Shown piece after piece: positions 1-64,000 of a stretch of 64,000 nucleotides of DNA (the first letter of the stretch is position 1; the number at the start of each line of letters is the position of its first letter). Both the position numbers and the translations under genes were made by a program. The notes beneath the pieces are model-generated. The model was not told the DNA's origin and searched no databases. It was given only the letters and a program-made list of their open reading frames with translations. The stretch is from positions 173,557 to 237,556 of the forward strand of contig CALEIS010000135.1 of NCBI GenBank assembly GCA_937877675.1, read 5' to 3'. The DNA comes from an uncultured Clostridia bacterium (GTDB lineage: Bacteria > Bacillota > Clostridia > Oscillospirales > Acutalibacteraceae).

Positions 1-1
1 G

Positions 2-1639
2 GGTGAATTCGTAACAGTTGTTTCTAAGGGTGAAGATGAACTTGACCTTTGGATTCAGAAGTCCACAATGTATCCTGAAATCAATCAGGCATTGGTAGGT
101 GCTCCTACTTCAACTGATTCTGCAAAACTTTTCTCTTGCACGGATGCAAATCAGACTCATAACATTCCTGTAACTTCTGGTAATACATATTCACAGATTA
201 CTGTTAATAAGTTGAATTCAAACTCTTGGTCTAATAATGTAATGTATCTCAAGGCTAAGACAGGTCACACAACATTCTCAGTTGATAAGACTCTTGCACT
301 CTTTGTTCGTACAGACTATAATGGGGGTACAGGTACAGTAATCAAAGTTCCTTTCAATGTTGCTGCTGGTAAATTTAGTATCGCTCAGAAGTATGAAGAT
401 GGTGTAACTGCTGCTACAACATCTCCTTTCTCTGGGTCTATGAGCAGTAAGACTGATAGCAAGGGTACAAAGGTTGAATATTTCTGTGCTCCTTTCGGTG
501 ATGCTGAAGCAGAGTTCGGTCGTATCCCTGGTCAGGCAGAAGTTGAAATCAAGATTACTCAAACTCTTAGTGATATTCTTACTTTGGGTGGTGGTAGTGT
601 TGTATTCAACTGGGCAATTGACAAAGCTACTCTCGATGCTCCTAGTGTTGCTTGGACTTCTGTAAACATGTTCTATACACAGCACAAGAAACCAACTGTA
701 ACATTTGCTTCTGTCGATTACAAGAGCAAGACTCCATCTGCTGCTGTTTCAGGTCTTATCTATAACACAGCAGGTTCAACCGCTACTGTTACGGTTTCTG
801 CTCTTAATAATTCTCAGTGGAAGTCTTCTAACACAAGCGATAAGCGTTTGACTGTATCTGCTGCTGCTAAGACTGATGGTAATGTTTTCAATGCATCTAG
901 CCTCACGAAGACTGGTGCAGATTCTGCTGCTGTTTATTCTGGTTCTGTTGATGTAACACTTGGTAGCACTGGTAATGGTAGTGCTGAAATCAAAGTTAAA
1001 CCTCATGGATTGATTGATGGTGATTACACTACTGCTAAGTATTTGGGTCAGTTCTGGGGTTCTATTCCTACATCATCAACAACGAAAGAAAACTTCGGTG
1101 TTGAAACCTATCGTATGAAGAACTATGATACTCCTACTGATTCCGACCTTAAAGTTGGTCAAACAACGGCTACTGCTGCAAACAAATACCCAAGTGCAAC
1201 ATCAGTTCTTGATGGTTCTGTCGAAACAGGTATTCCTGTAAGTGGTTATGAAGATTGTGTACAGGCTGTATGTCAATACGGTCAGTTGATGCACCCAAAT
1301 GCTGCTGCTGCTGACGCTAATGGTACTTCTTATGGTACATCTACAACCAAGCCAGCAATTTTCATCCGTAAGTTCCAATACACATCTGACCAGAAACTTA
1401 GTTTCTCAGGTACAAATCTCGGTAAGGCTACCGCTGTATATTGGTATGACGGAGCATCATGGAATCAAATCTTGCAAAATTCTGCTGACGGTTTTACTTA
1501 TAAAAAGACTGATAATTCAATTACAGTACAATGGAACAAAGACCTTCACGCACAGATTAATTCAACTAATATTCCTCTTATTGCTATTGTGTTTGCTTCA
1601 AACAATTCAACTAAGATTAGTGCTGTAACTCTTGCGTAA
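2..1639 (+). CDS. virion/tail-associated protein, 5' end outside window
   Basis: The frame of ORF 68..1639 stays open back to nt 2. Composition is Thr/Ser/Ala/Gly-rich. It directly precedes the giant fibre gene and ends in TAA. Confidence 0.6.
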   Translation, partial: GEFVTVVSKGEDELDLWIQKSTMYPEINQALVGAPTSTDSAKLFSCTDANQTHNIPVTSGNTYSQITVNKLNSNSWSNNVMYLKAKTGHTTFSVDKTLALFVRTDYNGGTGTVIKVPFNVAAGKFSIAQKYEDGVTAATTSPFSGSMSSKTDSKGTKVEYFCAPFGDAEAEFGRIPGQAEVEIKITQTLSDILTLGGGSVVFNWAIDKATLDAPSVAWTSVNMFYTQHKKPTVTFASVDYKSKTPSAAVSGLIYNTAGSTATVTVSALNNSQWKSSNTSDKRLTVSAAAKTDGNVFNASSLTKTGADSAAVYSGSVDVTLGSTGNGSAEIKVKPHGLIDGDYTTAKYLGQFWGSIPTSSTTKENFGVETYRMKNYDTPTDSDLKVGQTTATAANKYPSATSVLDGSVETGIPVSGYEDCVQAVCQYGQLMHPNAAAADANGTSYGTSTTKPAIFIRKFQYTSDQKLSFSGTNLGKATAVYWYDGASWNQILQNSADGFTYKKTDNSITVQWNKDLHAQINSTNIPLIAIVFASNNSTKISAVTLA

Positions 1640-1671
1640 TAACTTTTAAACAAATAGAAAAATAATAAATT

Positions 1672-4600
1672 ATGTCTTGGATTAGTACAAATACTACTAC
1701 TGATAATAAAGTTTATCCTAAACAAATTTCACAGGATGTTCTCTCATTCTATCACGGATTCAGTAAGACTCCTGTAGAACCTGAAATCAAAAATGGTGCT
1801 GCAACTGGTTATGCTGCAACAACACTTGCGAATGCCACAACAAAGAGTGGTCACACCGTTCTTGGCTCGGAAGTTTGGGCATCTGAACTTCCTTGGTTCG
1901 GTTTCGCTCCTAACAAAGATGTTGCTTCAACTCGTGTTTCTGGGATAACAAATAAAAACGACCTTATCCGTATAAATGATGTCGGTAAAGATTACATTTA
2001 TATCGGTAAAGGTGGAGAAACATTCACCAAAGCTACTTGGGATACCGTTTGGAAAGAAATCACTCTTACAAATGGTATGGAATTGGCTAACCAATATGGT
2101 GATAAAGTTCTTCGTTATTATGAGAAACAGAGGATGCAAGCTCTTGAGAGTGATAACAATGCTGGTATTGACTCTAAGGGTTATGCAACTCGTCTCTTCG
2201 TTGACGAATCAACTCATACCGCTGTAACTACAGTAGGTCAAGGTTCTGTTATTCCCCAGTTTGCTGCTGCTACCGATAGTATCAAAAACGGTCTTACTTC
2301 CAGTATTTTGAATCCTGTCGTTTACATTGATGGAACACAGAAAGTACCAGGTACACACTTTTATGACTACAATGTTTCAGGAACAATCCTCTGGGACTCA
2401 AACGTAAAGAGTAAAAATGTTACCATCACCTGCTTCCGTTATATTGGTAAATCAGTAACTGCAAAAACTGCTGAAATTGAATCTACAATTGAAGACCTTA
2501 AAATTACAGCAGGTGCAGGTATTACCGTAACTGATGGAACGAAGCAGAAAAAAGGTATTACTACACTTACTCTTGGTGGTTCTAATGGTGTTACTGTAGC
2601 AGTAAATGAATCAACTGGTGCTGTAACATTTGGTGTCGATACTGCTACAATCGCTACAACTGCTTCTGTAACAGCTATTAGCGATAGAATTTCTGCTGCT
2701 GCTTCCGATATTACTGCAACTAGTGAGAAACTTGTAACAGGTAAGGCTGTTTATGATTATGTTTCTGGTGCTACTCTTAATAGCGGTACACAGGGTGATA
2801 ATCAGATTCAGAACGCTTCTGGTGATACTGCTAACAAGCTCGTAACGGCTGCTCAAGTCAAGGAGTATGTAACTGAGAATGCTCAGGTTACTGTAACAGT
2901 TGGTGAAACTGATGTAACTTCTACAGGATTTGAATTCGCAGGTTCTACTGGTAGTGATGTTTCCTTGTCTGCTGCAATGGATGCAAATGGTAAGGTAACT
3001 TACTCTGCTACTCTTACTAAGGCTACTGTTGGTACTGACGGTAAGATTCTTACAGGTGATGAAAACAAGGCTGTAAGCGCAACCGATGCTAAGACTATCG
3101 TTGATACGTCTATCGCCGCTCTTTCTGCTACTGGTGGTGCAATTGCTACTCTTACAGAACGTGTTGGTCAAGCCGAATCTAATGCTGCTGCTTCTGCTAG
3201 TGCTGCTTCTGCTTCTCAGACTGCTGCTGAAGGAGCAAAGTCCGAAGCTGCTGCTGCTAAGACCGCTGCTCAGAATGCCCAAACCGCTGCTGAGGGTGCT
3301 CAGTCCGCTGCTCAGGCTGCTCAGGCTGCTTCTGAAGCTGCTAAGGGTGAAGCTTCTGCATCTGCTACTGCTGCATCTCAATCTGCTACTGCTGCTCAAG
3401 GTTCTGCTACATCTGCATCTCAATCTGCTTCCGCTGCATCTGCATCTCAGACCGCTGCTGAAGCTGCTCAGAGTGCTGCTGAGAGTGCTGCTGCTGAAGC
3501 AAAGGCTGCTAAGGAGTTTGTTGAAGCTACCGCAGAATGGCAAGCTGGTTCTGATGAAGAACTTGGTAACTTTACTGATGCTTCTGCAAGTGGTGTTGTA
3601 ACAGGTACAACTGTTAAGACCGTTGCTGATGAGGTATTGGCTCTCGCTAAGTCTTACTCTAACGGTCTTCACACAACAAGCGTAACATATCATGTAACCG
3701 ATACACTCCCAACTGTTCCAGCAGGTGAGGAAGAGAAATATAAGGGTAGAATCTATCTTGTTCTCACAGGTCTTGATGGAGTAGTTGCCGCCGATGGCGA
3801 CCGCATTGAATACATGTACGTCCAAGAAAATGGCGTATGGGGTTGGGAACAAATTGGTACTACTACTGCTGACCTTTCTGGTTATGCTAAGTCTGTAAAG
3901 ATTAATAGTTCAACTTATGCTGCAAGTGCTGATAATTCAGGTGCTCTTGACCTTGGTACTGTTGTAACAGGTTTGTATAATACACTTCCTACTGGTGTTA
4001 CTAGTGTTACTGGTGTTAATCTTGTAAATGCCAATTCTGTATATGCAGGTATTAATAATGGCATAATGGAAATTGGTGTTGCTGACGCTTCTGCTGATGG
4101 TAAGGGTCTTGTACAACTCGCTGCTAATGTTGCAGATGGTTCTACAACAGACGTTACTACTGCTAAGGCTGTAAAGGATTATGCTCAAAAGGCTCTTACT
4201 GTCAAGGATGGTCGTGGTTACAATGTAACAGAAAATGACTTGTGGGGTACTACTGCAACATTGGATGAAAATGGTAATCTTACCGTTGCTCATAATTGGG
4301 TAACTAATCCTAATGCTTCTAATAGTGTTGCTTGGAATACCTCAATTACTAAAGTTGAAGATAATGGGGCTTATACTTCTTCTAGCTCAATTGTGAACAT
4401 TCAAACTGACATGATAAAAAATGGTCAGTATATGTTCAAAGACTGTTCTGAACTTACCTCATTCTCCTCTGACATGCCTAATTTGACGAATGGTGATAGT
4501 ATGTTCCAAGACTGTTCCCATCTCACCTCATTCTCCTCTGACGTATCAAGATTGACTACGGGTTATAGTATGTTCTATCATTGTAGTGCTCTCACCGCAT

Positions 4601-5523
4601 TCAATGCTGACTTGTCTAGTTTGACGCATGGTAGTAATATGTTCGATACTTGTAATTATCTCGCAATATTCAACAGTGACATGCCTAATTTGACGAATGG
4701 TTCTTACATGTTCAATTCAACTAAACTCTCATCATTCAACCGTGACTTGTCTAGTTTGACGGATGGTCATTGGATGTTCTATCGTTGTAGTTATCTCACC
4801 ACATTCAACAGTGACTTGTCTAGTTTGATGTATGGTGAGAATATGTTCTATCGTTGTATTGCTCTCAAATCATTCTGTGGTGACTTGTCTAGTTTGATGA
4901 ATGGTTATCAGATGTTCGTGGGTTGTACTGCTCTTACTTCATTTACATCTGATTTGTCTAATTTGGGGGATGGTAGAAGTATGTTCAATGATTGTGCTTA
5001 TCTCACTTCATTCTGTGGTGACTTGTCTAGTTTGACGGATGGTTCTTGGATGTTCCTAAATTGTAAACTTGATACTGAATCAGTTGAAATTATTGCTGAC
5101 ACTATCAATGATGTAACAGGGTTTGCAGAGGGAGCTGGAGTTTCCAAGAGAATTGACATTAAGATTGGCAATACTACACCAAACGATGAGGAAGATGCAG
5201 CATTCAAACAGATGCAAGTCAAGGGCTGGAAGGTTTATGTAAATGGTTCTAATACTGAGTATGTTCCAAGAACAGGTGAAGCTTCACTTGATGAAACAGG
5301 TGAAACAACAGTTGCTCCTAAACCATACTGGGCTAAGCCTATTGAAGTAACTGAGGAAGAAGCCGAATTCGTGGGTGAAGATGGTAAGTTCTATCAGGTT
5401 GTAGGTGGTCAATTCATCTATGTAACTGACCCTGATACTTACGGAATGTTCGTAAGCCTTGAAGACGCTGTTGCTAACATGCGTTTGACAAAGTATGTAA
5501 AACCTGTTGAAGAAGAAATCTAA
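1672..5523 (+). CDS. giant tail-fibre / receptor-binding-like protein (1283 aa)
   Basis: Uninterrupted 3.85-kb ORF. It has a central Ala/Ser/Gln tract and a C-terminal array of ~26-aa Leu-rich repeats. A hairpin terminator follows. The antisense ORFs inside it are low-complexity artefacts. Confidence 0.75.
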   Translation: MSWISTNTTTDNKVYPKQISQDVLSFYHGFSKTPVEPEIKNGAATGYAATTLANATTKSGHTVLGSEVWASELPWFGFAPNKDVASTRVSGITNKNDLIRINDVGKDYIYIGKGGETFTKATWDTVWKEITLTNGMELANQYGDKVLRYYEKQRMQALESDNNAGIDSKGYATRLFVDESTHTAVTTVGQGSVIPQFAAATDSIKNGLTSSILNPVVYIDGTQKVPGTHFYDYNVSGTILWDSNVKSKNVTITCFRYIGKSVTAKTAEIESTIEDLKITAGAGITVTDGTKQKKGITTLTLGGSNGVTVAVNESTGAVTFGVDTATIATTASVTAISDRISAAASDITATSEKLVTGKAVYDYVSGATLNSGTQGDNQIQNASGDTANKLVTAAQVKEYVTENAQVTVTVGETDVTSTGFEFAGSTGSDVSLSAAMDANGKVTYSATLTKATVGTDGKILTGDENKAVSATDAKTIVDTSIAALSATGGAIATLTERVGQAESNAAASASAASASQTAAEGAKSEAAAAKTAAQNAQTAAEGAQSAAQAAQAASEAAKGEASASATAASQSATAAQGSATSASQSASAASASQTAAEAAQSAAESAAAEAKAAKEFVEATAEWQAGSDEELGNFTDASASGVVTGTTVKTVADEVLALAKSYSNGLHTTSVTYHVTDTLPTVPAGEEEKYKGRIYLVLTGLDGVVAADGDRIEYMYVQENGVWGWEQIGTTTADLSGYAKSVKINSSTYAASADNSGALDLGTVVTGLYNTLPTGVTSVTGVNLVNANSVYAGINNGIMEIGVADASADGKGLVQLAANVADGSTTDVTTAKAVKDYAQKALTVKDGRGYNVTENDLWGTTATLDENGNLTVAHNWVTNPNASNSVAWNTSITKVEDNGAYTSSSSIVNIQTDMIKNGQYMFKDCSELTSFSSDMPNLTNGDSMFQDCSHLTSFSSDVSRLTTGYSMFYHCSALTAFNADLSSLTHGSNMFDTCNYLAIFNSDMPNLTNGSYMFNSTKLSSFNRDLSSLTDGHWMFYRCSYLTTFNSDLSSLMYGENMFYRCIALKSFCGDLSSLMNGYQMFVGCTALTSFTSDLSNLGDGRSMFNDCAYLTSFCGDLSSLTDGSWMFLNCKLDTESVEIIADTINDVTGFAEGAGVSKRIDIKIGNTTPNDEEDAAFKQMQVKGWKVYVNGSNTEYVPRTGEASLDETGETTVAPKPYWAKPIEVTEEEAEFVGEDGKFYQVVGGQFIYVTDPDTYGMFVSLEDAVANMRLTKYVKPVEEEI
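3172..3532 (+). repeat. Ala/Ser/Gln low-complexity (coiled-coil-like) tract inside the fibre gene
   Basis: Translated run AAASASAASASQTAAEGAKSEAAAAKTAAQNAQTAAEGAQSAAQAAQAASEAAKGEASASATAASQSATAAQG... built from GCT/TCT/CAG-rich DNA. Confidence 0.8.
4393..5062 (+). repeat. tandem ~26-aa DUF285/BspA-like Leu-rich repeats (~9 full units)
   Basis: Repeating ..MF.dCs.LTsFnsDlSsLTnG.. units are visible in the translation (KDCSELTSFSSDMPNLTNGDSMF, QDCSHLTSFSSDVSRLTTGYSMF, and so on). Confidence 0.7.
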
Positions 5524-5550
5524 TAATCTTCTCAATAAGTAAAAATCAAG

Positions 5551-5584
5551 AAACCCTCTCAATTACGAGAGGGTTTCTTTTTTT
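5551..5584. terminator. hairpin + T-run between convergent genes
   Basis: aaaccctctc-aattac-gagagggttt followed by ctttttttt. It lies after the fibre gene and faces the 3' end of the minus-strand glycosyltransferase gene. Confidence 0.75.
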
Positions 5585-5616
5585 AGTATCAAATATTTGA
5601 ATTTGTATTAGGAGTT

Positions 5617-6402
5617 TTATACATAACTATCAACGTATTTCTCCATTACTTTCAAACTATCCTCTCTTGTCCATTTTGCATTACTAATGAACAAATTAGG
5701 TTTGAATGCAACAGAAGTATACTCTTTATAATTGATATTCTAAGGCATCATGAACGCATTACAATTACCTTTTATATTAGGTAACAAATCGACATTGATT
5801 TTCACCAAAGGAGACATTTCAATAAGAACACTAATAACCTTGTCTTCATTGTAACCCATAGTTACACGTTTCTTTAGAATCTGTGCATCTTTAGTTTTAC
5901 CTTCGTTCATCATGTTGAATAAATTATTGATTGCAACGACACCCATCTTACCAAAAGTCTGACAGCATCCCACAATACAAATCTGTGCAAAGTATGTTCC
6001 CATCTCACCAATTTGAGCTTTAGGAATTTTCAACTTATTCATTTCATTCTCAGCAGCAGTGATATAATCAAAGGAGTTCATGACACAATCTGAATCTAGT
6101 TTGATTATGTAATCACAATCAAACTTATCCATAATCTTTTTATATTCTTTGAACATTCCTTCGATACAATCATAACCATTGAGATTACCTTTTCTATCAA
6201 ATGAAGTTTTGATAAGAGTAGGGCTTCCAAAGAGTTCCTTTTTCTTTAGATGTTTCTAACATCTTCCATCATCGAAGACATAAACTCTAACCTCATGCTT
6301 ATCCTTGAACTTATCAATAGTTTTATAGAGAACTTTTAGAGAATTATTAAGGAAGTCTATATCTTTCCAATAACTAAAATAACAAACTGCAATCTTAGAC
6401 AT
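5617..6402 (-). CDS. glycosyltransferase (GT-A-like, DSD motif) read through two TAG codons
   Basis: The ATG at 6400-6402 follows the TAA of the upstream gene by one nt. In-frame TAGs lie at 6256-6258 and 5740-5742. The frame has no TAA/TGA until TAA at 5617-5619. The track shows only the 5740..6156 fragment. Motif KLDSDC. Confidence 0.6.
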
Positions 6403-6404
6403 AA

Positions 6405-7121
6405 TTATAAAATATAATGTTTTTTGATTAAACCGTAAATGCTTTCATCTTTGCAAGATTCCTTTTTTATAGAGTTTCTGTAAATCTCTCCATAAAGATG
6501 AATACACTTTGCACCAAAGACATGATTCATATTGAGCATCCCATTATAGATACCACTTGCATAAAGAGGAGGAATAGGATATAATTCTTTAGAAGGAATT
6601 ACATTGAAGTCATAAGAAGAATAAATGAGATTTACCAAATCATTACCAAGGAAACCCCAAGGAGCTTGAATACGTTGTTCTTCCACAGACAACTTTGCCA
6701 ATTCTTTTTTAGTTGAAATTCTACCATCAGTATCATAATCACAAATGATGGAAGGATTTTCATAAGCGTCAACCACAGCTTTAGCAAGAGGATGACCTTT
6801 TTCGAGAGAAATCATACCAATAGAAATTGTATTTTCTACTTGACCACAAACTGAATTAATAGGGAATTCAAATGGCTGCATACAAACGACATCCAAATCA
6901 GTCCAACGCCCACCCTTATCATAAAGAAGTTTGAATCTAAACCAATCAGAGAAAGGAGCATATGAATTATTCTTTGAATGTTTGAAAACACATTCTTTAG
7001 GAAGAATCTCAGAAGCATCTTTGAGAATACATCCTTTAGGTACTTTAAGAGATTTATTATAACTCCATAAGTTGAATTGGAAACCTAATTTGATAAAAGA
7101 TGTTATGCAAATGTTTTCCAT
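6405..7121 (-). CDS. glycosyltransferase with DXD sugar-binding motif
   Basis: The sequence ...SDWFRFKLLYDKGGRWTDLDVVC... is typical of the Gly_transf_sug-type DXD region. TAA stop. Confidence 0.6.
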   Translation of the reverse strand: MENICITSFIKLGFQFNLWSYNKSLKVPKGCILKDASEILPKECVFKHSKNNSYAPFSDWFRFKLLYDKGGRWTDLDVVCMQPFEFPINSVCGQVENTISIGMISLEKGHPLAKAVVDAYENPSIICDYDTDGRISTKKELAKLSVEEQRIQAPWGFLGNDLVNLIYSSYDFNVIPSKELYPIPPLYASGIYNGMLNMNHVFGAKCIHLYGEIYRNSIKKESCKDESIYGLIKKHYIL

Positions 7122-7130
7122 ATCAGAAAG

Positions 7131-7520
7131 CTAACCACCATGCCAAAAAGAATTAATTTCTTGTTTTTTACTTTTCAATTCAATACTTTTGACATCTTTT
7201 TCTGCCAACACGAAAGTATCAGTACGAACATCATTAGAAGGCATTAGTTCAATAAGTTTCTCAAGGAAAGTATTGAGACTAAAGTTTACAGCAGAAGTCC
7301 AACCACTGAGATTATCGAAACATCTAATCTCAAGGGAAGCTCCTTGTAATCCATAAGGTTCATCTGATTGATAACATGCCCCTTTTTCACCTGTAGGATA
7401 ACCAGGGTCAATTGTAATTTTTACACCACATTGTGCATACGTATCTTTAGGAGCTTTGTGCAACTCTAAGTGCCACAATCCTCTTGCTGCGTCATAAGTA
7501 AAAGGTTTATTAAAATCCAT
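7131..7520 (-). CDS. hypothetical protein; ends at TAG, in frame with 6405..7121
   Basis: 129-aa ORF. Its stop (7131-7133) is TAG. The same frame continues (..HGG*LSDMENIC..) into the glycosyltransferase ORF, so a 371-aa readthrough fusion is possible. Confidence 0.55.
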   Translation of the reverse strand: MDFNKPFTYDAARGLWHLELHKAPKDTYAQCGVKITIDPGYPTGEKGACYQSDEPYGLQGASLEIRCFDNLSGWTSAVNFSLNTFLEKLIELMPSNDVRTDTFVLAEKDVKSIELKSKKQEINSFWHGG

Positions 7521-7525
7521 AATTT

Positions 7526-7792
7526 TTATAATCTTGTAAAGTCTTTGTAATACATCTTATCATCTTCTGTCATATCCCAATCGTCCATGAAAGTCCAATG
7601 GGTACTTCTGACCATTCCTCCTGCGAATTCAACGGTCATTACACCCTTGTCAATACGAATGTCAATATCTTCATCGTCATCATAATCATCAGCATAAATT
7701 CTTCGATTATTGATAACAATCATCGTAGCTCTAAACGTATCAACAGGCTTAGAACTTTCAAAGCTATGGTCTGTAATTGTAAAGTAATCCAT
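7526..7792 (-). CDS. hypothetical acidic protein
   Basis: C-terminal part of track ORF 7526..8131, starting at MDYFTITDH. The upstream part overlaps the plus-strand gene and looks spurious. A TATAAT box lies 9 nt upstream of the ATG. Confidence 0.5.
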   Translation of the reverse strand: MDYFTITDHSFESSKPVDTFRATMIVINNRRIYADDYDDDEDIDIRIDKGVMTVEFAGGMVRSTHWTFMDDWDMTEDDKMYYKDFTRL

Positions 7793-7855
7793 ACATCTAT
7801 AATTATACATCAGTTCTATATAAGGGAATGAAAATAAGATAAATAATACTTGAAA

Positions 7856-8521
7856 ATGTCTAAGTATACAACAGAAACAGCAACACTTAAAGCACTTGTC
7901 ATCGACACGAATGTTCTTAGGGTAAATGGGTATGAAGTAAATTTCAATGATGCAGGGTTGAGTATTACCCCACCTAAAGTGTAGACTATTCCTGACGAAT
8001 AGCCTGAAAATCCTGGTGAGGGTGGAGATACACCATAGCCTACTCCTACTCCAATTCCACCAATAAATCCTGACATCATAATTGGTGGAGGTGCAACTGA
8101 AATCATTAAAGAAACTGTTATTGAAAAACATAATTCAGTAAAAACAGTAACACTAAATCTTGGTAATATTATTGTTGGTGTTTCTAATAAAAATTATACT
8201 TGTAATATTGACGAAGAAGAGGGTAATATAAGTTTCTCATTCAAAGGAGAAAATGTAGATTCCACAGAAAAATGGATTCCAAGTAAAGTTTTGGTAAACG
8301 GACAAGTTGTTCTAGTTCCAATTCATCGAGGATAGGCTAATGAATGGATTATTTCATTATATTCTCATGGTGATTCATTATCAGATATATATGGAGGTCT
8401 TACAGATGAAAGTATTATAAAGATTTATTTCTATCTTTCTGAATAGGTTGCCATTGAAGAGGATGACTTAGAAGGGGATGAAGAAGAATCACCTGAAAAT
8501 CCTGAAGAACCTACAGAATAA
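7856..8521 (+). CDS. hypothetical protein with five in-frame TAG codons
   Basis: ATG at 7856, TAA at 8519-8521. TAGs include 7982, 8000 and 8036, plus two more near the 3' end. Pro-rich contexts (DE*PENP, TP*PTPTP) read smoothly. The gene is invisible in the standard-code track. Confidence 0.6.
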
Positions 8522-8581
8522 TTCTTGACAATCCCACAGAATAATGCTATACTTCCCATGTAAATAAATTTAGCACATACT

Positions 8582-8893
8582 ATGGGCAAGACATGGAAGA
8601 AGCGTGACGGACATGGTAAGCATGTTGGTAATTGGCGTGGAAAAGGTGAAGAGTATGGTCACAATTGGCGACCTAATTCATACCGTGGAGCTTACAGAGA
8701 GTTCTGCGAAACTGATAAAGATTATCCTAAAATGAGAAAAGGGGCAGTTCCCCCTGAGCCTTGGGATGACCAGCAAAGTGAGGGCAGAGTTCGCCCTGAT
8801 AGTTCACGGTTTAATCACCGCTCAATGAAAAAGGCTAAAGATGCTCGCCGTGAGTTTGAAGATAACTTCCCTGACCTTAACATTGAATTCTAA
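8582..8893 (+). CDS. hypothetical basic protein
   Basis: 103-aa ORF with a TAA stop, followed by a shared hairpin. Confidence 0.5.
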   Translation: MGKTWKKRDGHGKHVGNWRGKGEEYGHNWRPNSYRGAYREFCETDKDYPKMRKGAVPPEPWDDQQSEGRVRPDSSRFNHRSMKKAKDARREFEDNFPDLNIEF

Positions 8894-8899
8894 AAACTT

Positions 8900-8925
8900 A
8901 GCCCTTATCGCTTTAGATAAGGGCT
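8900..8925. terminator. hairpin between convergent genes
   Basis: agcccttatc-gcttta-gataagggct. It overlaps the 3' end of 8913..9509. Confidence 0.5.
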
Positions 8926-9509
8926 TCATCATTTAACATCATAAAAGGACTAGGCGTATCTTCATAATAGAAATACAAACAGTAGTCATCTTTGGTATAA
9001 TCTACAAATACCTTGAACTTCTCCTTTGCTTCAAATCTCCGACAGAAGCGTAACTTACCCTCCTTGGTAACTGTATCACTCTTACATAAGATTAGACTAT
9101 TACTTGCTGTGAGTATCTTACTGTTATATTCAATGCAGTCCCATACCTTATCACCTACCTTGAAGTAATGTATGCCTAACTTGTCATCCTTGCCATGATT
9201 TTTCTTTGAGAGTTTTTTAATAGATGTTTTCATCTTCTTTAGTAACTTCTCATCAAACAACTCTTCCACATCACCTAACACATACTTACCCTCTTCAAAT
9301 TCATAAAAGTCCTTTACTTTGAGAATAGGTTTCTTGGGCTTCTTAGGCTTAGGAGGTTCAACCTTTTTAGGCTCTTCCTTTAGAGGAGGTGGTGGAGTAG
9401 ATGCTAGTTTAGGTTCTTCCTCTTTCTTTTTCCTAGTCCTCTTCTTAGGAGGTTCATTGACAATTACAATAGGCTTTACCTCTTCAACTACTTTCTTCTT
9501 CCTTGCCAT
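8913..9509 (-). CDS. hypothetical protein with Lys/Pro-rich N-terminus
   Basis: 198-aa ORF with N-terminal KKKVVEEVKP...PPKPKKPKKP. TAA stop. Confidence 0.55.
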   Translation of the reverse strand: MARKKKVVEEVKPIVIVNEPPKKRTRKKKEEEPKLASTPPPPLKEEPKKVEPPKPKKPKKPILKVKDFYEFEEGKYVLGDVEELFDEKLLKKMKTSIKKLSKKNHGKDDKLGIHYFKVGDKVWDCIEYNSKILTASNSLILCKSDTVTKEGKLRFCRRFEAKEKFKVFVDYTKDDYCLYFYYEDTPSPFMMLNDEALI

Positions 9510-10212
9510 AAGTTCTTTCCTTGGCTATTTTATAGTAGTTCTCGTCTAATTCAATACCAATGAAATTTCTATTCAATTCCTTTGCAGCAAGAGCAGTTGT
9601 TCCACTTCCCATGAATGGGTCAATAACTAAATCACCATCATTAGAAAGTGTTTTGATAAAGAATTTGATAAGGTCAAGTGGTTTCTGTGTAGGGTGAGTT
9701 CCACATTCCTTTTCTCTCTTAGGAGTAACAGACGTTTCAATGAAATCATGAAGTGCTTTACCATCGTTGTTGAAAGTCCCTGTTTTCTTCTTATAGACGA
9801 AGTATAACCAAGGCTCTGTGCTATTGATAAAGTGTAAGTTCATGTTCCTAGGCATAGGATTAGTCTTATGCCATACACCTACAGTCTTATAATAAAATCC
9901 ATGCTCTTGTGCCATTTCAATAATTGTTTCCAATTTCATAATAGACATGAACATGAGTAATGAACCACCTACTTTACTAACTCTTGCAGCTTCCTTGAAA
10001 AAAGAATTCATAAGTTCTTTCCATTCATCGTAGCCTACATTATCCCAACCTGCTGCAACAAAGAAATTGTCACGCATGTTTTGAAGATTGGCTGCTCTGC
10101 TCTTTGCAAATTCTCCCAAGTTATAAGGAGGGTCAGTTACTATCAAATCAACAGTATCATCACCTATCGTCCCTAATACTTTCAAACAGTCATCATTGTA
10201 TAATTCAAACAT
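9484..10212 (-). CDS. DNA N6-adenine/N4-cytosine methyltransferase (beta class), paralogue 1 of 3
   Basis: The DPPY motif lies N-terminal of the FMGSGTT AdoMet motif. The C-terminal tail NRNFIGIELDENYYKIAKER is shared with the two neighbouring genes. Confidence 0.85.
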   Translation of the reverse strand: MFELYNDDCLKVLGTIGDDTVDLIVTDPPYNLGEFAKSRAANLQNMRDNFFVAAGWDNVGYDEWKELMNSFFKEAARVSKVGGSLLMFMSIMKLETIIEMAQEHGFYYKTVGVWHKTNPMPRNMNLHFINSTEPWLYFVYKKKTGTFNNDGKALHDFIETSVTPKREKECGTHPTQKPLDLIKFFIKTLSNDGDLVIDPFMGSGTTALAAKELNRNFIGIELDENYYKIAKERTYGKEEESS

Positions 10213-10951
10213 TTTCTATTCTTTCTTTTGCAATGTTAAAATAGTTCTCGTCTAGTTCAATACCAATGAAATTTCTATTCAAATTCTTACAAGCAACTCC
10301 ACATGAGCCACTACCCATACAGAAGTCCAAAACAGTATCTCCCTCATTGGTAAATGTCTTAATAAGATTTTCCAACAATGCTACAGGCTTTTGAGTAGGG
10401 TGTAATGACGATGTTTGTTTTTCGCTCTTATAAGTCAATAACTGTGTAGGGTATCTATCATATGTAGGCACATACACACTATCTTTCAAAATATCACCAT
10501 ACACTTTGGTTTTAGTTGCCACATCATTTCGTTTTACATTAGCATGAGACAACTTTTCAGCCTTCCACATCTGAGGATTATATGTAGGCTGTTTTCTATA
10601 AAACACAGCAATCTCCTCAATGTTTCTCAAAGGTTGTTTCTTTGCATTCAAAAATCCTACTGATTGTGTTTTCTGCCAATAATACTTGTACTTGAAGTTC
10701 TTTATGTTGGCACTAATCACTTGACTGCTATAAGGCTCTTGACAGAATAAGATTGTAGGAACATTGACCATCGTATTGTCATTTATTAATCCCCACATCT
10801 CTTCTACATCAATTATGTTATCCCATGTTGCCTTTTTGTTCAAACATCCATAAGGAGGGTCTGCCAAAATCAAGTTAGCCCTCTCTAACAACGATGGGTT
10901 GTCTCGTAAAATTTCTAAACAATCTCCTTGGTATAATTCTATGTTAGGCAT
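10205..10951 (-). CDS. DNA methyltransferase (beta class), paralogue 2 of 3
   Basis: ADPPYG, then CMGSGSCG and NRNFIGIELDENYFNIAKER. It overlaps both neighbours by 8 nt. Confidence 0.85.
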   Translation of the reverse strand: MPNIELYQGDCLEILRDNPSLLERANLILADPPYGCLNKKATWDNIIDVEEMWGLINDNTMVNVPTILFCQEPYSSQVISANIKNFKYKYYWQKTQSVGFLNAKKQPLRNIEEIAVFYRKQPTYNPQMWKAEKLSHANVKRNDVATKTKVYGDILKDSVYVPTYDRYPTQLLTYKSEKQTSSLHPTQKPVALLENLIKTFTNEGDTVLDFCMGSGSCGVACKNLNRNFIGIELDENYFNIAKERIENV

Positions 10952-11717
10952 TTTCTATTCTTTCCTTGGCTATTTTATAGTAGTTCTCGTCAAGTTCAAT
11001 GCCAATGAAATTTCTATTCAAAATCTTACATGCAACACCTGTAGTTCCACTCCCCATAGTAAAGTCTAGGACAGTATCACCTTCGTTGGTATAAGTTTTC
11101 ACCAAGTATTCTAATAATGATAATGGCTTTTGTGTAGGGTGAACATATTTACTTTCACAATCAAAGAACAATACATTGGCAGGGTAATTCGTAAATTTCT
11201 GCACATATTCCTTTCCATCTTGCATGAGTAAGTTATCCTTATTGAGATTAGTATTGGAATAAGAAATCAATCCTTGTCGTTTAGAAGTATTCTTCTTTGT
11301 TTTGTTAATAGGCGTAAGACCTTGTGGAAAATAAGTCATGGGAAATGATTTTCCACCAGCAGAAGCATTACCATTACTGAATACAATAATGTCCTCATAC
11401 TTATTCATAGGTCTATAATTAGCATTTGCAAAACCTGTCTGATGATTTTTCACCCATTTCCAATCATATCTGTATTCTTTCAAATTACTTGTTCTAAGCA
11501 ATGAACTAAATGGCTCGTTACCAAAAAGAACAATAGGTGCTTTATCTTTACGGAGTTGTTTCAATAATTCCCACATCCTTTCAGCAGGAATTATTTTATC
11601 CCATTTACTTCTAGTGGATGAATAAGGAGGGTCAGTAATAATAGCATCAACTTTGACACCCATCTTCACCAACTCATCCATTACCTCTAAACAATCTCCT
11701 TGGTATAATTCAATCAT
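10944..11717 (-). CDS. DNA methyltransferase (beta class), paralogue 3 of 3
   Basis: TDPPYS, then TMGSGTTG and NRNFIGIELDENYYKIAKER. The start was chosen at MIELYQGDC, which forms an ATGA overlap with the upstream gene. Confidence 0.8.
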   Translation of the reverse strand: MIELYQGDCLEVMDELVKMGVKVDAIITDPPYSSTRSKWDKIIPAERMWELLKQLRKDKAPIVLFGNEPFSSLLRTSNLKEYRYDWKWVKNHQTGFANANYRPMNKYEDIIVFSNGNASAGGKSFPMTYFPQGLTPINKTKKNTSKRQGLISYSNTNLNKDNLLMQDGKEYVQKFTNYPANVLFFDCESKYVHPTQKPLSLLEYLVKTYTNEGDTVLDFTMGSGTTGVACKILNRNFIGIELDENYYKIAKERIENA

Positions 11718-12052
11718 CATCCTCCACAAGTCTTGAATAGAACGATTTGAGTATGTACATTAGTCTTGGTCTCCTCAATCGCTGTCTTTATTATTTCAAG
11801 CGCAACAGTCCTTGTAATGTAAAACTTTTCTACAAGTACATCTGCTGCTTCATCATAAAAATCTATCGTCTCAAATTGCTTCAAATCTTCATCAATCCAC
11901 ATTCTACTGCAATTCTCTCCACAGTATAGTGATAATGTATGCTTATCGAAACAACCACTTCTTATCAAATCATTGGCGTATTCTTCACCTATTTCTTGGG
12001 TTTCTTCTGCTGTCTGATTCAACAAGAAGTACAAAATGTTATCGAACTCCAT
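11717..12052 (-). CDS. hypothetical protein
   Basis: 111-aa ORF, tightly packed within the modification island. TGA stop. Confidence 0.5.
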   Translation of the reverse strand: MEFDNILYFLLNQTAEETQEIGEEYANDLIRSGCFDKHTLSLYCGENCSRMWIDEDLKQFETIDFYDEAADVLVEKFYITRTVALEIIKTAIEETKTNVHTQIVLFKTCGG

Positions 12053-12058
12053 GCTCTA

Positions 12059-12652
12059 TTATTTACTCTTTCTCCTCTTCTCCAAGTCATATAGGTAGAT
12101 TTCCTTACCTAATGTCTGCTCATAATGGGCTTCACCATTCTCAAGGGCTTCTCTCAATTTCTTGGCAAAAGGTTTCAATTCACCCTTATACTTTGCTCTG
12201 ATAGCCTTGTCATGGTGTCTCTTACCTTCATGAACAATAACCCTACCCTTGGATGTCTGACCTAAATGCTCAAAGTTGGATGCTTGGTAAATCACTCCCT
12301 TGTGACCATAAGTGTTATCAGCATAGGAGATTACCTTCTTCACATTGGTATTCTTGATTAGCCATTTGAGCGTTCTTCCTATAAAGTAACTCTCAGTATT
12401 CTTAGGCGTATCATCAATGCAACACAAGCGTCTAAGTTCAATGATGTCATCTATGGAGTCAGCATATTTCTTCCAACAGTTAGCCATACCTAATCCTCCA
12501 TAAATCATTGCTCCTACCATTGTGTCACCATCCATGAGTTTGAAGCAATAAATGGATGAGAGACCATTGATATTGTGACTGTAGTGCCACTTCTCAATGA
12601 AGTCTCTCACCTCTATTCTCTCACAAGGCTCTACTGTGTATGTAATTGCCAT
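12059..12652 (-). CDS. Mom-like DNA modification protein (putative adenine carbamoylmethylation family)
   Basis: The motifs KWHYSH ... ELRRL ... SYADNTYGHKGVIYQASNF resemble the phage Mu Mom family as I recall it. A TATAAT box lies 6 nt upstream of the ATG. Confidence 0.45.
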   Translation of the reverse strand: MAITYTVEPCERIEVRDFIEKWHYSHNINGLSSIYCFKLMDGDTMVGAMIYGGLGMANCWKKYADSIDDIIELRRLCCIDDTPKNTESYFIGRTLKWLIKNTNVKKVISYADNTYGHKGVIYQASNFEHLGQTSKGRVIVHEGKRHHDKAIRAKYKGELKPFAKKLREALENGEAHYEQTLGKEIYLYDLEKRRKSK

Positions 12653-12679
12653 GAGAGTATTATACAGTAGTTCTACTGT

Positions 12680-14044
12680 TTACATATCCCAAATGACTCT
12701 GTAATCGTTCTGTAAGTAGTTTCTTACTGCTTCTGACTTGAATGCTTTAGTTCCCTTTGAAGTTTCAAAATAAAGAAGATAGGGCTTATGATGTTCAATG
12801 AAATCTTTTATCTTTGTATATTCCTTTTCAGAAATTGTATCATTGAAAAGTCTACAGTTTTTCTTCTTTACTTGCTTTCTAAAGATGAACTTACCATTTT
12901 CTGCCTTTTCAACATAAAGCTCAATGCTCTTATACTGTTCGTTCATTTTCTTTAGATGGTACGCTTCATCCTTAACGCCCATGACTTCTGCCCAAGAATT
13001 ATCAGACTTGAAATAACAAGTAATGGAATCAACATTCTTATATTTCATAGCATTAAGAACATACGTAATAATGTCATCATATGTGAGATAATACTTCTTT
13101 TCTTCTGCATAGTAAGTCTCATAATACCTAACATCAGTAGCCAAGGTATGTTCCACAGCCTTTTTCACTTCCTCATTCTTCTCCTCAAAACAATCTTCTA
13201 TGAACTTATCTTTAGGATTTGAGAATGAATGAAGATAAGCAGTGTAATAAGTTCCATCATCATTAAGAATTGCGAAAAGATACTGTTTACTCTTTTTCTT
13301 ACAAATTCTCCATCGACCTTCGCTGTCTTTGATGTAACCCTCTTTCTTCTTCGTTTCTTCTTCGCCATTCCATGAGTATCTATTTTTCACCCAAGAGCTT
13401 CTTGAATAGACATCATGGCGACCTACGAACATCATCTTCTCTCCTTGCTTACTCTTATAGACATGCCACATCTGCAAGTTCTTAGGAGTAATGTAACCTT
13501 GAGAATTAAGAATGTTAGAATATGCAATGTTATCCTTGAAAGTCTCAGAAGAACAAGGAATCAGAACTCTGTCTTTTCCATCCCAACCATAAACAAACTC
13601 ACCCTCAATGTCACCCTTGATTATAGAACAGTTGTCAATAATCCATGCAAGATTATTTTGTGTAATCTCAAATACCCAACCTCTAGGGTCTTGAATTTCA
13701 AAAGAGACATTACGATAAGAAGCAAATCTGTTATAAGTGAAACGGTTTGCTTGCCTAAAGATTTTGAATCCCTTGGTAGGAACATTATCATGTTCCTCTG
13801 TAGGAACTTTCTCAGAAATCCAATTATTGAAAGAAGTTTCGTGACGGAATTTGCCTTTCTCATCATAATAAGAGACAAACCCAATCTTGTAAGTAGGCTC
13901 TGTTGTTTCTTCAACTTTTACATACTCACCATCAATACGAACGTATCTCTTTACATAACTATCATCCTTTACATATTTGAGGTTGAACCCACACTTGAGC
14001 TTTTTAGGGATGAAAATGTTTTCTTTGATTTCTGCGTTCTTCAT
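12680..14044 (-). CDS. hypothetical protein (454 aa)
   Basis: Long ORF with a TAA stop. No motif recognised. Confidence 0.6.
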   Translation of the reverse strand: MKNAEIKENIFIPKKLKCGFNLKYVKDDSYVKRYVRIDGEYVKVEETTEPTYKIGFVSYYDEKGKFRHETSFNNWISEKVPTEEHDNVPTKGFKIFRQANRFTYNRFASYRNVSFEIQDPRGWVFEITQNNLAWIIDNCSIIKGDIEGEFVYGWDGKDRVLIPCSSETFKDNIAYSNILNSQGYITPKNLQMWHVYKSKQGEKMMFVGRHDVYSRSSWVKNRYSWNGEEETKKKEGYIKDSEGRWRICKKKSKQYLFAILNDDGTYYTAYLHSFSNPKDKFIEDCFEEKNEEVKKAVEHTLATDVRYYETYYAEEKKYYLTYDDIITYVLNAMKYKNVDSITCYFKSDNSWAEVMGVKDEAYHLKKMNEQYKSIELYVEKAENGKFIFRKQVKKKNCRLFNDTISEKEYTKIKDFIEHHKPYLLYFETSKGTKAFKSEAVRNYLQNDYRVIWDM

Positions 14045-14047
14045 TTT

Positions 14048-14473
14048 TTAGTAAATGTCTTTATTCTTTACGAATTCAACACCTTCGAGAATCGTCTTAT
14101 GAGCATACTTCTTATTATCCGTACCTCTCACAGTATTAGTGAAACCCTCAGACCAAGCATCTTTCAAACGCTGTTCCTCAAGAGCAAAACCATCAATAAG
14201 GAAGTTACGAAGGGCAATATCAAAGAGTTTGAGTTCATAATTAACCTTTGAGAAATGGACAAACTTGACAATCATACAACCATCATACCAAGTCCATTTC
14301 CACAGTTTGAACTTGTTACAATCCTCAAGATGGAGAGTAACGGAAGTCTCATCATCAAAATAAAGTTTAGCGCAGCGATAATGATAATAATCATCATCAA
14401 ACTCCACCTTTACGAGATTGCGCTTATCAATGTAAGCCTTTACGTCATCACTGTTTGCGAATTCTGTTTTCAT
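14048..14473 (-). CDS. hypothetical protein
   Basis: 141-aa ORF, 3 nt from its neighbour. Confidence 0.55.
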   Translation of the reverse strand: MKTEFANSDDVKAYIDKRNLVKVEFDDDYYHYRCAKLYFDDETSVTLHLEDCNKFKLWKWTWYDGCMIVKFVHFSKVNYELKLFDIALRNFLIDGFALEEQRLKDAWSEGFTNTVRGTDNKKYAHKTILEGVEFVKNKDIY

Positions 14474-14482
14474 AAAAATTTA

Positions 14483-14770
14483 TTAGTTAAACCACCAATC
14501 TTCAATGTAGCCACCTTCCATGAGCCAAGTGCAACACCAATTGTCACCTTTCTTGACATCACCTTCTGCCATTGCAAAGTCCAATTCTGATTCAGCCTTT
14601 TCAATGAACCAATTAGGATTGTTTACCCTACCCTTGAAGTTCTCAATGATTTCACGAACTTCACCCTCATCATCCTCTACGAATGAGCCACAGTTAGATT
14701 CCCAATGATAAGCATAGTGTCCCCATGCTGCATTGTATGTTAGACGAAGGATTCCTGTTTGAGTATTCAT
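14483..14770 (-). CDS. hypothetical protein
   Basis: The start was moved to MNTQTGILRL, just after the TAA of the upstream gene. Confidence 0.5.
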   Translation of the reverse strand: MNTQTGILRLTYNAAWGHYAYHWESNCGSFVEDDEGEVREIIENFKGRVNNPNWFIEKAESELDFAMAEGDVKKGDNWCCTWLMEGGYIEDWWFN

Positions 14771-14777
14771 AATAGTA

Positions 14778-15191
14778 TTAGGCAAAACGAGGATAACGAG
14801 TTTCAACACCTGTAACTTCACGGAAAATACGAAGCACACAATCACCAGGGATGTTTTCAAGACTGTAAAATTCTTTCACCTTCTTTACGCCCTTATAATT
14901 GGATTCTTTTTCCAACGTCATGTCAATATAATCCCAACCATTGACGGAAAGAGTGAGAAGATTCCATTTAGAACCCACAGAACTCTTAGGGAACTTAAGC
15001 GTCATTGAGAACTTTTTAGTATCAACTTCACGGATTACACAACCTGTGCAATTTTGAAGCATTCCATAAGATTTGGAAAGAAGCTGAGCGAGTGATTCCT
15101 TAACGAAGTCTTTGTCGTACATGTTCGTGTTGTTTGTTGTTCTGAGAGGATTATACATGATTTCACGAATAATGTCAAGTTCTTTTTGCAA
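14778..15191 (-). CDS. hypothetical protein
   Basis: 137-aa ORF with a TAA stop. Confidence 0.55.
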   Translation of the reverse strand: MQKELDIIREIMYNPLRTTNNTNMYDKDFVKESLAQLLSKSYGMLQNCTGCVIREVDTKKFSMTLKFPKSSVGSKWNLLTLSVNGWDYIDMTLEKESNYKGVKKVKEFYSLENIPGDCVLRIFREVTGVETRYPRFA

Positions 15192-15218
15192 AAATTTTGA
15201 TAAATAATTGAAGAAATT

Positions 15219-16724
15219 ATGAAAATTGTTAGTCCTACAAAAGCTACATAGATTTTACAACAACTCATTGATACAGGTAAAAGTGGAGAAGTGACTATTG
15301 GTCTTAAACCTGATTATAGAGTAGATGCAACAGGTCTTGCTTCTCTTATTTCACTTTTAGGGTTGACAGATAAAACAGACCTTGAAGGTGGTGGTTATCA
15401 TGTTGCTAATCCTTTGATTTATGTAAACATTAGAAAAGTTGATTGGGATGGTGAAGTTGTAAATTGGGATTTCCCTGATATGGGACAAGTCACAGCAACA
15501 GAAGATTTTCGTAATTAGTCAAGTTTAGCAATGACAGTGAATGTAGAAGCAGGTACTACTGTTAATTTGAGAACTAATTTCATAACACCTGATAATGAAA
15601 TCATTTACGTTTCTTGGGGTGATGACGATAGTATTTCAACGTATAATACAGGAACAGAAGAAAACGTAACAGAACTTACTCATGTTTATAATACAGCAGG
15701 AACTTATACAATTTTCGTAAAAGGAAAACTTGTAAAAACAACAGTACCAGGCCCTAGCAAAACAACAGATACTGTAACAACCGCTCTTCATTTTATCAAA
15801 CCTACGGTAATTGTAGATGGTTCTATGGGTATTTTAGGTGTATATGAAAAACTTACTGATGTTATTGGAACTATTATTTTAGAGGGTACAGGAACAGTGA
15901 TTAGTAATTTGTTTGTTCTCAATAAAAATATCACTAATGTAAAAGGACTCAAATTAGTATTCCCAGATACATGTATTGACGGTTTAAATATAACTTCAAT
16001 CAATGCAATGTTTGGTATGGGTTGTCAAGAAAATCCCGAACTAAAAGCCAATTTGATAGATGATGTACAACTTATCAATTATAATAGACATTCTATAACA
16101 AAAATTAATACGGCATTCTTTACTTCTGCTATTACAGAATTTCCTTATAGATGGTTTGGAAAAAATGTACAAACTGCTTCACAAGCTTTCAAAAATTGTG
16201 GAAATCTCCAATTTGTACCATCAGGGTTCTTTGAAAAAATAACTTAGGGATATGAAATGTTTTATTGTAATCCTGATGTTGCATCCCCTCTTACAATTTC
16301 ACATAATTTGAAATTCCCAAATTTGACAAATGGAGCAGGTATGTTTGGCAATAGAACATTGTCATTCAATGACATCAAAACGATTTTTGAATCTCTCCCT
16401 AAAAATCCCAATCCTTTGAAAGGTAGAACAGGTAATACTAGGGTCGATGACGTTTCTCCATCCAGTTATTCGATTACTTTTAGTTTTGACCCTGATGAGC
16501 CAAATATCAAACAGAAACTTGTGAAGTATTTCAATCTCAATACAAAGGCTATGGAAAATTGGCATAAAGACAATGATGTGTATTATGGGCAGGAAATAGA
16601 CATGAAAAAACTTTGGGATGGTGGTTGGTATCCTATGTATTTCACTCACTATGGTGATTCATGGGATTATAATAATTATAAAGGTTGGTTCGTGAATTTC
16701 AGAAATCCATATAATTTCACATAA
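15219..16724 (+). CDS. DUF285/BspA-repeat virion protein read through three TAG codons
   Basis: ATG at 15219. In-frame TAGs at 15249, 15516 and 16245. Track ORFs 15291.., 15531.. and 16257.. all share this frame. The repeat motif continues across the last TAG (..GFFEKIT*GYEMFYCNP..). TAA stop. It could alternatively be two genes split at 15531. Confidence 0.55.
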
Positions 16725-16746
16725 ACAAAATAAATAATTACATAAT

Positions 16747-17430
16747 ATGGCTTATACTATAAAACTTAAAGACCGTGGAAATTCTGTTATCAGATGTATT
16801 GACCTCTTCGATGAGTGTCAATACGGAGCAGATAAATTATTCTTCCGTGGCAATTTTGAAACACCACAAGACGTTGCAAAACAGGTAATTGTTGCATTAG
16901 GTGGTGAAGGACTTGATAGGGATAAACTTCAAGAAATCTATGGTGTTGAAATTACTGATGAGTTCATTGCTACCAAACTTGGTATTGGTAATCCTCTCAC
17001 ACCTGAAGATGAAAATGGTATTCAAACCATTCCTACCATCGCTCTCAATCGTTTCAACATTCCTAATAAGAAGTTTTGGAATGATACTCCTCCTAGTGAT
17101 ATTGCTAATCCTTATAAGGCTTCTGCTGCTGTTACTTTCTCATTGAGATTGTATTTCAGAGATGATTATGCTTATATCACATTTGGTTGCCCTTGGAGTG
17201 AGATTATGGACGAATCAAAGTATGAAGATATTACAGTCGAAGAAGGAACTGACCTTATTCGTCATTTCAAACTTCTTCAATGTCATTTTATTTCTAAGGA
17301 AGATGCCATTATAGTTCTCAAAGAATTAGGCTTGAATGTTCCAATGTGGGATAAGAATATCCAAACTCCTGAAGCAACACAACACTTGTTAGAATTAGTT
17401 GACGAAGATGGTTCTGTTATCTCTCTCTAA
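16747..17430 (+). CDS. hypothetical protein
   Basis: 227-aa ORF with a TAA stop. Confidence 0.6.
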   Translation: MAYTIKLKDRGNSVIRCIDLFDECQYGADKLFFRGNFETPQDVAKQVIVALGGEGLDRDKLQEIYGVEITDEFIATKLGIGNPLTPEDENGIQTIPTIALNRFNIPNKKFWNDTPPSDIANPYKASAAVTFSLRLYFRDDYAYITFGCPWSEIMDESKYEDITVEEGTDLIRHFKLLQCHFISKEDAIIVLKELGLNVPMWDKNIQTPEATQHLLELVDEDGSVISL

Positions 17431-17456
17431 TTTTTGTGAGATAAATAAATTTAGCT

Positions 17457-17726
17457 ATGGCAAAGAAAACTAAAACAACTGAAGTAGAAGAGACAAAAGA
17501 ACAATTGCCTTCTTCTAATCCTACTGTAAACGAAGTGACAGATAAGTTGGAAGACGCTGCCACTGCTGTTATCGAAAAAGCTAAGGACGATAAGCACCCT
17601 TGGTATACAAAGGTTGGACTCTACATCGCTGCTACTATTCTTGGCGGTCTTGCATTCCTCTTTGCAAACTTCGGTGATACCATCCTTGTCATTATTGAGA
17701 AGTGGCTTAACGGTCTTGCTCAGTAA
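17457..17726 (+). CDS. small membrane protein
   Basis: 89 aa with one clear hydrophobic helix (VGLYIAATILGGLAFLFANF). A terminator follows. Confidence 0.55.
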   Translation: MAKKTKTTEVEETKEQLPSSNPTVNEVTDKLEDAATAVIEKAKDDKHPWYTKVGLYIAATILGGLAFLFANFGDTILVIIEKWLNGLAQ

Positions 17727-17757
17727 TTTTTATCAACATCTATAAACTAATTTTTAA

Positions 17758-17790
17758 GGAGACAACTTATTCAGTTGTCTCCCTTTTTAT
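17758..17790 (+). terminator. rho-independent terminator
   Basis: ggagacaac-ttattca-gttgtctcc followed by a T-run. Confidence 0.7.
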
Positions 17791-17956
17791 TCTCATAGTA
17801 AATGTGTTCTTTCTCAACTCTCACAACTTCTTTCTTTTCATCGTCCCATTCAAATTCGCTGTGAGTGATGATTACAGGTTTGTCCAATGGAAAATCAGCA
17901 ATCTCAAAAAGAAAATCAGGTTCTTTCATGAGATTATTTATTCTAATGCAGGACAA
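17771..17956 (-). CDS. hypothetical small protein
   Basis: 61-aa ORF with a TGA stop. Confidence 0.4.
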   Translation of the reverse strand: MSCIRINNLMKEPDFLFEIADFPLDKPVIITHSEFEWDDEKKEVVRVEKEHIYYENKKGDN

Positions 17957-18459
17957 CTCAAGAATCCATACGAAATCTCTTCTTCTTTCTTCTCACCTTC
18001 TATCATCTCCATCTCATCCTCAAGTTCAAATTCAGAACTCAAACATACCCATCTCGCATTCTCCTCACTCCTCACATGCTTACTGTTTCCTACAATAATA
18101 GGATTGTCATAACAATAGACATAATGATTCATTACTACCTCTACCTTACATACATTGTCCCAATTCACAAATACATTGCCACTTATACTGAAAATGTTTT
18201 TGTAATTCTCCCTCATCTCTGCCACTACTTCTGACATAAAAATTTGAACAACTTCTTTCTCCGTCTTAAACTTGCTCAAATACTTTACTTCAGGGATAAT
18301 GCTATAATCAACCATTGTCATAAATCGTGTAGGAATATAGGACAACGATTTGCTGCCAAAATAATCTAACTCAATTCTCTCACCATTATTAAGATGAAGA
18401 ACTATCATAGGAAAAGCCTCATACAACTTTCCCTCTTTACTCATAAAAGGAAATTCCAT
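17938..18459 (-). CDS. hypothetical protein
   Basis: 173-aa ORF. Confidence 0.55.
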   Translation of the reverse strand: MEFPFMSKEGKLYEAFPMIVLHLNNGERIELDYFGSKSLSYIPTRFMTMVDYSIIPEVKYLSKFKTEKEVVQIFMSEVVAEMRENYKNIFSISGNVFVNWDNVCKVEVVMNHYVYCYDNPIIVGNSKHVRSEENARWVCLSSEFELEDEMEMIEGEKKEEEISYGFLSCPALE

Positions 18460-18461
18460 AA

Positions 18462-18665
18462 TTAATCTCTACCGTTATATCTTTTCTTGTTACGCTGTTT
18501 CTGAATCTTTTTCAATTCATTCTTCCAACTATGCACCATCATTCGTCTCTCATTGATAGCCTTGAGTTCCTTGTCATAGGCTTCATTCAGATTGATAGTA
18601 GGTTTCAGTTTGTCCAATGCTGCAAAAGGATTAGTGGTCATGCACTTATTATAGCACATGACCAC
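18462..18665 (-). CDS. hypothetical small basic protein
   Basis: 67-aa ORF with a GTG start. Confidence 0.45.
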   Translation of the reverse strand: MVMCYNKCMTTNPFAALDKLKPTINLNEAYDKELKAINERRMMVHSWKNELKKIQKQRNKKRYNGRD

Positions 18666-18695
18666 ATACGATGCAACACTTATTTGTAAAAAAAA

Positions 18696-18965
18696 TTAGT
18701 AATTACCTCTGCGACAACGAACATCGTTGCGAACTTTACCCAAGGTGTCTACGAACTGATTTCTTGCGTAATCTACACCCATTCTTGAAGCCATAGGCAT
18801 TACATAGTTGTGCTGTACATAAGGGTCATCCCATACACTCTTCATTAACTTCTCTTCAGAAGCTTCTACTAACTGAGGGTTCTTATTGAGATGAGAGTAG
18901 AAATGTAAATTCATACCCTTTTGTAATCCTTGTAATGATTTTTCACTTGAACTTTTTCTAAACAT
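18696..18965 (-). CDS. hypothetical protein
   Basis: 89-aa ORF with a TAA stop. Confidence 0.5.
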   Translation of the reverse strand: MFRKSSSEKSLQGLQKGMNLHFYSHLNKNPQLVEASEEKLMKSVWDDPYVQHNYVMPMASRMGVDYARNQFVDTLGKVRNDVRCRRGNY

Positions 18966-19001
18966 ATATCTTATTTACCAATTCATACCATGAATGGTAT
19001 T

Positions 19002-19307
19002 TCATTTACTAATGTCTGTGAGTCTAAAATTAGTAAAGTAATAAAACGTCCCATCCTTCTCAAATGAAATGCGTCCGTCTTTCAATTCAAACTCTCCCTC
19101 ATTCAAGTAGATGCTATTCAAACCATTGACATCTAAACGATAGTTATACGATGCCTCATTGCTAATCTTTTCATAACATAAATGAATGGCAAATGAGAAA
19201 AGAAAAAGAAAAGCAAATACAATTATACATACCATGATAGTGGAAAAGTTTCTATCATACCAACTTTCAAATTTTGATTCTCTAAATTTAAGTGTACGCC
19301 AAGCCAT
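19002..19307 (-). CDS. membrane protein
   Basis: 101 aa with an N-terminal TM helix (IMVCIIVFAFLFLFSFAIHL). Confidence 0.5.
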   Translation of the reverse strand: MAWRTLKFRESKFESWYDRNFSTIMVCIIVFAFLFLFSFAIHLCYEKISNEASYNYRLDVNGLNSIYLNEGEFELKDGRISFEKDGTFYYFTNFRLTDISK

Positions 19308-19705
19308 TACTTTATGTGTCTGTTATCTTCAAGTGTATAATTAGTGAGGACATAAGTAGTTTCACCTCGTTTGATAATCAATGTAGAGCCATCCCTTGTG
19401 ATGTCCTCTTCATTACATCTCAAATGATATTTCTGCCCCCAATGAATTTCGTAATCATAGGTTCTGTCTTCTTCTGCTTCAACATATATACCAAACATGG
19501 CAATTGAAATACCAAGGATAGTGAAACCTACTACAAATAAAAACCATTCATGATTCCAATACCACCATGAACGAATGTCTTCACATCTATCATGAAACCA
19601 TTCCTTTACCTTTTCTTTGTCAATCTTCATAAAAAGAACATCAATGCTATAAATCCAATACCTAACAATACACTGAAAGTAATCATCAAAGTGAGACCAA
19701 TCCAA
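19307..19705 (-). CDS. membrane protein
   Basis: 132 aa with a central TM helix. It resembles the preceding gene in layout. Confidence 0.5.
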   Translation of the reverse strand: MDWSHFDDYFQCIVRYWIYSIDVLFMKIDKEKVKEWFHDRCEDIRSWWYWNHEWFLFVVGFTILGISIAMFGIYVEAEEDRTYDYEIHWGQKYHLRCNEEDITRDGSTLIIKRGETTYVLTNYTLEDNRHIK

Positions 19706-19802
19706 CCAATAAGGTCAGAACTTTTCTTCATCTTCTCAAAATCTTCACTTGCTGCCATCTTCTCGATGAACAACAGTTTCTCTAATTCTTCTTTTCTCAT
19801 AA

Positions 19803-20387
19803 TCAATTACAAATCAAAGAACTAATAAGAATTGCCAAGGAACATGACATTACACATGCAAAGCCAATGTACCAATAGATTTTCTCAAACTTGGTATTGT
19901 TCTCATAGATAACTCTCTTCAATTCACCTCTGCTGATAACTTCCATGTCAGATTCCAAATCCTTATGAACCATTGCATCAGCATGGATTTCAACAGTAAC
20001 TTTATCTGCATTACATTCAGCAGCAGTTTTAGTATAGCAACTACTAGCAGTCTTATTGTAACAACTATCATCAAGCGGTGCTGTTTTCTTACCATTGATA
20101 GTGACATTGCCATCCTTATCAATGACAATCTTTTTACCATTCTTCTTGATAAGAGTTTTGCCATTCACCGTAACAACAGAATTGCCATAAACGATGTCAC
20201 CTACTACATGATTGCCTTGAATAATAGGTTCATCAATGTTACCAATGTTATTAAAAACTGTATTACCTCCCATATCTGCCATCTTCTCCCCAAGTTTAGA
20301 CATCTTTTCACCAAACTTGGTCATTCTCTTTGAGAAGTCTTCTGCCCATGAGAAATCAAAATCATCATCTTCGATTGTATTTTTCAT
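19803..20387 (-). CDS. hypothetical protein with C-terminal TM anchor
   Basis: 194 aa. A consensus promoter sits immediately upstream, with TATAAT 6 nt from the ATG. Confidence 0.6.
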   Translation of the reverse strand: MKNTIEDDDFDFSWAEDFSKRMTKFGEKMSKLGEKMADMGGNTVFNNIGNIDEPIIQGNHVVGDIVYGNSVVTVNGKTLIKKNGKKIVIDKDGNVTINGKKTAPLDDSCYNKTASSCYTKTAAECNADKVTVEIHADAMVHKDLESDMEVISRGELKRVIYENNTKFEKIYWYIGFACVMSCSLAILISSLICN

Positions 20388-20393
20388 GCGATT

Positions 20394-20422
20394 ATTATAC
20401 CTCAGTTCTAATCATTTGTCAA
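20394..20422 (-). promoter_or_regulatory. TTGACA-N17-TATAAT promoter cassette
   Basis: Plus strand shows attata (20394-99) and tgtcaa (20417-22). Leaderless spacing to ATG 20387. Confidence 0.7.
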
Positions 20423-20458
20423 GTGAAATTTATAAAACAAAAAACCACCAAGAAATCA

Positions 20459-20614
20459 TTATACTTCAAGGTGGGGTGTTATTTCAAAATCGTCTTGGCT
20501 AACCAATTCCCAAGTCGGAGGTAAAGAGTTCTGTATTTCAAACTCTGGAGTAGGAGGTAAGGAATTACCGAGTGCTACCGTTGCCGTAATTAGTGTAATT
20601 AGTATCGTTTTCAT
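20459..20614 (-). CDS. small secreted peptide with internal NSLPPT repeat
   Basis: MKTILITLITATVALG signal-like N-terminus, then two copies of NSLPPT.E. Confidence 0.35.
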   Translation of the reverse strand: MKTILITLITATVALGNSLPPTPEFEIQNSLPPTWELVSQDDFEITPHLEV

Positions 20615-20804
20615 AAATGTGTTTTGTTTAAGTTGCTTAAGAATAACCCTCATGAGCGTAGTTCCCATGAGGGGGGTTAGGGTACTTCCCTAACGGATTA
20701 CTAATAACTCCGCAATTTCACTTACGAAGTAGTGAAACTCCGCATTCATTGTTACTGTTCATGACCAGTAGAATGTTGAAGCCCAAGTATAACCTAGTTT
20801 TGTC

Positions 20805-20878
20805 AGTTATGGTGAGAATTGAACTCACGACTTTCCTACGCATCACCGTATTCAGTTCTACCACTGAACTACATAACT
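20805..20878 (-). tRNA. tRNA-like gene with non-canonical anticodon arm
   Basis: Good acceptor (agttatg/cataact), D arm (gttc/gaac) and T arm (gtgag-ttcaatt-ctcac). The anticodon region folds only as tacg-gtgatg-cgta, a 6- or 8-nt loop. Confidence 0.35.
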
Positions 20879-20891
20879 AACTGATTATAAG

Positions 20892-20975
20892 AGCCTTGGG
20901 TCAGATTTGAACTGACGTGCCCATTACGGGTCTCGATTACAAGTCGAGTGCAATCGACCACTATGCGACCAAGGC
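20892..20975 (-). tRNA. tRNA-Thr(UGU)-like with long (type II-like) variable arm
   Basis: Acceptor gccttgg/ccaaggc. Anticodon arm ctcga-cttgtaa-tcgag. About 15-nt variable arm acccgtaatgggcac. T arm gtcag-ttcaaat-ctgac. Confidence 0.55.
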
Positions 20976-20983
20976 TTTAAGGA

Positions 20984-21056
20984 TTGCAGAGGCAGGACTC
21001 GAACCTGCGGTCTTCTGGTTATGAGCCAGATGAGATAACCTCTTCTCTACCCTGCG
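20984..21056 (-). tRNA. initiator-type tRNA-fMet(CAU)
   Basis: cgcaggg...ctctgca gives the C1xA72 mismatch typical of bacterial initiators. Anticodon loop ctcataa. Confidence 0.75.
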
Positions 21057-21065
21057 ATTTATAAA

Positions 21066-21860
21066 TTATTCTATAAAAGTTTTAGCCTTCTTGATTGCTT
21101 CTTTTGGATTGTTATACACATCCTTCCAAATCAATCTCAATACTTCCCATCCATTTTCTTTAAGAAGAGCATCCTTACGCATGTCACGTTCTTTGTAATC
21201 TTGAAATCTTTGGTGTTGCTCACCATCAATCTCAATACATTTCTTCTTAGCAACCCATGCAAAGTCAAGCGAAAATCTTCCAAACGAATATTCTCTAATA
21301 TAGTCTTTGTCATCAAACTCATTCTCAATAACTGACATAAACCATTTTTCAGGGTAAGATGGTTCATTATTCCATCTACTCATGCCAATGTTATGTGCTC
21401 TGTTTTCAGAATGTGCTTTCTTCATTGACTCAGAGATTTTGTTTTTGGTATTATCTGTTAAAGTCTTACCATTACACCAAACTTCAATTTCTCCGTTAGC
21501 ATATCTTCGTTTTAGTTCTTCACTACCTTTACGAACACTTTCATCTGTCTCTTTAGTTAATCCTTTATTCCATGATGTTTTGCCACCATTTTTAGTAAAC
21601 TCAGGATGGATATTTGCTACATGTTCGTAAAGTTTTGCTCTACTGCCGAAGCATTCTCCACAATGAACACACTTCCATTTTGCTGCTCGTATGTTTGCTT
21701 CGTGAATACTGTTACGATTCACAATAGAGGGTAAATTACTCACACGATTCTTAACCTTATTGAGATTGGCTTTTGACCTACAAGACGCAGAACAAAATCT
21801 ACCAGACCCATAAGAGCCATCATGTTCTTTACCACATACTTCACATTGTTTCATGTTCAT
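21066..21860 (-). CDS. homing-endonuclease-like protein (Zn fingers + NUMOD3-like motifs + DUF559/Vsr-like nuclease)
   Basis: N-terminal CxxC...CxxxC and CxxC...H motifs. WNKGLTKET and WCNGKTLTD motifs. C-terminal FSLDFAW...IEIDGEQH...D...L...GWEVLR. Confidence 0.6.
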   Translation of the reverse strand: MNMKQCEVCGKEHDGSYGSGRFCSASCRSKANLNKVKNRVSNLPSIVNRNSIHEANIRAAKWKCVHCGECFGSRAKLYEHVANIHPEFTKNGGKTSWNKGLTKETDESVRKGSEELKRRYANGEIEVWCNGKTLTDNTKNKISESMKKAHSENRAHNIGMSRWNNEPSYPEKWFMSVIENEFDDKDYIREYSFGRFSLDFAWVAKKKCIEIDGEQHQRFQDYKERDMRKDALLKENGWEVLRLIWKDVYNNPKEAIKKAKTFIE

Positions 21861-21915
21861 ACTATTATTTAGTTGAATGGAAAATGCAGGGGACTAAAAC
21901 TTTTACTTTTTTAAG

Positions 21916-22245
21916 CTCGGGTGGTAGGGGTCGAACCTACGACCTAGTGATTACCCAAAAGAATGATAAATGTTTTATCTTTCTTCCGTGGACTTTCTCT
22001 TCATCATGCCATCAATGATGGTTTAGATGCACCGTGTAAAGTCTCTGCACATAAAAGAACGATTGCTCGTTCAATCTTGCTCAGGATTGGGATAAGATTT
22101 ATAGGCACTTATCCGTTCCCTGACTTAGCGATGTTTTCACCTCAAAGTTTCCAATGAAGGCTGCCTGTGCCTCGATTATTGCATAACACGCTTATAATCA
22201 ACATGTTCTGACAGTCACCCGCTCGTTCCACTGAGCTACACCCGA
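21916..22245 (-). tRNA. tRNA-Asn(GUU) (alternatively Thr-GGU) interrupted by a group I intron
   Basis: 5' exon tcgggtgtagctcagtggaacgagcgggtgactgt (22211-22245). 3' exon taatcactaggtcgtaggttcgacccctaccacccgag (21916-21953). Joined, they give a perfect cloverleaf with loop ctgttaa. Confidence 0.7.
21954..22210 (-). ncRNA. group I intron in tRNA anticodon loop (~257 nt, no ORF)
   Basis: The 5' exon ends in U and the intron ends in G. The internal ..gcagagacuuuacacggugc.. resembles the P7/J8-7 core of tRNA-resident IC3 introns, as recalled from memory. Confidence 0.6.
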
Positions 22246-22452
22246 ATTAGTTATTTCACTATCTTTTAATTTACTTTCATCTGCTGTCAAGAACTATTAT
22301 ACATCAGTTCTATTCATTAGATGGAATCTGTGTCAGATTCATTGTCGAGAGCCGTTTGTCCCTCTTTTATTATTTATACTTTTGAGGTCAGAAAGATTGA
22401 AGATTTTGTAAGTTTTTTATCTTTTTTCTTTCTTGTTGCTCGCAACACCATT

Positions 22453-22480
22453 ATTATATCATAGTTCTGTTCGTTGTCAA
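22453..22480 (-). promoter_or_regulatory. TTGACA-N16-TATAAT promoter cassette
   Basis: attata at 22453-58 and tgtcaa at 22475-80, with A/T tracts upstream. Confidence 0.65.
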
Positions 22481-22521
22481 GCATTTTTTCATAATTTTTT
22501 GAAAAAAGTTTGAAAAAGTTT

Positions 22522-22719
22522 TCAAGCTAGAAGTTTCAAGAAAAATGCTAAACCGTAACAGATGTAGATTTTATAATGAAGTGATTTCATTGACTCTTCT
22601 ATTTCATCAGGGGAAACACCAAACTCTTCAATAAGTCTGTCAGTGCTTTTCCACGTTCTCCATAGAAGGAATGTGAGCAATAGACCTATACCGATTAGTA
22701 TGTATGCTATTGTTATCAT
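22522..22719 (-). CDS. small membrane protein
   Basis: 65 aa with an N-terminal TM helix. It overlaps the stop of the HNH gene. Confidence 0.45.
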   Translation of the reverse strand: MITIAYILIGIGLLLTFLLWRTWKSTDRLIEEFGVSPDEIEESMKSLHYKIYICYGLAFFLKLLA

Positions 22720-23477
22720 TTTATGTTATATTTTTCTTTCCACTTTCTAACTGCATTATCAGATACTTTGAAATGTCTGCCCAATGCCAACATAGATTTG
22801 TGAATTTTCATCGCTTCTCGTAATTCTTCCTCACTTGGTATGTTTCTTGCGTTCCAATTATCATAACATTTTCTACAACAAAATCTTTTCTGTTTAGTAG
22901 AAGATAACTGTTTGTTACATACTTCACAAAAACGTGGTTCTGCTTCAACTGTTACTTTTTTCTCCCTTGGTTTTCTCACAGGTTTTTCAATAGTTGGTGT
23001 AATCTTCTTTACAACTTTTGCTTTTTCCTTATGAGAAATTGTATTTGCACCTCTGTAATGTTCTGTTAATGCGTGACAATTAGGACAAACAATCTGTAAG
23101 TTCTCAAATGAGTTATCCAAACGATTGCCGTTCTTATGATGTAGTTCAAGTGGTATCTCTACACCTTGCCACTCTTTCAAGCCACATACTTCACATACTT
23201 TTTCTTTAAGATTGAATTGGAAAATTCGTCTTTTGAGATGATAACTTGATAACATTTTTTCACCTCTAAAAACTTTTTCCAAATCTTCCCTAGTAAAAGA
23301 TTGACTTGAAACTTTTTTACATCCCCTTCCCCCTTGATTTGGTTGAAAACACCCATACTTTTTAGCAAGGCGTGCAAATGCGTTATACGAAATTCCTAAC
23401 GAACCTGCTGCACCTGTTATAGTTTTTCTTTCTTCAAGTGCTTCTCGTATTATGTTTTCTTCTATATCGTATGCCAT
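22716..23477 (-). CDS. HNH homing endonuclease with N-terminal HTH
   Basis: ELHHKNGNRLDNSFENLQIVCPNCHALT, plus a second C-terminal CxxC/HTH region. Confidence 0.8.
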   Translation of the reverse strand: MAYDIEENIIREALEERKTITGAAGSLGISYNAFARLAKKYGCFQPNQGGRGCKKVSSQSFTREDLEKVFRGEKMLSSYHLKRRIFQFNLKEKVCEVCGLKEWQGVEIPLELHHKNGNRLDNSFENLQIVCPNCHALTEHYRGANTISHKEKAKVVKKITPTIEKPVRKPREKKVTVEAEPRFCEVCNKQLSSTKQKRFCCRKCYDNWNARNIPSEEELREAMKIHKSMLALGRHFKVSDNAVRKWKEKYNIK

Positions 23478-23543
23478 ACACTTATTTAGTGCTAAACATT
23501 CCGCAAGGGTTCAGATTTATGTAAATTATTGATTTTTATTGAG

Positions 23544-23627
23544 TATCACGGATGGGACTTGAACCCATACGCTCCGAAGAGCAACGGTTTTTAAGACCGT
23601 TTTGGCTACCGATTACAACACCGTGAC
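23544..23627 (-). tRNA. tRNA-Leu(UAA)
   Basis: Type II. Anticodon arm acggt-cttaaaa-accgt. Variable arm tgctcttcggagcg. T arm atggg-ttcaagt-cccat. Confidence 0.8.
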
Positions 23628-23635
23628 ATTAGTTA

Positions 23636-23719
23636 TAGGGCAAGTGGGACTCGAACCCACACGAGATTTCTCTCATCGCATTTTGAGTGCGACATGACTA
23701 CCAATTCCATCATCACCCC
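23636..23719 (-). tRNA. tRNA-Leu(CAA)
   Basis: Type II. Anticodon arm tcgca-ctcaaaa-tgcga. D loop ggaattggtag. T arm gtggg-ttcgagt-cccac. Confidence 0.8.
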
Positions 23720-23738
23720 ATTTCGTGTTGACGAGACT

Positions 23739-23766
23739 ATTATATCATAGTTCTGTTCGTTGTCAA
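23739..23766 (-). promoter_or_regulatory. TTGACA-N16-TATAAT promoter cassette driving the two tRNA-Leu genes
   Basis: attata at 23739-44 and tgtcaa at 23761-66. Confidence 0.7.
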
Positions 23767-23783
23767 CACTTTTTTTGAAATAA

Positions 23784-23803
23784 GGGGTAGTTTTTTCTAC
23801 CCC
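23784..23803 (-). terminator. hairpin terminator after the small lipoprotein gene
   Basis: ggggtag-tttttt-ctacccc. T-rich 3' flank on the minus strand. Confidence 0.6.
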
Positions 23804-23832
23804 TTGTAATCGCACGCAACAGGTCTTTTTAT

Positions 23833-23955
23833 TTACTTCTTCACAGGAAGAATCTTGACAGGAGCATCCTTCTCCGTCTGAATCTTCTGCTGTTGCTGCT
23901 GCTGACAAGCCACAAGGGCAAGTCCCATCATCGTCATTACCATTACTGTCTTCAT
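23833..23955 (-). CDS. small lipoprotein (40 aa)
   Basis: MKTVMVMTMMGLALVAC-QQQQQK... has a signal peptide with lipobox LVAC. TATAAT lies 6 nt upstream of the ATG and a terminator lies downstream. It is below the track's length cut-off. Confidence 0.5.
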   Translation of the reverse strand: MKTVMVMTMMGLALVACQQQQQQKIQTEKDAPVKILPVKK

Positions 23956-23984
23956 AAGATTATTATACATCAGTTCTTTTTTCT

Positions 23985-24464
23985 TCACCACCAATTTGTG
24001 AAAATCAATTTATCTGTATTTTCCCAATAGATGTTTCCCAACTTTCTGACAATTTCTTTGACTTCGCTATAATCATGTTCATCAAATCGTTTCTTACCAC
24101 ATCTCCATCCATTCATAGGAAACAACTTTAATAATTGCTTCTGCACATCTTCGTCAACTTTCTCAAGAATAGTAGTGAGGTCATTATATATGCTAACTGG
24201 TTCGTTCCTTATTGCATCATCTACTAGGTCAATGGCAAGTTGGCAATCCTTGAGTAGTGCATCAATGTCTTCCTTGTCAACCAAGTAATACTCACAGTTA
24301 TCGACACTGATACCCCAATGTTTATCAAACCACTCCATCAGACAATAGTTCTTTCGGAAATAAGCACACTCACTGTCCGTAGAAGTAGTGAAGAGTGTTT
24401 CCTTTGTCTTAGGATTGTGAACTTTCTTCTGAGTTACGTAATAAAAATTTGTATCAAGCCCCAT
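23985..24464 (-). CDS. hypothetical protein
   Basis: The start was chosen at MGLDTNFYY. Paralogous N-terminus to 25092..25577 (MGLDMYMY..). Confidence 0.5.
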   Translation of the reverse strand: MGLDTNFYYVTQKKVHNPKTKETLFTTSTDSECAYFRKNYCLMEWFDKHWGISVDNCEYYLVDKEDIDALLKDCQLAIDLVDDAIRNEPVSIYNDLTTILEKVDEDVQKQLLKLFPMNGWRCGKKRFDEHDYSEVKEIVRKLGNIYWENTDKLIFTNWW

Positions 24465-24726
24465 AACTATCTTTCTTCTTAGAGTCAATGTAAGTATAAG
24501 CGAAATCAATACCAATACATGCACCAAGGATAGCACAAATAATTAAATCAAACATTGTAATTAGTTCCTTATCATGGACGATGTAGATAACTATTGACAT
24601 AGTAGTGAGCAACTTGATAACAAACCACTTCCAAGGATTATTCTCACGCCAATACTCACAGAACATAATCATACCTAATTCCACGGTCAGTAGAATTCCA
24701 ATAATAATTAGCAGAATAGTATTCAT
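24454..24726 (-). CDS. membrane protein (3 TM)
   Basis: Hydrophobic 90-aa ORF starting at MNTILLIIIG. Confidence 0.5.
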   Translation of the reverse strand: MNTILLIIIGILLTVELGMIMFCEYWRENNPWKWFVIKLLTTMSIVIYIVHDKELITMFDLIICAILGACIGIDFAYTYIDSKKKDSYGA

Positions 24727-25076
24727 TTCTCTTCCTCCTTCTTCCAATTCTCAATCACCTCATCAAAGTGCTTGGAAAACGCTTTCTTTATATATGAGTG
24801 AAGCGTCCACTTGCCAATAAGGGTATTGAAGCAGACAACGAACTTATTATTCTTATATATAGAAATTTTGCCACAGAGAGAGCATTCGTGAAGAGCAATA
24901 CCCAAGGTCTGACCATCTTCCGTCATAAACTCATAGAGTTCGTAATGATGAAGGGTTTTACCATAACCAAAGGTCTGATAATTCACTGCCTTGAACTTAG
25001 TCTCTTCAAGGAACTTTTTGATTGTATTAATGTTCATACGAGATAAAAACGGTGAGTAACCAAATGAATAAAACAA
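24723..25076 (-). CDS. hypothetical protein
   Basis: 117-aa ORF. The start is uncertain. Confidence 0.5.
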   Translation of the reverse strand: MFYSFGYSPFLSRMNINTIKKFLEETKFKAVNYQTFGYGKTLHHYELYEFMTEDGQTLGIALHECSLCGKISIYKNNKFVVCFNTLIGKWTLHSYIKKAFSKHFDEVIENWKKEEEK

Positions 25077-25091
25077 ATAGGATACATAAAA

Positions 25092-25577
25092 TTAGTAAGA
25101 AGCAAGGTAAGTAATTAGTTCATCATCCTTCATTTTCTTGAGGAGATTCATGATACCATTGATAAGGTCTGCCATCATTGTTCCATCTTCGTCACCAAAG
25201 ATGTTCACAGCATTGTGACAATTTCCATAACGAAGTTCCTTATCAAAAACCTTGAGGAATACACGTCCTGCTACATAATACTCACGATGAAGCACATCAT
25301 TAGGAAGCTCTTTCTCCTCTGCATTCGTCATGTCATCATAAGCCACCATTGCAGCCTTATGAATGTTCATGACACTTTCCAAGAGATATGCAACCATATA
25401 AATTACATCATTCTTGGTGAAAATGTACTTACCCTCAACCTCAGTTCTCTTACCAAACCTGACAAAGAGGTCATGAAGGTCACGCTGACCACGCCAATAC
25501 AAGCACCGATTGTCATCACCTTCAAAGTTGATGTCATTATGATGCTTACTGTTATACATGTACATGTCTAATCCCAT
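25092..25577 (-). CDS. hypothetical protein
   Basis: 161-aa ORF. Confidence 0.55.
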   Translation of the reverse strand: MGLDMYMYNSKHHNDINFEGDDNRCLYWRGQRDLHDLFVRFGKRTEVEGKYIFTKNDVIYMVAYLLESVMNIHKAAMVAYDDMTNAEEKELPNDVLHREYYVAGRVFLKVFDKELRYGNCHNAVNIFGDEDGTMMADLINGIMNLLKKMKDDELITYLASY

Positions 25578-25582
25578 AATCT

Positions 25583-25780
25583 TTAAGCGTAATAAGTTGT
25601 ATTATCAATGGCTGCATGCTCAAAGCATTCATTCACATACTTTGTAGCGTCATCAATAAGAGTTTCATCTTCTTCAACGGCAAGGATAATCTTGGCAACC
25701 ACATCGAGAGCATCAAACTCATTCTTGGTCTTACCAATCATATCCACGAACTTCTGTAACTTTTCGTATCCTTCGCACAT
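25583..25780 (-). CDS. hypothetical small protein
   Basis: The start was moved to the first ATG downstream of the promoter (MCEGYEKLQKF). Confidence 0.45.
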   Translation of the reverse strand: MCEGYEKLQKFVDMIGKTKNEFDALDVVAKIILAVEEDETLIDDATKYVNECFEHAAIDNTTYYA

Positions 25781-25801
25781 AAGCTTTATCTTTCCACGAG
25801 A

Positions 25802-25830
25802 ATTATACACGAAATTCTAATTTAGGTCAA
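25802..25830 (-). promoter_or_regulatory. TTGACC-N17-TATAAT promoter cassette
   Basis: attata at 25802-07 and ggtcaa at 25825-30. Confidence 0.6.
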
Positions 25831-25836
25831 GACTTT

Positions 25837-26349
25837 TTATACAATTCCGTGAAAATTCTTGTGATTATCGTAATAATTCTGCTTATAGAAATTGAAAAAA
25901 CCTACGCTTTCATGAGGAAAATAATCTCCTCCACTAAATTGAGATATACCCTCATCACATGTATCCACAAAATGTTCCATAGAAACGAGTGAAGTCAACA
26001 AAGGCATACACTCTTTAATAATTGCTTCGTGGTATTTTTTATCTTTTCTAGGACGTGGACGCTCAATCGCCATGTATAATACCAATTCTTCAGCATCATC
26101 CCAACTTTCAGCATCTTCACTAATTATACCAAGACCATCTTCATCATCAATCCATTTATGAAGAGTTGCAGCGATACGAATATTTACAGGAAGATTACCA
26201 TTATGATAATCAGCACACATTTTATCATTGATTGCATCACAAATCATGATTATCTGTTCAATTGTAAACTTATGATTGTCATCCACCTCAAATTCATCAA
26301 TGTACTCCTCAATCGTTTCAGCAATGTTATTTTCAATAAGGTCTATCAT
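25837..26349 (-). CDS. hypothetical acidic protein
   Basis: Start at MIDLIENN, 9 nt downstream of a -10-like box. Confidence 0.5.
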   Translation of the reverse strand: MIDLIENNIAETIEEYIDEFEVDDNHKFTIEQIIMICDAINDKMCADYHNGNLPVNIRIAATLHKWIDDEDGLGIISEDAESWDDAEELVLYMAIERPRPRKDKKYHEAIIKECMPLLTSLVSMEHFVDTCDEGISQFSGGDYFPHESVGFFNFYKQNYYDNHKNFHGIV

Positions 26350-26358
26350 AACACGGAC

Positions 26359-26387
26359 AAAATACACTAATCTGTAATTCAAGTCAA
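26359..26387 (-). promoter_or_regulatory. TTGACT-N17-TATTTT promoter cassette (degenerate copy)
   Basis: Same cassette context (caagtcaagactttttt) as the other copies. Confidence 0.45.
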
Positions 26388-27262
26388 GACTTTTTTACAA
26401 AATATTGAGAAAAATCTTTCACACAATTTACATCAACCATGTGACATTGACATTCGTAACCATCCATAGGAGTGATAGTGAATTCCAAGTTCTTATGATA
26501 ATGTCCCATGAACCAATGTTTAGGAGTAAGATAGCAAGCCATGTCTGTCAATTCCTCTTGTTCCCTGGCCAGGTCATTCTTCAATTCCTTATCCATCACT
26601 AGGAACTTATCACAGTTACTATTGAATACAATACCGTTGGGAATAGGGCCTGTGTGTCCAATAATGAAATCAAACTGATAAGAATTCTTATAATTATCCC
26701 AAGGGTCAATGTAATCAAAACTTGCCCAATAGTTCTGACCTTCCTTCATCAACATTCTGTTCAAGGAAATTGCACCACCAAATACAAAACCTCTATAACC
26801 TCTGTATTCAATAATTCCCTTGTTCATAGGGAAGATGGTAGTGAAATGTAAGGCATAGTATTCTTGTGTATGATAATAAGCACAATCATGATTACCTCTG
26901 ATAAAGTATGCTATGCAGTTTCGCTCCCTAAAAAGATTATCAAGTTTACGGTATTGTCTCCATGAATCATCATAGAGCATTACTTGGTCTCCAAGCATAA
27001 TGAAAACACAATCACGATAATCATTTTCGAGAAGTTCCTCTTTGAAGCGTTTGTAGTTACCATGCAAGTCTCCAACTAAGAAGATTTGCTTATCGTCAGG
27101 GATTGTGTATGTCAAGATATAATTATTTACATTATAAGCATCATTTATACCTACAATGTCAAACTCATCAACACTAATACAAGGTTTGGGTAACTCCTCT
27201 AAAGGAATTACCTTACCCAAGTGTTGCAAATCTCTCTTATAACTGTTCCAATCTATTAACAT
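26384..27262 (-). CDS. calcineurin-like metallophosphoesterase
   Basis: Motifs GDLHGN, GDQ, GNHD and GHYH. Confidence 0.75.
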   Translation of the reverse strand: MLIDWNSYKRDLQHLGKVIPLEELPKPCISVDEFDIVGINDAYNVNNYILTYTIPDDKQIFLVGDLHGNYKRFKEELLENDYRDCVFIMLGDQVMLYDDSWRQYRKLDNLFRERNCIAYFIRGNHDCAYYHTQEYYALHFTTIFPMNKGIIEYRGYRGFVFGGAISLNRMLMKEGQNYWASFDYIDPWDNYKNSYQFDFIIGHTGPIPNGIVFNSNCDKFLVMDKELKNDLAREQEELTDMACYLTPKHWFMGHYHKNLEFTITPMDGYECQCHMVDVNCVKDFSQYFVKKS

Positions 27263-27549
27263 TTTATCATCTTTACTGAGTTCATAGGAACACGTACTTT
27301 AGTTCCATCCTGAAGTTTTACGAGAACATGAGAAGCAGACCATTGCCAACTATCTACAAGTTCCACATTCTTTGCCACATTATCAGTCTCAATAATAGCA
27401 TACACAGGATAACCTTTACTTAAAGCACTCTTAGCACGTGCAAACAGTTCCAATGTATCGTAATCTACTTGATAATTATGTTTGAGTCTCTGTAAAACAT
27501 CCTTGTTGTTATCCATGATGTTATCAATTTCTTGCATGTAATCAGGCAT
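27256..27549 (-). CDS. hypothetical protein
   Basis: The ORF start was chosen at MPDYMQEID. Confidence 0.45.
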   Translation of the reverse strand: MPDYMQEIDNIMDNNKDVLQRLKHNYQVDYDTLELFARAKSALSKGYPVYAIIETDNVAKNVELVDSWQWSASHVLVKLQDGTKVRVPMNSVKMIKC

Positions 27550-27754
27550 TGTTTTCTTCCTTTCTATACTCATGGCAAACCAAATTTCCATTGTCAAATG
27601 TCATGTGTGAAATTTCGTGGTCTTCTGACTCCTCCCGCAACCAATGATTATCCCAATATATTAACTCAAATTCAAAACTCATCTTTTCGAGTTCTTCCTC
27701 AGTCTTACTATTGAGAAAATTACGCAGTTCTACTAAGTTTTCAATCATTTCCAT
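27542..27754 (-). CDS. hypothetical acidic protein
   Basis: The start was chosen at MEMIENL. Confidence 0.4.
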   Translation of the reverse strand: MEMIENLVELRNFLNSKTEEELEKMSFEFELIYWDNHWLREESEDHEISHMTFDNGNLVCHEYRKEENNA

Positions 27755-27758
27755 AATC

Positions 27759-28016
27759 TTATCCAATGTAATAGTTAGCCAACTCACGAAGTTTGGTAGC
27801 AAGTCCTTGCTCAGAACTAACTACGAACTCTACTCCTACAGCCACATCATACACAATGTAACCTTCATCCCGCCGATAGGATACCATTACCTCACCCTTG
27901 TGGAAAGTAGAGGAAAGCATAGCCTCCAAGTCATCCGTCTGTTCATAGACATCAAAACCGTTACGATAAGCATCCCTATGTACAATACTGTCAAAGTTGA
28001 TTCGATTCATGTTCAT
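27759..28016 (-). CDS. hypothetical protein
   Basis: First ATG downstream of the promoter (MNMNRINFDS). Confidence 0.45.
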   Translation of the reverse strand: MNMNRINFDSIVHRDAYRNGFDVYEQTDDLEAMLSSTFHKGEVMVSYRRDEGYIVYDVAVGVEFVVSSEQGLATKLRELANYYIG

Positions 28017-28044
28017 GTTTGTGTTCCTTTCTTTGTCCACGGAC

Positions 28045-28073
28045 ATTATACACGAATTTATAATCCAAGTCAA
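28045..28073 (-). promoter_or_regulatory. TTGACT-N17-TATAAT promoter cassette
   Basis: attata at 28045-50 and agtcaa at 28068-73. Confidence 0.65.
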
Positions 28074-28176
28074 GACTTTTTTGATAAAAATTCAAATAAA
28101 AATCCCTCATAGACGAAGAATTATCTATGAGGGATACTGATAGACTGTCGCTGGCACAGGCATCTATTAGATGAAA

Positions 28177-28247
28177 TAGTCTCGCAAGGACTCGAACCTT
28201 GTCAGAGGGAATCAAAATCCCTAGTGCTACCATTACACCACGAGACT
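28177..28247 (-). tRNA. tRNA-Gln(UUG)
   Basis: Acceptor agtctcg/cgagact. D arm gtgt-aatggta-gcac. Anticodon arm aggga-ttttgat-tccct. Confidence 0.8.
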
Positions 28248-28258
28248 ATGTTTAGAAG

Positions 28259-28330
28259 GGCGAAGTAAGGGAATTGAACCCTTCTAATCCGAACCACAAT
28301 CGGAGGTTTTACCACTAAACTAACTTCACC
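28259..28330 (-). tRNA. tRNA-His(GUG)
   Basis: Encoded G-1 opposite C73. Anticodon arm tccga-ttgtggt-tcgga. Confidence 0.8.
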
Positions 28331-28331
28331 A

Positions 28332-28517
28332 TTACTTTGTGGTTTGTTCTACAGGAATTTCAATGATGTCCTCAATTACATATACACCACATTCAGGCAT
28401 ATCTCTCAATTCAGGAGCACCTTGTTCACATATGCTTGTACAACATGATGTCAAAGCACACATAATTCCTACAATTGCCATGAAAATTAATACTACTAAA
28501 ATACCTGTCTTATCCAT
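28332..28517 (-). CDS. small membrane/lipoprotein-like protein
   Basis: 61 aa with a hydrophobic N-terminus ending ..ALTSC. Confidence 0.45.
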   Translation of the reverse strand: MDKTGILVVLIFMAIVGIMCALTSCCTSICEQGAPELRDMPECGVYVIEDIIEIPVEQTTK

Positions 28518-28522
28518 GATTG

Positions 28523-28700
28523 TTATTTACTTTTATTGAATGGTGCAACTCTTGCAATTGTAATTCTACAACCAACTTCAACAAAGTCTTTCAACATATC
28601 GGCAGGAATAACCACACCCTGATTTTTTACATATGCTTCATGTAGAAACTGATGGAGTGCATCATCACTTCTCAAATCGTAACTTGTAATCTCTTTCATG
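28523..28700 (-). CDS. hypothetical small protein
   Basis: The start was moved to MKEITSYDL, because the upstream part of the track ORF overlaps tRNA-Gly. Confidence 0.45.
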
Positions 28701-28729
28701 TTTATATTATAACTATGTTCTACAAAAAG

Positions 28730-28801
28730 AGCGGACGATGGGATTTGAACCCACGACATTCACCTTGGCAAGGTGACGCTCTACCGCTGAGCTACGTCCG
28801 C
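28730..28801 (-). tRNA. tRNA-Gly(GCC)
   Basis: gcggacg/cgtccgc. Anticodon arm tcacc-ttgccaa-ggtga. Confidence 0.85.
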
Positions 28802-28938
28802 AAAAAATTAAGGGGCTGACATCCACTTCGGACCGCCCCATGACTAAAAAATGTGTTCATTTTGCTTTCAGAGGGGAACACTCCTATAAAACCTCCCTAC
28901 GAACCTTGACTTCATGCAAGCCGTAGCAGCTCACAGGG

Positions 28939-28967
28939 ATTATACACGAATTTTCCATAATTGTCAA
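28939..28967 (-). promoter_or_regulatory. TTGACA-N17-TATAAT promoter cassette
   Basis: attata at 28939-44 and tgtcaa at 28962-67. A ~135-nt structured leader precedes tRNA-Gly. Confidence 0.7.
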
Positions 28968-28999
28968 GCAAATATTGAAACTTTTTTGAACTTTTTTTA

Positions 29000-29084
29000 C
29001 GGGTGCAGAGGGACTCGAACCCCCAAGGGCATCCCTGCCCCAGCAATTTTCAAGATTGTGTCTTCATCCAGCCAGATTACACCC
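29000..29084 (-). tRNA. tRNA-Ser(UGA)
   Basis: Type II. Loop cttgaaa. Long variable arm ctggggcagggatgcccttg. Confidence 0.75.
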
Positions 29085-29203
29085 TTTTTTCCTACCAACT
29101 GTTGTCAATAGGGGAACATTTTCTCCGTCACGGCTAAAACAGTTCCATTAAAGTCCGCATGATAGTTATCATGATTATAAGAGAAATAATTTCTCAAACC
29201 TAG

Positions 29204-29293
29204 CGGGTGGTGGAGGATTTGAACCTCCGAACCGTATTAACTACGATTAAAGTCTTAGCAGGACTCCGCATTCAGCCACTCTGCCAACCACCC
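29204..29293 (-). tRNA. tRNA-Ser(GCU)
   Basis: Type II. gggtggt/accaccc. Anticodon arm gagtc-ctgctaa-gactt. Confidence 0.8.
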
Positions 29294-29299
29294 GAATTC

Positions 29300-29386
29300 A
29301 AGACACAAGCGGTGGATTTGAACCACCTTTAATTTATGTAGTTGCAGTACATTATATTATCCATTTAGATTTGCTGTAAGTGTCTT
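29300..29386 (-). ncRNA. ACAGCAAAU-box RNA 1 (tRNA-like: anticodon-type hairpin + T arm, closed by 7-bp helix)
   Basis: aagacac-tt-ACAGCAAATCTAA...atgta-ctgcaac-tacat...ggtgg-ttcaaat-ccacc-gctt-gtgtctt. It starts 5 nt after tRNA-Asp. Confidence 0.55.
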
Positions 29387-29391
29387 TTGAA

Positions 29392-29465
29392 CGAAGACGA
29401 AGGGGCTTGAACCCTCAACCTCAGCCGTGACAGGGCTGCGCTCTAACCAATTGAGCTACGCCTCC
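29392..29465 (-). tRNA. tRNA-Asp(GUC)
   Basis: Anticodon arm cagcc-ctgtcac-ggctg. Canonical D and T arms. Confidence 0.8.
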
Positions 29466-29471
29466 AATAAC

Positions 29472-29577
29472 AAGGCTCTTTCACTAATGAGATAACCAAC
29501 TTCTCTATATTTTCAACCGAAAACAATTGGACTTGAACCAATGAACTTTAGCTATGCTAATTTGCTGTATGAGCCTT
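29472..29577 (-). ncRNA. ACAGCAAAU-box RNA 2: circularly permuted tRNA mimic (YrlA/Y-RNA-like)
   Basis: Order is: aaggctc-at-ACAGCAAA; hairpin ttagc-ata-gctaa; agttc; T arm attgg-ttcaagt-ccaat; acceptor-like hairpin tgttttc-ggtt-gaaaata; ta; D arm gaga-agttggtta-tctc; ...gagcctt. Confidence 0.6.
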
Positions 29578-29582
29578 TAGAA

Positions 29583-29655
29583 TGGAGCTGACAGGAATCG
29601 AACCTGCTACCCTCTGCGTGCAAAGCAGATGCTCTACCAAATGAGCTACAACCCC
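29583..29655 (-). tRNA. tRNA-Ala(UGC)
   Basis: G3:U70 is present. Anticodon arm tctgc-tttgcac-gcaga. Confidence 0.85.
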
Positions 29656-29807
29656 AAAATTAGGAACAACCCCCATTATTTAGGGGGCTGCACCTTTTTA
29701 TAAACAAACAAAACACGAACCACAATCATCAACACAATGACTATGGTGTTCCCATCGTTTCACAACGAGAGGTAAGGAGAGGGGGACTACCCCCTCTCTA
29801 AGATTAT

Positions 29808-31340
29808 TTAGTCAACAAGCGTAATGTCAGCATAACGCTTACCATTAAGAACCTGTAACATGAAGTCAGCAGGAGTCTTACCTGAGAGAATTTGCTCAAA
29901 CATACCAGGCTTACAACCACCAACAAGAATTGCACCGTACTGATGCTGAGTTACAGGAAGATTACCGTAATCACGCTGAGCTGCATTCCAGAATACCAAC
30001 TTAGGTACTCGATACCCTGCACAAGAATACATAGTTCTGATACGGTCATATGCTGCTTCATTATTACCACCATATACACAAGCATCAAACTGCATATCAG
30101 AGATAATCACGATTGCTTCAGGCATCTCCTCAGCAGGAAGATTATGTCTCTTTGCTGCATTGAGTACCAACTCAAAGGTAGCAATTAGATTTGTAGAACC
30201 ACCCCAATCAGCAGAAGCAATGTGCTGTACCTTCTTCTTAAGTCCCCACTTGTCATCAAATTCAATGAGATGAGGATTAGACTCAAATGTAATGAACTTA
30301 TTCTTGAACACTCCCTTGTTATGCTCAGACACATACATACCAAGTGAGATTGCTACACCAATAGGCTTAGGATTATCACCCCAAGTCATTGAACCTGAAG
30401 TATCTACTACTGCAAGCCAATTCTTATGTGCTGCATCTCCAAAGTAATCAGGGAGAGAACGCCACATGTTGTCAAGCTGCTTTTCCTCAGTCTTACCTAC
30501 AGAATAGTCAAAGAACTTATTGACAATCTCATAAGGATAGAGAGTCTTGACATTCACCTTTGCCTCCTTGCAGTTTACATCTCCACGCTCAATAGCCTTG
30601 GAAACTGCATCAATGTGAGCACGATAACGCTCACCGTCCTTCTCATGGAAGCACTTACGATACTTCATGTTGGCGTTAGAAGGAACTTCGTTATAGTCAA
30701 AGGTGTAATCCTTGTTCGTAAGATAAGTCTCAAGAATGTTGATACGCTTACGAAGCATGGAAAGCGTCTTACGGTAATGCTTTTCTGTTACTCCCAACTC
30801 CTTGCACAACATCTTACCATAAAGGCGAGTGCGCTTAGAAGAAGCATTTACGGAAGGAAGCCACTTAGCCATAATTGAGATAGGCTTATCAGACTTATAG
30901 TTAGTAATGTCTGACTTCAACTGTTCAACTATGAACTGAATAATCTGCTTGTCAAGGTCATCATGAACTCCAAACAAACAGAACAAATCATCCCATCGAC
31001 CATAAGTGGGAATGTGAGAGATGATGTTAGAGTTAATAAATGTCTTAGGCTCAAGTGTGGCTACCTCATGGATACCCTTGCGGAATACCTCACGCTCACC
31101 CTGTCCACCGTTGCCACGAACATCACGAAGATAGAACAAACAACGAACTGTGGACAACTTGTCCTCTAACCATGCACTCCTTACCATAGTACGAATCCCA
31201 TTAGGATTCTTACGATAAGAAGCACCCTTAGCGAATAAATCGAGAACTGAATTCAACGTAGACTTCCAAGCAGCCATGCCGTTTGTAGTCTCAGTCAAAT
31301 TATCCGTCTCCTTGATTGCATCAAATAATGCGTTTCCCAT
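29808..31340 (-). CDS. Ro60-like protein: DUF2828-type helical domain + C-terminal vWA with MIDAS
   Basis: The N-terminus TETTNGMAAWKSTLNSVLDLF...LFYLRDVRGNGGQGERE matches my recollection of DUF2828. The C-terminus has VVDTSGSM (DxSxS MIDAS). This is the same two-domain layout as Ro60/Rsr. Confidence 0.6.
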   Translation of the reverse strand: MGNALFDAIKETDNLTETTNGMAAWKSTLNSVLDLFAKGASYRKNPNGIRTMVRSAWLEDKLSTVRCLFYLRDVRGNGGQGEREVFRKGIHEVATLEPKTFINSNIISHIPTYGRWDDLFCLFGVHDDLDKQIIQFIVEQLKSDITNYKSDKPISIMAKWLPSVNASSKRTRLYGKMLCKELGVTEKHYRKTLSMLRKRINILETYLTNKDYTFDYNEVPSNANMKYRKCFHEKDGERYRAHIDAVSKAIERGDVNCKEAKVNVKTLYPYEIVNKFFDYSVGKTEEKQLDNMWRSLPDYFGDAAHKNWLAVVDTSGSMTWGDNPKPIGVAISLGMYVSEHNKGVFKNKFITFESNPHLIEFDDKWGLKKKVQHIASADWGGSTNLIATFELVLNAAKRHNLPAEEMPEAIVIISDMQFDACVYGGNNEAAYDRIRTMYSCAGYRVPKLVFWNAAQRDYGNLPVTQHQYGAILVGGCKPGMFEQILSGKTPADFMLQVLNGKRYADITLVD

Positions 31341-31376
31341 AATTATTCTTTCTATGTTTATTATTGATAAAAATGG

Positions 31377-31521
31377 TCAATTCATTCGCCCTTGTCAGGA
31401 TAACTCTTCATATTTGAACAAGTCACTTTTTCTCCACGTTTTATAACCCAAATATAATGTGATTAGATTTGCTGTATGTGACTTTTATTAGGAATTACCC
31501 TAACAAGGATGAATGAATTAA
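31377..31521 (-). ncRNA. ACAGCAAAU-box RNA 3: long 27-bp stem enclosing a 7-bp helix, box and Pro-like anticodon hairpin
   Basis: Outer arms 31377-31403 and 31495-31521. Four of the five non-identical columns are G:U pairs only in the minus-strand RNA. Inner element 31420-31484: aagtcac-at-ACAGCAAATCTAA..ttata-tttgggt-tataa..gtgactt. It lies in the 5' leader of the Ro-like gene. Confidence 0.55.
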
Positions 31522-31522
31522 C

Positions 31523-31660
31523 AAGACCCCATTATTACATTTTTACTGCGCTCTACCAACTGAGCTACTCCCATCATTGCAACAGGAGGCAGGACTCGAA
31601 CCTGCGACATCAGGCTTACAAGGCATATGTTATAATTGATTGATTTGCTGTGTGGGTCTT
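31523..31660 (-). ncRNA. ACAGCAAAU-box RNA 4: circularly permuted tRNA mimic (YrlA/Y-RNA-like)
   Basis: Order is: aagaccc-ac-ACAGCAAATCAA..; hairpin tatgc-cttgtaa-gcctg; atgtc; T arm gcagg-ttcgagt-cctgc; acceptor-like hairpin ctcctgt-tgcaatg-atgggag; ta; D arm gctc-agttggta-gagc; ...gggtctt. Confidence 0.6.
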
Positions 31661-31666
31661 TAAGAA

Positions 31667-31749
31667 TGGGAGCGGTTGGACTCGAACCAACGAAGACCGA
31701 AGTCAGGAGATTTACAGTCTCCCCCCTTTGCCGCTCGGGACACACTCCC
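31667..31749 (-). tRNA. tRNA-Tyr(GUA)
   Basis: Type II. Anticodon arm ggaga-ctgtaaa-tctcc. Confidence 0.8.
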
Positions 31750-31993
31750 AAGTTTGTAACTATCCCTCACCACAGGGAGAACCGTTTCATAAGTTCTTTA
31801 TCCTAGTTACTGAAGATTTAGATTACATCGTACATAGAAGTTTGACGTGGATGTAATCATCCCAATGAGTATGTTCCTTACTTGCCCCCTCATCGGTTAC
31901 TGGGGCGACTGCTCTTTATACATTATCAGGGGAAAGCAGAAAATCCTTTACTGATAAGGGATGAGTTGGTGGTGTCCTACTCATCACAGGAGA

Positions 31994-32065
31994 CAAGGCA
32001 TAGGGGAATTGAACCCCTGTTTAGGGAATGAAAATCCCTTGTCCTAACCACTAGACGAATGCCTC
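31994..32065 (-). tRNA. tRNA-Glu(UUC)
   Basis: gaggcat-tc-gtct-agtggtta-ggac. Anticodon arm aggga-ttttcat-tccct. 4-nt variable loop. Confidence 0.8.
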
Positions 32066-32141
32066 ATGTGTTTTTAACATCGCTGTCAATCTTCATTAGA
32101 GGGTTTTTATTTCCTCTTCACCTTTGGCAGGTGACAAGAAC

Positions 32142-32170
32142 ATTATACATCAGTTCTTTTCTTTTGTCAA
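32142..32170 (-). promoter_or_regulatory. TTGACA-N17-TATAAT promoter cassette
   Basis: attata at 32142-47 and tgtcaa at 32165-70. Confidence 0.7.
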
Positions 32171-32209
32171 GCACTTTTTGAAAGTTTTTTGAACTTTTTT
32201 CTTGAAAAA

Positions 32210-32281
32210 CACTCCATGCGGGATTTGAACCCACCTTCACGATTTTAGAGACCGTTGTCCTAACCACTAGACGAATGGAGC
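32210..32281 (-). tRNA. amber suppressor tRNA (anticodon CUA)
   Basis: gctccat-tc-gtct-agtggtta-ggac-a-acggt-CTCTAAA-atcgt-gaag-gtggg-ttcaaat-cccgc-atggagt-g. Canonical 7-nt loop with U33 and CUA at positions 34-36 (plus-strand tag at 32246-48). Confidence 0.8.
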
Positions 32282-32288
32282 ATGAAAG

Positions 32289-32362
32289 TAGCGGGGATAG
32301 GACTCGAACCTATGACTCCACGAATATGAATCGTGTGTTCTAACCAACTGAACTACCCAGCC
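32289..32362 (-). tRNA. tRNA-Met or Ile2 (CAU)
   Basis: Anticodon arm cacga-ttcatat-tcgtg. One U:C mismatch in the acceptor stem. Confidence 0.7.
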
Positions 32363-32509
32363 ATTTTGATACCGATAACGTGTTTCTCATTACACCATAC
32401 CCACGACCGTTTAGTACGTACTCTAAGTCTTGACAGGCACAGGGAATCTCACCCCAAACATCACCGATACTAGCAGAAATTTTGCGCTAAGGATTTCTGC
32501 AAACCTTAA

Positions 32510-32581
32510 TCAGGGAGGCGAGACTCGAACTCGCAACCACTTGAACCCAAATCAAGCACTCTACCATTGAGCTACACCCTG
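32510..32581 (-). tRNA. tRNA-Pro(UGG)
   Basis: C1:G72. Anticodon arm cttga-tttgggt-tcaag. Confidence 0.75.
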
Positions 32582-33023
32582 AACTGAGGTTCTCACTACC
32601 ACTCGGAGAACACCTAAGTCTGTACACAACCTAGGTACATTATGCTTCATTACTCATAATGAAACGCTTTTGAGCATGTGTGACTCTTGCACAGGTAGCA
32701 CGTTGTCTACCTCGTTTTATAAGACGATGCACATCTTCGTCTCCGTAGATACACATTTATTATCTTCGCACCTGTATCTCATTATCTAAGCCTGATAATG
32801 CCAATCATGAACTTTTGATTGCTATCGTACACCCTATTCAGGTGAGGACTTGGTGCAGCATCTCATGTTTAACTTCCATGAGAAGAATGATAGTTTTACT
32901 ACTGCTATACTATCCAAACAGGGAAGCTCAGGTATTGCCTACCAAGGTTACTTCTTACTGCGAACCTCATAAACAGTCTACTTAGTATGATGAGTGCTTA
33001 TCTCTCATCTTTCATAAGTGGAG

Positions 33024-33095
33024 TAGCCCCTGACAGACTCGAACTGCCGACCAATTCGGTGTAAACGAACCGCTCTACCACTGAGCTAAAGGGCC
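33024..33095 (-). tRNA. tRNA-Val(UAC)
   Basis: Anticodon arm gttcg-tttacac-cgaat. Confidence 0.8.
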
Positions 33096-33128
33096 GTATG
33101 TTGTAGTATTTATCCTCGCAACAAGTAT

Positions 33129-33157
33129 ATTATATCATAGTTCTTTTTACTTGGCAA
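33129..33157 (-). promoter_or_regulatory. TTGCCA-N17-TATAAT promoter cassette
   Basis: attata at 33129-34 and tggcaa at 33152-57. Confidence 0.65.
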
Positions 33158-33189
33158 GATTTTTTTCGTATATTTGTTTAGTTTTTTAC

Positions 33190-33261
33190 AAGACACCTTC
33201 AATCTAACCCTAGAATGACAATACTTTAGTCGGTGTAAATTTGATTTGCTGTATGTGCCTT
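33190..33261 (-). ncRNA. ACAGCAAAU-box RNA 5 (72 nt, 7-bp closing helix)
   Basis: aaggcac-at-ACAGCAAATCAAA....gtgtctt. It starts 5 nt after tRNA-Ile. The interior fold is unresolved. Confidence 0.45.
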
Positions 33262-33266
33262 TAGAA

Positions 33267-33340
<74 letters not shown>

Positions 33341-33347
33341 TTTGAAA

Positions 33348-33421
33348 TGCCACACCTAGGACTTGAACCTAGAACCTCATCATTAAGAGTGATTTGCTCT
33401 AACCATTTGAGCTAGTGAGGC
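33348..33421 (-). tRNA. tRNA-Lys(CUU)
   Basis: Loop ctcttaa. One acceptor mismatch. Confidence 0.7.
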
Positions 33422-33422
33422 T

Positions 33423-33899
33423 TTATAATTTATTGACATCAAGTAATCCATAATGAGCTTCTCTATGACAGTTTGCACATAAAAGAACACATTTGGATAC
33501 TTCATCATTTATAGTATCCATTGAAAGTTGACCAAGTTTTGCTATATTCAATTCAAAACTTTTTTCATCAGGGTTTTTATGATGAAATTCCAATGCTTGA
33601 GGACAACGGTTGTAACCACATGCCATACATTTACCGCCAAACTTGGTATCAATTATTTGTTGTTTGCGTTCTCTTGCACGATTACGATTACTTACAGTTA
33701 TTCGCTTATTTCTTTTTTTACGAAGAAATTCTTTTTCTTCCTCCGTATAATCTTTTACATTGAAAGGTCTATATTTAGTTTTCAATCCATATTTTCCTAA
33801 CCAATGACGAACCGAACTAAAACTTTTATCAAGTTCTTTACAGATGTCACGGATAGAAAGATTCTTGTCAATTAGTTTTTGTAATTCTTCTCGTTCCAT
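33423..33899 (-). CDS. HNH homing endonuclease with N-terminal HTH
   Basis: LEFHHKNPDEKSFELN...LLCANCHREAHYG. Confidence 0.8.
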   Translation of the reverse strand: MEREELQKLIDKNLSIRDICKELDKSFSSVRHWLGKYGLKTKYRPFNVKDYTEEEKEFLRKKRNKRITVSNRNRARERKQQIIDTKFGGKCMACGYNRCPQALEFHHKNPDEKSFELNIAKLGQLSMDTINDEVSKCVLLCANCHREAHYGLLDVNKL

Positions 33900-33952
33900 A
33901 TCTTTATTTAGTTCACTTTACAAATAAAGGAGAGATTTTATTACTGATTTAG

Positions 33953-34026
33953 TGGTAAAGGGTGGAATCGAACCACCGACACCAACATTTTCAGTGTTGT
34001 GCTACTACCGACTGAGCTACTTTACC
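33953..34026 (-). tRNA. tRNA-Phe(GAA)
   Basis: Anticodon arm caaca-ctgaaaa-tgttg. Confidence 0.85.
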
Positions 34027-34031
34027 AATTA

Positions 34032-34105
34032 TAGGACCGCACAGACTTGAACTGTGAACCTAAGGATTATGAGTCCTCCGCTCTAACCGATTGAGCTACA
34101 ATCCC
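34032..34105 (-). tRNA. tRNA-Ile2 (CAU, lysidine-type) or Met
   Basis: Loop ctcataa. The 5' acceptor and D arm (gggattgtagctca) match tRNA-Ile(GAU). Confidence 0.7.
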
Positions 34106-34115
34106 ATATAAAGAA

Positions 34116-34188
34116 TAGGTGCTATGGGATTTGAACCCATGACCAACAGATTAAAAGTCTGCTGCTCTACCGACTGAGCTAAACACCC
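34116..34188 (-). tRNA. tRNA-Lys(UUU)
   Basis: Anticodon arm gcaga-cttttaa-tctgt. Confidence 0.8.
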
Positions 34189-34197
34189 TTTGTGAAA

Positions 34198-34269
34198 CGT
34201 CCTCGGCAGGATTTGAACCTGCGACCCCATGCTTAGAAGGCACGTGCTCTATCCGCTGAGCTACAAGGA
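34198..34269 (-). tRNA. tRNA-Arg(UCU)
   Basis: Anticodon arm cgtgc-cttctaa-gcatg. Confidence 0.8.
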
Positions 34270-34330
34270 CTTATGCGGTAATTGATAACCCACAATTACC
34301 AAAGGGTTGATGATAAATCAAGCAAGAAGA

Positions 34331-34401
34331 CAGGCTGACAAGGACTCGAACCCTGATAAACGGTTTTGGAGACCGTCATTCTACCATTGAATTATCAGCC
34401 T
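34331..34401 (-). tRNA. tRNA-Trp(CCA)
   Basis: Anticodon arm acggt-ctccaaa-accgt. Confidence 0.8.
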
Positions 34402-34634
34402 AGAATAATCATCATAACCTCGTCTCGTATGATGGTATCAATTAGCATCCCCCAAAGTAATAAAATAGATGCTAATTGATTTTTGAGCATGACGGTTTCT
34501 TTTCAAGTGCCACTACCGACAAACACTCCTGAGAGACCTTATTACTGATGGCAGTCATGGTAGGAAATAAAGAAAAACTACCATGAAAGCGGTTTACCAT
34601 CTAATGCAAAGACCTCTAATTGTCATGAAACAAA

Positions 34635-34704
34635 TACGGATAGTGAGAATCGAACTCACAACTAAAGATTGGAAATCTCCTATTTTACCACTAAACTATA
34701 TCCG
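34635..34704 (-). tRNA. tRNA-Gly(UCC)
   Basis: Anticodon arm ggaga-tttccaa-tcttt. Confidence 0.75.
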
Positions 34705-34712
34705 CATGAGAG

Positions 34713-34785
34713 TACACGAAGTAAGACTTGAACTCACAACCCCTTCGTCCGTAGCGAAGTGCTCTATCCATTGAGCTATTCGTGC
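34713..34785 (-). tRNA. tRNA-Arg(ACG)
   Basis: Anticodon arm cttcg-ctacgga-cgaag. Confidence 0.8.
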
Positions 34786-34896
34786 ATTTGTAGTGGTATT
34801 ACCCTGCCACTACTCAGGTTAGAAAGGAGGAGCATCACCTCAATGCCCCAATGAACAACAAATATCAGAACACCGTTTTACGTCTGGCAGACAAAG

Positions 34897-34980
34897 TACG
34901 GAGAACAGGACTCGAACCTGCACGAGATTTCTCTCATAACATCCTTAGTGTTACGTGACTACCAATTCCACCATCTCCGC
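34897..34980 (-). tRNA. tRNA-Leu(AAG)
   Basis: Type II. Anticodon arm taaca-ctaagga-tgtta. Confidence 0.7.
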
Positions 34981-35334
34981 ATTAAGGGGTGGTTTCCCAC
35001 CCCAATTATTGATAGAAAGCAAAAATATGAATAACATTCATGACATCAAAACGTAGGCGGCTTGCAATTCTGTCTATCGCTTGCCATTTTACTGTTTGGT
35101 CAAACTGTCATTCGGATACAACCCCTAGCCTCGTGTATCCCATAGGGTTTCACAACCTCCTATAGAGCAAGACAGTTTATAAAAAAACTGACAAAATTAT
35201 GACAAAATGAAAATACAATAGTAAATCCTGACTTATTATCTCCACCGTCAGAATAGCGCAGAACAACCTTTTAGCAGGAGGATGTAACCTATACTTTGAT
35301 TATGAATACCCACCACAACAACCGTATGATAGAA

Positions 35335-35405
35335 AATCCATGAACGGAATCGAACCGTTACCTCCCCCAAGCACTAAGGGGGCTTGCCCATTACACCACA
35401 TGGAT
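35335..35405 (-). tRNA. tRNA-like gene with 9-nt anticodon loop
   Basis: Perfect acceptor atccatg/catggat. T arm aacgg-ttcgatt-ccgtt. The anticodon arm is ccccc-ttagtgctt-ggggg. Confidence 0.35.
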
Positions 35406-35679
35406 ACCTTCGACCTGAGGTTAATTACTCCTCCAGCCTATTTTCATGAAAAATTGTCGGAAGGATTGTTACCTGCAACCCTTCGCTTAGGTAGTGATTC
35501 TCACCCGCAGAGCGTCCCCTGCGAATTACCAGTCAGAGAGAACCGTTGCCTACCTGATAGTTCCTTATTTTCCTAGGTTGGAAAGGAACTAACAACCTAA
35601 CCAAAAGCGAATTATCGTAGTCGCTAAACACACGGCTCTTATTTTTTACTTCCTCAAGTCGTTGGAAATTTTGAGAACA

Positions 35680-35759
35680 AAATGTAGGAAGGACTTGAAC
35701 CTTCACGGGATTTCAACCCCACCCTTTAACGGCGCGTCTACCATTCCACCACTCACATT
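35680..35759 (-). tRNA. degenerate type II tRNA-Leu(UAA)-like gene
   Basis: T arm gaagg-ttcaagt-ccttc. D loop ggaatggtag. 4-bp anticodon stem with loop gttaaag. Imperfect acceptor. Confidence 0.35.
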
Positions 35760-36007
35760 CATTCTCTTATAAAATCAGATGAATAATTTTGTTATAGTTT
35801 ATAATTACACATCCGATTAGAATTGTTCAATTATTATAACGCTGATACATTCAGGAGTCGAACCTGACCATTGGATAGATTGCAGTCTATCGCCCTCCGA
35901 TACGTCCCTCCCAAAGTGGGTACTTTCTTATCGGCATTACCTCATTATGAAGGGGTTTGCGACCCAAGGTATCGGCTACATACATAATGAGTTTGTTATT
36001 GAACGAA

Positions 36008-36079
36008 AGGTTCGGGTCGGATTTGAACCAACGCATGAGAGATTTGCAGTCACTTGCCTTACCACTTGGCTACCGAACC
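36008..36079 (-). tRNA. tRNA-Cys(GCA)
   Basis: ggttcgg/ccgaacc. Loop ctgcaaa, with one stem mismatch. Confidence 0.7.
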
Positions 36080-36087
36080 ATTATTTC

Positions 36088-36263
36088 ATTATCTCACATG
36101 AGAATACATTGTTCTCTCATTAGGGATTGAACCTACACATGATAACGACATATCTTAATCCTACACCATATCCAGTAGTATAATGTGAATCGAACAACAT
36201 GACTAAGATTATGAACATCTCATCCTGTCCCAACAGTTTGAGTGTACCCTCATGTGAGATAAT
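36088..36263. repeat. 15-bp perfect inverted repeat enclosing two degenerate tRNA-like fragments
   Basis: attatctcacatgag (36088-36102) pairs with ctcatgtgagataat (36249-36263). The interior holds T-arm-like ggttcaatcc and gttcgattc pieces. Confidence 0.5.
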
Positions 36264-36274
36264 TTACAGTTTTG

Positions 36275-36365
36275 GTTCTCATGAGTATGAAGAGTTCCTG
36301 TTATCACAATCCGTAGCTGTTGCTAATCCCTGTGTTCCTGTTACTCTCTTCACACTCATGAGAAC
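36275..36365 (-). ncRNA. long hairpin (20-bp stem)
   Basis: gttctcatgagtatgaagag pairs with ctcttcacactcatgagaac. The single non-complementary column is a U:G pair only in the minus-strand RNA. Confidence 0.4.
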
Positions 36366-36626
36366 TGTTTTATAGTCAGATAATGGTTATCATTGGATAC
36401 GGTAGGCTCGTCCTACACTAACGGTCTATATCACATGGTTAGATATGTTTTACACATCATCCGTTTTCGCATGAAGTTCTAATTGAACTACGCTCCAACC
36501 CACTCCAACTATAAAAAGTTTGGAAAATTTACTGATTCTGTCAATCTCTTTCCTACTGCCTACTGATGATTGGCATTCTCATCAGATTTAGTAGTGGGAT
36601 GTGGCATCCCTTGTTTGTGTGACCAC

Positions 36627-36655
36627 ATTATATCAGAGTTCTGAAACTTTGTCAA
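36627..36655 (-). promoter_or_regulatory. TTGACA-N17-TATAAT promoter cassette
   Basis: attata at 36627-32 and tgtcaa at 36650-55. Confidence 0.7.
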
Positions 36656-36779
36656 GCACTTTTTGAAACTTTTTTGAACTTTTTTTCGCTGTCCTTGATT
36701 TTCTTTTACTGATTCGGACGCTCAGTTCTGTTTCTCGCTTGTCTTTGTTTCGTTCCTCCTGTTTGGTGGCGACAGGCAC

Positions 36780-36808
36780 ATTATACACATGTTCTCCCTC
36801 ACTGTCAA
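36780..36808 (-). promoter_or_regulatory. TTGACA-N17-TATAAT promoter cassette
   Basis: attata at 36780-85 and tgtcaa at 36803-08. It is in tandem with the previous copy. Confidence 0.7.
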
Positions 36809-37076
36809 GCAAATTTTTGAAAAAAGTTGAAAAAAGTTTTCAGAAAAATTCTTGTTCATTGATTTAGAAAGAAAAAGAGCAGAACTTTTTTTAGTCCTGC
36901 CCTTTCACCATTTATGAGATTACATGCAAAGCTTATAGATGTCAAGGGCAGAGTACACACCATTTACCACAGAGCATGTAAAATGGTCTGAGTGAAATGT
37001 GCTTTTCTATGCGAATACTTGTCATCGTCTTTTTCTTATTTATACACTTGAAATTAAAATTGTAGAAATTTTTACA

Positions 37077-37757
37077 TTATTTTCCAAATTTTTTCTATAA
37101 AATTGGCAACATCATCTTTCTTGCTCTAATTACATCACTCTCAGTAACGTCATCATGTAAGCCAAATCTTTCTCTTACCCACTCTTTATTCTCTTCAATC
37201 CACTGTTCTATAACATTCCAAACTTCTTTACCACTCAATGCAAACTGATTCTCTAAATCTGCTTCTAATTCCCATGCGAGTTCAAGACAGAATTCTTCAA
37301 GAGTTTTTCTATCGTCATAATGAGCACTTATAGCACCACTGAAATCATACTCATCACCACCATCTACTCTACCACTTGAATATGCTTCACCTAATGTAGC
37401 CTTATCTTTCGTTTGAGAAGCAGCAGCGATAACACCCTTAGCAAAATCTTCTTGGTCTTGTGGAGTAGTAGAACCACTCATTTGCTTCTGACGAATTTGG
37501 TCAGCACGGTTGAATAATGCTTGTCTAGTACCATCGTCAATGTCTTGTGGAGCATTGAAGTATACATAATTCATTACATCCTTATCTTCTAATCCATCTA
37601 CATCTTTCTCTTGAAGAGTTGGTGTAGCATTAGCAACAAGGTCTGTATCCTGAGCAATATCTTCCGTAGTTTCTTCCTGTGTATCTACATTACCAGGGAC
37701 AGTGGCAGGTTGCATAATTGCTTCCTCATTTATAAATCTTACTCTAAAGCGTTTCAT
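37077..37757 (-). CDS. acidic head-module protein (unknown role)
   Basis: 220-aa ORF ending at TAG (37095-97). TAA follows 5 codons later. It lies directly downstream of the capsid gene. Confidence 0.6.
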
Positions 37758-37780
37758 TACTGTTTTATTTAATAGAAAAA

Positions 37781-37802
37781 GGAGACTTCCGAAGAAGTCT
37801 CC
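37781..37802 (-). terminator. rho-independent terminator after the capsid gene
   Basis: ggagacttc-cgaa-gaagtctcc, with a T-run on the minus strand. Confidence 0.7.
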
Positions 37803-37833
37803 CTTGAAGTTAGATTTGTTTTATCCTATTAGA

Positions 37834-39981
37834 TTAGGCGTTATGATTCCAAACAGAACCTTCAGCAGGAGTTACTGTTACAGCAGTAGGAGCAGTAACC
37901 TGTACAGCAGGGCTGATTGGGAATGCATAGGAAGGAGCAGTACCAGTGGTTTCTGCATGAGCAGCATAACCGTTAGGATACATCTTATTGTCGTTCTGAA
38001 CACCAGGGTTGGAGAAGTCGTCAATAAGGATTACATGGTAGTAGAGGTGAGAACCGAAGATATTGTCCATTACACCGTAACGAGTCATAAGACCTACGTG
38101 TGGTGAGAAGGAGTTAGTATCGGTTGCAGTCTGAACCATGATAGGAATGTATGGGCAGTAAATGATACCTGCATCATACGTATCAGCACCCTTATAACCA
38201 AGCATACAATAGTTAGGAAGTTTAACTTCCTGCTCAGTTGTGTCGAACATATCGCCATAACCCATACCGTAGTCATCAGTGCTGTAAACGGCAGTTCTCT
38301 CATCAATGTAAACATTGAACTTGTTACCACCAAGAGTACCAGCAGCAGCGGTCTGAGCATTGTTAAGCTCGATGGTGTTGTTTACCTGCATAGGAACATA
38401 GTCCTCAAGCATCTGAAGAAGAGCAGCAACGTCAGGAGTACATACGATGAAGTTAGCAGCACCACGGTGGTTGCGAACACGCATTCTCATAGCCATCTTG
38501 ATAATGAACTGATAGAATGCACGAGCACGCTCACCCATCCAACGAGCGTCAGCGAGCTTACCAGACCATACAGACCATTCATTGTGCTTGAGAGCTGTGA
38601 AGAGCATACGAACAGTCATTTCACGGTCGATTTCAGCCTGAAGCTCATAGCTCATCTGCTGAGTAGCTTCGGTGTCGATGTCAATACCGTTGGTGTTCTT
38701 GAGGTCTTCCTGAGTTTCAAGTGTCCAAGAGGTTGAAAGTCTACGAGTACCAGCTTCAACAGCCTGCTTCTCGAAACCGAAGGAGGTACGAGCGATAGCA
38801 CCAGTAGCTTCAAAAGCATGAACGCGAGCAGCGATACCAGTATCCTCAAGACGGAACTGCCAACGACCACCTGCAAGAGGCTGGAGGAGTTGCTTGTCCT
38901 GAGCACCTGTGAAGCGGGTATCAAGACGCTGATAACCCATTTCAGAGTTACCCAAGTCCCACTTACCAGTTACTTCATTGAACTTGATGTCAGAAATCTG
39001 AACGTCACCCTTAGCAGGGTCAGAGATACCAACAATCTTAGTACCATCTGTAGCATCCTCTACACGCTTTTCAGCAGCAGTCTAAATTTTGTCAAGAAGT
39101 TCTGTCTCGGATGAATCAACACCACGCTGAGCAGCAACAACAACAGCTTCCTTAATCTTGGCTTCTGTGATGGTTGTAAGTGTAGCATAATCAACTTCAC
39201 CAATAATCTGTGTAAGAACAGGGTGAACGATGTACTTCTTATTCTTTTCAGAAGCAGCCTTTGTACTTACGAAAGCAGGGTTTGCAACGATTGCAGGGAA
39301 ACTCTGTGGGAAACCATTACCAACAACAGTTACAAGAGTAGCACTACCTTCGGCTGTTGAAGTAGCGTCAGTAATAGTAAGCTTAGCCTTGGTCTCTACA
39401 CCACGGATACCCTGAGCGGTATACTCAGTAGCAGCAGAACCATTGTATACAGTATCACGCTGAGCATATTCAGTTGTTTCACCAGAAACACGAGGACTGT
39501 GAACGTGCTCTGTGGAGCTGTCACCAAGAGCGTTAGCACCCTTGAGGTAACGATAACGGATAGCGAATGCAAGAGCTACAGGGCCAGGCATAGGCTGAAC
39601 ACCAACCGTTTCATTGCTCATAAGAGCAGGATAGATACGGCGAACCATAGGAAGAATAGTCGTTGGGTTACGCATGTCACCAGGAGCATAGAAGTCACTG
39701 TTGCCAAGCTCACCACCGTGAAGACCATTCTGAGGACCGAACATAGCGGTTGTCATTGCAGGACTGTTCTCATTGAGCCAACGCATCTGGTTCTCAAGAA
39801 GCATAGCGGTGTTGTTACGAACAGCCTTGGAGCGAATAGGAGCGAAACCAGCAGTACACTCAAGAAGCTCAGACCAGTTCTTTACTGCCTTGCGAGTACG
39901 CTGACCATTTTTCTGCGTCTGGGTAAGGCGAGCCTTAGGAGCAGCCTGTGCAGTACGCTTTGTTTTAGTAATAATAGCCAT
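37834..39981 (-). CDS. major capsid protein, T4 gp23-like, with one in-frame TAG
   Basis: Track ORFs 39082..39981 and 37834..38955 share a frame. They are joined through TAG 39082-84 with no other stop (..ELLDKI*TAAEKRVED..). The N-terminal part has gp23-type motifs LLENQ..WL, PMVRRIYPALMSNETVGVQPMPGPVALAFAIRY. Confidence 0.75.
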
Positions 39982-40024
39982 AATTGTATAAAAAGTATTT
40001 AGTTATTTGTATTTATTTTAGGGT

Positions 40025-41080
40025 TTATCCCTCAAAATTATCTTCCCAATTCTTTACGAGCTTAGTAAGCCATGAGTTATTGGATTCATTGAGGGGCTTC
40101 TTAGAAGATTTTTCAATAGCAGGTTTTTTACCTTCTGTCATAATTCTGCTCAATTCCTTACGAGAATGTGCAGCGATTTGCTGACTCTTTGAATTAGCAC
40201 GTGTTCTCTCAGCTAATACAGCATTCTCCTTGAGATTGTTTGTGCGATACTGCTTTACAGTATATTCAAAGTTATCCTTGATGAACTGCAAGGAAGCCTT
40301 CTCCAATACACGCTCTACAAACATTCTCTGGTCTTTTGAGGGAATCTCAGCCAATCTCTTAGCAAGATATGCCTTGCGTTCAGCTTCAGCAATAACTGCC
40401 TTAGCCTCTGCAAGTTCTGCCTTGAGTGACTCATTTTCCTCATTGAGAGAACTGATTTCCTTCTTACCATTCTCGATACGATTATATGCTTCGAGAATAG
40501 GACGCTTGAGTGCTTCACTGTTGTAAACTTCCTCAAAATTAAGGAGTTGCTTGAAGGATTCAAGGAGTTCAATAGCCTTGGTGTTCTTTACAGCAGACTG
40601 AATCTGCTCATAAGGAATGCACTTATCAACATTCTCTACGATAAACTTACCAAGTTCCTTAGTAATGCTCTCACGGAATGACTCTGCTTCCTGAGCAGCT
40701 TTCACTTCGTAAGACTCCTTGAGAGTAGCAATAGCCTTGTTGGCATTCTCTCTCATCTCATTGATACGCTTTACAGCCTTAGCCTTTACAGCAGACATCT
40801 CTGCCTGATGATTTTCATTGAGCTTGTTTACAACCTTTACGAGATTGATTTTAGCATTCTCATCAAGTTTAGTAACAAGTTTCTGCATTCTCTCTGTAAG
40901 AGCGGCATCCAATGATACCTCAGCGGATTTAACAGCGGTAGCAATCTGCTCACTTACCTTGCTTTCAACCAACTTATCGAAAGCTTCCTGAAGAGTAGCG
41001 AGACCAGTCTCACTAACTGCTTCAAGTAACTCCTTGGGAAGCAAGTCCTTTACATTTACAGATGTGTCGTTATTATCCAT
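40025..41080 (-). CDS. prohead scaffolding protein (coiled coil)
   Basis: 351-aa Ala/Glu/Lys-rich helical protein between the protease and capsid genes, the same position as gp22 in T4. Confidence 0.65.
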   Translation of the reverse strand: MDNNDTSVNVKDLLPKELLEAVSETGLATLQEAFDKLVESKVSEQIATAVKSAEVSLDAALTERMQKLVTKLDENAKINLVKVVNKLNENHQAEMSAVKAKAVKRINEMRENANKAIATLKESYEVKAAQEAESFRESITKELGKFIVENVDKCIPYEQIQSAVKNTKAIELLESFKQLLNFEEVYNSEALKRPILEAYNRIENGKKEISSLNEENESLKAELAEAKAVIAEAERKAYLAKRLAEIPSKDQRMFVERVLEKASLQFIKDNFEYTVKQYRTNNLKENAVLAERTRANSKSQQIAAHSRKELSRIMTEGKKPAIEKSSKKPLNESNNSWLTKLVKNWEDNFEG

Positions 41081-41093
41081 TGTTATAAAAATT

Positions 41094-41252
41094 TTAGATT
41101 AGTGTTTCTTTACCTACCTTGTGAATCTGCTGACCAATACGTGCAGCCACAAGTTTGTTTAATTCTTCTCTTGCAGCTTCCTTATTGCCCATGAGAACAT
41201 TCTCAATAAGCTTGAGTGTTACTGCTTCTTGTTGTTTAGAATTATCAGACAT
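41094..41252 (-). CDS. small prohead-core-like protein (52 aa)
   Basis: MSDNSKQQEAVTLKLIENVLMGNKEAAREELNKLVAARIGQQIHKVGKETLI. It fills the gap between protease and scaffold and is below the track's cut-off. Confidence 0.45.
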   Translation of the reverse strand: MSDNSKQQEAVTLKLIENVLMGNKEAAREELNKLVAARIGQQIHKVGKETLI

Positions 41253-41310
41253 AAGTTTCAATTAGTATTTAGTGATTTTATCACGAAAAGATGTTTAGGG
41301 GAGGATTTTC

Positions 41311-41982
41311 TTACATTTTCTTCATGAAATCCATAACAGCACCTAAAAGATACTTCTCTACATCCTTCTTAGGAAGTTTAGCCAACTTCTTATCAAAGCT
41401 CTCATACTGCTCTACGTACTTCTCATTGTAGTTACAAATCCAATCTTTACTTTCAAGAATACCATTTACGAATGCTTTCTGACAAGAAGGGTCATGAACA
41501 ATGTCAAATGTGCAAAGTTGGAAATCTGTTACAATACCTGTGCTCTCATCCAAACATCCAAGTGAACGAGAAGAAACACCTAATTGTACACCGTCTCTCA
41601 AAAGGCTTTCTACAATCTTACCTGTAGGTGTGCTCAAAATCTTGGACTTACCATAGAATACATTACCATCCTGCTTGAGAGAAGTAATAAGGTGACATGC
41701 CTTTTCAGCATTCAAGTTAGGATACTCAGGATGTTCCAATTCACCTGTTGCTCTGTGTTGAAGAACGAACTTCTCATTGAACTCATTAATCTGCTGTACC
41801 ATCTCATCAAGAGGATAGATACGATTATTACGGTTACGACTGTTAGCCTCTGTGAATGGGCCTTCAATATAATATCTCTTTTCTTTTGAACCGTCAGGCA
41901 TTTCTACACTCTCATTGAGGAATGAGAATTCATGTCTGTCTTTAGGTTCTTCTACGATAAGTTTCAAACTTTTAGTAATCAT
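41311..41982 (-). CDS. prohead core protease (T4 gp21-like)
   Basis: NRNNRIYP...ATGELEHPE matches gp21-family signature regions. Synteny with scaffold and capsid genes. Confidence 0.7.
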   Translation of the reverse strand: MITKSLKLIVEEPKDRHEFSFLNESVEMPDGSKEKRYYIEGPFTEANSRNRNNRIYPLDEMVQQINEFNEKFVLQHRATGELEHPEYPNLNAEKACHLITSLKQDGNVFYGKSKILSTPTGKIVESLLRDGVQLGVSSRSLGCLDESTGIVTDFQLCTFDIVHDPSCQKAFVNGILESKDWICNYNEKYVEQYESFDKKLAKLPKKDVEKYLLGAVMDFMKKM

Positions 41983-42052
41983 GTTATAATTTATTTATGA
42001 AATTTTGAAAAATATAGTTGACAAATGAACTCTAATGTGCTAGTCTTTATTC

Positions 42053-42760
42053 ATGCAAAACAACAAACATATTATTATGATGGGTGACAATAAGTCACTA
42101 TCTGCAATTTCTGAGAATATTCTTCTTCAATATATTCCTCAAGAAGTTCTTAGAGAAAATATCATTGATACCAACTTTCCAAATTATGAACTGTATACTC
42201 TTCTTGTAGGGAAAACATACGGACATGTAATTGAGAAGAAGATTATCAATGAGCGTTTTAGTGATACACTTCCAAGTGATAATTCTATTACCGATTACGA
42301 TGCAACTTGTAACAATTTGCGTATTGAAATAAAGTCTTCACGTGTTCTTCGTAATAATTCTACAAAACGTGAAGAACTTGGTTTATCATTTTGGGAAGAT
42401 GCTGCATCAATCAATGATAAGAAATATGAATGGTCTTCTCCTTGGCAACAGGTAAAGCCAACATATTGCGATTATTTTATTTTTCACGCATTATACAAGG
42501 ACGGTTCACGGTATTTTGTAGTACCTTCGAGATGCATTGCAAGCAATATCTATGAAGAATCATCTGATGTCATACGTCTTGGAAAACAACATCCATCACC
42601 TGATGAGGGGGTTGTAAACAATAACACTATTGCTAAAAAGAATGCTCACATTTTTGAAATCACAGATGACATTCTAAATCTTCAAGATGCAATCAATTTA
42701 GTGTAGGAACGTTTAAAGACTAATAGTCTAGTTCTACCAAAACCTAGAAAGAAGAAATAA
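42053..42760 (+). CDS. putative PD-(D/E)xK restriction endonuclease
   Basis: D...EIK motif (ITDYDATCNNLRIEIKSS). Convergent with a gamma-class methyltransferase. The ORF ends at TAG 42704 and TAA follows 17 codons later. Confidence 0.4.
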
Positions 42761-42775
42761 TTTTTAAAAAAAGAG

Positions 42776-42800
42776 GGTGGCTCATTTGAGCCACCTTTTT
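42776..42800. terminator. bidirectional hairpin between convergent genes
   Basis: ggtggctc-attt-gagccacc, flanked by an A-run and a T-run. Confidence 0.6.
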
Positions 42801-44185
42801 GGTATACTGAAATAGAACCTCTTATTATTCTTCTTTTTTTCTTTGTACCAATCACTCTTAGAGACTTTGATTATGTAATCAAATACTTTCTCATAAGGTT
42901 CATCAGTATTTTCTTTCCACCATTCCTTAAACTCATCTGTGAGATTATCTTCCAAATTATCAACAGGAACACATCTTGCAGCACCAGGTGATATATTACG
43001 GTTCACATCATAATCACAGAAACCAAAATAATCACCTGAGTTACTAGACGGATTACCTGAGAAGTAAAACGATTTACAAGGATTAGGATTTATCTGATAT
43101 ACGAATTCCTTTACATTCTTCAAACTATCATCTCTATAATACCAATCTACTTTATCTCCACGATTAGTTATAGGCTTATAGTAACTTTCGTCCTTAAGTC
43201 TGTCTAGTATATTTCTACCTTGGATTACCTTTACATAAGAAAGAATAATCTCCAACTTCTTCTGTACTGCTTCACTTTCAAATGGCTTGGAGAATACTTT
43301 CAAGTGAAACTTACCATTGTAACTAAGTCTATCATAAAGTGTCTCGATAGTAATATCATTGTCTGATATAATACTTACAAGTCTATTCTTGAAATGTTCT
43401 AAAGGCTCACCATGTACAGACATCAAAAGACTTTCACAAGGAACAGAACCAAGATATGTACTTTTGAATATTTCATTATAGACAAATTCATCCTTATTTT
43501 CCATGCAGAAATAATCTCTGAGATTAGTAATAGTACCATTTACCAAAGTTTCTGTTGTAGGCGTTTCATATGTATTGAAATGAATATACATCAAATCTTG
43601 AGCAACGCCATCGAATTCATCACCATTAATTTCCTCAATCTTTACAATTTTACACTTAGAAAGCATAAACTCTTTGAACTTGTTATAGAACTTAGAGTTA
43701 TTTTTGATAATAGAGTTAGGAAGAATATAGTGAATATCACCTTGAACTTTATTTGTATAAATGATGTCAAGTGTCTTGAGGATAAAGAATACACATTCTT
43801 CTCTAATACCACTAATGCCATACTTCTTCCTAAGAGCATGAACATATTCTTTATGTGTAGTGAGGGAATATGCAGGGGTTCGATAAGGAGGATTACCAAT
43901 AAAGATTATCTTCTTGTCAGTCTCCAATTCAAAATCATAGAAGTTTTTACAGATTGTATTAGGTGTGTTATACTTTTCAAATAACTCTTCATCCAATTCA
44001 ATACCTAAAACATCATCATACTTTTGTTCCATTAGTTTTAGAAAACTACCCTCACCATAAGAAGGTTCAATATAAATGGCATCTTCATTCTCAATACCAT
44101 CAATTATACTTTTAGATAATTCGTCAGGCGTAAAGAATTGACCAAATAAATTCTTCTTTCCTTGTACATTCTTCGCATCAATCAT
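42782..44185 (-). CDS. N6-adenine DNA methyltransferase (gamma class, TaqI/Eco57I-like)
   Basis: GQFFTP...EPSYGEGSF...FIGNPPY, with a large C-terminal recognition region. Confidence 0.75.
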   Translation of the reverse strand: MIDAKNVQGKKNLFGQFFTPDELSKSIIDGIENEDAIYIEPSYGEGSFLKLMEQKYDDVLGIELDEELFEKYNTPNTICKNFYDFELETDKKIIFIGNPPYRTPAYSLTTHKEYVHALRKKYGISGIREECVFFILKTLDIIYTNKVQGDIHYILPNSIIKNNSKFYNKFKEFMLSKCKIVKIEEINGDEFDGVAQDLMYIHFNTYETPTTETLVNGTITNLRDYFCMENKDEFVYNEIFKSTYLGSVPCESLLMSVHGEPLEHFKNRLVSIISDNDITIETLYDRLSYNGKFHLKVFSKPFESEAVQKKLEIILSYVKVIQGRNILDRLKDESYYKPITNRGDKVDWYYRDDSLKNVKEFVYQINPNPCKSFYFSGNPSSNSGDYFGFCDYDVNRNISPGAARCVPVDNLEDNLTDEFKEWWKENTDEPYEKVFDYIIKVSKSDWYKEKKKNNKRFYFSIPKRWLK

Positions 44186-44269
44186 GTATATATTTTACCA
44201 TAGTTCTATAAAACACAAAAGGCTTCCCAATAACTTAGGAAGCCAATGAATAAATTGTTTTCAGATAAA

Positions 44270-44740
44270 TTAGTCAACGATGCTAATAAAGTTATTACGC
44301 TTTTTAACAAGCCACTGTTTTTCTTTCATGTCGTATACAGCACATGACTTAGAATTAAGTGTGTTTCCTGAGTATGCCCATACCCAAATTCTTCTACCAC
44401 CTGTTGCAGCACTTGAAATTTCAAGTCTATATCTTCTGCCATCTGGAGTATTTCTGTATTCACCGTAACTATATTCACGACCGTTAGACTTACACAATGA
44501 TAAGAGGTCATTTATTGAAAATTGTTCTCTTTGAAGTGGAGCTTTACGAACAGGCTTACTTGTTACTTCTGCATCTCTCATCTACAAACCATAATTCTCA
44601 AGCAAATACTTGGCAGCTTCTTTCAATACATTTCTCATTGATAACTCAGACTTGGACTTTACTACCAAGTTCTTCTGAGGAAGTACACTCTCATTGAGTC
44701 TTCCACTTACTTTCTTAATCTTTACATTATACTCAAACAT
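44270..44740 (-). CDS. MFEYNV-family protein (paralogue 1) with TAG at the N-domain/C-domain junction
   Basis: MFEYNVKIKKVSGRLNESVLPQKNLVVKSK...ENYGL*MRDAEV... TAG at 44582-84. Both track ORFs are in the same frame. Confidence 0.6.
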
Positions 44741-44770
44741 ACGTATTCTTTTATTTATAAATAATTTCAC

Positions 44771-45235
44771 ATGGGTTCTCTCAATCTCAATAGAAATACA
44801 AATTATAAGCAAGGATTCTTTTATCCAAGAAATTTAGACAAGTTCGTTGGTAAAGAAAACAAAGCAATATATCGTAGTGGCTTAGAATTAGAATACTTTA
44901 GAATCCTTGACAAAAACCCTAATGTTTTGAAATGGGGTAGTGAAGAAGTGGTTGTACCTTACTTCTTTGAAAACAAATGGCACAAGTATTACGTAGACCT
45001 TTTTGTTGTATTCAAGTTTGGTGAATCAGTGAAGAAATACTTTATTGAACTTAAACCTTACTCACAGACGGTAGAACCAAAGGTGTCTAAAAGAAAGAAG
45101 CAAATGAGTATGTTGTATGAGGCTAAGCAGTGGGCAAAGAACCAAGCCAAGTGGAAAGCAGCCACAGATTACGCTAAAAAGAATGGATGGGAGTTTCACA
45201 TTCTTACTGAAAAAGACCTAGAGAATAGGAAATGA
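44771..45235 (+). CDS. TnsA-N/PD-(D/E)xK-like nuclease-fold protein
   Basis: YRSGLELEYFRILD...YYVDLFV...IELKP pattern. Confidence 0.45.
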   Translation: MGSLNLNRNTNYKQGFFYPRNLDKFVGKENKAIYRSGLELEYFRILDKNPNVLKWGSEEVVVPYFFENKWHKYYVDLFVVFKFGESVKKYFIELKPYSQTVEPKVSKRKKQMSMLYEAKQWAKNQAKWKAATDYAKKNGWEFHILTEKDLENRK

Positions 45236-45250
45236 TTGTAAATAATCCTA

Positions 45251-46036
45251 ATGAAAGAATTGACGATTATTTTACAGAAGATGTTGGGAGTGGATGCTGA
45301 TGGTGTAATAGGTTCACAGACATTAGCAGCCATTGCCACAGCATTAGGAGCAACGGTTTCTTCCTATAAGGCTACAACAATAAAGAATATTCAGAAGGCA
45401 GTAGGAGCTACTGCTGATGGTGTTATTGGTAGTAAGACATTGAATGCAATTATTAGTAAGTTGGGTAATGGTGTTATTAAGAAGCAAGAGGTAGACCCTC
45501 TTGTACAAAAGTACATTGACAAGCCTATCAAGTATACTGATGTGAATTATAAGTCATCCCTTGTAAAGCAGAGTGTATTGAGAAGTGGTAACAGTGTATT
45601 TGGTAAGGCAGGGTGTGAGAATATGTTAGTAAATGTTCCTGTTCCTGCTAATTATCCTCTCAAGTACGATGGTAAGCCTGTCAAGTCTATTAGAATTCAT
45701 AAACTTGTTGCAGATAGATTGGCAGCAGCTCTTCAAGATATTATCAATCACTATGGAGAAGATATTGAAAAGGTTGCTCCTGGTGCTTGTGTGTATGACG
45801 GTTCTTATAACTTCCGTCAGTCACGAAGTTCTTCATCTCAATCTGTTCACTCATGGGGCGTTGCTATTGACTTCGATGCAGGTAATAATACAATGAAGAT
45901 GACAGCTCCTAAAGCACGTCTTTCACAAGACATTTATAAACCTTTCTTTGACATCCTTGAATACCACGGTTTCAACTCTCTTGGTAGAAGAGGAGATTAC
46001 GATTGGATGCACGTTCAAGCAACCCATTGGGGCTAA
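45251..46036 (+). CDS. endolysin: two PG_binding_1 repeats + M15-type peptidase
   Basis: Two copies of DADGVIGSQTLAAI / ADGVIGSKTLNAI. C-terminal SVHSWGVAIDFD...DWMHVQ metallopeptidase motifs. Confidence 0.75.
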   Translation: MKELTIILQKMLGVDADGVIGSQTLAAIATALGATVSSYKATTIKNIQKAVGATADGVIGSKTLNAIISKLGNGVIKKQEVDPLVQKYIDKPIKYTDVNYKSSLVKQSVLRSGNSVFGKAGCENMLVNVPVPANYPLKYDGKPVKSIRIHKLVADRLAAALQDIINHYGEDIEKVAPGACVYDGSYNFRQSRSSSSQSVHSWGVAIDFDAGNNTMKMTAPKARLSQDIYKPFFDILEYHGFNSLGRRGDYDWMHVQATHWG

Positions 46037-46050
46037 TAAAATTTTAGACA

Positions 46051-46085
46051 AAAAAACCCACTACTAATAATGTAGTGGGTTTTTT
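46051..46085. terminator. bidirectional terminator
   Basis: acccactac-taataat-gtagtgggt, flanked by A and T runs. Confidence 0.7.
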
Positions 46086-46089
46086 GTGA

Positions 46090-46479
46090 TTATCTAATGA
46101 ACTTTTCGTAATTATCACCTATTGTTTTGCCATCTTGTCCATATGGAATTCGCTTCAAAGACAAGATTGCAGTTTGCATTTCGTGAAGTAGTGCATTTAT
46201 TGTGCTTCCATCATATTCTCCTGTCTCGATGGACTTTGACATTTTATTGATTATTGATAATGATTTGAAGTATTGATTCTTAAAAGAATCGTCAACCATT
46301 TCCACATCAGCACTTTCAATTACGAGACCATACTTTTCCTTATAGAACTTGGAAGCCTCAGCAAATACTTCTTTATCAGACTTTTCCGTCTTGGACTTTA
46401 CAACCAAACTCTTGGAAGGCATTGCACTCTCATTGAGAGAACCACTCACTTTTTGAACTTTTACATTGTACTTGAACAT
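46090..46479 (-). CDS. MFEYNV-family protein (paralogue 2)
   Basis: MFKYNVKVQKVSGSLNESAMPSKSLVVKSK...KEKYGLVIE, plus a unique C-terminus. Confidence 0.6.
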   Translation of the reverse strand: MFKYNVKVQKVSGSLNESAMPSKSLVVKSKTEKSDKEVFAEASKFYKEKYGLVIESADVEMVDDSFKNQYFKSLSIINKMSKSIETGEYDGSTINALLHEMQTAILSLKRIPYGQDGKTIGDNYEKFIR

Positions 46480-46493
46480 AATCTTTCAATTAT

Positions 46494-46682
46494 TTATCCC
46501 TCAATGTACATCACAAAATCAAACATGTCCTTAACTTTATTCTCATGTAGAGCACTCATGAAGTTTCTACGAACATAAGCCTCTGCATTATTGAAATCAC
46601 GAAGCAGTCTTCCGTAAAAACCCTGAGACTGAGCAAGTGAAACCAACCAACTACGAACTTCTTTCTGAGTGAGCTTCTTCAT
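46494..46682 (-). CDS. hypothetical small protein
   Basis: Start at MKKLTQKEV, 9 nt from TATAAT. Confidence 0.45.
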   Translation of the reverse strand: MKKLTQKEVRSWLVSLAQSQGFYGRLLRDFNNAEAYVRRNFMSALHENKVKDMFDFVMYIEG

Positions 46683-46691
46683 GACACGGAC

Positions 46692-46720
46692 ATTATACAA
46701 AAATTCTAATCTTTTGTCAA
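46692..46720 (-). promoter_or_regulatory. TTGACA-N17-TATAAT promoter cassette
   Basis: attata at 46692-97 and tgtcaa at 46715-20. Confidence 0.7.
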
Positions 46721-46958
46721 GTTAATTTTGAAACTTTTTTCAATTATTTTTCATCATTTTCGTAACGAAAGCCATAAGTGATTTATTTTCAAGTAGTTCG
46801 ACCAAATGGGATTTTTGAGGTTTTATTTGTAAATAGAAGTAGAGAACTAGGAAAACTGGTCGCTCTAAACAAAACAAACATAACAAAACAAACACGAAAC
46901 ACACATGGTAGTAAGTCTACCAAACACAAACATAACACAATAGAAAGACACAATAACT

Positions 46959-47729
46959 ATGGAATTCAGTAATCCAATGATGACGATGCCTGTCACTACG
47001 GCAGGAGATGCTTACGGTAACGGTAACAACGTATGGAACAACCCATTTATGTATTTGATATGGCTTGCCATTTTCAGACAGGGTGGGTTCTTCGGAAACG
47101 GCACAGACCCTAATGTTGCAGGTCAAACATTAAACTCTGCACAGGTTGATGCCATCCGTGATACAGTTGCTCAGATTCATTCCGATGTAAACTGCGGTAA
47201 TGCAAATGGTATGAGAATACTCGACCAGATTGCTAATGATGCTAGAGCACTTGGCGTTGCTATAACTGATGTAAGCGGAAACATTTGTGATGCTAAAACT
47301 GCTATCCTCGGAGCACTCACTAACATCGCATTCCAATCCTCACAGGAAACAGCAAGTATTGTTGCTGCTGTAAAAGATTGTTGCTGCGCTACACAGAATA
47401 AGTTAGACATGCTCGGATGCAGTATTGAGAAGGGTATTCTCAATCAGACCATCGCAATGAACAACGGCTTCACTACATTAGGTAATGGTATCAGTAACTT
47501 GGGCTTCCAACTCGCTCAGCAAGACTGTGGTATCAAACAGTTGATTGCTAGTGAAGGTTGCGCCACAAGACAGTTGATGCGTGACCTCCATACAGAAGAT
47601 ATTATCACCCAGAAGAATACGCAAATCGCTGACTTGCAGGGTCAAATCTTCAAGTATTCACAGGCTGCTCAGACCGCTGAGATTATCAACGCTCTCAAGA
47701 CAACTACTACCACAACTACTACACCCTAA
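46959..47729 (+). CDS. hypothetical protein (Cys-containing, poly-Thr tail)
   Basis: 256-aa ORF with a TAA stop. Confidence 0.55.
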   Translation: MEFSNPMMTMPVTTAGDAYGNGNNVWNNPFMYLIWLAIFRQGGFFGNGTDPNVAGQTLNSAQVDAIRDTVAQIHSDVNCGNANGMRILDQIANDARALGVAITDVSGNICDAKTAILGALTNIAFQSSQETASIVAAVKDCCCATQNKLDMLGCSIEKGILNQTIAMNNGFTTLGNGISNLGFQLAQQDCGIKQLIASEGCATRQLMRDLHTEDIITQKNTQIADLQGQIFKYSQAAQTAEIINALKTTTTTTTTP

Positions 47730-47809
47730 CCTATAACTGAGGGAGTGTGAGAATGTTAGAGTTCTCCACTCCCTCTTTTGCATAACCAATAGAAAGGAAA
47801 TAAGGAAAT

Positions 47810-48283
47810 ATGATACCTACTCAACCTTATTCACCACATCCATTATTGCCTATACCTCCTATGCCTGATGATGTTGTAAAAACAATCAGAAAACATGTAG
47901 ATGATAGACTTGATGAAGTAATGGCAGGTAAAGACGAGAAGTTATACCACGAATTTGAGAAATATATTTGTCACATCCTTGAAAAGCATAAGAAAACTTG
48001 CTACAAGCATGATGACGATGAAAGTCTTACTTATAAAAAATCACCAATGGAAGCACTTTACTGCACTCTTCACAAACATCAGAAATGTATTCATGAAGGT
48101 AAGTCTATGATGGAAGTAGAACACGAAATTTGGAAAGAGCATGATTTATGCCCTGAAGAAAAACGAGTTCTCGCTTCTCTTCTCAGAGCAGACGGCCCTT
48201 ACACTTTAGCAGGAATGATTGGTATGCCTTATGAAACTTATATTGAGTTCATGGGCAAACTAGGTGAACGCTTTGTAGATTAA
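47810..48283 (+). CDS. hypothetical protein
   Basis: 157-aa ORF. A terminator follows. Confidence 0.55.
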   Translation: MIPTQPYSPHPLLPIPPMPDDVVKTIRKHVDDRLDEVMAGKDEKLYHEFEKYICHILEKHKKTCYKHDDDESLTYKKSPMEALYCTLHKHQKCIHEGKSMMEVEHEIWKEHDLCPEEKRVLASLLRADGPYTLAGMIGMPYETYIEFMGKLGERFVD

Positions 48284-48305
48284 TAACTTAACCATAAATG
48301 TATTG

Positions 48306-48336
48306 GGGCTGACCAATAAAGGTCAGCCCTTTTTTA
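48306..48336 (+). terminator. rho-independent terminator
   Basis: gggctgacc-aataaa-ggtcagccc followed by tttttt. Confidence 0.7.
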
Positions 48337-49062
48337 TTACATTCTTTTATCGTTATTCTTCAAGTTTCTAAACTCTACCTTGAATGTTGTTTCAATCAAA
48401 TCCTCTGTTCTAAATCTTCTAGGACTTTGATTTACATTTCCTAATGTCTCAGGGCATTCGTTGAAGAATTGGAAATAATGAGTTCCTTTATAACCCCACT
48501 TCTCTAATTCTTTTAGAATTTTATTAGCCTTTTCCTCATTGGTAATCTCAGGGTGAATTGTAGTTCTTGTCTCAAACGGAACATTATTACTAATCATGTA
48601 TTCAAGTAACTGTTCCATATGCCATCTAAGCATACTGTTACCGTGGAACTTCAAGTATTCATTAGGAAGGTCAGGGTATTTGTAGTCCAAGGCTACATAA
48701 TCTATCAATCCGTCCTCAATCATCTCAATAACCAAGTTAGGATTAGAACCATTAGTATCTACCTTTACCTTGAACCCTTGCTCTTTACACCACTTCGCAC
48801 TGTCAATTAGATAGTCTCTGTGGAGGGTACATTCACCACCACTGAATACTACATAATCAATGAGATTCTTACGAGAGAGAAGATAATCCTTTATCTCTTG
48901 TGGGTTTAACTCAGGAAGTTGCCCTTTCCATAATTGAACATTATAACAATAGCCACATCGGAAATTACATCTGCTGCTAAACAGAACACAAGATGTATAA
49001 CCTCTCATGTCAATCATGGAAAGTTTCTCCACACCACATACTTTACTAAACACATTACTCAT
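48337..49062 (-). CDS. nrdG: anaerobic ribonucleotide reductase activating protein (radical SAM)
   Basis: CNFRCGYCYN (CxxxCxxC) near the N-terminus. Size and context fit NrdG. Confidence 0.75.
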   Translation of the reverse strand: MSNVFSKVCGVEKLSMIDMRGYTSCVLFSSRCNFRCGYCYNVQLWKGQLPELNPQEIKDYLLSRKNLIDYVVFSGGECTLHRDYLIDSAKWCKEQGFKVKVDTNGSNPNLVIEMIEDGLIDYVALDYKYPDLPNEYLKFHGNSMLRWHMEQLLEYMISNNVPFETRTTIHPEITNEEKANKILKELEKWGYKGTHYFQFFNECPETLGNVNQSPRRFRTEDLIETTFKVEFRNLKNNDKRM

Positions 49063-50024
49063 ACTTTTCTCTTTATTAGAATTCTTGTATAAAGTGCTTT
49101 TCTATCGAGAACAGGGCCTCTTGTTCTCAAAACTTTGCCACTTTTTTCTTCGTATTCTGCATTTTCACCACAGATAAATCCGTTCACATAATCACTTTGA
49201 GAAAACCTATTGAAAATTCCTACAATTTCAAATAAATCCTCTCTCTGCCTATCAATGTAAGTAACAGGAACTCCCATCAGACCATCATAATCAACAGGGA
49301 TGTCTTTACTGTTTTTCACATGAATAGCATCCAAGTTATCATACTTAGGATAATCTTTTTCATTATAATGACATACAGGTTCAATTCCTTTATTATCTTG
49401 TGAGATGTCAAAGTTAGTATACCACCTTACACCATCCACTCTGATGTATTTTACACCTTTTTCATCTATTCTACTTGCCTTTTCACTTAAAGGATAATCA
49501 TCAGGAACTCTAAACTCCCTGTCACCACTATGTATTGAGACACCAAGTCTCACCTCATTTCTCTTGAAATATGGAAACACTTCCTTTGTCACCACTCCTT
49601 TATTCGTTCCAAGAGTAATGAACTTCTTACCGTGTTCCATAATCAACTTCAAATGTTGTCTGAATAAAGAGAATGGAGGATTAGTAACAACTATATCACA
49701 TTGCTTCAAAAACTCAATACATTCTTCACTTCTGAAATCTCCATTACCTTTCATTACAGTTAGTTGCATTTCATCTTTATTGATGTCCTCTAATGTACCA
49801 TGAGGATAAGAAGTACAGATAAGACGCTTCAACCCTAACTTATCAAAATTATCAAAGAAGTATTTTCTAAAATTAGAATAGTGGTCGTCACAGTTGCAAT
49901 ATACAGTTTTATCCTTGAAGAAATGAGTATAATACTTCATTTCTTTTTCAATATCTTCATACGAAGTATAAAATTCATCTGCCTTTCTTCTTTTGGCATC
50001 ATTTAATGTATTTCTAGTTCCCAT
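49059..50024 (-). CDS. adenine-specific DNA methyltransferase (EcoRI-methylase-like)
   Basis: ADEFYTSYEDIEKE...VYCNCDD...VVTNPPFSLF. Confidence 0.7.
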   Translation of the reverse strand: MGTRNTLNDAKRRKADEFYTSYEDIEKEMKYYTHFFKDKTVYCNCDDHYSNFRKYFFDNFDKLGLKRLICTSYPHGTLEDINKDEMQLTVMKGNGDFRSEECIEFLKQCDIVVTNPPFSLFRQHLKLIMEHGKKFITLGTNKGVVTKEVFPYFKRNEVRLGVSIHSGDREFRVPDDYPLSEKASRIDEKGVKYIRVDGVRWYTNFDISQDNKGIEPVCHYNEKDYPKYDNLDAIHVKNSKDIPVDYDGLMGVPVTYIDRQREDLFEIVGIFNRFSQSDYVNGFICGENAEYEEKSGKVLRTRGPVLDRKALYTRILIKRKV

Positions 50025-50881
50025 TATTCGTATCTATCTAACTCCAAGAATTTACTAATACTCAATGCAAACACTTCACAACCATTACGCTCAAAGTGTG
50101 CATCTTCGTGATAGTGACCGTTGAACCAATACTTAGGATTGAACTTGGCAATGATTTTATCAATGTTCTCACGTTCTTCCTCAATAGTTTCTTTCAAACC
50201 CTTGGGGAATTTCTTGTTAGGTTGCCAGAAGTCACCCTCTTTCTCACGGATTGCCCAGTTCTCTACAAAGTGTGACTTCATACATTCAGGAGGTGTCGGC
50301 CCACTATGAGCAAATACTCCGTAAAATTCAGATGCTTCCATCTTATCATACAAATCATACTTCATGTATTCGTCATCCCAATAAGTGAAGCCTAATACAC
50401 GATGTCTACCACTTCTGTCAATGGAGATAGAACCAGGAACTACGAGATAACGCTTACCATTATGACTAATAACAGTATCGCCATCTCTTAAACAATGGAT
50501 ATTATCAAACCAATCCCACAACTTACTATCTTCTGCGTACTTGGAAGGGTCATCATGATTACCTCTGAATACCCATACATCATTGTTGTTACCCTTTGCC
50601 CACTTATCCAATTCCTTCAACCACTTTACATCACCATAAGGCTTATAATCACTATCTTTGTAATCATACCGATAAAATCCTACACCAATGTCTCCAAGGA
50701 TGATGATGTCTGTATTCTCGAAACCACCACACTTATCAACACTATCAAAAAATCCTTTGTGCTCCTCTTCATCTCTAAGGCAACCATGAATATCACCACA
50801 GAGTAAGCACATGTCATGTTTAAGTTCGTATTCCATAATAAAAGAAAAAGGCGTAAAGTTTCCCTTACGCCCATTATACAT
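50024..50881 (-). CDS. calcineurin-like metallophosphoesterase
   Basis: CGDIHGC, LGDIGVG, RGNHDDP and GHYH. Confidence 0.7.
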   Translation of the reverse strand: MYNGRKGNFTPFSFIMEYELKHDMCLLCGDIHGCLRDEEEHKGFFDSVDKCGGFENTDIIILGDIGVGFYRYDYKDSDYKPYGDVKWLKELDKWAKGNNNDVWVFRGNHDDPSKYAEDSKLWDWFDNIHCLRDGDTVISHNGKRYLVVPGSISIDRSGRHRVLGFTYWDDEYMKYDLYDKMEASEFYGVFAHSGPTPPECMKSHFVENWAIREKEGDFWQPNKKFPKGLKETIEEERENIDKIIAKFNPKYWFNGHYHEDAHFERNGCEVFALSISKFLELDRYE

Positions 50882-50897
50882 TAGTTCTTATAAATTG

Positions 50898-51494
50898 TCA
50901 ACCGTAAGTGTAATAAATGTTACCATTTTTTGCTTGAGTGAAATAAATCTGTACATCGTTAGCATTCATCTCACCGTTTGATTCTTGGACAGTATCAATT
51001 ACGAAATTCTTCCATTCATCTTTACCTCTCCAATTATCATTAGCCATCTCAAGCACTTGTTCAAAATCGTAGTCAGTTACATCTTCACCACAAACTTCTG
51101 CCCAACCATCGAATACCTCTTTTTCGAGTGTCTCCAATTGAACATACTTATTAGCAAAGTCAATGTCTGCTTCTTCGATATAGCCACCTCTCTTAATCCA
51201 AGAAGGGCCGTGAGCATCAGCAATCTCTCTTTCCTTACCATAAATGTCAGAAGGATTGTTATGACCATTGATTACGATTTGTTCGCCATCTACCATCTCA
51301 TAGACAATAGGACTGTCAATTGCAGCTTGCTCTAATACGAGATTGTACTTTTCCTTGAGGTATTCACTCACCTTATCGAATGCCTCTTGCTCAGAAAGAA
51401 CTTTTTTAGATTTTACTACAAATGATTCTTTAGGAGTTGCACTTTCCGTCAATACTCCACTAACCTTTAGAATTGTAATATTATACTCAAACAT
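50898..51494 (-). CDS. MFEYNV-family protein (paralogue 3)
   Basis: MFEYNITILKVSGVLTESATPKESFVVKSK...KEKYNLVLE, plus a unique C-terminus. Confidence 0.6.
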   Translation of the reverse strand: MFEYNITILKVSGVLTESATPKESFVVKSKKVLSEQEAFDKVSEYLKEKYNLVLEQAAIDSPIVYEMVDGEQIVINGHNNPSDIYGKEREIADAHGPSWIKRGGYIEEADIDFANKYVQLETLEKEVFDGWAEVCGEDVTDYDFEQVLEMANDNWRGKDEWKNFVIDTVQESNGEMNANDVQIYFTQAKNGNIYYTYG

Positions 51495-51499
51495 AACCA

Positions 51500-52117
51500 T
51501 TAATAATAACTTGTTCCACTTTGAGGTTTACCATCCCACAATGTTGCATACATGTAAGATTTGATTTTGCAACCAGGTCTTCCACTCCAATCAGAAATCT
51601 TTCTTCTAAATGGCTGAGCACCTTCTACAGGTTCAGGAGTAGGAACACATGTGTAATGTCCCCAATGCTTACCATCTTCCTTTCTCTGTGACTTTACCTT
51701 TATCAATGTAACAGAAGTATCTGTCATTTTCAACACTTTGAAGAAATCAATATTGGTCTGCTCATAACCCCAATCAGCTACAAAGTATTGTGGCTCAGCA
51801 GTTTGTGTGGGCTATTCCTTTACCTTATTCTTTGAACCAGCAGGTCTACCTCTTCTCTTAGCAGTAGGCTTATTGAAAGAAGCTCCACCTTGAGTATTCC
51901 CTGTTGTTACATTACTTGGCTCTTCATTGTCAAATCCACTTACTGAGAATTCTTCTACAACCAAACCATACTTCTGCTCATAGAAATTTGCCACCTTGTT
52001 ATACAAAGTGTTCTCATCAAGTTGTGACTTGCTCTTTACTACAAGATTTTTATTAGGGAGTACACTTTCCGTCAATACTCCACTAACTTTTCTAATTTCA
52101 ACTTTATACTCGAACAT
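51500..52117 (-). CDS. MFEYNV-family protein (paralogue 4) with TAG before the C-terminal domain
   Basis: MFEYKVEIRKVSGVLTESVLPNKNLVVKSK...SKNKVKE*PTQTAEPQYF... TAG at 51812-14. Track ORFs 51812.. and 51500.. share a frame with no other stop between them. Confidence 0.6.
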
Positions 52118-52128
52118 GTTGAAATTAT

Positions 52129-53160
52129 TTATTCAACTGTACTGAGTAATCTGTTGTGAAATCTTAGATAATCTCCTACTGTAATGCCATTATCAAAACA
52201 TAAAGTATTGAGCATGTTTGTGATTCTCTCTCCCTTGGTGTATCTCACCCCCTTTGGAATCTCTTTATCTGTCAAGAAATCCTCACACTTCTTCACCCAT
52301 CTGTTAATCTCATCGTAACCAATAGGCTGCTCACTCTTCTTATAGATACCATATAACTCCGCAAGTTCAGTATACTTCTCTAAGTATTTCTCTTTCAAAG
52401 CCTTCCATCTCTTGTTGATAATGGCATAAGGAATACCTGCAACATAGAATACATAACCCTCTACTTCACAACCCTTTACATCAATCTTTCCATTGATAAG
52501 AGACTTGGAACTCTCAGCCAATTTGTCAAGTAGATTAGGAATATCTGACAATTCACAATTCTTGGGAATGTCAACTACTGTATCAATGTCCTCAGTAGGA
52601 ATCATCTCATCAATGAGGTAACACTTAAAACCTTTGTCAGCAGTAATTGTAAAGTACGTCTGAAGTTCTTTCAAAACGAAGTCAACATCCTCATCTTCAA
52701 CATTACCCTTGAACTTACGAATAACAACAGCACCCTTTTTGCCCATACGAACCTTATGATACTTGGTAGCTACTATGGTAACAGTATTGTCAGCATCATA
52801 GTATTCTTGAGGAGCATAAATCAACTCACCCTCAAACTCAAAAGCACCATACTTACGCTTCATCTTCAAAAGTTCCATGAGCATGTGCGTCTGTAAGTGT
52901 TCTACAAGAGCTTGGTGACTAGGTTCTCTGCTAATGTTATCATACTCACCTCTTGCAGTTTTGATAAGGATTCTGTTATCATCTCCTACCTTGACTGCAA
53001 AACATTGACCATCAATCTTTTCAGTAACTCCACCTCCAATACCAAGGGTAAGAAGGTGAAGTTCCTTACGGTTATCAATAAGTCGTGGTTTGAATTGAGT
53101 TCTCAAACGCTTACGACTTACCTTATTCATCTTTATTGTAGAAATTTTATTCATTTGCAA
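52129..53160 (-). CDS. ATP-dependent RNA/DNA ligase-like nucleotidyltransferase
   Basis: Motif I KxDG (GVTEKIDGQCF). Confidence 0.5.
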   Translation of the reverse strand: MQMNKISTIKMNKVSRKRLRTQFKPRLIDNRKELHLLTLGIGGGVTEKIDGQCFAVKVGDDNRILIKTARGEYDNISREPSHQALVEHLQTHMLMELLKMKRKYGAFEFEGELIYAPQEYYDADNTVTIVATKYHKVRMGKKGAVVIRKFKGNVEDEDVDFVLKELQTYFTITADKGFKCYLIDEMIPTEDIDTVVDIPKNCELSDIPNLLDKLAESSKSLINGKIDVKGCEVEGYVFYVAGIPYAIINKRWKALKEKYLEKYTELAELYGIYKKSEQPIGYDEINRWVKKCEDFLTDKEIPKGVRYTKGERITNMLNTLCFDNGITVGDYLRFHNRLLSTVE

Positions 53161-54008
53161 TCATCTTCTAATTGTTCATTCCACCACTCTTTGATTTCAG
53201 AAGGATAATCAAAACCTTCACGTTCCATTTCATCAATGTATTCCTTAACAATGAAGTCAATCCTATCGAAGAGGGGATGCTCAGGGTCACTAATCAAAGA
53301 CCATACATCCATTACATTTCTGAAACTGTGTCTTACATCAATTACATCAAGAAGAATGTACAAGATTTCTTCAGGGTCATTTGTAACGAGTTTCTTTTCA
53401 ATAGTCTTGACAGTCTTATTGATACGTCCATTCTTACCCTCATAAGAACGAGTCATTCGGAACAACCCATGTCTCTGGTCAAAGTACAGACGGTCAAAGT
53501 AAAGAACTGTGCCATCCTCATTTGTATGAACAACAGTATCCTTGTACTTGGAGATAGCACGAATAAGACCATTACGTGTAGCAGATTTCCACGGAGTATC
53601 ACCATCTGTCATCATTCCCCATTCTGCCATACCTACATTTTCCACAGGCATCAAATCAACCTGTACATAACGGTCAGTACGCTTGCCATCCTTATCAAAG
53701 ATAGGGAAAGGTATGCTGTGAATGTCTAAACCTTTAGAATAATTGTATTCAGGAAGTGTTACATACAAATCGTTCAAACGCTTGGTAATCCCTTCCTTAT
53801 CCAATCCTAAACGTCTCATCGCTACATTTACATCAAATGCAATGTCAATGTCTCCACAACTTTCACGAACTAAGAATGAACCACAAGGTACATACTCTCC
53901 AATTACCAAACCAAGGGCTTGATAGATATGTTCTCTCAGAACTTCATAAGTAGTTTCCATTTCCTCCTTATGAATTCGTCCTACTGTCTTTAGTGCTTTG
54001 CCTCCCAT
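53151..54008 (-). CDS. Pol-beta-superfamily nucleotidyltransferase
   Basis: GSF...CGDIDIAFD signature. Confidence 0.5.
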   Translation of the reverse strand: MGGKALKTVGRIHKEEMETTYEVLREHIYQALGLVIGEYVPCGSFLVRESCGDIDIAFDVNVAMRRLGLDKEGITKRLNDLYVTLPEYNYSKGLDIHSIPFPIFDKDGKRTDRYVQVDLMPVENVGMAEWGMMTDGDTPWKSATRNGLIRAISKYKDTVVHTNEDGTVLYFDRLYFDQRHGLFRMTRSYEGKNGRINKTVKTIEKKLVTNDPEEILYILLDVIDVRHSFRNVMDVWSLISDPEHPLFDRIDFIVKEYIDEMEREGFDYPSEIKEWWNEQLEDDCK

Positions 54009-54298
54009 AAAATTGTATCGTAATCTGATTCGTTAATTTCGTTAGTCTCCATGTGTCGCCATAATCCTACCACAGTGAGTCTGTGTTCGTCAAGCTCAAA
54101 CTTACGAGGATGTCCTGCAAATTCTCCCAAAGTCTGTACTATCTTTTTGAATTTCTGTTTACCAAATATCTTATACATCTGTCCTTGTGTCCAATCGACA
54201 GTTTCAGTCTTGTAAAGCTCTTGGTAACGGAAGTAATCTCCTTCCAACACAATTACCCATTCGTTAGGTATTCCGTATAATACTCCTGTAAATTTCAT
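53990..54298 (-). CDS. hypothetical protein
   Basis: 102-aa ORF. TATAAT lies 9 nt upstream of the ATG. Confidence 0.5.
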   Translation of the reverse strand: MKFTGVLYGIPNEWVIVLEGDYFRYQELYKTETVDWTQGQMYKIFGKQKFKKIVQTLGEFAGHPRKFELDEHRLTVVGLWRHMETNEINESDYDTILWEAKH

Positions 54299-54307
54299 GG
54301 CACAGTT

Positions 54308-54336
54308 ATTATACTACAACTCCTAATCTCTGTCAA
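54308..54336 (-). promoter_or_regulatory. TTGACA-N17-TATAAT promoter cassette
   Basis: attata at 54308-13 and tgtcaa at 54331-36. Confidence 0.7.
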
Positions 54337-54350
54337 TACTTTTTTGAAGA

Positions 54351-54377
54351 AAAATAAAACCCTCCATCTCAGGAGGG
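54351..54377 (-). terminator. rho-independent terminator after the nrdD tail ORF
   Basis: ccctcc-atctca-ggaggg, with a T-run on the minus strand. Confidence 0.65.
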
Positions 54378-54411
54378 TCTATTATTACATTCTGTTATCG
54401 AGGTTTAGTAA

Positions 54412-54588
54412 TCAGCAACCACAAGAGCATTGACAACCCTTGACCTTAAAGAACTCACGCTCAGCGAATTCTGACTTCTTACCAACATTGAATGAATTAA
54501 CATTACGATAGTAACCCATTACACGAGAGAATACCTCACAACGCTGTCTCTCACCCTCATACTTACTTAAAAATTCTTTCTTGCCCAT
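54412..54588 (-). CDS. stand-alone glycyl-radical domain of NrdD (58 aa)
   Basis: MGKKEFLSKYEGERQRCEVFSRVMGYYRNVNSFNVGKKSEFAEREFFKVKGCQCSCGC contains the class III RNR C-terminal RV.GY..(N).N.GK..E motif. It is below the track's cut-off. Confidence 0.6.
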   Translation of the reverse strand: MGKKEFLSKYEGERQRCEVFSRVMGYYRNVNSFNVGKKSEFAEREFFKVKGCQCSCGC

Positions 54589-54686
54589 AATTGTATAACT
54601 ATTTACATGCTACTTTTTGCTATTTCTCTTTTATTATTTCTGAATTTCTGTTGAATTTCCTTATTCATTGTCGTAGCATCAATGAC

Positions 54687-55466
54687 TTATGAAAAATCAA
54701 CAATTTCTAATCTTTTTTTGGCATACTCAGTTTGAGCTTCTGATAGTTCAATGCCTATGTAACTCATACCCAAGTTCTTACATGCCATTCCTGTTGTCCC
54801 TGTTCCACTAAAAGGGTCAAGTACAACCATTCCCTCTTTACCGTATAATGACAATAACTTCTCACACAACTCTGTGGAATATGTGCATTTGTTCAAGTCA
54901 TTAGTTCCATCGTTATTCTTTGCTTCAATGAAGTTGTAATAACACTCATAAAACTTCTGTCCATGATGACTAACACTCTTCACAGCCTTGTTTGTAGTGA
55001 ATGTTTTTATCTCATCCTTTCTACAGAGAACAAACACATGCTCCCAAATTCTTGTCAACTGAGTGGCTGATACATTATTAGGAATAGCACTTCTTTTCTT
55101 CCAACAAATGTCATCTGCCATTGTGAAGCATGTATTCCTAAAGATGTCTGCTAATGTCAAATACATACATTCTGTGTTCATTCCACCATAGTTCATGTTC
55201 CATAAGATTACTCCATTAGGTTTCAATACACGCTCAAACTCTTTGAAGTATTGAAGCATCCACTCAGAGTATTCTTCATTCGTCATTGTATCAAGTCTGA
55301 TGTCATAACGAACAGTAGGATGTCCCTTTGTGTTCTGCTTTCCTAATGTTGCTCCACCTTTTTTATTCGTATTATAAGGAGGAGAGGAAAGAATGATGTC
55401 GATAGAATGGGAGGGGTGGTTTTTCAACCACCCCAATGAATCACAGTTATGAAGTTGAAGATTCAT
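54687..55466 (-). CDS. DNA methyltransferase (beta class, SPPY motif; N4-cytosine or N6-adenine)
   Basis: LSSPPYN...DPFSGTGTTG. It sits between the two parts of nrdD. Confidence 0.8.
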   Translation of the reverse strand: MNLQLHNCDSLGWLKNHPSHSIDIILSSPPYNTNKKGGATLGKQNTKGHPTVRYDIRLDTMTNEEYSEWMLQYFKEFERVLKPNGVILWNMNYGGMNTECMYLTLADIFRNTCFTMADDICWKKRSAIPNNVSATQLTRIWEHVFVLCRKDEIKTFTTNKAVKSVSHHGQKFYECYYNFIEAKNNDGTNDLNKCTYSTELCEKLLSLYGKEGMVVLDPFSGTGTTGMACKNLGMSYIGIELSEAQTEYAKKRLEIVDFS

Positions 55467-57406
55467 TATGCCTTATTGGGGTCAATTTCATCAGCATGTT
55501 TTGCCATCAACTCCTTGTCACACAACGGACAGAACTCATGGATACCAGGGATTCTGCCATGCTTAGGACATGTGGAGAATGTTGCTGTGAAAGAAACATA
55601 AGGAAGTCTATAGTTGGTGAGAACTTTACGAAGAAGAACTTTACATTCCTCTGCTGTTACATCCTCATCATTATAAATGTGGAGAACCGTACCACCTGTA
55701 TATGCCTTCTGTAAGTCATCCTGTAAATCCAATACTGCAAATACATCATCGGAGAAATCTACAGGAAGTTGTGAAGAGTTGGTGTAATAAGGAGCATCAG
55801 GGAAACCTGCCTGAATAATGTCAGGATAACGCTTAATGTCTTCACGAGCAAATCGTGTAGTAGTACCCTCAGCAGGGGTTGCTTCCAAATTCCACAATGC
55901 CTTACCTGTTTCCTGATAACCTACCATTCGCTCATTCATCCACTTGAGAATATCCAATGCCATCTTCTGTCCACGTGGGTCAGTAATGTTATACTCATCA
56001 TTGGTGAAATTACGTACCATCTCATTCATACCATTTACACCAATCGTAGAGAAGAATGTATCCAAGGTACGAACATATCTGCGAGTGTAAGGATAAAGAC
56101 CACGAAGATTCATCTCCTCTACAAATGCACGCTTCTTATCAAGAGTAGAACGTGCCATGTCCATCAACTGTCCAAGACGCTTATAGAGAGCCTTCAAATC
56201 TCCCTTGTAAAGATAACCAAGACGAGCCATGTTAATAGTTACTACACCAATAGAACCTGTCTGTGCATCAGAACCAAAGAGACCACCACCACGCTTTCTA
56301 AGTGCCTTACGGTCAAGCTGCAAGCGACAGCACATACTTCTTACGTCATCAGTAGAGTAAGCACTTTCATCACGGATAGTGAGCTTACCGTTTTCATCAC
56401 GGAGATACTGAGAGCCAATGAAGTTCTGGAAATAGGTAGAACCATAGAGAGCAGCATTCTCAAAGAGGAATTCATACTCAGGATTATCCCATTCAAAGTC
56501 CTCAGTAATGTTTACGGTAGGAATAGGGAATGTGAAAGGCTGTCCTACGCAATCACCCTCAGAAAGAACCTCATAGTACATCTTAGAGATAATCATCATC
56601 TCTTTCTTGAAGTGTTCATAAGTGAGGGAATAGAGAATAGTTTCCTCATCACTTTCAAAGTCATTGAGACGCTTACGTGCTTCTGCGAACAATCTATTCC
56701 AACCCTCATTATTAGTATCAGTTTCGCTCTCACAGAACTCACGATAATTACGAACAAAATAAGGTTCTTCACCACGCTGAGGAGCAAGATACTTCATATG
56801 ATTAGGAACAGTCATGTCAATAGTAACATTGCTGAAAGGAGACTGACCCCATCTGCTAGGAACATTGAGATTATAGACAAATGAAAGTAGAGCTTTCTTT
56901 ACATCACGTTCATCAATACCCTCTACTGTCATATCAAAAAACACATAAGGTGCAAGGAGAGTATCGAATGAGGAGAAAGCCTGAGCACCTGCCCACTCAC
57001 TCTGTAGAATACCTACGAAATTAGCCATCTGACCTAGTGCTTCACGGAAATGCTTGGGTGGCTTAGAAGATACACGGCTTACAACACCATTGAAACCTTC
57101 CTGAAGCAAACGCTGCAAATCATGTCCACAACAATAAGCTCCAAGAATGTCAAGGTCATGAATGTGATAATCGCCATTACGGTGAGCATCGCCTTCCTTC
57201 TTAGTGTAAACCTTATCAAGCCAATAGTTAGCAATAGCTTTACCTGCGAGATTATTCACAAGCCCTGCTGCACTATAACCTGTATTAGCATTAGCATTGA
57301 TACGCCAATCACTCTTGTTAATATACTCTTCAACTGATGCTACGCAATCCATCTTCGTAGCACGAGCAGAGTCCGCTTTAATTACATCTTGTAGTCCTTC
57401 AATCAT
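55466..57406 (-). CDS. nrdD: anaerobic ribonucleoside-triphosphate reductase, large fragment lacking the glycyl-radical tail
   Basis: 646 aa with class III RNR hallmarks. It ends just after the Zn-ribbon cysteines (CPKHG...CPLCD) and has no RV.GY motif. Confidence 0.75.
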   Translation of the reverse strand: MIEGLQDVIKADSARATKMDCVASVEEYINKSDWRINANANTGYSAAGLVNNLAGKAIANYWLDKVYTKKEGDAHRNGDYHIHDLDILGAYCCGHDLQRLLQEGFNGVVSRVSSKPPKHFREALGQMANFVGILQSEWAGAQAFSSFDTLLAPYVFFDMTVEGIDERDVKKALLSFVYNLNVPSRWGQSPFSNVTIDMTVPNHMKYLAPQRGEEPYFVRNYREFCESETDTNNEGWNRLFAEARKRLNDFESDEETILYSLTYEHFKKEMMIISKMYYEVLSEGDCVGQPFTFPIPTVNITEDFEWDNPEYEFLFENAALYGSTYFQNFIGSQYLRDENGKLTIRDESAYSTDDVRSMCCRLQLDRKALRKRGGGLFGSDAQTGSIGVVTINMARLGYLYKGDLKALYKRLGQLMDMARSTLDKKRAFVEEMNLRGLYPYTRRYVRTLDTFFSTIGVNGMNEMVRNFTNDEYNITDPRGQKMALDILKWMNERMVGYQETGKALWNLEATPAEGTTTRFAREDIKRYPDIIQAGFPDAPYYTNSSQLPVDFSDDVFAVLDLQDDLQKAYTGGTVLHIYNDEDVTAEECKVLLRKVLTNYRLPYVSFTATFSTCPKHGRIPGIHEFCPLCDKELMAKHADEIDPNKA

Positions 57407-57533
57407 AACTGTGTAATGTGTAATCTTTACTTACTGCCTTTCATTATACGGCAGTTCTATTCATTTGCATGATTTTCAGATAAATTTCACTCATAATCTT
57501 TTGAGTGTTTGAGGATGATAAATAATACACAGA

Positions 57534-57980
57534 ATGTTTAAGTGTTTTAAATTTATTGATGACATGATGAAGCAGCTCAATGAAGCTGATGAAATGCCTA
57601 TGGATGATGATACTGAAATGGGTGGTGATGATGCTGCTATGGAAGACCCTGCTGCTGAGGGAGATATGGATATAGAAGGCGGTGAAGCCCCTGTTGAAGG
57701 TGCGGAAAGTAACCCTGCTTCAAATCCTGAATAGATTGCAGAAGTAGATAACGGTACGTTTATTTCTGACCTTGGTAATGCAGAAGTAGCAAAAACACTT
57801 CTCAAAGCAGTAACAAAAGCATTGCCAAATGAAATTATACCTCCTCAATTTGAAACTGTCACAACTGATAACGCTAATGCAGTAATTCAATACGCAAAAA
57901 ATCTTCTTCAACTTGATGGTACTGATGAAAGTAATCCATATGAAAATATGACTTACGATGATGCTCTCAAAAATGCTTGA
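57534..57980 (+). CDS. acidic protein read through one TAG
   Basis: ORF 57534..57734 ends at TAG 57732-34. The frame continues for 81 sense codons (IAEVDNGTFISDLGNAEVAKTLLKAV...) to TGA 57978-80. The antisense track ORFs here look spurious. Confidence 0.55.
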
Positions 57981-58023
57981 GAAAAAGCTTGACAATTTTA
58001 GATTCATGAGATAGAATTGGGCT

Positions 58024-58485
58024 ATGAGAAATCATAGCCCTTTTTATTGTCTAATACCTGGCTCATTTCGTCCTCCTCATCAAGGACATTATGAGATGAT
58101 AAGTCATTACCAATCTCTTGCTAGTGAGGCAGGAGGTAAGGTGATTGTAATGGTGTCTAAACCATCTAAGAAGAATGAGAGATTGACAGGGAGTGGACAG
58201 GTAATTACTCCACAGTTTGCTAAGGAGAAGTTACATGAAATGTTTGGAGATAGTATTGAAGTAAGAATCTCTGAGCAAAGCCCTGTACGTGATTGTTATG
58301 AATTTGGTTCTGAGATTACGGAGGGAACTGTAATGTTTTGCTGTGCGAATAAGGATAAGGATATTGAGAGATTTGATATGATAAAGGATTACTATAAAAA
58401 GAAAAACCCCCACATTAAAGTGGAGGTTAGTCCTTTTGAGATTAAGACACAGATAAGTTCTAGTGAGATTAGAAGTAATATGTAA
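58024..58485 (+). CDS. cytidylyltransferase-superfamily (HxGH) nucleotidyltransferase
   Basis: GSFRPPHQGHYEMI near the N-terminus. 153 aa. Confidence 0.5.
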   Translation: MRNHSPFYCLIPGSFRPPHQGHYEMISHYQSLASEAGGKVIVMVSKPSKKNERLTGSGQVITPQFAKEKLHEMFGDSIEVRISEQSPVRDCYEFGSEITEGTVMFCCANKDKDIERFDMIKDYYKKKNPHIKVEVSPFEIKTQISSSEIRSNM

Positions 58486-61400
58486 TATTATCAGCAGTAT
58501 GTCGCCCTTCTGCACCCTACCATTCGATAAGGTCATATGATTTATTTTTATCAGTGAAAGTAAACCAATACATGATATAATCACCTGCACTAAAAGCCTA
58601 ATTCAACTACAATTGACCTGTACTCATAGGTATTGAACATTTCTTAGCATCCTGTGGTATGTATTTTACTACTTGTGTCTAATTACCTTTTTCATCCTAT
58701 TCAGTTACAATGGTCATTTTTACTAAAATGTAATTGATAGCCAAATTTGTCATATCTTTATAATGAATGTTACATTTTACACTGAAATATTTGTAAGGTG
58801 CTACATTCTTTACTTGGTATGAATAATCCATAGCTTGATTCGACTTCAATTTTACGTCTAATTGTGGAATGATTTGGTCACATGATGTATCATTTACATC
58901 CCAACCACATTTATATATTGAACTTGAAACATTATCAGTATTAGCCGAATGATAATCAATAGTCATCGTATATTTGCCAGGTTTTCTATATGGTATACTG
59001 ACACTAAAGTTTGAACGAATGTTGGATTGATATACTTCTTTACCTTGCTAATCATACAATTTACAAATTGCATCATTAGTATCTAAAATTTCAGATGGTG
59101 ATAAGATACCTTTCACGTCTATTCTCATATAGTCATAAGCACTCTAATAATTGGAGGAAACTTCTATATTTTTTTCTTTTAAGAAAGATTTAACATCTGT
59201 CAATTTTGTTGCAGTCCAAGTATCATCAAGGGTCTAAACACATGGCTAATAACGGAAGATTTTAGCATTTGTGTCAATGTCAGTATAACGACAACCTTTG
59301 AAAAGAATCTTTAGTTCATTATCATCTACTGAATAATAATTGGCATCCTTACCATAACTATAATATACATCATTAGTGTTATTTGGAGAAGTCCATTTAT
59401 ATGCTTTCTTTATATTATAAACACTTGTGTTTATCAATTCATAACCGTTTCTTTGAATATTATCTTTATCGAGATACACTTTAGACGATGAAATGTTTTC
59501 ATTTGTGGTGTCAATATTCAAAAAGTCTTCATATAAAGTAAGAGGTGTTCTAGTGATACAATATCTTCTAGGATATTGTTCTTTTCTTTTATATATTGAA
59601 TCTTTAGAATCGTATCCTACTGCACTAATATCAGAAGATTTCAAATCAATTATTCCATTCTAATCTGCTTCATATGCATAGTTTGTTTCTAATCCAAACT
59701 AACTAATAGGTAAATCAAATGAACCATCAATGTTTGGCGTAAATGATTTAGTTCCACATAAAATTTCCAAACCTCTTTCTGAGTTATCTTCGGAAAGATT
59801 TATTAGCCCTTTCATATATGGATAAAATCTATTACCTATCTTTTTCAAATATGATACAAAATTACTAATGGTAAGTCTAGGTACAGGATAATTGTATGTA
59901 TAATAATTGTTCTAAACTCCATCAATAACTTCTTTATACATTCTAATATCTTGTCTCTGACCAACATACTTATTCATTGGAATTATATGTCCAATCTCAA
60001 CCTTATAAATTCCATTAGGAATGCTTTCACAAGAAATTTTCTAACTAAAGTATCCATCGGTCGTTGGTTTATAATCATCAAAAGGTATCTTTTTATCGAC
60101 AATATAACTTATAACCTTTTCAGGATTTTTAGTAGACATTTGTGAAACACGATATAATACATCACCTCGCTCAGGTTCATTTGTTATCCTCCAAGAAGTT
60201 TCCATCTTTTTATTGTTTATTGAAACCATTGGCTAACTCACATTACCTACACTTGTGTATAATAATGTGACAGAAGGAATTTCTGCAATTTCAGAACCCT
60301 AATACACGTTGCTCTAATACATATCATCAGAACTTTTACATATTTCCTTTACTTCAACACTAAATGTATATTCTCCATTTGGTATTTCCCTAAATGGAAT
60401 TTTAGTCTAATAATATGTTTCTGAAATTTTATCTTCTTTGCCATTCTAATCAGTTATAATAACCTCTTCCGTTTTAGGATTTTCAAAGTTAAGGTCATAT
60501 GTTATCAATAATGGCTATAATTCTCTGAAATCATCAGCATGTTTTATATCAATACCACTGTTTGAATCATCATATTTGCTTGTTGTCAAATGCAATTTTG
60601 CATATTGCAAATGGTTAGGACAAGTGTCTTGTGGCAAGCAATATCTGAATATAATAACTTTGTCATCATTTTTACACTATGTTATTGGTGAAGATTGTGG
60701 CACTTCTAATTTATCAGGTTGAATACTTTCACTTGTCTTTTTATATACATACTGAGATACTCCTGATACACCATTGATACCTGTAACCTACATGTATATT
60801 TTGTAAATACCTGTCTCCAAGTTTTCCTTTATACCATTTACTACATTGTAAATCTTAAAACTTCTTTGATTCTAATTTCTCTAAATGTTTGAAACCTCAA
60901 CATCATCAGGACTACAAACTTTGTAACATTTTGGTATCCAATTACTTTCAATGTTTACATTTTTCTAATCAAATGAACAACTAAAACATGTATATTTTCT
61001 ATTAGGTTCATTCTCCTTTTCTTCAACCTATTCAACAATATCCACATTCAAAGCAATAATAGGTACATCTGACCAATTCCATATTATACTTTCTTCATTT
61101 ACAAACTCATCAGCATAATCCTAAGAAATATAATCGTCACTTATATAGACAATCTAATCCTATCCATAAATCTTTTTCCAATTCTTTACAGCGACTACAA
61201 TCAAACTATCATCTCTTTTATCATTGAGAACAAAACTACTTCTATTCTAATTTGAAACATTTGCACTCTTCAAATTGTACTAAATGCCTAAATCGTAAAA
61301 TGATTTATAAACGAGTTTATAAGGGATATATATTGTGACTCTATCATCGAAAGAACTATAAAAAGTGATTGCAATTTTTGGTAAAACTCTAACATCATCT

Positions 61401-61723
61401 GTCAAATAAACATTGAGTTTATCCACATTAAATGTATGTTTTACAATTTTCCAATTCTACTAATTGAAAATACCTAAAGAAGATGATGCTGAGTACAATT
61501 TTTTGATATACGTATCAGAAGTATTATCACCCCAATCAATTTTTACTTTGATAATTTCGACACCTTTAATCGAAGTATCGTTATTTTGAAAAACAACACC
61601 ATCAAAATCGAGAATGAACTCATCGTTATTGAAAATCTCAATAACACCTTTCATTATATTTTGTGTTTGACCATTTAGATAATCGGTCAATTGGTATTTT
61701 TTGACAATCTGTGCAGCACTCAT
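58469..61723 (-). CDS. large virion/fibre-like protein (1084 codons) with 32 in-frame TAG
   Basis: ATG at 61721-23. Every triplet was checked by hand: 32 cta (TAG) and no tta/tca until TAA 58469-71. The four track ORFs here all share this frame. Confidence 0.7.
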
Positions 61724-61736
61724 ATTTTTCTTTTAC

Positions 61737-62870
61737 TTATTTTACAACAAATCCCTTTGGTTTTTTATATCCAAAAATAGCATATGGTGTATACATACTA
61801 GAATCTGTATAATTGGAGTCCTACCAAAATCTTTGTAATTTACTCTTTGAACTTGATTCATTTGTTACTTTTGTTCTTATACTTGACGCATTCTATTCAG
61901 ACCAAGAATATGTTTTATTTTTATGGAAAGTAATCAAATACACAACGCCTTCCTCATACTAGTAATTATATAACTTAGGGAAGAACCATTCATATTTCTA
62001 ATTATTGCCATAATTACCTGTATTACGAGACACACATAACGGTGTTGAATTTTCAAGATAATAACTAATATCTGTTGGTATTACGTTACCTGCTGTTGTC
62101 TATCCCTCAATCACATTCTGACATTTTCTTATTACACAATATACATCACTAAAAGCCTAATTTGGGTCTTTCTTTATACTCAAATAATTTAACCCATCCA
62201 TTTTAGTATCTGTTGAGTTTGGTACATATGTAAACGCAGATATATTTTTATCTACTCCACTAAAAGTTGAACTAGCCATTGCATCATGTTCTTTCTAACA
62301 TTCCTAATTATATTCTATTGATAAAACATCTAACAACTAACGCAACTAGCATAATTCCTATTCAAAAAGAGAGTTACCACCTCCACCACCGATAATCGAA
62401 CTTATTTTTAGTAACTAAGATTCAACATAATCCTTAGATGCTATTGTATTTGTATTAACAGATATCTTTGGATTTTTATCTGAGTTAGATGTATCTACAA
62501 TTATACCTGTTCCTTGAACAATAGATTGAATACCATCACCTCCAGTATCATCATCACCCGAACCAGAAGCTTCATTAGTTATGGAAGTTGGTACATAAAT
62601 GTTATAATCAAGAGTTTGACCTTTCCATGTACCTGTCTAATGTTTTATTCTGGCAGTTCCTAAATGAATGTTTAGTGTATATGGGTCAATATATAACTGT
62701 GTTTTTATATTATTTGCTATACCTGGTGAGTTTATATATACATAGTTCAAATCATTTGAATTAGAAATCTAATTCTATACAGAATTTATAGAACCGTAAC
62801 TTTTACCTCCAAGATATAAGTCTGAAGGATAAACATCTGAACTTTTTATATTGACATCTTTTTCACTCAT
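61737..62870 (-). CDS. fibre-like protein (377 codons) with 15 in-frame TAG
   Basis: ATG at 62868-70, directly after the TAA of the upstream gene. 15 in-frame TAG, no TAA/TGA, TAA at 61737-39. No track ORF exists in this frame. Confidence 0.7.
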
Positions 62871-62872
62871 AA

Positions 62873-64000
62873 TTATACCTTGGTTATCTTAACAATAATA
62901 TCAGCAGAAAGCGAATGGAATACTTCTATTACGCATCTTTCATTTTCTACAACCGCAACTTCATATTTCACATCATCTTCACTTATTTCAGGATTCATTC
63001 TCTTACCATAACAAATTGACACATCACCATTATAATTTTCATCAAAATTGTTGATAACAATATATGTACTAGAGCCTATTTCAGGATTACTAAACCAGAA
63101 TGTATATTCAGGTGCTCCCTTTGGTACAAATTCAATGAAACCTTTCTGTTGTTCCATATCAATATCAAACTCAGTTTCTTCTGAAAGTGGAGTTGCATCT
63201 ATTGGTGTATTAGTATCAGTATCGTCATTTACAATATCAGGCTAGTAAACAGCATCTCCTGTTATAACTTCACCTTTAGCGTCATATGCTACTGAACACG
63301 ATGAATGAACAACAATATCTAATAATGAATCCTTGGTGTGTAAGAATTGAACGATACCTCTATAATTTGGTGGTACTATTAGTACAGGTTGGCAATAATT
63401 TCCATCTTCTGTGTACCATCCATAATACAATACGAAGTCTTGAGACGCTCTTGCAAATCTACGCCCCTAATTAGTAAACTACTTACCATTTTCATAAACA
63501 TATGGAAGACCTGTATTATCAACAACCACGTTAGTTATTGTGCCAGGTACAGGATTTTCAAAATAAATGTATTCTTCTGTATATCCACCACCTGAGTTGA
63601 TTTCAAGAAATCCTTGTTTATTTTTCAAATCAATAATTGTAGTTTCAGCGTTATTTACAGTATCAACAACTCGGTCTTTACCAACTATTAACTAACCTGA
63701 TTCATCAAAACATGCAGCTAATGCATAAGGTGCTATTTCATTTACAACAACTTCTTCAAATCCATCAGGAGGATTGACTGGAACATCAGGTGTTCCACCT
63801 CCACCCTGTCCCCACTAAGGGTCTTGTTTAATGGCAACAATAATGTCATCTCGAATGAGTTCATAGTTCATTCGTATGTTCATTGTTTTTTCAACACCAT
63901 TTTCGTCCTTATATTTCTTATATCCAACAAATACCATTTCGTCAGGTTTTGTGTTTCTTTCAAATTCAGAAAACTTTTTACGTGATATTGCTATTGGAAC
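62873..64000 (-). CDS. virion protein, 5' end outside window, with at least 5 in-frame TAG
   Basis: The frame is open from 64000 to TAA 62873-75, apart from TAGs at 63242, 63467, 63479, 63692 and 63815. Confidence 0.65.

Follow-up and report, generated by a model that had tools for sequence, protein, structure and literature searches.

A gp23-type capsid gene with one in-frame TAG in a T4-like phage that reads TAG as sense, and a suppressor tRNA paralogous to the phage tRNA-Glu

The window, the whole 64-kb stretch of DNA analysed here, probably derives from the ~250-kb genome of an uncultivated T4-like phage, one of a clade with an anaerobic host, probably in the gut. The gene for the major capsid protein, of the gp23 family, lies at positions 37834..39981 on the minus strand. 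It has 715 codons, including one in-frame TAG, and a TAA terminator. The TAG (39082..39084, minus strand, context AAA ATT TAG ACT) is codon 300 and, in the minus-strand translation of 39981..37834, the sole internal stop. Under the standard code the gene appears as two ORFs in a shared frame, one upstream of the TAG (39082..39981, 299 aa, ATG start) and one downstream (37834..38955, 373 aa, TTG start), and the 42 codons from the TAG to the TTG contain no stop. Re-translation agrees with the initial annotation, which had joined the same two pieces through the TAG. Of all ORF pairs in the window that share a frame and are separated by a single stop, this one is the largest (306 and 415 open codons), indicating that it is more than a chance arrangement.

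The Pfam Gp23 profile (PF07068, curated cut-off 24.4 bits) scores 54.1 bits on the upstream piece, over profile positions 7-121, and 197.9 bits on the downstream one, over positions 125-358. Both pieces exceed the cut-off and together they cover the fold, in line with the earlier proposal that the N-terminal part of gp23 precedes the TAG and the remainder follows it. Matches to PHROG 138, 'major head protein', occur in both pieces as well, over profile positions 4-143 in the first and 150-415 in the second. Both pieces belong to a single gene of the gp23 family. Between Gp23 profile positions 121 and 125 the protein carries an insertion of ~170 aa (residues ~165-330; ~38992..39489, minus strand), and the TAG lies within it. 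The insertion varies between lineages; its columns have no consensus across the clade and are not alignable from one lineage to another. The T4 gp23/gp24 family combines the HK97 fold with an insertion domain, and our gene resembles it in Pfam and PHROG matches well above threshold and in a T4-like gene order. It differs in the lineage-variable insertion, in the in-frame TAG, and in having only ~29% identity to cultured T4-like phages.

Relatives were drawn from ENA/Logan assemblies. The nearest among the homologues listed, P0001 (714 aa), is 95% identical over 100% of the capsid length, the alignment runs through the TAG position, and the residue at codon 300 is glutamine, encoded by CAG. An AlphaFold2 model of P0001 from a 38-sequence alignment has a mean pLDDT of 39 and is unusable. 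At this site L001 and L002, two sister genomes, read AAG ATT CAG ACT, and glutamine (CAG) is the residue in the only relatives that can be aligned there. In-frame TAG is absent from the capsid genes of all seven relatives examined as DNA. The best 120 homologues listed are all single proteins, of 624-740 aa. The capsid might instead be made as two co-assembling polypeptides, of 299 aa and ~373-415 aa, given the two standard-code ORFs and the possible TTG start of the second, but this is barely credible: none of the listed homologues splits into two genes at the TAG point, the stop-free codons between the TAG and the TTG match the protein of the sister genome, and the break would lie within the insertion domain and divide a single Gp23 profile.

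The capsid gene stands in a T4-type head-gene neighbourhood, composed of a prohead protease (S77), a small gene, a scaffold and the capsid. The prohead protease gene (41311..41982, minus strand; Peptidase_S77 / PHROG 207) and the 351-aa gene in the scaffold position (40025..41080, minus strand) contain no TAG. In the relatives L003 and L016, the protease orthologues contain in-frame TAGs. The scaffold orthologues have a TAG too, at codon 92 in that of L003 and at a different site in that of L016. The gene directly downstream of the capsid gene (37077..37757, minus strand) has an apparent TAG stop at 37095-97. The site is AAG in L003-5, and readthrough of the TAG gives the 226-aa length of the relatives' protein. 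Just downstream of the head genes, and on the same strand, lies an array of 29-30 tRNA genes (20804..36079, minus strand).

It is near certain that this phage reads TAG as sense. In-frame TAGs number ~68 in the window and are spread over 13 of its 64 genes; TAA is still the main terminator, ending 51 of the 64. Past the apparent TAG 'terminators', the next in-frame stop comes after a median of 60.5 codons (n=14), compared with 6 codons past TAA (n=46) and 5 past TGA (n=15). Every apparent TAG terminator is followed either by a long open frame or by TAA or further TAGs within 0-17 codons. Frames free of TAA and TGA extend over 1087 codons with 32 TAGs and over 383 codons with 15 TAGs. Reading TAG as sense raises the coding coverage of the window from 71.6% to 78.2%, as measured with a crude gene caller.

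Most of these codons (52 of 68) fall in three genes without assigned function at 58.5-64 kb, which adjoin nucleotide-metabolism genes. All three are on the minus strand. Gene gC (58469..61723), which belongs to no known family, has 32 in-frame TAGs among the 1084 codons between its TAA/TGA stops; gB (61737..62870) has 15 in 377 codons; and gA, which continues past the end of the window, has 5 in the 375 codons seen (62873..64000). TAG rises to 3-8% of codons in this module and is nearly absent elsewhere. Of the gC TAGs, 30 of 32 are still TAG in the sister genome L008 at 2.4% nucleotide divergence, and orthologues in L010 contain 32, 29 and 79 TAGs and no other stops. Relatives also have internal TAGs in other genes, namely those for the prohead protease, the scaffold, a TnsA-like protein and NrdD, at positions occupied by a sense codon in other genomes. 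Sense TAGs are a genome-wide feature.

The remaining TAG-bearing genes of the window include a 501-codon gene (15219..16724, plus strand; TAGs 15516-18 and 16245-47) in which the repeat motif IT-x-xxxMF spans the second TAG, and two glycosyltransferase-like genes (5617..7520, minus strand; TAGs 5740-42, 6256-58 and 7131-33). A 180-codon gene (44270..44812, minus strand) has a TAG at 44582-84; relatives encode glutamate there, by GAA or GAG. The single TAG of a 205-codon gene (51500..52117, minus strand; TAG 51812-14) is common to L004. That of a 148-codon gene (57534..57980, plus strand; TAG 57732-34) is common to L008, and the site is CAA or CAG in most relatives. Separately, a possible gene with 5 TAGs at 7850-8521 on the plus strand has a rival in a minus-strand ORF at 7526-8131, and its reality is uncertain.

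The capsid TAG differs by one C-to-T change from the sister genome, and the source is a metagenome-type assembly. A true nonsense mutation in a defective genome, or a sequencing or assembly error, either of which would leave no full-length capsid protein, is nevertheless very improbable. Dozens of other in-frame TAGs, conserved in relatives, occur in this genome together with a cognate suppressor tRNA, and the capsid TAG therefore needs no special explanation.

Full-length capsid protein does require that TAG be sense, as had been claimed, and a phage tRNA(CUA) is present to read it. The initial annotation went further and regarded the single amber codon as a switch that gates capsid synthesis, in keeping with late-gene gating by recoded stops, a published hypothesis (Borges et al., bioRxiv 10.1101/2021.08.26.457843). 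According to this explanation the TAG is under selection, and full-length capsid protein is withheld until the suppressor tRNA accumulates or the host RF1 is neutralised. Besides the need for TAG decoding and the tRNA array directly downstream on the same strand, two observations are consistent with it: L003 has TAGs in its protease, scaffold and TnsA-like genes, and a purine (A or G) follows 46 of the 68 in-frame TAGs, compared with T after 29 of 51 TAA stops. We consider it unlikely. The TAG is not kept even in the 95%-identical sister, the listed homologues are uninterrupted, and the site lies in the least constrained region of the capsid protein. TAGs occur in 13 genes and are densest in the three function-unassigned genes near nucleotide metabolism. 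In-frame TAG is no peculiarity of the capsid gene, and the genes in which gating would lead one to expect many TAGs have few: the endolysin, prohead protease and scaffold genes of this genome have 0 each and the capsid gene has 1. NrdD also has 0. For the protein most abundant in the virion, one TAG in 715 codons looks more like avoidance than use. The T4 late-promoter motif TATAAATA is not enriched in the window (4 matches, 5.8 expected) and so says nothing about timing. No release-factor gene or gene interfering with release factors was found among ~30 window proteins scanned with Pfam or PHROGs. With CAG in the nearest relative, a hypervariable site and unsplit homologues, the capsid TAG looks like a recent, unconserved substitution in a TAG-reassigned genome and not like a conserved switch.

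The suppressor tRNA gene, with anticodon CUA, is on the minus strand, with bounds of 32209..32282 or 32210..32281, 5.5 kb downstream of the capsid gene (Rfam tRNA, 55.6 bits). It lies between tRNA-Met and tRNA-Glu. A phage tRNA-Glu gene (UUC) lies ~140 nt further downstream (31992..32066, minus strand). The suppressor aligns with this tRNA-Glu without gaps at 69% identity, including an identical 23-nt D-arm, and is 53% identical to the phage tRNA-Gln. The suppressor and the tRNA-Glu have in common G1.U72, the D-stem pairs U11-A24 and U13.G22, and a 4-nt variable loop. Among these features, U11-A24, U13.G22 and the 4-nt variable loop are said to have been described as identity elements of E. 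coli GluRS by Sekine et al. in 1996. The suppressor is conserved in L001 and L015 with compensatory changes, which affect 9 of 21 pairs when the suppressors of the window, L001 and L015 are compared with two tRNA-Glu genes. The suppressor is a paralogue of the phage tRNA-Glu and not of tRNA-Gln, and the neighbouring tRNA-Glu gene is the presumed parent. As the suppressor is a tRNA-Glu copy, the residue at TAG may be glutamate and not the usually assumed glutamine. ARAGORN labels the gene tRNA-Pyl, but the label is just its name for a CUA anticodon; the suppressor folds as an ordinary cloverleaf with a tRNA-Glu body, on which ground pyrrolysine was set aside. Beyond the 64 kb of the window, the ~250-kb genome may contain a further suppressor tRNA, a release factor or a synthetase.

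Codon evolution in the TAG-dense genes is Glu-like. TAG partners were taken from score-filtered gene calls, which replaced an all-frame ORF comparison that was swamped by shadow frames. In gA orthologues TAG varies between 0 and 32, the sum of TAG and Glu is 37, 44, 38 and 37, and Gln is steady at 6-9. TAG columns of the TAG-dense genes are aligned with E in 18.2% and with Q in 4.2%. True E columns of these genes give 19.5% and 3.5%, and true Q columns give 9.1% and 14.2%. The Glu-like pattern is repeated in each of four lineages taken singly, and a TAG variant occurs in 16 of the 18 conserved-E columns. Scored by likelihood over 254 TAG columns, E reaches 204.6 and Q 92.2, and E comes out ahead in 1000 of 1000 bootstraps, with the signal coming mainly from three fast-evolving genes that align at just 30-50% identity. 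Many TAG partners are GAA, two steps from TAG, as expected under long-term synonymous exchange among Glu codons.

In conserved genes outside the module, TAG stands at a fully conserved Q in 8 of 181 columns and at a fully conserved E in 8 of 480; here Gln and Glu, where conserved, give way to TAG about equally often. In the window's own lineage the TAG partners are about four Q, four E and one or two K. A sister lineage, L003/L025, whose capsid protein is 79% identical, has a Gln-like tRNA(CUA) elsewhere in the tRNA array, adjoining tRNA-His/Gln, and has mostly Gln at its TAG positions, counted over only 9 sites, as its TAG-dense genes fall outside the ortholog groups. Two further genomes, L019 and L020, lean to Q; the contig of one ends 3 kb past its capsid gene, and in the other the surroundings of the gene include no tRNA array. 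Two solved structures were aligned with TAG-bearing proteins of relatives. In the alignment to T4 gp21 the TAG site is opposite Thr, at a variable position, and the alignment to NrdD begins past the TAG site.

These data have to be weighed against ordinary recoding under table 15, in which TAG encodes glutamine throughout the genome and the capsid TAG is a synonymous change from CAG. The CAG of the sister genome at the capsid site is as this explanation predicts. So are three sites with TAG in one and CAG or CAA in the other of L003 and L004, and, in some genomes, TAGs at several fully conserved Gln columns of NrdD, a methylase and other genes. A CUA anticodon is one step from that of tRNA-Gln, and GlnRS tends to accept CUA anticodons and mischarges CUA suppressors in E. 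coli. In published recoded phages Gln is the best alignment partner of TAG, and for crAss-like phages it is confirmed by proteomics (PMC9523058). Against it, the suppressor of the window is a paralogue of tRNA-Glu and not of tRNA-Gln. As TAG rises in the TAG-dense genes, Glu counts fall and Gln counts do not; Q is no commoner at TAG columns than at true E columns; over the TAG columns E wins every bootstrap; and the many GAA partners are two steps off. Glutamine throughout the genome is possible but doubtful, and we lean towards Glu over Gln as the residue at TAG. We infer the charging synthetase, the residue really inserted and the efficiency of decoding against host RF1.

The reading that we prefer, to which we give a probability of roughly 60%, combines these elements. 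TAG would be a sense codon, not a stop, across this phage clade. The tRNA(CUA) in the array downstream of the head genes would be a duplicated phage tRNA-Glu with an altered anticodon, and it would decode codon 300 of the capsid gene, so that the ribosome makes one gp23-type protein of 715 aa. The capsid TAG would have arisen by a recent single-base change from CAG to TAG in a fast-evolving surface insertion, without selection, and would be tolerated because TAG is already decoded genome-wide; it would not be a conserved timing switch. The inserted residue would most likely be glutamate, possibly a mixture of Glu and Gln, and not the glutamine of table 15. A more specific proposal is tentative. 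TAG may mean glutamate here through the duplicated tRNA-Glu(CUA) and glutamine in the related lineage with the 79%-identical capsid protein and the Gln-like tRNA(CUA), the meaning of the codon tracking the suppressor. A code with TAG as glutamate is not known to have been described in any virus or bacterium.

Engineered suppressors give a lead. Kleina, Normanly, Miller and Abelson are said to have built amber suppressors from E. coli tRNA-Glu in 1990; reportedly, a tRNA-Glu body with a CUA anticodon is still charged and suppresses UAG, inserting mainly Glu and some Gln. These laboratory suppressors hint at possible ambiguous decoding here but do not put it to the test.

TAG-reassigned ('genetic code 15') gut phages, namely crAss-like, Lak and the Jade, Sapphire and Agate clades, are described in Ivanova 2014, Borges et al. 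(bioRxiv 10.1101/2021.08.26.457843), Peters et al. (PMC9523058) and a survey of jumbo phages (PMC13037316). The capsid TAG alone is accordingly an expected consequence, and the jumbo-phage survey (PMC13037316) already shows a TAG-split Portal_GP20, a T4-type head gene. Our phage is like the code-15 phages in having in-frame TAGs with homology on both sides, a phage tRNA(CUA), a low GC content (36.9%) and, probably, a standard-code host. As in those phages, TAG use is uneven among genes, and the TAG-bearing genes vary between close relatives. It is unlike them in its suppressor, a paralogue of tRNA-Glu, and in the evolution of TAG, which in the TAG-dense genes is that of a Glu and not a Gln codon. 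It also differs in that TAG is concentrated in one three-gene module while the endolysin has none, and in that no release factor is seen so far among the ~30 window proteins scanned. The clade is also absent from GenBank phages, among which the best capsid match has 29% identity, and nearly absent from IMG/VR, where a search with the single capsid protein gave no close relatives and a search with the capsid alignment gave two distant loci (63-64%).

No report of a TAG-to-Glu change in a phage was found in the literature searched. The closest parallels are the peritrich ciliate and Blastocrithidia codes (NCBI tables 30 and 31), in which a former stop one base from GAG likewise came to mean Glu through a tRNA-Glu-derived suppressor. 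Those codes are eukaryotic and nuclear and reassign both UAA and UAG, whereas here a virus reassigns TAG only and Glu is an inferred meaning. The new elements are therefore the tRNA-Glu-paralogue suppressor, the Glu-like behaviour of TAG where it is most abundant, and mainly Gln-type TAG sites in relatives with a different suppressor. If this is true, pipelines that apply table 15 to every TAG-recoded phage give a wrong residue at as many as 3-8% of the positions of some proteins. The clade would also be a natural system in which near relatives differ in the meaning of one codon, and a path of reassignment could be tested in it, from tRNA duplication through anticodon change to codon spread, with fast-evolving genes first.

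The public protein database searched stores the proteins of this clade with Q at TAG. One of its entries, P0121, has Q at 31 of 32 TAG positions and was considered as evidence for glutamine. It was rejected: the DNA has TAG at 30 of these positions, indicating that the database simply translated TAG as Q and that the entry is not independent.

The gp23-type major capsid gene (39981..37834, minus strand) comprises 715 codons, and its translation is interrupted by one internal stop, the TAG at codon 300 (39084..39082). Under the standard code, the gene is split into a 299-aa ORF (39082..39981) and a 373-aa ORF (37834..38955) in the same frame, and all 42 codons between them are stop-free. The Pfam Gp23 profile is divided between the two pieces, with positions 7-121 in the upstream one (54.1 bits) and 125-358 in the downstream one (197.9 bits), and PHROG 138, 'major head protein', matches both in the same pattern. 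The initial annotation described these ORFs, the TAG and their homology accurately throughout. A search of ~5.8 billion proteins gives 3248 capsid matches, and each of the best 120 is one undivided protein of 624-740 aa; a split into two genes at the TAG is not seen among them. The closest among the matches listed, P0001 (95% identity, 714 aa, on two contigs), aligns without a break across the TAG (...ELLGKIQTAAEKRV... versus ...ELLDKI*TAAEKRV... in the window) and has Gln at codon 300, where its DNA reads AAG ATT CAG ACT and that of the window AAA ATT TAG ACT. The capsid TAG is most probably read as sense (probability about 0.95).

The same holds for TAG in the clade as a whole. When genes are called crudely and the distance from each terminator to the next in-frame stop is measured, the median is 60.5 codons after TAG (n=14), 6 after TAA (n=46) and 5 after TGA (n=15). 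With TAA and TGA as the only stops, 58469..61732 (minus strand) forms an open frame of 1087 codons that includes 32 TAGs, and 61737..62888 (minus strand) one of 383 codons with 15; 62873..64000 (minus strand) has 5 further in-frame TAGs. The corresponding genes, gC, gB and gA, form a module that holds 52 of the 68 in-frame TAGs, which are spread over 13 of the 64 window genes. TAG/(TAG+GAA+GAG) is 0.34 in the module versus 0.015 elsewhere in the window. The genome has a G+C content of 36.9%. In the sister locus L008, at a nucleotide divergence of 2.4%, 30 of the 32 gC TAGs are still TAG, and the module orthologues of other lineages reach 32, 29 and 79 TAGs (7-8% of codons) without any other stop. 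In relatives, TAG also falls inside the genes for prohead protease, scaffold, a TnsA-like endonuclease, NrdD and a methylase, in each case where a sense codon stands in other genomes. Frames are long and open past TAG, and the TAGs are kept or aligned with sense codons in relatives; therefore, TAG is a sense codon in this clade.

The dependence of full-length capsid protein on the suppressor, a phage tRNA with anticodon CUA, is real, but it is common to a dozen other genes and not capsid-specific. The proposal that the codon acts as a dedicated capsid switch is not supported. The TAG is found neither in the 95%-identical sister nor in any relative's capsid gene fetched as DNA; and it lies where the protein is least constrained, in a ~170-aa insertion (Gp23 profile positions 121 and 125 on either side) that lacks a clade-wide consensus, whereas the core is nearly invariant. 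The published late-gene gating may operate genome-wide without being required, but no feature sets the capsid codon apart. The window's prohead protease and scaffold genes and its endolysin gene (45251-46036) contain no TAG, and the window shows no enrichment of the T4 late-promoter motif. The capsid protein, expected to be the virion's most abundant, has one TAG in 715 codons. Most simply read, the codon arose by a recent C-to-T change and is tolerated because the phage decodes TAG in any case; the substitution is likely to be both recent and unselected. The capsid TAG alone is ordinary in a recoded phage, and the encoded amino acid is the question worth pursuing.

The suppressor gene (about 32209-32282, minus strand) belongs to an array of 29-30 tRNA genes that immediately follows the head genes on their strand. 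It lies 140 nt upstream of a phage tRNA-Glu gene, of which it is a paralogue. The two tRNAs align without gaps at 69% identity (53% to tRNA-Gln), with 23 identical nt in the D-arm, and have in common G1.U72, a GUCU/GGAC D-stem (U11-A24, U13.G22) and a 4-nt variable loop. Compensatory changes are present in 9 of 21 pairs among three suppressors and two tRNA-Glu genes.

Several clade contigs are translated with TAG as Q in the public database, the stored protein not being matched by translating the DNA; therefore, the stored sequences hold an assumed Q at every TAG. We rejected database Q as evidence for Gln, and inferring the residue by homology from such databases is circular. P0121, P0125, P0127 and P0128 (loci L008, L010-L014), compared with L003, locate this translation to some contigs; others are stored under the standard code, with split genes.

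Within the TAG-dense genes, TAG sites evolve like those of a Glu codon. Across four lineages, gA has 5, 32, 0 and 19 TAG, 32, 12, 37 and 19 Glu, and 8, 6, 9 and 7 Gln; the sum of TAG and Glu is thus nearly constant, and Gln is flat. In alignments made with TAG masked, TAG columns are paired with E at 18.2% and Q at 4.2%, compared with 19.5% and 3.5% for true E columns and 9.1% and 14.2% for true Q columns, and every lineage taken alone gives the same Glu-like pattern. A column-likelihood test on 254 TAG columns yields 204.6 for E and 92.2 for Q, with E ahead in 1000/1000 bootstraps. Conserved-Glu columns with a TAG variant number 16/18, and GAA, two steps from TAG, is the partner at many TAG sites.

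Outside the module, the signals are mixed by lineage. In conserved genes, TAG takes the place of fully conserved Q and fully conserved E equally often, in 8/181 and 8/480 columns, respectively. E-type sites number three in L013/14, four in L010/L016/L017 (plus one Q-type) and two in L026, and L003/L025 has five Q-type sites plus one E-type; Q-type sites are also carried by L020, L021, L024, L018, L019, L023 and L002. L003/L025 is the one lineage known with the other suppressor, which has a tRNA-Gln-like D-arm and adjoins tRNA-His and tRNA-Gln genes rather than lying between tRNA-Met and tRNA-Glu. In the window lineage, with its Glu-like tRNA, TAG pairs with Gln at four sites, capsid codon 300 among them, with Glu at another four and with Lys at one or two. 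The meaning of TAG may differ between lineages, Glu or Gln according to the suppressor carried. Alternatively, decoding may be ambiguous for these two residues, or genomes may contain both suppressors, outside the stretches seen. Overall, the chances that the inserted residue is mainly Glu are about even; Gln is a doubtful candidate, and a mixture is unlikely.

Two non-homologous tRNA(CUA) genes occur in the clade, at different array positions and one per stretch examined. The Glu-like gene (window 32210-32281, minus strand; L001 18109-18182; L015 16206-16278) lies between tRNA-Met and tRNA-Glu, and that with the Gln-like D-arm (L003 21033-21106; L004 21958-22031; L005 19799-19872) between tRNA-Gly(GCC) and tRNA-His/Gln. 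L003 and L004 have an identical capsid protein, and over 7480-9954 of L003 they differ at only ~10 codons per gene; three neighbouring L003 genes have a TAG where L004 has CAA, CAG and CAA. Two of these differences require two base changes and the L003 protease TAG is also present in distant L016, suggesting old polymorphism or recombination, not fresh mutation.

Gut phages that reassign TAG and encode their own tRNA(CUA) are a well-documented kind, to which the window belongs. In published work on such phages, TAG 'aligned best with glutamine', and proteomic validation of Gln at TAG is reported for crAss-like phages (PMC9523058). A jumbo-phage survey shows a T4-type portal gene split by TAG (PMC13037316). 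The suppressor's tRNA-Glu origin and the Glu-like evolution of TAG set the window apart. A full-text literature search of an incomplete library found UAG-to-Glu in ciliates and one trypanosomatid, and in no phage. The clade is absent from GenBank phages, where the best capsid match (29% identity) is to T4-like cyanophages, and is barely represented in IMG/VR.

No Pfam or PHROG family matches the TAG-dense genes, which adjoin NrdD and DNA-methylase genes. The module (58469-64000, minus strand) is conserved, as compared in L008, L010, L012, L013 and L026. TAG makes up 3-8% of its codons, and one L010 gene has as many as 79. It diverges fast (30-50% identity between lineages with ~77-80% capsid protein identity) and may encode host-interaction or fibre proteins. 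Unlike the large gene 58469-61723, a 1283-aa BspA-type leucine-rich-repeat protein gene (1672-5523, plus strand) has no TAG. Genes 52117..51500 and 44812..44270 (minus strand) encode paralogous N-terminal domains (MFEYxVxIxKVSGxLxESVLPxKNLVVKSKS...), each with one in-frame TAG 3' of the shared domain; that of the latter is Glu (GAA/GAG) in relatives.

Within the tRNA array, 20804-20878 (minus strand) matches Rfam tRNA (47.9 bits) and has no ARAGORN call. A DUF559/REase-like gene (21066-21860, minus strand) and an HNH-endonuclease-like gene (22716-23477, minus strand) are probably homing endonucleases. A 510-aa DUF2828/DUF7788/vWA gene without TAG (29808-31340, minus strand) lies mid-array, a position kept in most fetched array-bearing relatives (L001, L003-L005, L015).

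The NrdD gene points to an anaerobic host. One NrdD homologue (P0217, 69% identity) lies on a 251-kb contig labelled 'MAG: Lachnospiraceae bacterium', the same size as these phages; possibly the MAG has taken in a phage contig during binning, and the label hints at the host. Many clade NrdD genes (homologues P0140-P0253) have inteins or insertions (800-1121 aa, PF14890). DNA-modification genes are abundant in the window (9484-12652, 48337-50024 and 54687-55466, all minus strand), namely three tandem N6_N4 methylases, Mom-like, EcoRI-type methylase, another N6_N4 methylase and radical-SAM genes; relatives add MT-A70, D12 and ArdA. In the 355-kb relative L029, an IS605 OrfB/TnpB (Cas12f-like) gene (5038-6315) is inserted beside the head genes.

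Follow-up and report, generated by a model that had tools for sequence, protein, structure and literature searches.

The two in-frame TAG codons found in a four-gene family of a T4-like gut phage are very probably sense codons. Decoded in this way, genes 1 and 4 of the family each yield one two-domain polypeptide, and not the alternative products of a selected isoform switch. The first-pass annotation of the DNA stretch analyzed here (64,000 nucleotides, termed the window) had proposed such a built-in switch, with a short N-terminal form made before the suppressor is active and a long form afterwards. The contig carrying the window is a 254-kb phage that reads TAG as sense, with a Gp23 capsid protein and an S77 protease as T4-like traits. 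We propose that these four genes are members of a large modular family in a clade of T4-like gut phages of ~250 kb with sense TAG. Each protein of this family would consist of an N-domain of ~60 residues and, after a linker, a C-terminal module that can be exchanged.

The four-gene family and its N-terminal domain

The four reading frames described earlier are present in the window, all on the minus strand:

44270 to 44740, minus strand: gene 1, a 156-codon family member (open reading frame, relatives, AlphaFold2 model with mean pLDDT 83)
46090 to 46479, minus strand: gene 2, a 129-aa family member without TAG
50898 to 51494, minus strand: gene 3, a 198-aa family member without TAG
51500 to 52117, minus strand: gene 4, a 205-codon family member (open reading frame, PHROG match, AlphaFold2 model with C-domain pLDDT of ~90)

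A common N-terminus had been claimed for the four proteins, and indeed an alignment of residues 1–55 shows 18 invariant columns and 47–58% identity. Past about residue 60 they are unrelated, which agrees with the complete divergence noted before. The shared part does not end at ...YGL, as had been assumed: alignment and AlphaFold models extend it to about residue 59–62. The resulting unit has a beta-beta-alpha-beta fold of ~60 residues and starts at residue 1. These four genes are the only copies of the family in the 2.08-Mb bin.

The structure prediction above and a profile search with the N-domain had both been suggested by the first-pass annotation. At 50% identity the search yielded 123 representatives, of which about 114 are real, far beyond chance, giving a family of about 114 clusters; nine giant, top-scoring matches were discarded as spurious hits to eukaryotic FN3 repeats. 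In nearly all of the real matches the domain starts at residue 1 or a few residues off. No Pfam or PHROG family was matched by the N-domain, which is a previously undescribed domain without a family in either collection. Family proteins have 129–300 aa with one C-terminal module each, and several paralogues occur per genome. The acidic positions in strand 3 vary by subfamily, with E55 in most and E53/D56 in gene 1. We considered whether the N-domain ends in a prohead-protease cleavage motif of the (L/I)-x-E type but rejected this, since the acidic residues are part of a strand and vary in position; no consistent motif was seen. Scans of IMG/VR with the gene 1 C-terminal part, the N-domain alignment and a TAG-rich neighbor revealed no relatives, and the gene 4 C-terminal part found distant relatives only (L006–L009).

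Gene 2 has a near-identical orthologue in one related genome (L022), and in another (L012) its slot is occupied by a 208-aa family member with a different C-domain. Gene 3 is the second gene of a gene 4–gene 3 unit, and its C-domain is strongly acidic (pI 4.1, net charge −19).

The TAG codons of genes 1 and 4

The elements considered here are the following:

44582 to 44584, minus strand: in-frame TAG, codon 53 of gene 1, inside predicted strand 3 (residues 52–59)
44211 to 44244, minus strand: intrinsic-terminator-like hairpin with T run, after gene 1
51812 to 51814, minus strand: in-frame TAG, codon 102 of gene 4, at the end of the disordered linker

Both TAGs are located where they had been reported, but neither lies exactly before the C-terminal part as described. 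In gene 1 the TAG is 19 residues ahead of the C-domain, and in gene 4 it is nine residues ahead of the first strand of the C-domain. In each gene the frame continues past the TAG for another 103 codons before it reaches a TAA.

Gene 1 comprises the N-domain (1–59), a basic linker and a beta-rich basic C-domain (72–154, pI 9.9), and with one upstream motif (see below) and one terminator it appears to be a single transcription unit. Since the shared domain reaches about residue 59–62, the TAG (...ENYGL-X-MRDAEVTSK..., with X for TAG) falls within the last strand of the domain. All 21 full-length relatives are continuous proteins of 154–160 aa, in which ...ENYGL-E-(MR/LG)DAEV... runs uninterrupted. 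None of the 21 has TAG at this site. The relatives encode Glu here, with GAG in L014 and L015 and GAA in L010, and GAG or GAA is found even at up to 96% protein identity. From these alignments, the TAG is a change private to the lineage of the window, apparently a recent single G-to-T substitution turning GAG into TAG. A 52-aa short form would be without strand 3 of the N-domain in the AlphaFold2 model.

Gene 4 consists of the N-domain (1–62), a disordered linker of 42 residues (64–105) with an AT-hook-like KRRGRPAGSK, and a C-domain (108–205). The TAG context is ...VKE-X-PTQTAEPQYFVADWGYEQTNIDFFK..., again with X for TAG. Residues 100–204 match positions 97–201, the C-terminal half, of phrog_37844 (E about 2e-12 to 3e-12). 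This is a family of unknown function with the signature WGYEQTNIDF...ATLWDGKP. The C-terminal part also matches GD1 gp122 (BLASTP E 2e-13) and phage proteins of ~190 aa with an invariant WGYEQTNIDF. The first possible start after the TAG is at 51736, and WGYEQTNIDF lies upstream of it. Likewise, the first strand of the C-domain (residues 111–116, confidently modeled by AlphaFold2) precedes any ATG, GTG or TTG.

These data bear on the reading that TAG is a true stop and that each locus holds two genes, one for an N-domain-only protein and one for an independently started downstream protein. The TAG-ATG of gene 1 would permit termination–reinitiation, standard-code gene callers give split products (103 aa, or 101 aa plus 75 aa), and some distant fold relatives of the gene 4 C-domain are stand-alone proteins of 101 aa. 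However, the relatives of gene 1 are fused in 21 of 21 cases, many of them without the Met, and the ATG behind the TAG is not conserved (ELG variants). Gene 4 offers no start codon ahead of its conserved C-terminal sequence. TAG is moreover read through in the essential Gp23 capsid gene of this phage, which holds one in-frame TAG, and a single gene inside the window contains 32. Two separate genes per locus are thus extremely unlikely. Downstream segments with their own starts, which would have spoken against the first-pass interpretation, were not found, and its view that the long forms depend on TAG decoding was borne out.

The gene 4 TAG is kept in five close genomes (L016, L026, L049, L053 and L057) besides the window. 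In these six genomes and most of the 62 cluster members it is invariant while flanking codons vary, an invariance that could reflect selection and not short divergence time. The TAG is confined to a clade of at least 90% identity. Two orthologues of ~80% identity (P0193, P0204) are continuous proteins of 205 aa with Ala at codon 102. In L016 a stretch of gene 4 is replaced by one 42 nt longer, with the frame preserved. In sister genomes, divergence across codons ~70–205 is much lower than in the N-domain or gene 3, which places the swap junction upstream of the TAG. A 105-aa form (P0191, P0069) ends four codons beyond the TAG site, where P0193 has Gln, an end that may mark another, independent TAG within this linker.

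A programmed switch, in which host RF1 stops at TAG early to give a functional short protein, the suppressor later gives the long form and selection holds the TAG at the boundary, would be in line with several of these findings. The gene 4 TAG is retained among changing neighbors, the 101-aa short form would be the whole N-domain plus the AT-hook-like linker in the AlphaFold2 model, and the 105-aa form of another lineage ends close by. A general code-switch regulation model is also found in the literature (bioRxiv 10.1101/2021.08.26.457843). Against it, the gene 1 TAG is private and would cut the shared domain within a strand, and gene 4 has Ala at the TAG codon in orthologues at ~80% identity. 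Near the boundary of N- and C-domain, TAG is absent from about 30 other family members in relatives, which leaves a selected isoform switch unsupported. Together with the TAG exchange and the upstream motif described below, this makes a programmed switch improbable.

Decoding of TAG and timing of expression

The phage encodes its own candidate reader of TAG:

32209 to 32282, minus strand: phage tRNA with anticodon CUA, decoding TAG (ARAGORN)

By a crude ORF call, the phage contig has 631 in-frame TAGs spread over 110 of 303 ORFs. The D-arm of tRNA-CUA equals that of the tRNA-Glu of the same phage, and its body is tRNA-Glu-like. Alignments of real genes gave six sites at which relatives have TAG and the window has CAG or CAA. 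Conversely, TAGs of the window align with GAG/GAA (two), an AAG-type Lys codon (one) and AGA (one). In neighboring genes of sister genomes TAG exchanges freely with CAG and CAA, as expected of a neutral sense codon. Judged from these codons, Gln is most likely the residue placed at TAG, while the tRNA-Glu-like body and the Glu-codon alignments may point elsewhere. Position 480 of NrdD, a TAG in a relative, was dropped as a decoding clue because the site is in a variable loop. No information on the meaning of TAG was gained from internal paralogues of the phage, because they are too divergent; the same applies to one 30%-identical relative. The TAG-rich genes had no Pfam families to align against, a search of INPHARED revealed no close phage, and neither two scans of GTDB genomes nor a family search over 400 genomes yielded matches.

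We also considered that the TAGs are nonsense lesions and that both genes are decaying, especially gene 1 with its conserved Glu codon turned into TAG. This change would be non-synonymous if TAG is read as Gln, and a related N-domain–ArdA fusion in a sister genome (L054) has TAG where relatives have Trp. Nevertheless, the downstream frames are intact, and 103 codons without TAA or TGA are expected by chance with an estimated probability of ~0.005 at this base composition. The parts downstream of the TAGs fold confidently in AlphaFold2 models, and neither frameshifts nor TAA/TGA were seen downstream of the TAG in the six genomes. With TAG suppressed throughout the genome of this phage, a TAG does not amount to a lesion, and decay of the two genes is very unlikely.

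Reading of both TAGs by the phage's own tRNA-CUA, most likely as Gln, is the explanation we prefer. Both TAGs would occupy change-tolerant sites, a strand position with a conserved Glu in gene 1 and a disordered linker in gene 4. They would have arisen by drift, the gene 4 TAG moving with the module of linker plus C-domain.

Short motifs were found upstream of three of the four genes:

44751 to 44757, minus strand: TAAATAA upstream of gene 1, 11–17 nt before the ATG
46490 to 46497, minus strand: ATAAATAA motif upstream of gene 2
52125 to 52131, minus strand: TAAATAA upstream of gene 4, overlapping the TAA stop of a ligase-like gene

TAAATAA is located 11–17 nt upstream of 60 genes, compared to 2.3 expected. 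It precedes 17 of 39 genes with at least five TAGs and 43 of 264 others (p = 3e-4), as well as each of the 23 examined family genes that come first in their unit, as opposed to being second in a two-gene unit. The motif also heads TAG-rich, presumably late operons, and 29 TAG-free genes carry it as well. Given its short distance from the ATG, it may act in translation and not as a promoter. The T4 late promoter in its exact form, TATAAATA, was not enriched (four found, 5.8 expected). That the family genes share the motif of TAG-rich, presumably late operons argues against an early phase making the short form. Judged by this motif class, the family genes would be expressed late, when the suppressor is present.

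Exchangeable modules and likeness to known systems

In sister genomes the gene 4 slot holds the same N-domain fused to ArdA. Against Pfam PF07275 (cut-off 27), the fusions in L051 and L052 reach 46.5 and 44.7 bits, and they also match phrog_2059; the one in L054 was found in a precomputed Pfam listing. The reference for the anti-restriction protein ArdA is PF07275, with Orf18 of Tn916 (PDB 2w82) as structure. To our knowledge, ArdA is normally a stand-alone protein. Whereas it forms the C-terminal module of these three family members, the C-domains of the window differ: none of the four genes matches ArdA (PF07275), and Pfam and PHROG searches with the four proteins, together with structure searches for genes 1 and 4, gave no match of their C-domains to a known anti-defense family. 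Foldseek against the PDB with the gene 1 and gene 4 models found nothing significant for either, and a BFVD structure search with the gene 4 C-domain returned uncharacterized relatives only. The similarity of the L019/L020 C-domain to that of gene 4 (hhalign probability 64%) is suggestive only.

The phage resembles the code-15, TAG-reassigned gut phages with their own suppressor tRNA (Borges et al., bioRxiv 10.1101/2021.08.26.457843; Peters et al. 2022, PMC9523058). The common traits are in-frame TAGs concentrated in large structural genes, an own tRNA-CUA, genes fragmented by standard-code calling and TAG/CAG/CAA exchange in relatives. In contrast to the phages described there, the present one is T4-like (Gp23, S77 protease), has 254 kb and carries a tRNA-Glu-like suppressor. 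As far as consulted here, neither paper proposes domain-boundary TAGs as isoform switches.

A second parallel is given by the T4 internal proteins IPI, IPII and IPIII, which share a capsid targeting sequence (Rao & Black 2010, PMC3012670, citing Repoila et al. 1994). They are otherwise unrelated, highly variable proteins with only the N-terminal leader conserved, encoded at polymorphic loci of T4-type phages, much like the present family. At least IPI* among them is an anti-restriction protein, and here ArdA is fused in relatives. As with the T4 proteins, the family genes are close to the head-gene module. The T4 leader has ~10 residues and is removed by the prohead protease, whereas the leader of the present family is a folded domain of 60 residues. 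Pfam and PHROG searches revealed no sequence similarity between the family and the T4 internal proteins. MuF-fused effectors and polyvalent proteins combine a virion-associated N-domain with swapped effectors, including ArdA, and delivery together with the DNA is assumed for them (Iyer et al. 2017, PMC5512222). The conserved N-terminal domain and the swapped C-modules with ArdA among them are common to both; however, the N-domain of the window is not MuF/SPP1 gp7 (no Pfam match) and its proteins are small (129–300 aa).

Based on the ArdA fusions, the family may deliver varied anti-defense or host-interaction modules. We give about even chances to a modular anti-defense family, in which the four C-domains of the window would have such a role by analogy. 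Packaging of the proteins in the virion, like the T4 internal proteins, is a more doubtful extension. Equally speculative is the idea that the N-domain is a head-loading module, for capsid or ejection targeting, of T4-like jumbo phages. It would pack interchangeable anti-defense cargo for co-injection, namely ArdA in sister phages and, here, an acidic DNA-mimic-like and two basic DNA-binding-like modules, with sense TAGs and the late-type TAAATAA confining synthesis to the assembly phase. If true, the T4 internal-protein system would have a counterpart here that uses a structured domain and whose timing is locked by the genetic code.

The analysis clears away the attractive idea of an isoform switch at boundary TAGs, and sister genomes provide a way to test such ideas. 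The TAG/CAG/GAG exchange bears on the amino acid inserted by a tRNA-Glu-like suppressor. In widespread gut jumbo phages, the newly defined N-domain is joined to modules that can be swapped, a bona fide ArdA among them. Should the domain serve as a tag for loading into the virion, it would lead to dozens of new anti-defense proteins and offer a handle for packing foreign proteins into these phages.

Four genes with a common N-terminal domain

Four minus-strand ORFs of the window share their N-terminus, as the first-pass annotation had described. They align without gaps over the first 55 residues, with 18 invariant columns. The in-frame TAG reported for two of them was confirmed, and in both the frame stays open for 103 codons before a TAA.

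ORFs with the common N-terminus and their in-frame TAG codons (window positions)
44270-44740, minus, gene 1 ORF, begins MF(E/K)YN...
44582-44584, minus, in-frame TAG, gene 1 codon 53
46090-46479, minus, gene 2 ORF, begins MF(E/K)YN...
50898-51494, minus, gene 3 ORF, begins MF(E/K)YN...
51500-52117, minus, gene 4 ORF, begins MF(E/K)YN...
51812-51814, minus, in-frame TAG, gene 4 codon 102

A bin-wide search found only these four N-domain copies in the whole 2.08-Mb bin, all in the window. Profile search and structure prediction, both suggested earlier for the N-domain, returned 123 representatives at 50% identity, of which about 114 are real, and a folded domain in the AlphaFold models. In nearly all real representatives the domain begins at residue 1 or a few residues off, and total length ranges from 39 to 384 aa. 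The giant matches were FN3 repeats and were rejected as family members.

The gene 1 model (mean pLDDT 83) has strands at 2-13, 24-29 and 52-59 and a helix at 35-50, followed by a linker of weaker confidence and a beta-rich C-domain (72-154) that is predicted with confidence. The gene 4 model shows this N-domain again (1-62), then a disordered stretch (64-105, pLDDT <50) containing KRRGRPAGSK and the TAG, and a confident C-domain (108-205, first strand 111-116). Both TAGs had been placed exactly before the C-terminal part. In gene 4 the TAG is in the linker, 9 residues ahead of the first C-domain strand. In gene 1, since the third strand spans residues 52-59, codon 53 lies inside the last strand of the common domain, and a 52-aa product would, in this model, be an incomplete domain.

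Origin and decoding of the TAG codons in genes 1 and 4

The C-terminal part of gene 1 (103 aa), used as query, matched 26 proteins, 21 of them full-length (154-160 aa). All 21 are uninterrupted, reading ...ENYGL-E-(MR or LG)-DAEV..., so there is no separate downstream gene and the long form needs TAG decoding. At the DNA level, TTG TAG ATG of the window is TTG GAG ATG in two relatives (L014 and L015), and a third (L010) has GAA TTG at this site. Based on the GAG, the gene 1 TAG is a private point change, a single G to T. The ATG behind it is older than the TAG in some lineages and missing in many others. Gene 1 has a single upstream motif and a single terminator-like hairpin (44244-44221); neither element was found at the TAG. 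Gene 1 is one protein.

Residues 100-204 of gene 4 align with the C-terminal half of phrog_37844 (E 3e-12) and with phage proteins of about 190 aa, such as Paraglaciecola phage GD1 gp122. WGYEQTNIDF, in which W, G, Q, T, N and D are invariant in the family alignment, falls after the TAG and before the first possible start (GTG at 51736). Because this motif and the first strand precede any start, the C-domain cannot be made without TAG decoding. Gene 4 is one protein with a TAG in a disordered linker. KRRGRPAGSK (51818-51853, minus; residues 89-98) resembles an AT-hook with its RGRP core, which hints at DNA minor-groove binding.

The gene 4 TAG is kept in five sister genomes or contigs (L016, L026, L049, L053, L057) with varying flanking codons (GAA/GAG/GAT before; CCC/CCT and ACA/GTA after). 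The frame is intact in L016 despite a replacement 42 nt longer. There (L016:6357-7015 against window 51500-52117), an unrelated segment, longer by 14 codons, takes the place in frame of the central part of the C-domain, a predicted loop region; the rest of the gene is about 97% identical. Exact-sequence look-up gave clusters with 44 and 18 members; standard-code callers had cut most of these at the TAG, into products of 101 aa and 75 aa. Two orthologues of about 80% identity (P0193 and P0204, 205 aa) carry Ala at codon 102 (...GSKGKSVEAAPKRQKAQYFVANWGYEQ...). The gene 4 TAG is therefore a trait of a single young clade rather than of the gene itself. Two 105-aa forms of the N-part (P0191, P0069) end after ...EPKR, where P0193 has Gln; these ends may mark one more TAG site within this linker, in another lineage. 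Among the sister genomes, codons ~70-205 of gene 4 show much less divergence than do the N-domain and gene 3; linker plus C-domain has thus spread recently as a module, with its 5' junction upstream of the TAG.

TAG as a sense codon and the timing of expression

Contig C135, which includes the window, comprises 254,361 bp (36% G+C) and is a T4-type phage, by its Gp23 capsid gene and by the S77 prohead protease gene of its relatives. Long ORFs are regained once TAG is read as sense, with 32 TAGs in one window gene and 15 in its neighbor. Contig-wide, a crude ORF call gave 631 in-frame TAGs spread over 110 of 303 ORFs.

Phage features in the window
32209-32282, minus, tRNA with anticodon CUA, within a 29-gene tRNA array
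37834-39981, Gp23 major capsid gene

TAG-recoded phages are a known phenomenon (bioRxiv 10.1101/2021.08.26.457843; PMC9523058), and the TAGs of genes 1 and 4 belong to this class of codons. Six TAG sites of relatives (TnsA-like, endolysin-like, 274-aa and NrdD genes) align with CAG/CAA in the window, and two window TAGs with GAG/GAA in relatives. By these alignments TAG is gained and lost in neighboring genes like a neutral sense codon, and the TAG/CAG/CAA exchange would favor Gln as inserted residue. In the tRNA-CUA, the whole D-arm (positions 6-27) and a G1-U72 pair are as in the tRNA-Glu(UUC) of the phage (31992-32066, minus). It is unlike the phage tRNA-Gln, although sister-genome TAGs mostly replace CAG/CAA. 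The inserted residue may be Gln or Glu.

The first-pass annotation had proposed a two-isoform switch, yielding the short N-domain early and the long form once the suppressor is active. We read about 30 family genes from relatives at the DNA level; the only in-frame TAGs were that of gene 4 and codon 244 of an ArdA fusion (L054:7479-8336), so no habit of a boundary TAG was seen in these genes. Codon 244 is Trp (TGG) in two sister ArdA fusions, matching neither Gln nor Glu; in L054 the TAG may either truly truncate the protein or be a change that is tolerated. With one TAG private, the other clade-limited and no boundary habit, the switch is not supported; the observation itself was largely right, as was its read-through reading.

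On contig C135, TAAATAA lies 11-17 nt before 60 ORF starts (2.3 expected, ~26-fold excess), in the form (A/C/G)TAAATAA.

Examples of (A/C/G)TAAATAA in the window
44751-44757, minus
46490-46497, minus
52125-52131, minus
upstream of 41982, minus

The motif goes with TAG-rich operons: it heads 17 of 39 genes with at least five TAGs, versus 43 of 264 others (Fisher p = 3e-4), and the units behind it comprise 60% of the codons and 77% of all TAGs. It is present in all 23 examined family genes that do not follow another gene in a two-gene unit, and before the S77 protease gene. TAAATAA includes the T4 late promoter core; the exact T4 octamer was not enriched on the contig. Its spacing to the ATG is very short, so that transcripts from such a promoter would be almost leaderless; it may be a promoter or, instead, a translation signal. 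Should the motif signify late expression, there would be no short isoform early on. Between gene 3 and a metallophosphoesterase gene (50849-50901, minus) lies a perfect 12/12 sigma-70 consensus promoter (TTGACA-17-TATAAT, 50901-50873), directly followed by a terminator-like hairpin (50872-50849).

In relatives, the S77 prohead protease gene adjoins gene 1. In L010 (L010:1483-2693) gene 1 is directly upstream of it on the same strand; in the window, genes for a 467-aa methyltransferase and a 241-aa protein (two TAGs) are inserted between them (42035-44185). Another relative carries an nrdD with a LAGLIDADG-domain intein (L012:686-4753) and an IS605 OrfB/TnpB-like gene (L012:13917-15179), the latter between an endolysin-like gene and the gene 1 orthologue.

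A variable slot and ArdA fusions

Ten sister genomes were collected by exact match to a 58-aa NrdD tail. The slot after the ligase-like gene, occupied by genes 4 and 3 in the window, holds different family members in them and is a hypervariable cassette site. It carries the gene 4 type in L049, L053 and L057, an unknown module (SAWGRGVK...WKQASEGGSWLIY) in L048, L050, L055 and L056, and the N-domain fused directly to the anti-restriction protein ArdA in three others.

N-domain-ArdA fusions in sister genomes
L051:8654-9523
L052:7474-8331
L054:7479-8336

Against Pfam PF07275 (cut-off 27), the fusions of L051 and L052 reach 46.5 and 44.7 bits; they also match phrog_2059 (anti-restriction protein) and have Tn916 ArdA as their sole PDB sequence match. 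The L054 assignment comes from a precomputed Pfam listing. The window's own C-domains match no characterized family in Pfam or PHROG, and Foldseek against the PDB gave no significant hit for the gene 1 and gene 4 models. The C-domain is very acidic in gene 3 (pI 4.1) and basic in genes 1 and 4.

The family resembles MuF-fused effectors (PMC5512222) and the T4 internal proteins, highly diverse defence proteins with only a capsid targeting sequence in common (PMC3012670), by a conserved N-terminal part on otherwise diverse proteins. It is homologous to neither, and its leader folds as a 60-aa domain and lacks a fixed cleavage motif. By analogy, it perhaps works like them. Because of the ArdA fusions (guilt by fusion) and the hypervariable slot, the family is best read as modular and anti-defence; for the window's own genes we infer this role. 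The N-domain is previously undescribed, and the interest lies in this domain together with its ArdA-bearing relatives.

Follow-up and report, generated by a model that had tools for sequence, protein, structure and literature searches.

A two-subunit class III ribonucleotide reductase predicted from a phage nrdD gene split ahead of its glycyl-radical domain

Introduction

In reviews and textbooks, class III ribonucleotide reductase (RNR), an oxygen-sensitive enzyme that makes DNA precursors, is a single catalytic chain that carries the radical glycine at its own C-terminus. The DNA analyzed here, one stretch of 64,000 nucleotides from a gut jumbo phage and referred to as the window, departs from this description: its nrdD ORF terminates ahead of the glycyl-radical motif, and the motif is found on a small ORF at the far side of a DNA methyltransferase gene. 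This raises the question whether an intact nrdD was broken by an inserted gene, whether the parts are rejoined into one polypeptide, whether the gene is decaying, or whether the enzyme is naturally composed of two subunits. Judged from sequence comparison, we consider it likely that the class III (anaerobic) RNR of the phage consists of two subunits and is of ancestral fission, and that the 58-residue radical domain would act in trans; the methyltransferase gene arrived later.

The large ORF

The division of nrdD into two pieces, noted in the initial annotation, was reproduced; the two pieces and the methyltransferase gene are three ORFs on the minus strand. The large ORF (55466..57406) encodes a 646-residue NrdD core and ends in a TAA stop codon. 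Pfam PF13597 (NRDD) matched it from profile position 2 to 530 of 562 (E 1e-147), and NCBIfam NF006126 from position 93 to 660 of 684, with 865 bits against a cutoff of 548. The core contains the catalytic barrel, the finger loop RSMCCRLQLD, the Zn ribbon CPKH...CPLC and one 17-residue tail (DKELMAKHADEIDPNKA); its C-terminal end reads CPKHGRIPGIHEFCPLCDKELMAKHADEIDPNKA and is directly followed by TAA. RSMCCRLQLD, NLEATPAEG, YYTNSSQLP and YTGGTV all align with invariant columns among 68 homologues, and the core invariants are common to the window NrdD and the bacterial homologues. The Zn ribbon, CPKH-x10-CPLC, lines up with CxxH...CxxC of intact homologues and with CPVC of the T. maritima NrdD structure 4COI, to which the alignment of the large ORF extends until residue 612 (CPVCGKAK).

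The large ORF indeed ends just past the Zn ribbon, as had been proposed, and a search for an intact glycyl-radical motif found no RVxGY anywhere in its 646 residues. RVxGY is likewise lacking from all of the 120 closest large-subunit homologues (66–99% identity); the same 120 proteins all carry the conserved terminal tail CPLCDKE[IL]MxKHAxE[IV]DxN. No ATP-cone is present in the NrdD core of the window. The best phage records by protein were intact NrdDs of ∼40% identity, and megablast gave no match to a near-identical phage genome in INPHARED. In some relatives nrdD contains inteins, which are sited between SMC and the following C of the finger loop.

The small ORF

The radical motif missing from the core, SRVMGYY, is carried by a separate 58-residue ORF (54412..54588, minus strand; MGKKEFLSKYEGERQRCEVFSRVMGYYRNVNSFNVGKKSEFAEREFFKVKGCQCSCGC) that ends in TGA, in agreement with the initial annotation. 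The encoded 6.7-kDa protein is composed of an N-terminal helix, ERQRCEVF, the hairpin SRVMG(25)YYRN, NSFNVGKKSEF and a Cys-rich tail, GCQCSCGC. The glycine predicted to carry the radical is Gly25, encoded by codon 54514–54516. Pfam NRDD matched the small ORF at positions 530–562 of 562 (E 9e-8, above the gathering score); the profile is thus tiled exactly by the two pieces, 2–530 in the large ORF and 530–562 in the small one. Alignment to intact NrdD gave the same picture: the small-protein family follows the core on the 4COI chain at residues 617–645 (MRIVGYLVPVSAFNK...). This second match, obtained with the broad bacterial profile, is weak (E 0.44) but in register, and the phage small-protein profile had no match in the PDB at E ≤ 1. 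Neither on the NRDD profile nor along the T. maritima NrdD chain do the two pieces overlap, and this tiling argues for the two-subunit reading.

Homologues of the small ORF form 16 clusters of 51–76 residues. The stand-alone homologues share 14 invariant columns, RVMGY among them, and for the small ORF dN/dS is 0.05 (window versus the relative L094) and 0.17 (window versus L009); owing to these features, the ORF is not a chance reading frame. Neither Pfam nor NCBIfam matched a PFL-type Gly_radical domain in it; only the C-terminal tails of NrdD models were matched. In the AF2 model of the small protein alone, which is of low confidence (pLDDT 52), an N-terminal helix is formed at most. No obvious Shine-Dalgarno sequence precedes the small ORF, nrdD or their neighbours in the window.

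Because the essential motif is missing from the large ORF, nrdD could also be pictured as decaying, with a truncated pseudogene as its large ORF and a remnant as its small one. The low dN/dS values speak against this, as does the conservation of both parts, at 66–99% identity across phages and also across bacterial phyla. Furthermore, the catalytic invariants are intact, NrdG is kept, and the operon order is kept in 139 bacterial loci (see below). We regard decay as exceedingly improbable.

Structure of the locus

The methyltransferase gene (54687..55466, minus strand) is complete, encodes 259 residues and ends in TAA. It is an orphan DNA methyltransferase of the N6_N4_Mtase type with an SPPY motif; Pfam PF01555 matched it over positions 1–221 of 221 (E 4e-35). 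As initially described, it abuts the nrdD stop codon and lies between the two parts, its ATG overlapping the nrdD stop (TAATG). The closest known relative is a Fusobacterium phage methyltransferase (52% identity). An origin by duplication of another methyltransferase of the phage was rejected, the likeness being restricted to the AdoMet-binding motif.

The methyltransferase gene is connected to the small ORF through a spacer of 98 nt (54589..54686, minus strand), of which the last ∼45 nt are kept, by alignment, in relatives that lack the methyltransferase. This part contains the conserved motif GTAAATA-N4-TAC-N2-4-TTATG (54593–54607), which may serve translation initiation or act as an internal promoter. 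It occurs once in the window and had at least one match in 20 of 100 shuffles, so alone it is not significant; for the same reasons it was rejected as a repeated promoter. On the minus strand, the stretch from nrdD to the small ORF contains no terminator-like site. One intrinsic terminator (54357..54380, minus strand) closes the unit of nrdD, methyltransferase and small ORF, and it is followed by a perfect TTGACA-17-TATAAT promoter of the next gene (54336–54308).

The gene of the radical-SAM activase, nrdG (48337..49062, minus strand), was found where the initial annotation had placed it. NrdG is 241 residues in length, matches Pfam Radical_SAM and Fer4_12, and has the CxxxCxxC motif in the form CNFRCGYC. 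Between the small ORF and nrdG, which lies ∼5.3 kb farther downstream, are seven ORFs, among them those of a metallophosphoesterase and an EcoRI-like methyltransferase. The neighbourhood from nrdD to nrdG is the same in relatives.

Phage relatives and the methyltransferase gene

The initial annotation implied that an inserted, mobile gene had split an intact nrdD; on this reading, the fragments would reassemble. The model for this was nrdA of Aeromonas phage Aeh1, which is reportedly split by the homing-endonuclease gene mobE and presumably works as two polypeptides. The position of the methyltransferase gene, exactly between the parts and beginning at the nrdD stop codon, fits such an event, and in both phages another gene interrupts an RNR gene. 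However, phage relatives with 82%, 69% and 67% NrdD identity have no methyltransferase gene, and their nrdD nevertheless ends in a stop codon followed by a separate ORF of 55–59 residues. In L094 and L095, nrdD is followed by 116 nt and a 59-residue ORF; in L096 and L097, by 119 nt and a 55-residue ORF; in L001-3, nrdD ends with TAATAA, and a 55-residue ORF follows after 12 nt. The methyltransferase gene is confined to the lineage of the window and L009 and is absent from the site in all these relatives (L094–L097 and L001-3).

Since nrdD is broken at the same position in relatives that have no methyltransferase gene, that gene was not the cause of the split. In addition, Pfam identified no homing-endonuclease or other mobility domain in the methyltransferase, and nrdD is regularly split in hundreds of bacteria that have no inserted gene. 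Conserved sequence at the end of the large subunit and at the N-terminus of the small one pre-dates the insertion, which also argues against a split by the methyltransferase gene. A split of the mobE type is therefore very unlikely; different from Aeh1 nrdA, in which the inserted gene reportedly caused the split, the phage nrdD was split before the methyltransferase arrived. The methyltransferase gene itself is a secondary insertion of the window lineage, exactly at the nrdD stop codon and inside a pre-existing spacer of ∼117 nt. Its insertion between the halves indicates that neither adjacency nor translational coupling is needed by the predicted two-piece enzyme, which in the phage tolerates an unrelated gene between its parts.

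Split NrdD in bacteria

A profile search over 1.84 billion representatives returned 3811 matches to the small-protein family, 557 of them at E ≤ 1e-10. The best 150 of the 3811 are all short (48–124 residues). Combined with the 16 homologue clusters, these 150 form a set of 166 sequences with a median length of 66 residues; 161 start with Met and 165 have the motif. In GTDB species genomes, more than 600 matches were obtained. Among 160 examined loci from named bacterial species, the gene order is nrdD core, small ORF, nrdG in 139. Two examples from RefSeq are Cupriavidus necator H16 pHG1, with ORFs of 676 and 66 residues followed by nrdG, and Ralstonia solanacearum, with 683 and 58 residues followed by nrdG. 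The proteins of the C. necator set are WP_011154155, WP_011154154 and WP_011154153, and its 66-residue ORF has the locus tag H16_RS32675. By sequence, a naturally two-piece class III RNR is common: the split form is widespread in Proteobacteria and other phyla as well as in a clade of gut jumbo phages, and the bacteria that have it include Ralstonia, Cupriavidus, Geobacter, Thiobacillus, Achromobacter and Janthinobacterium. Annotation frequently misses the small gene or names it the same as the large subunit; truncated 'NrdD' entries of this kind in databases are not pseudogenes.

The two parts might in principle be restored to one polypeptide by read-through, frameshift, ribosomal bypass, an intron or protein trans-splicing. 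Several features could be counted for such a route. The phage recodes TAG, the coding coverage of 0.63 increasing to 0.77 when TAG is read as sense, and it encodes a tRNA with the anticodon CTA (32209–32282); moreover, relatives have inteins in nrdD, and T4 nrdD carries a group I intron. However, the stop codons of nrdD, the methyltransferase gene and the small ORF are TAA, TAA and TGA, respectively, none of them TAG, and the parts are separated by an out-of-frame, stop-bounded stretch of 880 nt that contains the complete, conserved methyltransferase ORF. An Rfam scan of 53000–58500 detected no intron or other RNA family, only three chance-level matches at E ≤ 1, and split-intein motifs are absent at both ends.

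The bacterial loci point in the same direction. Relative to the core, the small ORF lies in frames 0, 1 and 2 in 20, 22 and 33 cases, respectively; the core stops are TGA (54), TAA (14) and TAG (7); the spacing between core and small ORF ranges from -19 to 219 nt, with ATGA overlaps in ten. The mixed frames, the use of all three stops and the ATGA overlaps indicate a real operon and not recoding. Selenocysteine insertion or read-through at an in-frame TGA was rejected owing to the same mixture of frames and stop codons. Restoration of a single chain is thus highly improbable, and for the predicted two-piece enzyme a radical domain acting in trans would be the only way to work.

The NrdD subclass to which the core belongs (NCBIfam NF006126 type, motif CEVW[T/S]RVMGY) occurs in three forms, two of them fused, with either a short linker (8–17 residues) or a long one (27–52 residues), and one split. 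In the AF2 model of one natural long-linker fused homologue (pLDDT 81), the helix equivalent to the core tail is followed by a coil and a β-hairpin with the Gly at its tip, and the break of the window maps to the coil. The model of the fused relative matches the NrdD structures 8P23, 9DCA, 4U3E and 1HK8. Taken together, these comparisons show that the fission of nrdD is ancestral and that, in the NF006126-type subclass, it falls within the variable linker that joins the radical hairpin to the Zn ribbon.

Comparison with known systems

The phage system shares with canonical NrdD/NrdG of T4, E. coli, T. maritima and P. copri its barrel and finger-loop cysteines as well as the Zn ribbon, RVxGY hairpin and radical-SAM activase. 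Different from canonical NrdD, its radical hairpin is on a separate 58-residue polypeptide, and the core has an extra C-terminal helix and no ATP-cone.

The 'spare part' proteins GrcA/YfiD and T4 Y06I act as autonomous glycyl-radical cofactors of pyruvate formate-lyase (PFL) (PMC8683613). The likeness to GrcA/YfiD put forward in the initial annotation holds for the mode of action: GrcA and the phage protein alike are small stand-alone proteins with a radical glycine that use the activase of the partner and complement in trans a large subunit without a functional radical domain, which for the phage is a prediction. The likeness does not extend to the family; whereas GrcA is a homologue of the PFL C-terminus, the phage small protein is homologous to the C-terminus of NrdD. 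The two also differ in their partners: GrcA rescues an oxygen-cleaved enzyme that has its own radical domain, whereas the phage core never has one, and the small protein is therefore predicted to be an obligatory subunit and not a spare. Orphan copies of the small gene in other phages and genomes (see below) might serve as spares in the manner of GrcA. According to a 2026 review of glycyl radical enzymes (PMC13450708), spare-part proteins are known only for formate lyases.

Another RNR chain in two genes, again with the C-terminal module on the second, is the class II NrdJa/NrdJb of Pseudomonas aeruginosa (PMC9669993; Crona 2015 cited there). The module on the second polypeptide, NrdJb, is a Zn-finger/Cys tail; RNR class, cofactor and break point differ from those of the phage, and NrdJb is a large folded protein, not a ∼60-residue radical peptide. 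Full-text literature searching, which covered sources other than the 1999 pHG1 nrdD/nrdG paper (PMC93980), found no published description of a split NrdD.

Proposed mechanism and orphan small genes

In the two-subunit enzyme that we propose, barrel, Zn ribbon and thiyl-radical finger loop would all come from the 646-residue core, and the glycyl-radical hairpin, with Gly25 within RVMGY, from the 58-residue protein. The hairpin may dock in the barrel of the core, and the small subunit probably packs its N-terminal segment against the C-terminal tail helix of the core. NrdG and S-adenosylmethionine would turn Gly25 into a radical, which would then move to the finger-loop cysteine as in single-chain NrdD. 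Such a division might be of benefit in two ways: the peptide that carries the oxygen-labile radical would be cheap and replaceable, and the activase may act more easily on a free peptide. The split form also offers a ready system for studying docking of the radical domain, access of the activase to the glycine and repair of oxygen damage by subunit replacement.

The split may also be selectively neutral, the architecture being the same: the break would simply have fallen at a long flexible linker, and the two parts would bind tightly, without exchange or spare use. Short-linker fused, long-linker fused and split forms coexist in one subclass, eight fused forms are present among the 160 loci, and the break lies in the coil of the AF2 model; neutral fission at a floppy linker accounts for the distribution as well as the benefit of a replaceable module does. 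On the other hand, some small genes are distant from any nrdD. In temperate lambda-like phages they are located directly after the portal gene, on contigs without nrdD or nrdG, and other orphans adjoin rubrerythrin or class I nrdAB. Genomes with an orphan small gene include Magnetospirillum fulvum, a contig binned as Parabacteroides, and Clostridia prophages. Moreover, the small gene is duplicated at one Geobacteraceae locus (L131). These orphan and duplicated genes suggest that the peptide may be used as an independent module and travel alone. We consider the neutral explanation possible, though rather unlikely.

A further, tentative and somewhat doubtful extension of the two-subunit reading is that the ∼60-residue radical protein serves as a consumable, exchangeable 'radical cartridge'. 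Oxygen (or NO) would destroy the radical and cleave the peptide, and the damaged core would be re-armed by a fresh small subunit together with NrdG; the lambda-like orphans, as a 55-residue auxiliary gene, would re-arm the core of the host or of a co-resident phage, and the free peptide would be the true substrate of the activase. If so, split class III RNR would be the first glycyl radical enzyme with built-in spare-part logic, and it would offer a natural system for how activases reach a buried glycine. The lambda-like contigs were also considered as members of the same phage family as the window; this was rejected, the small gene being all that they have in common.

The nrdD gene of the window is divided into two pieces

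The NrdD core is encoded by a 646-aa ORF (55466–57406, minus strand), which covers positions 2–530 of the 562 in the Pfam NRDD profile; the small ORF of 58 aa (54412–54588, minus) covers positions 530–562. Between them lies one full-length N6_N4 DNA methyltransferase ORF of 259 aa (54687–55466, minus; Pfam). The three ORFs are consecutive on the minus strand: the methyltransferase ATG overlaps the TAA stop of the 646-aa ORF, and a 98-nt spacer separates the methyltransferase from the small ORF. The large ORF contains the Zn ribbon CPKH...CPLC and ends 17 residues after it; the RVxGY motif is absent from all of its 646 residues. The sequence of the small ORF, MGKKEFLSKYEGERQRCEVFSRVMGYYRNVNSFNVGKKSEF..., points to Gly25 as the candidate radical site. 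With the solved T. maritima structure as reference, alignment of the large ORF runs to residue 612, and the small-protein family aligns with residues 617–645 (MRIVGYLVPVSAFNK...). The initial annotation had described a two-piece nrdD with a separate 58-aa radical ORF, no radical motif in the large ORF and an intervening methyltransferase gene; owing to the complementary Pfam ranges, the lack of RVxGY in the large ORF and the T. maritima alignments, this observation is correct in every particular, and nrdG was confirmed at 48337–49062. Judged from their sequences, the core and the small ORF are complementary and conserve all motifs, and their operon is linked with nrdG.

The split form is found across bacteria

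When the small-protein profile was run against 1.84 billion representative proteins, 3811 matched it, and 557 matches reached E ≤ 1e-10. Each of the 150 top-ranking matches measures 48–124 aa, and nearly all of these 150 have a Met start and the consensus ERQxCEVW[T/S]RVMGY[H/Y]RPVxSFNxGKKxEFxER. Two scans of bacterial and archaeal assemblies, with one genome per species, gave >600 and 172 matches, from which 160 loci were kept. The order nrdD core (without RVxGY), small ORF, nrdG was observed in 139 of the 160 loci; natural fusions account for 8, and the small gene stands alone in 13. Relative to the core, the small ORF occupies all three frames (20/22/33); the stop codon before it is TGA in 54, TAA in 14 and TAG in 7 cases, and its start lies −19 to +219 nt from the core stop, with an ATGA overlap in ten. 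Any frame, any stop, varied spacing and ATGA overlaps thus mark the split loci as a two-gene operon. Read-through, frameshifting or selenocysteine insertion does not fit the mixed frames, stops and spacing.

Genera with the split form include Geobacter, Thiobacillus, Achromobacter, Janthinobacterium, Castellaniella, Pleomorphomonas and Sutterella; it is also present in Trichlorobacter thiogenes, Acidithiobacillus ferrianus and Omnitrophota. Two model organisms possess it. For Cupriavidus necator H16 (megaplasmid pHG1, locus L186, NC_005241.1 253274–255647), RefSeq lists a 'ribonucleoside triphosphate reductase' of 676 aa, an 'nrdD' of 66 aa, and nrdG; in Ralstonia solanacearum (locus L185, CP085044.1), it lists 683-aa and 58-aa proteins, nrdG and fnr. 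RefSeq names the tiny CDS like the large one, and many Ralstonia (megaplasmid) records have no annotation over the small ORF. No NCBIfam model exists for the small protein; its hits are confined to the C-terminal ∼35 positions of models for full-length NrdD. The window is one member of this split-NrdD variant.

The methyltransferase gene did not cause the split

The methyltransferase insertion had been implied as the origin of the split. Related jumbo-phage contigs, found via the large protein, speak against this, since those without any intervening gene already have the stop and a separate small ORF. In L001–L003 (NrdD identity 67%), TAATAA is followed by 12 nt, a 55-aa ORF and then nrdG; L094/L095 (82%) have a 116-nt spacer and a 59-aa ORF, and L096/L097 (69%) a 119-nt spacer and a 55-aa ORF. 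The methyltransferase between the halves is restricted to the window and its nearest relatives, L009–L012. DNA alignment placed its insertion point exactly at the nrdD stop codon, and the ∼45 nt directly before the small-ORF ATG are common to all aligned loci, with or without the methyltransferase. Tolerance of an unrelated methyltransferase gene between the halves is the extra feature of the window.

The tail CPLCDKE[IL]MxKHAxE[IV]DxN closes every one of the 120 best large-ORF homologues (66–99% identity, on contigs of up to 375 kb), and the radical motif is missing from all 120. Intact phage NrdDs of ∼40% identity carry CPKCG-x4-6-RITGY on a single chain.

Orphan DNA methyltransferases abound in the nrdD–nrdG neighbourhood (EcoRI-like and N6_N4, with MT-A70 in relatives; window 49059–50024 and 54687–55466, L094 10748–11947). 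Gene content in this neighbourhood differs among close relatives; four ORFs (51812–54298) are extra in the window compared to L094.

The break lies in a probably expanded linker

Among homologues of a fused member, one NrdD subclass exists in three states: short-linker fusions, long-linker fusions and split genes. Short-linker proteins (CPxC[G/A], e.g. Desulfovibrio) have 8–17 residues from the last Zn cysteine to RVMGY; long-linker proteins (CPxCDEE then a helix, e.g. Riflebacteria) have 27–52. The AF2 model of P0318, a natural fused long-linker homologue, has a pLDDT of 81, and among PDB structures it matches class III RNRs best. In the model, a helix (654–671, the counterpart of the tail of the split core) leads into a coil (672–690) and then a β-hairpin (691–702) with the glycine at its tip. 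By alignment, the break point of the window (...EIDPNKA* / MGKKEF...) falls in this coil. Probably the linker first grew longer and the gene then broke within the coil; occasional re-fusion or a retained fused state would explain the fused members.

The NrdD cores of relatives are 800–1121 aa in size because of inteins (PF14890, PF14528; L001 5001–7874 and many homologues). The L001 intein sits exactly between the two cysteines of the catalytic finger loop (SMC|CRLQLD); the window copy is intein-free.

The 58-aa ORF is a genuine gene

Stand-alone homologues of the small ORF form 16 clusters of 51–76 aa with 14 invariant columns. Its dN/dS, 0.05 in the comparison with L094 and 0.17 in that with L009, indicates purifying selection; by these sequence measures, it is a true gene. 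No terminator was found between nrdD and the small ORF, and one strong, clean intrinsic terminator (54380–54357, minus) lies 3′ of it. Directly after this terminator, a perfect sigma-70 promoter (TTGACA-17-TATAAT, 54336–54308, minus) serves a 102-aa ORF (53990–54298), suggesting that canonical sigma-70 promoters operate in the host.

Just 5′ of the small ORF, the motif GTAAATA-N4-TAC-N2-4-TTATG (54593–54607, minus) occurs as a single copy in the window; it is kept in relatives with saturated synonymous sites, with or without the methyltransferase.

The C-terminus of the small subunit is Cys-rich (GCQCSCGC, codons 54412–54435), and at least two tail Cys (CGCS or CxC-like tails) were seen in about 16% of the examined family members. 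Speculatively, this may recall the redox-shuttle Cys tails of class I/II RNRs.

Proposed mechanism and relation to known systems

The small protein would dock its hairpin into the core barrel, NrdG would make the radical on Gly25, and the catalytic steps after that would match those of the single-chain enzyme. The CC finger loop and EATPAE glutamate presumably resemble thioredoxin-type NrdD2 chemistry. That the split provides a replaceable oxygen-labile module and easier activation is an attractive idea; neutral fission is the sober alternative.

Single-chain NrdD/NrdG is the closest enzyme, sharing all tested features except that here the radical motif is on another chain. The 'spare part' likeness to GrcA/YfiD, also raised by the initial annotation, holds in concept, where GrcA/YfiD is the closest system, but neither in family nor in role: GrcA/YfiD is homologous to PFL and is a spare, whereas the small ORF is homologous to NrdD and would encode an obligatory subunit. 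Split class II NrdJa/NrdJb is a precedent for a divided RNR. The accessible portions of the full-text literature searched contain no description of a split NrdD; novelty is claimed for the searchable literature, because database curators may well have noticed the short entries. According to a 2026 review (PMC13450708), small spare-part proteins occur among glycyl radical enzymes only with formate lyases.

Orphan small genes and TAG recoding

An orphan 51–57-aa NrdD-type glycyl-radical gene lies 5–9 nt after the portal gene in lambda-like temperate phages (L006–L008, L013, L098–L102, L104–L106; GpA terminase, Phage_portal_2, integrase). Neither nrdD nor nrdG was found on these contigs (up to 25 kb), which have nothing in common with the window except the small gene. 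Related copies occur in Clostridia and Acutalibacteraceae MAGs. This phage orphan may be a trans-acting spare part for a host enzyme. Elsewhere, an orphan has uvrD on one side and rubrerythrin on the other (L055 ∼5998–6120, on a contig binned as Parabacteroides distasonis), and another immediately precedes class I nrdA/nrdB in Magnetospirillum fulvum (L077 ∼5995–6117); one Geobacteraceae nrdD–nrdG locus, L131, has two small genes (7818–8147 and 9180–9524). Orphan and duplicate genes hint at the peptide working as a module of its own.

TAG is recoded in the window, a variant of the genetic code that some gut phages are described to have; this is irrelevant to the split, as the stops involved are TAA and TGA. 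Its tRNA array (20891–36079) contains 29 tRNA genes, including one of amber-suppressor type (anticodon CTA, 32209–32282, minus), and long-ORF coverage rises from 0.63 to 0.77 with TAG as sense. In L009, the small radical ORF has an in-frame TAG where the source protein has Q.
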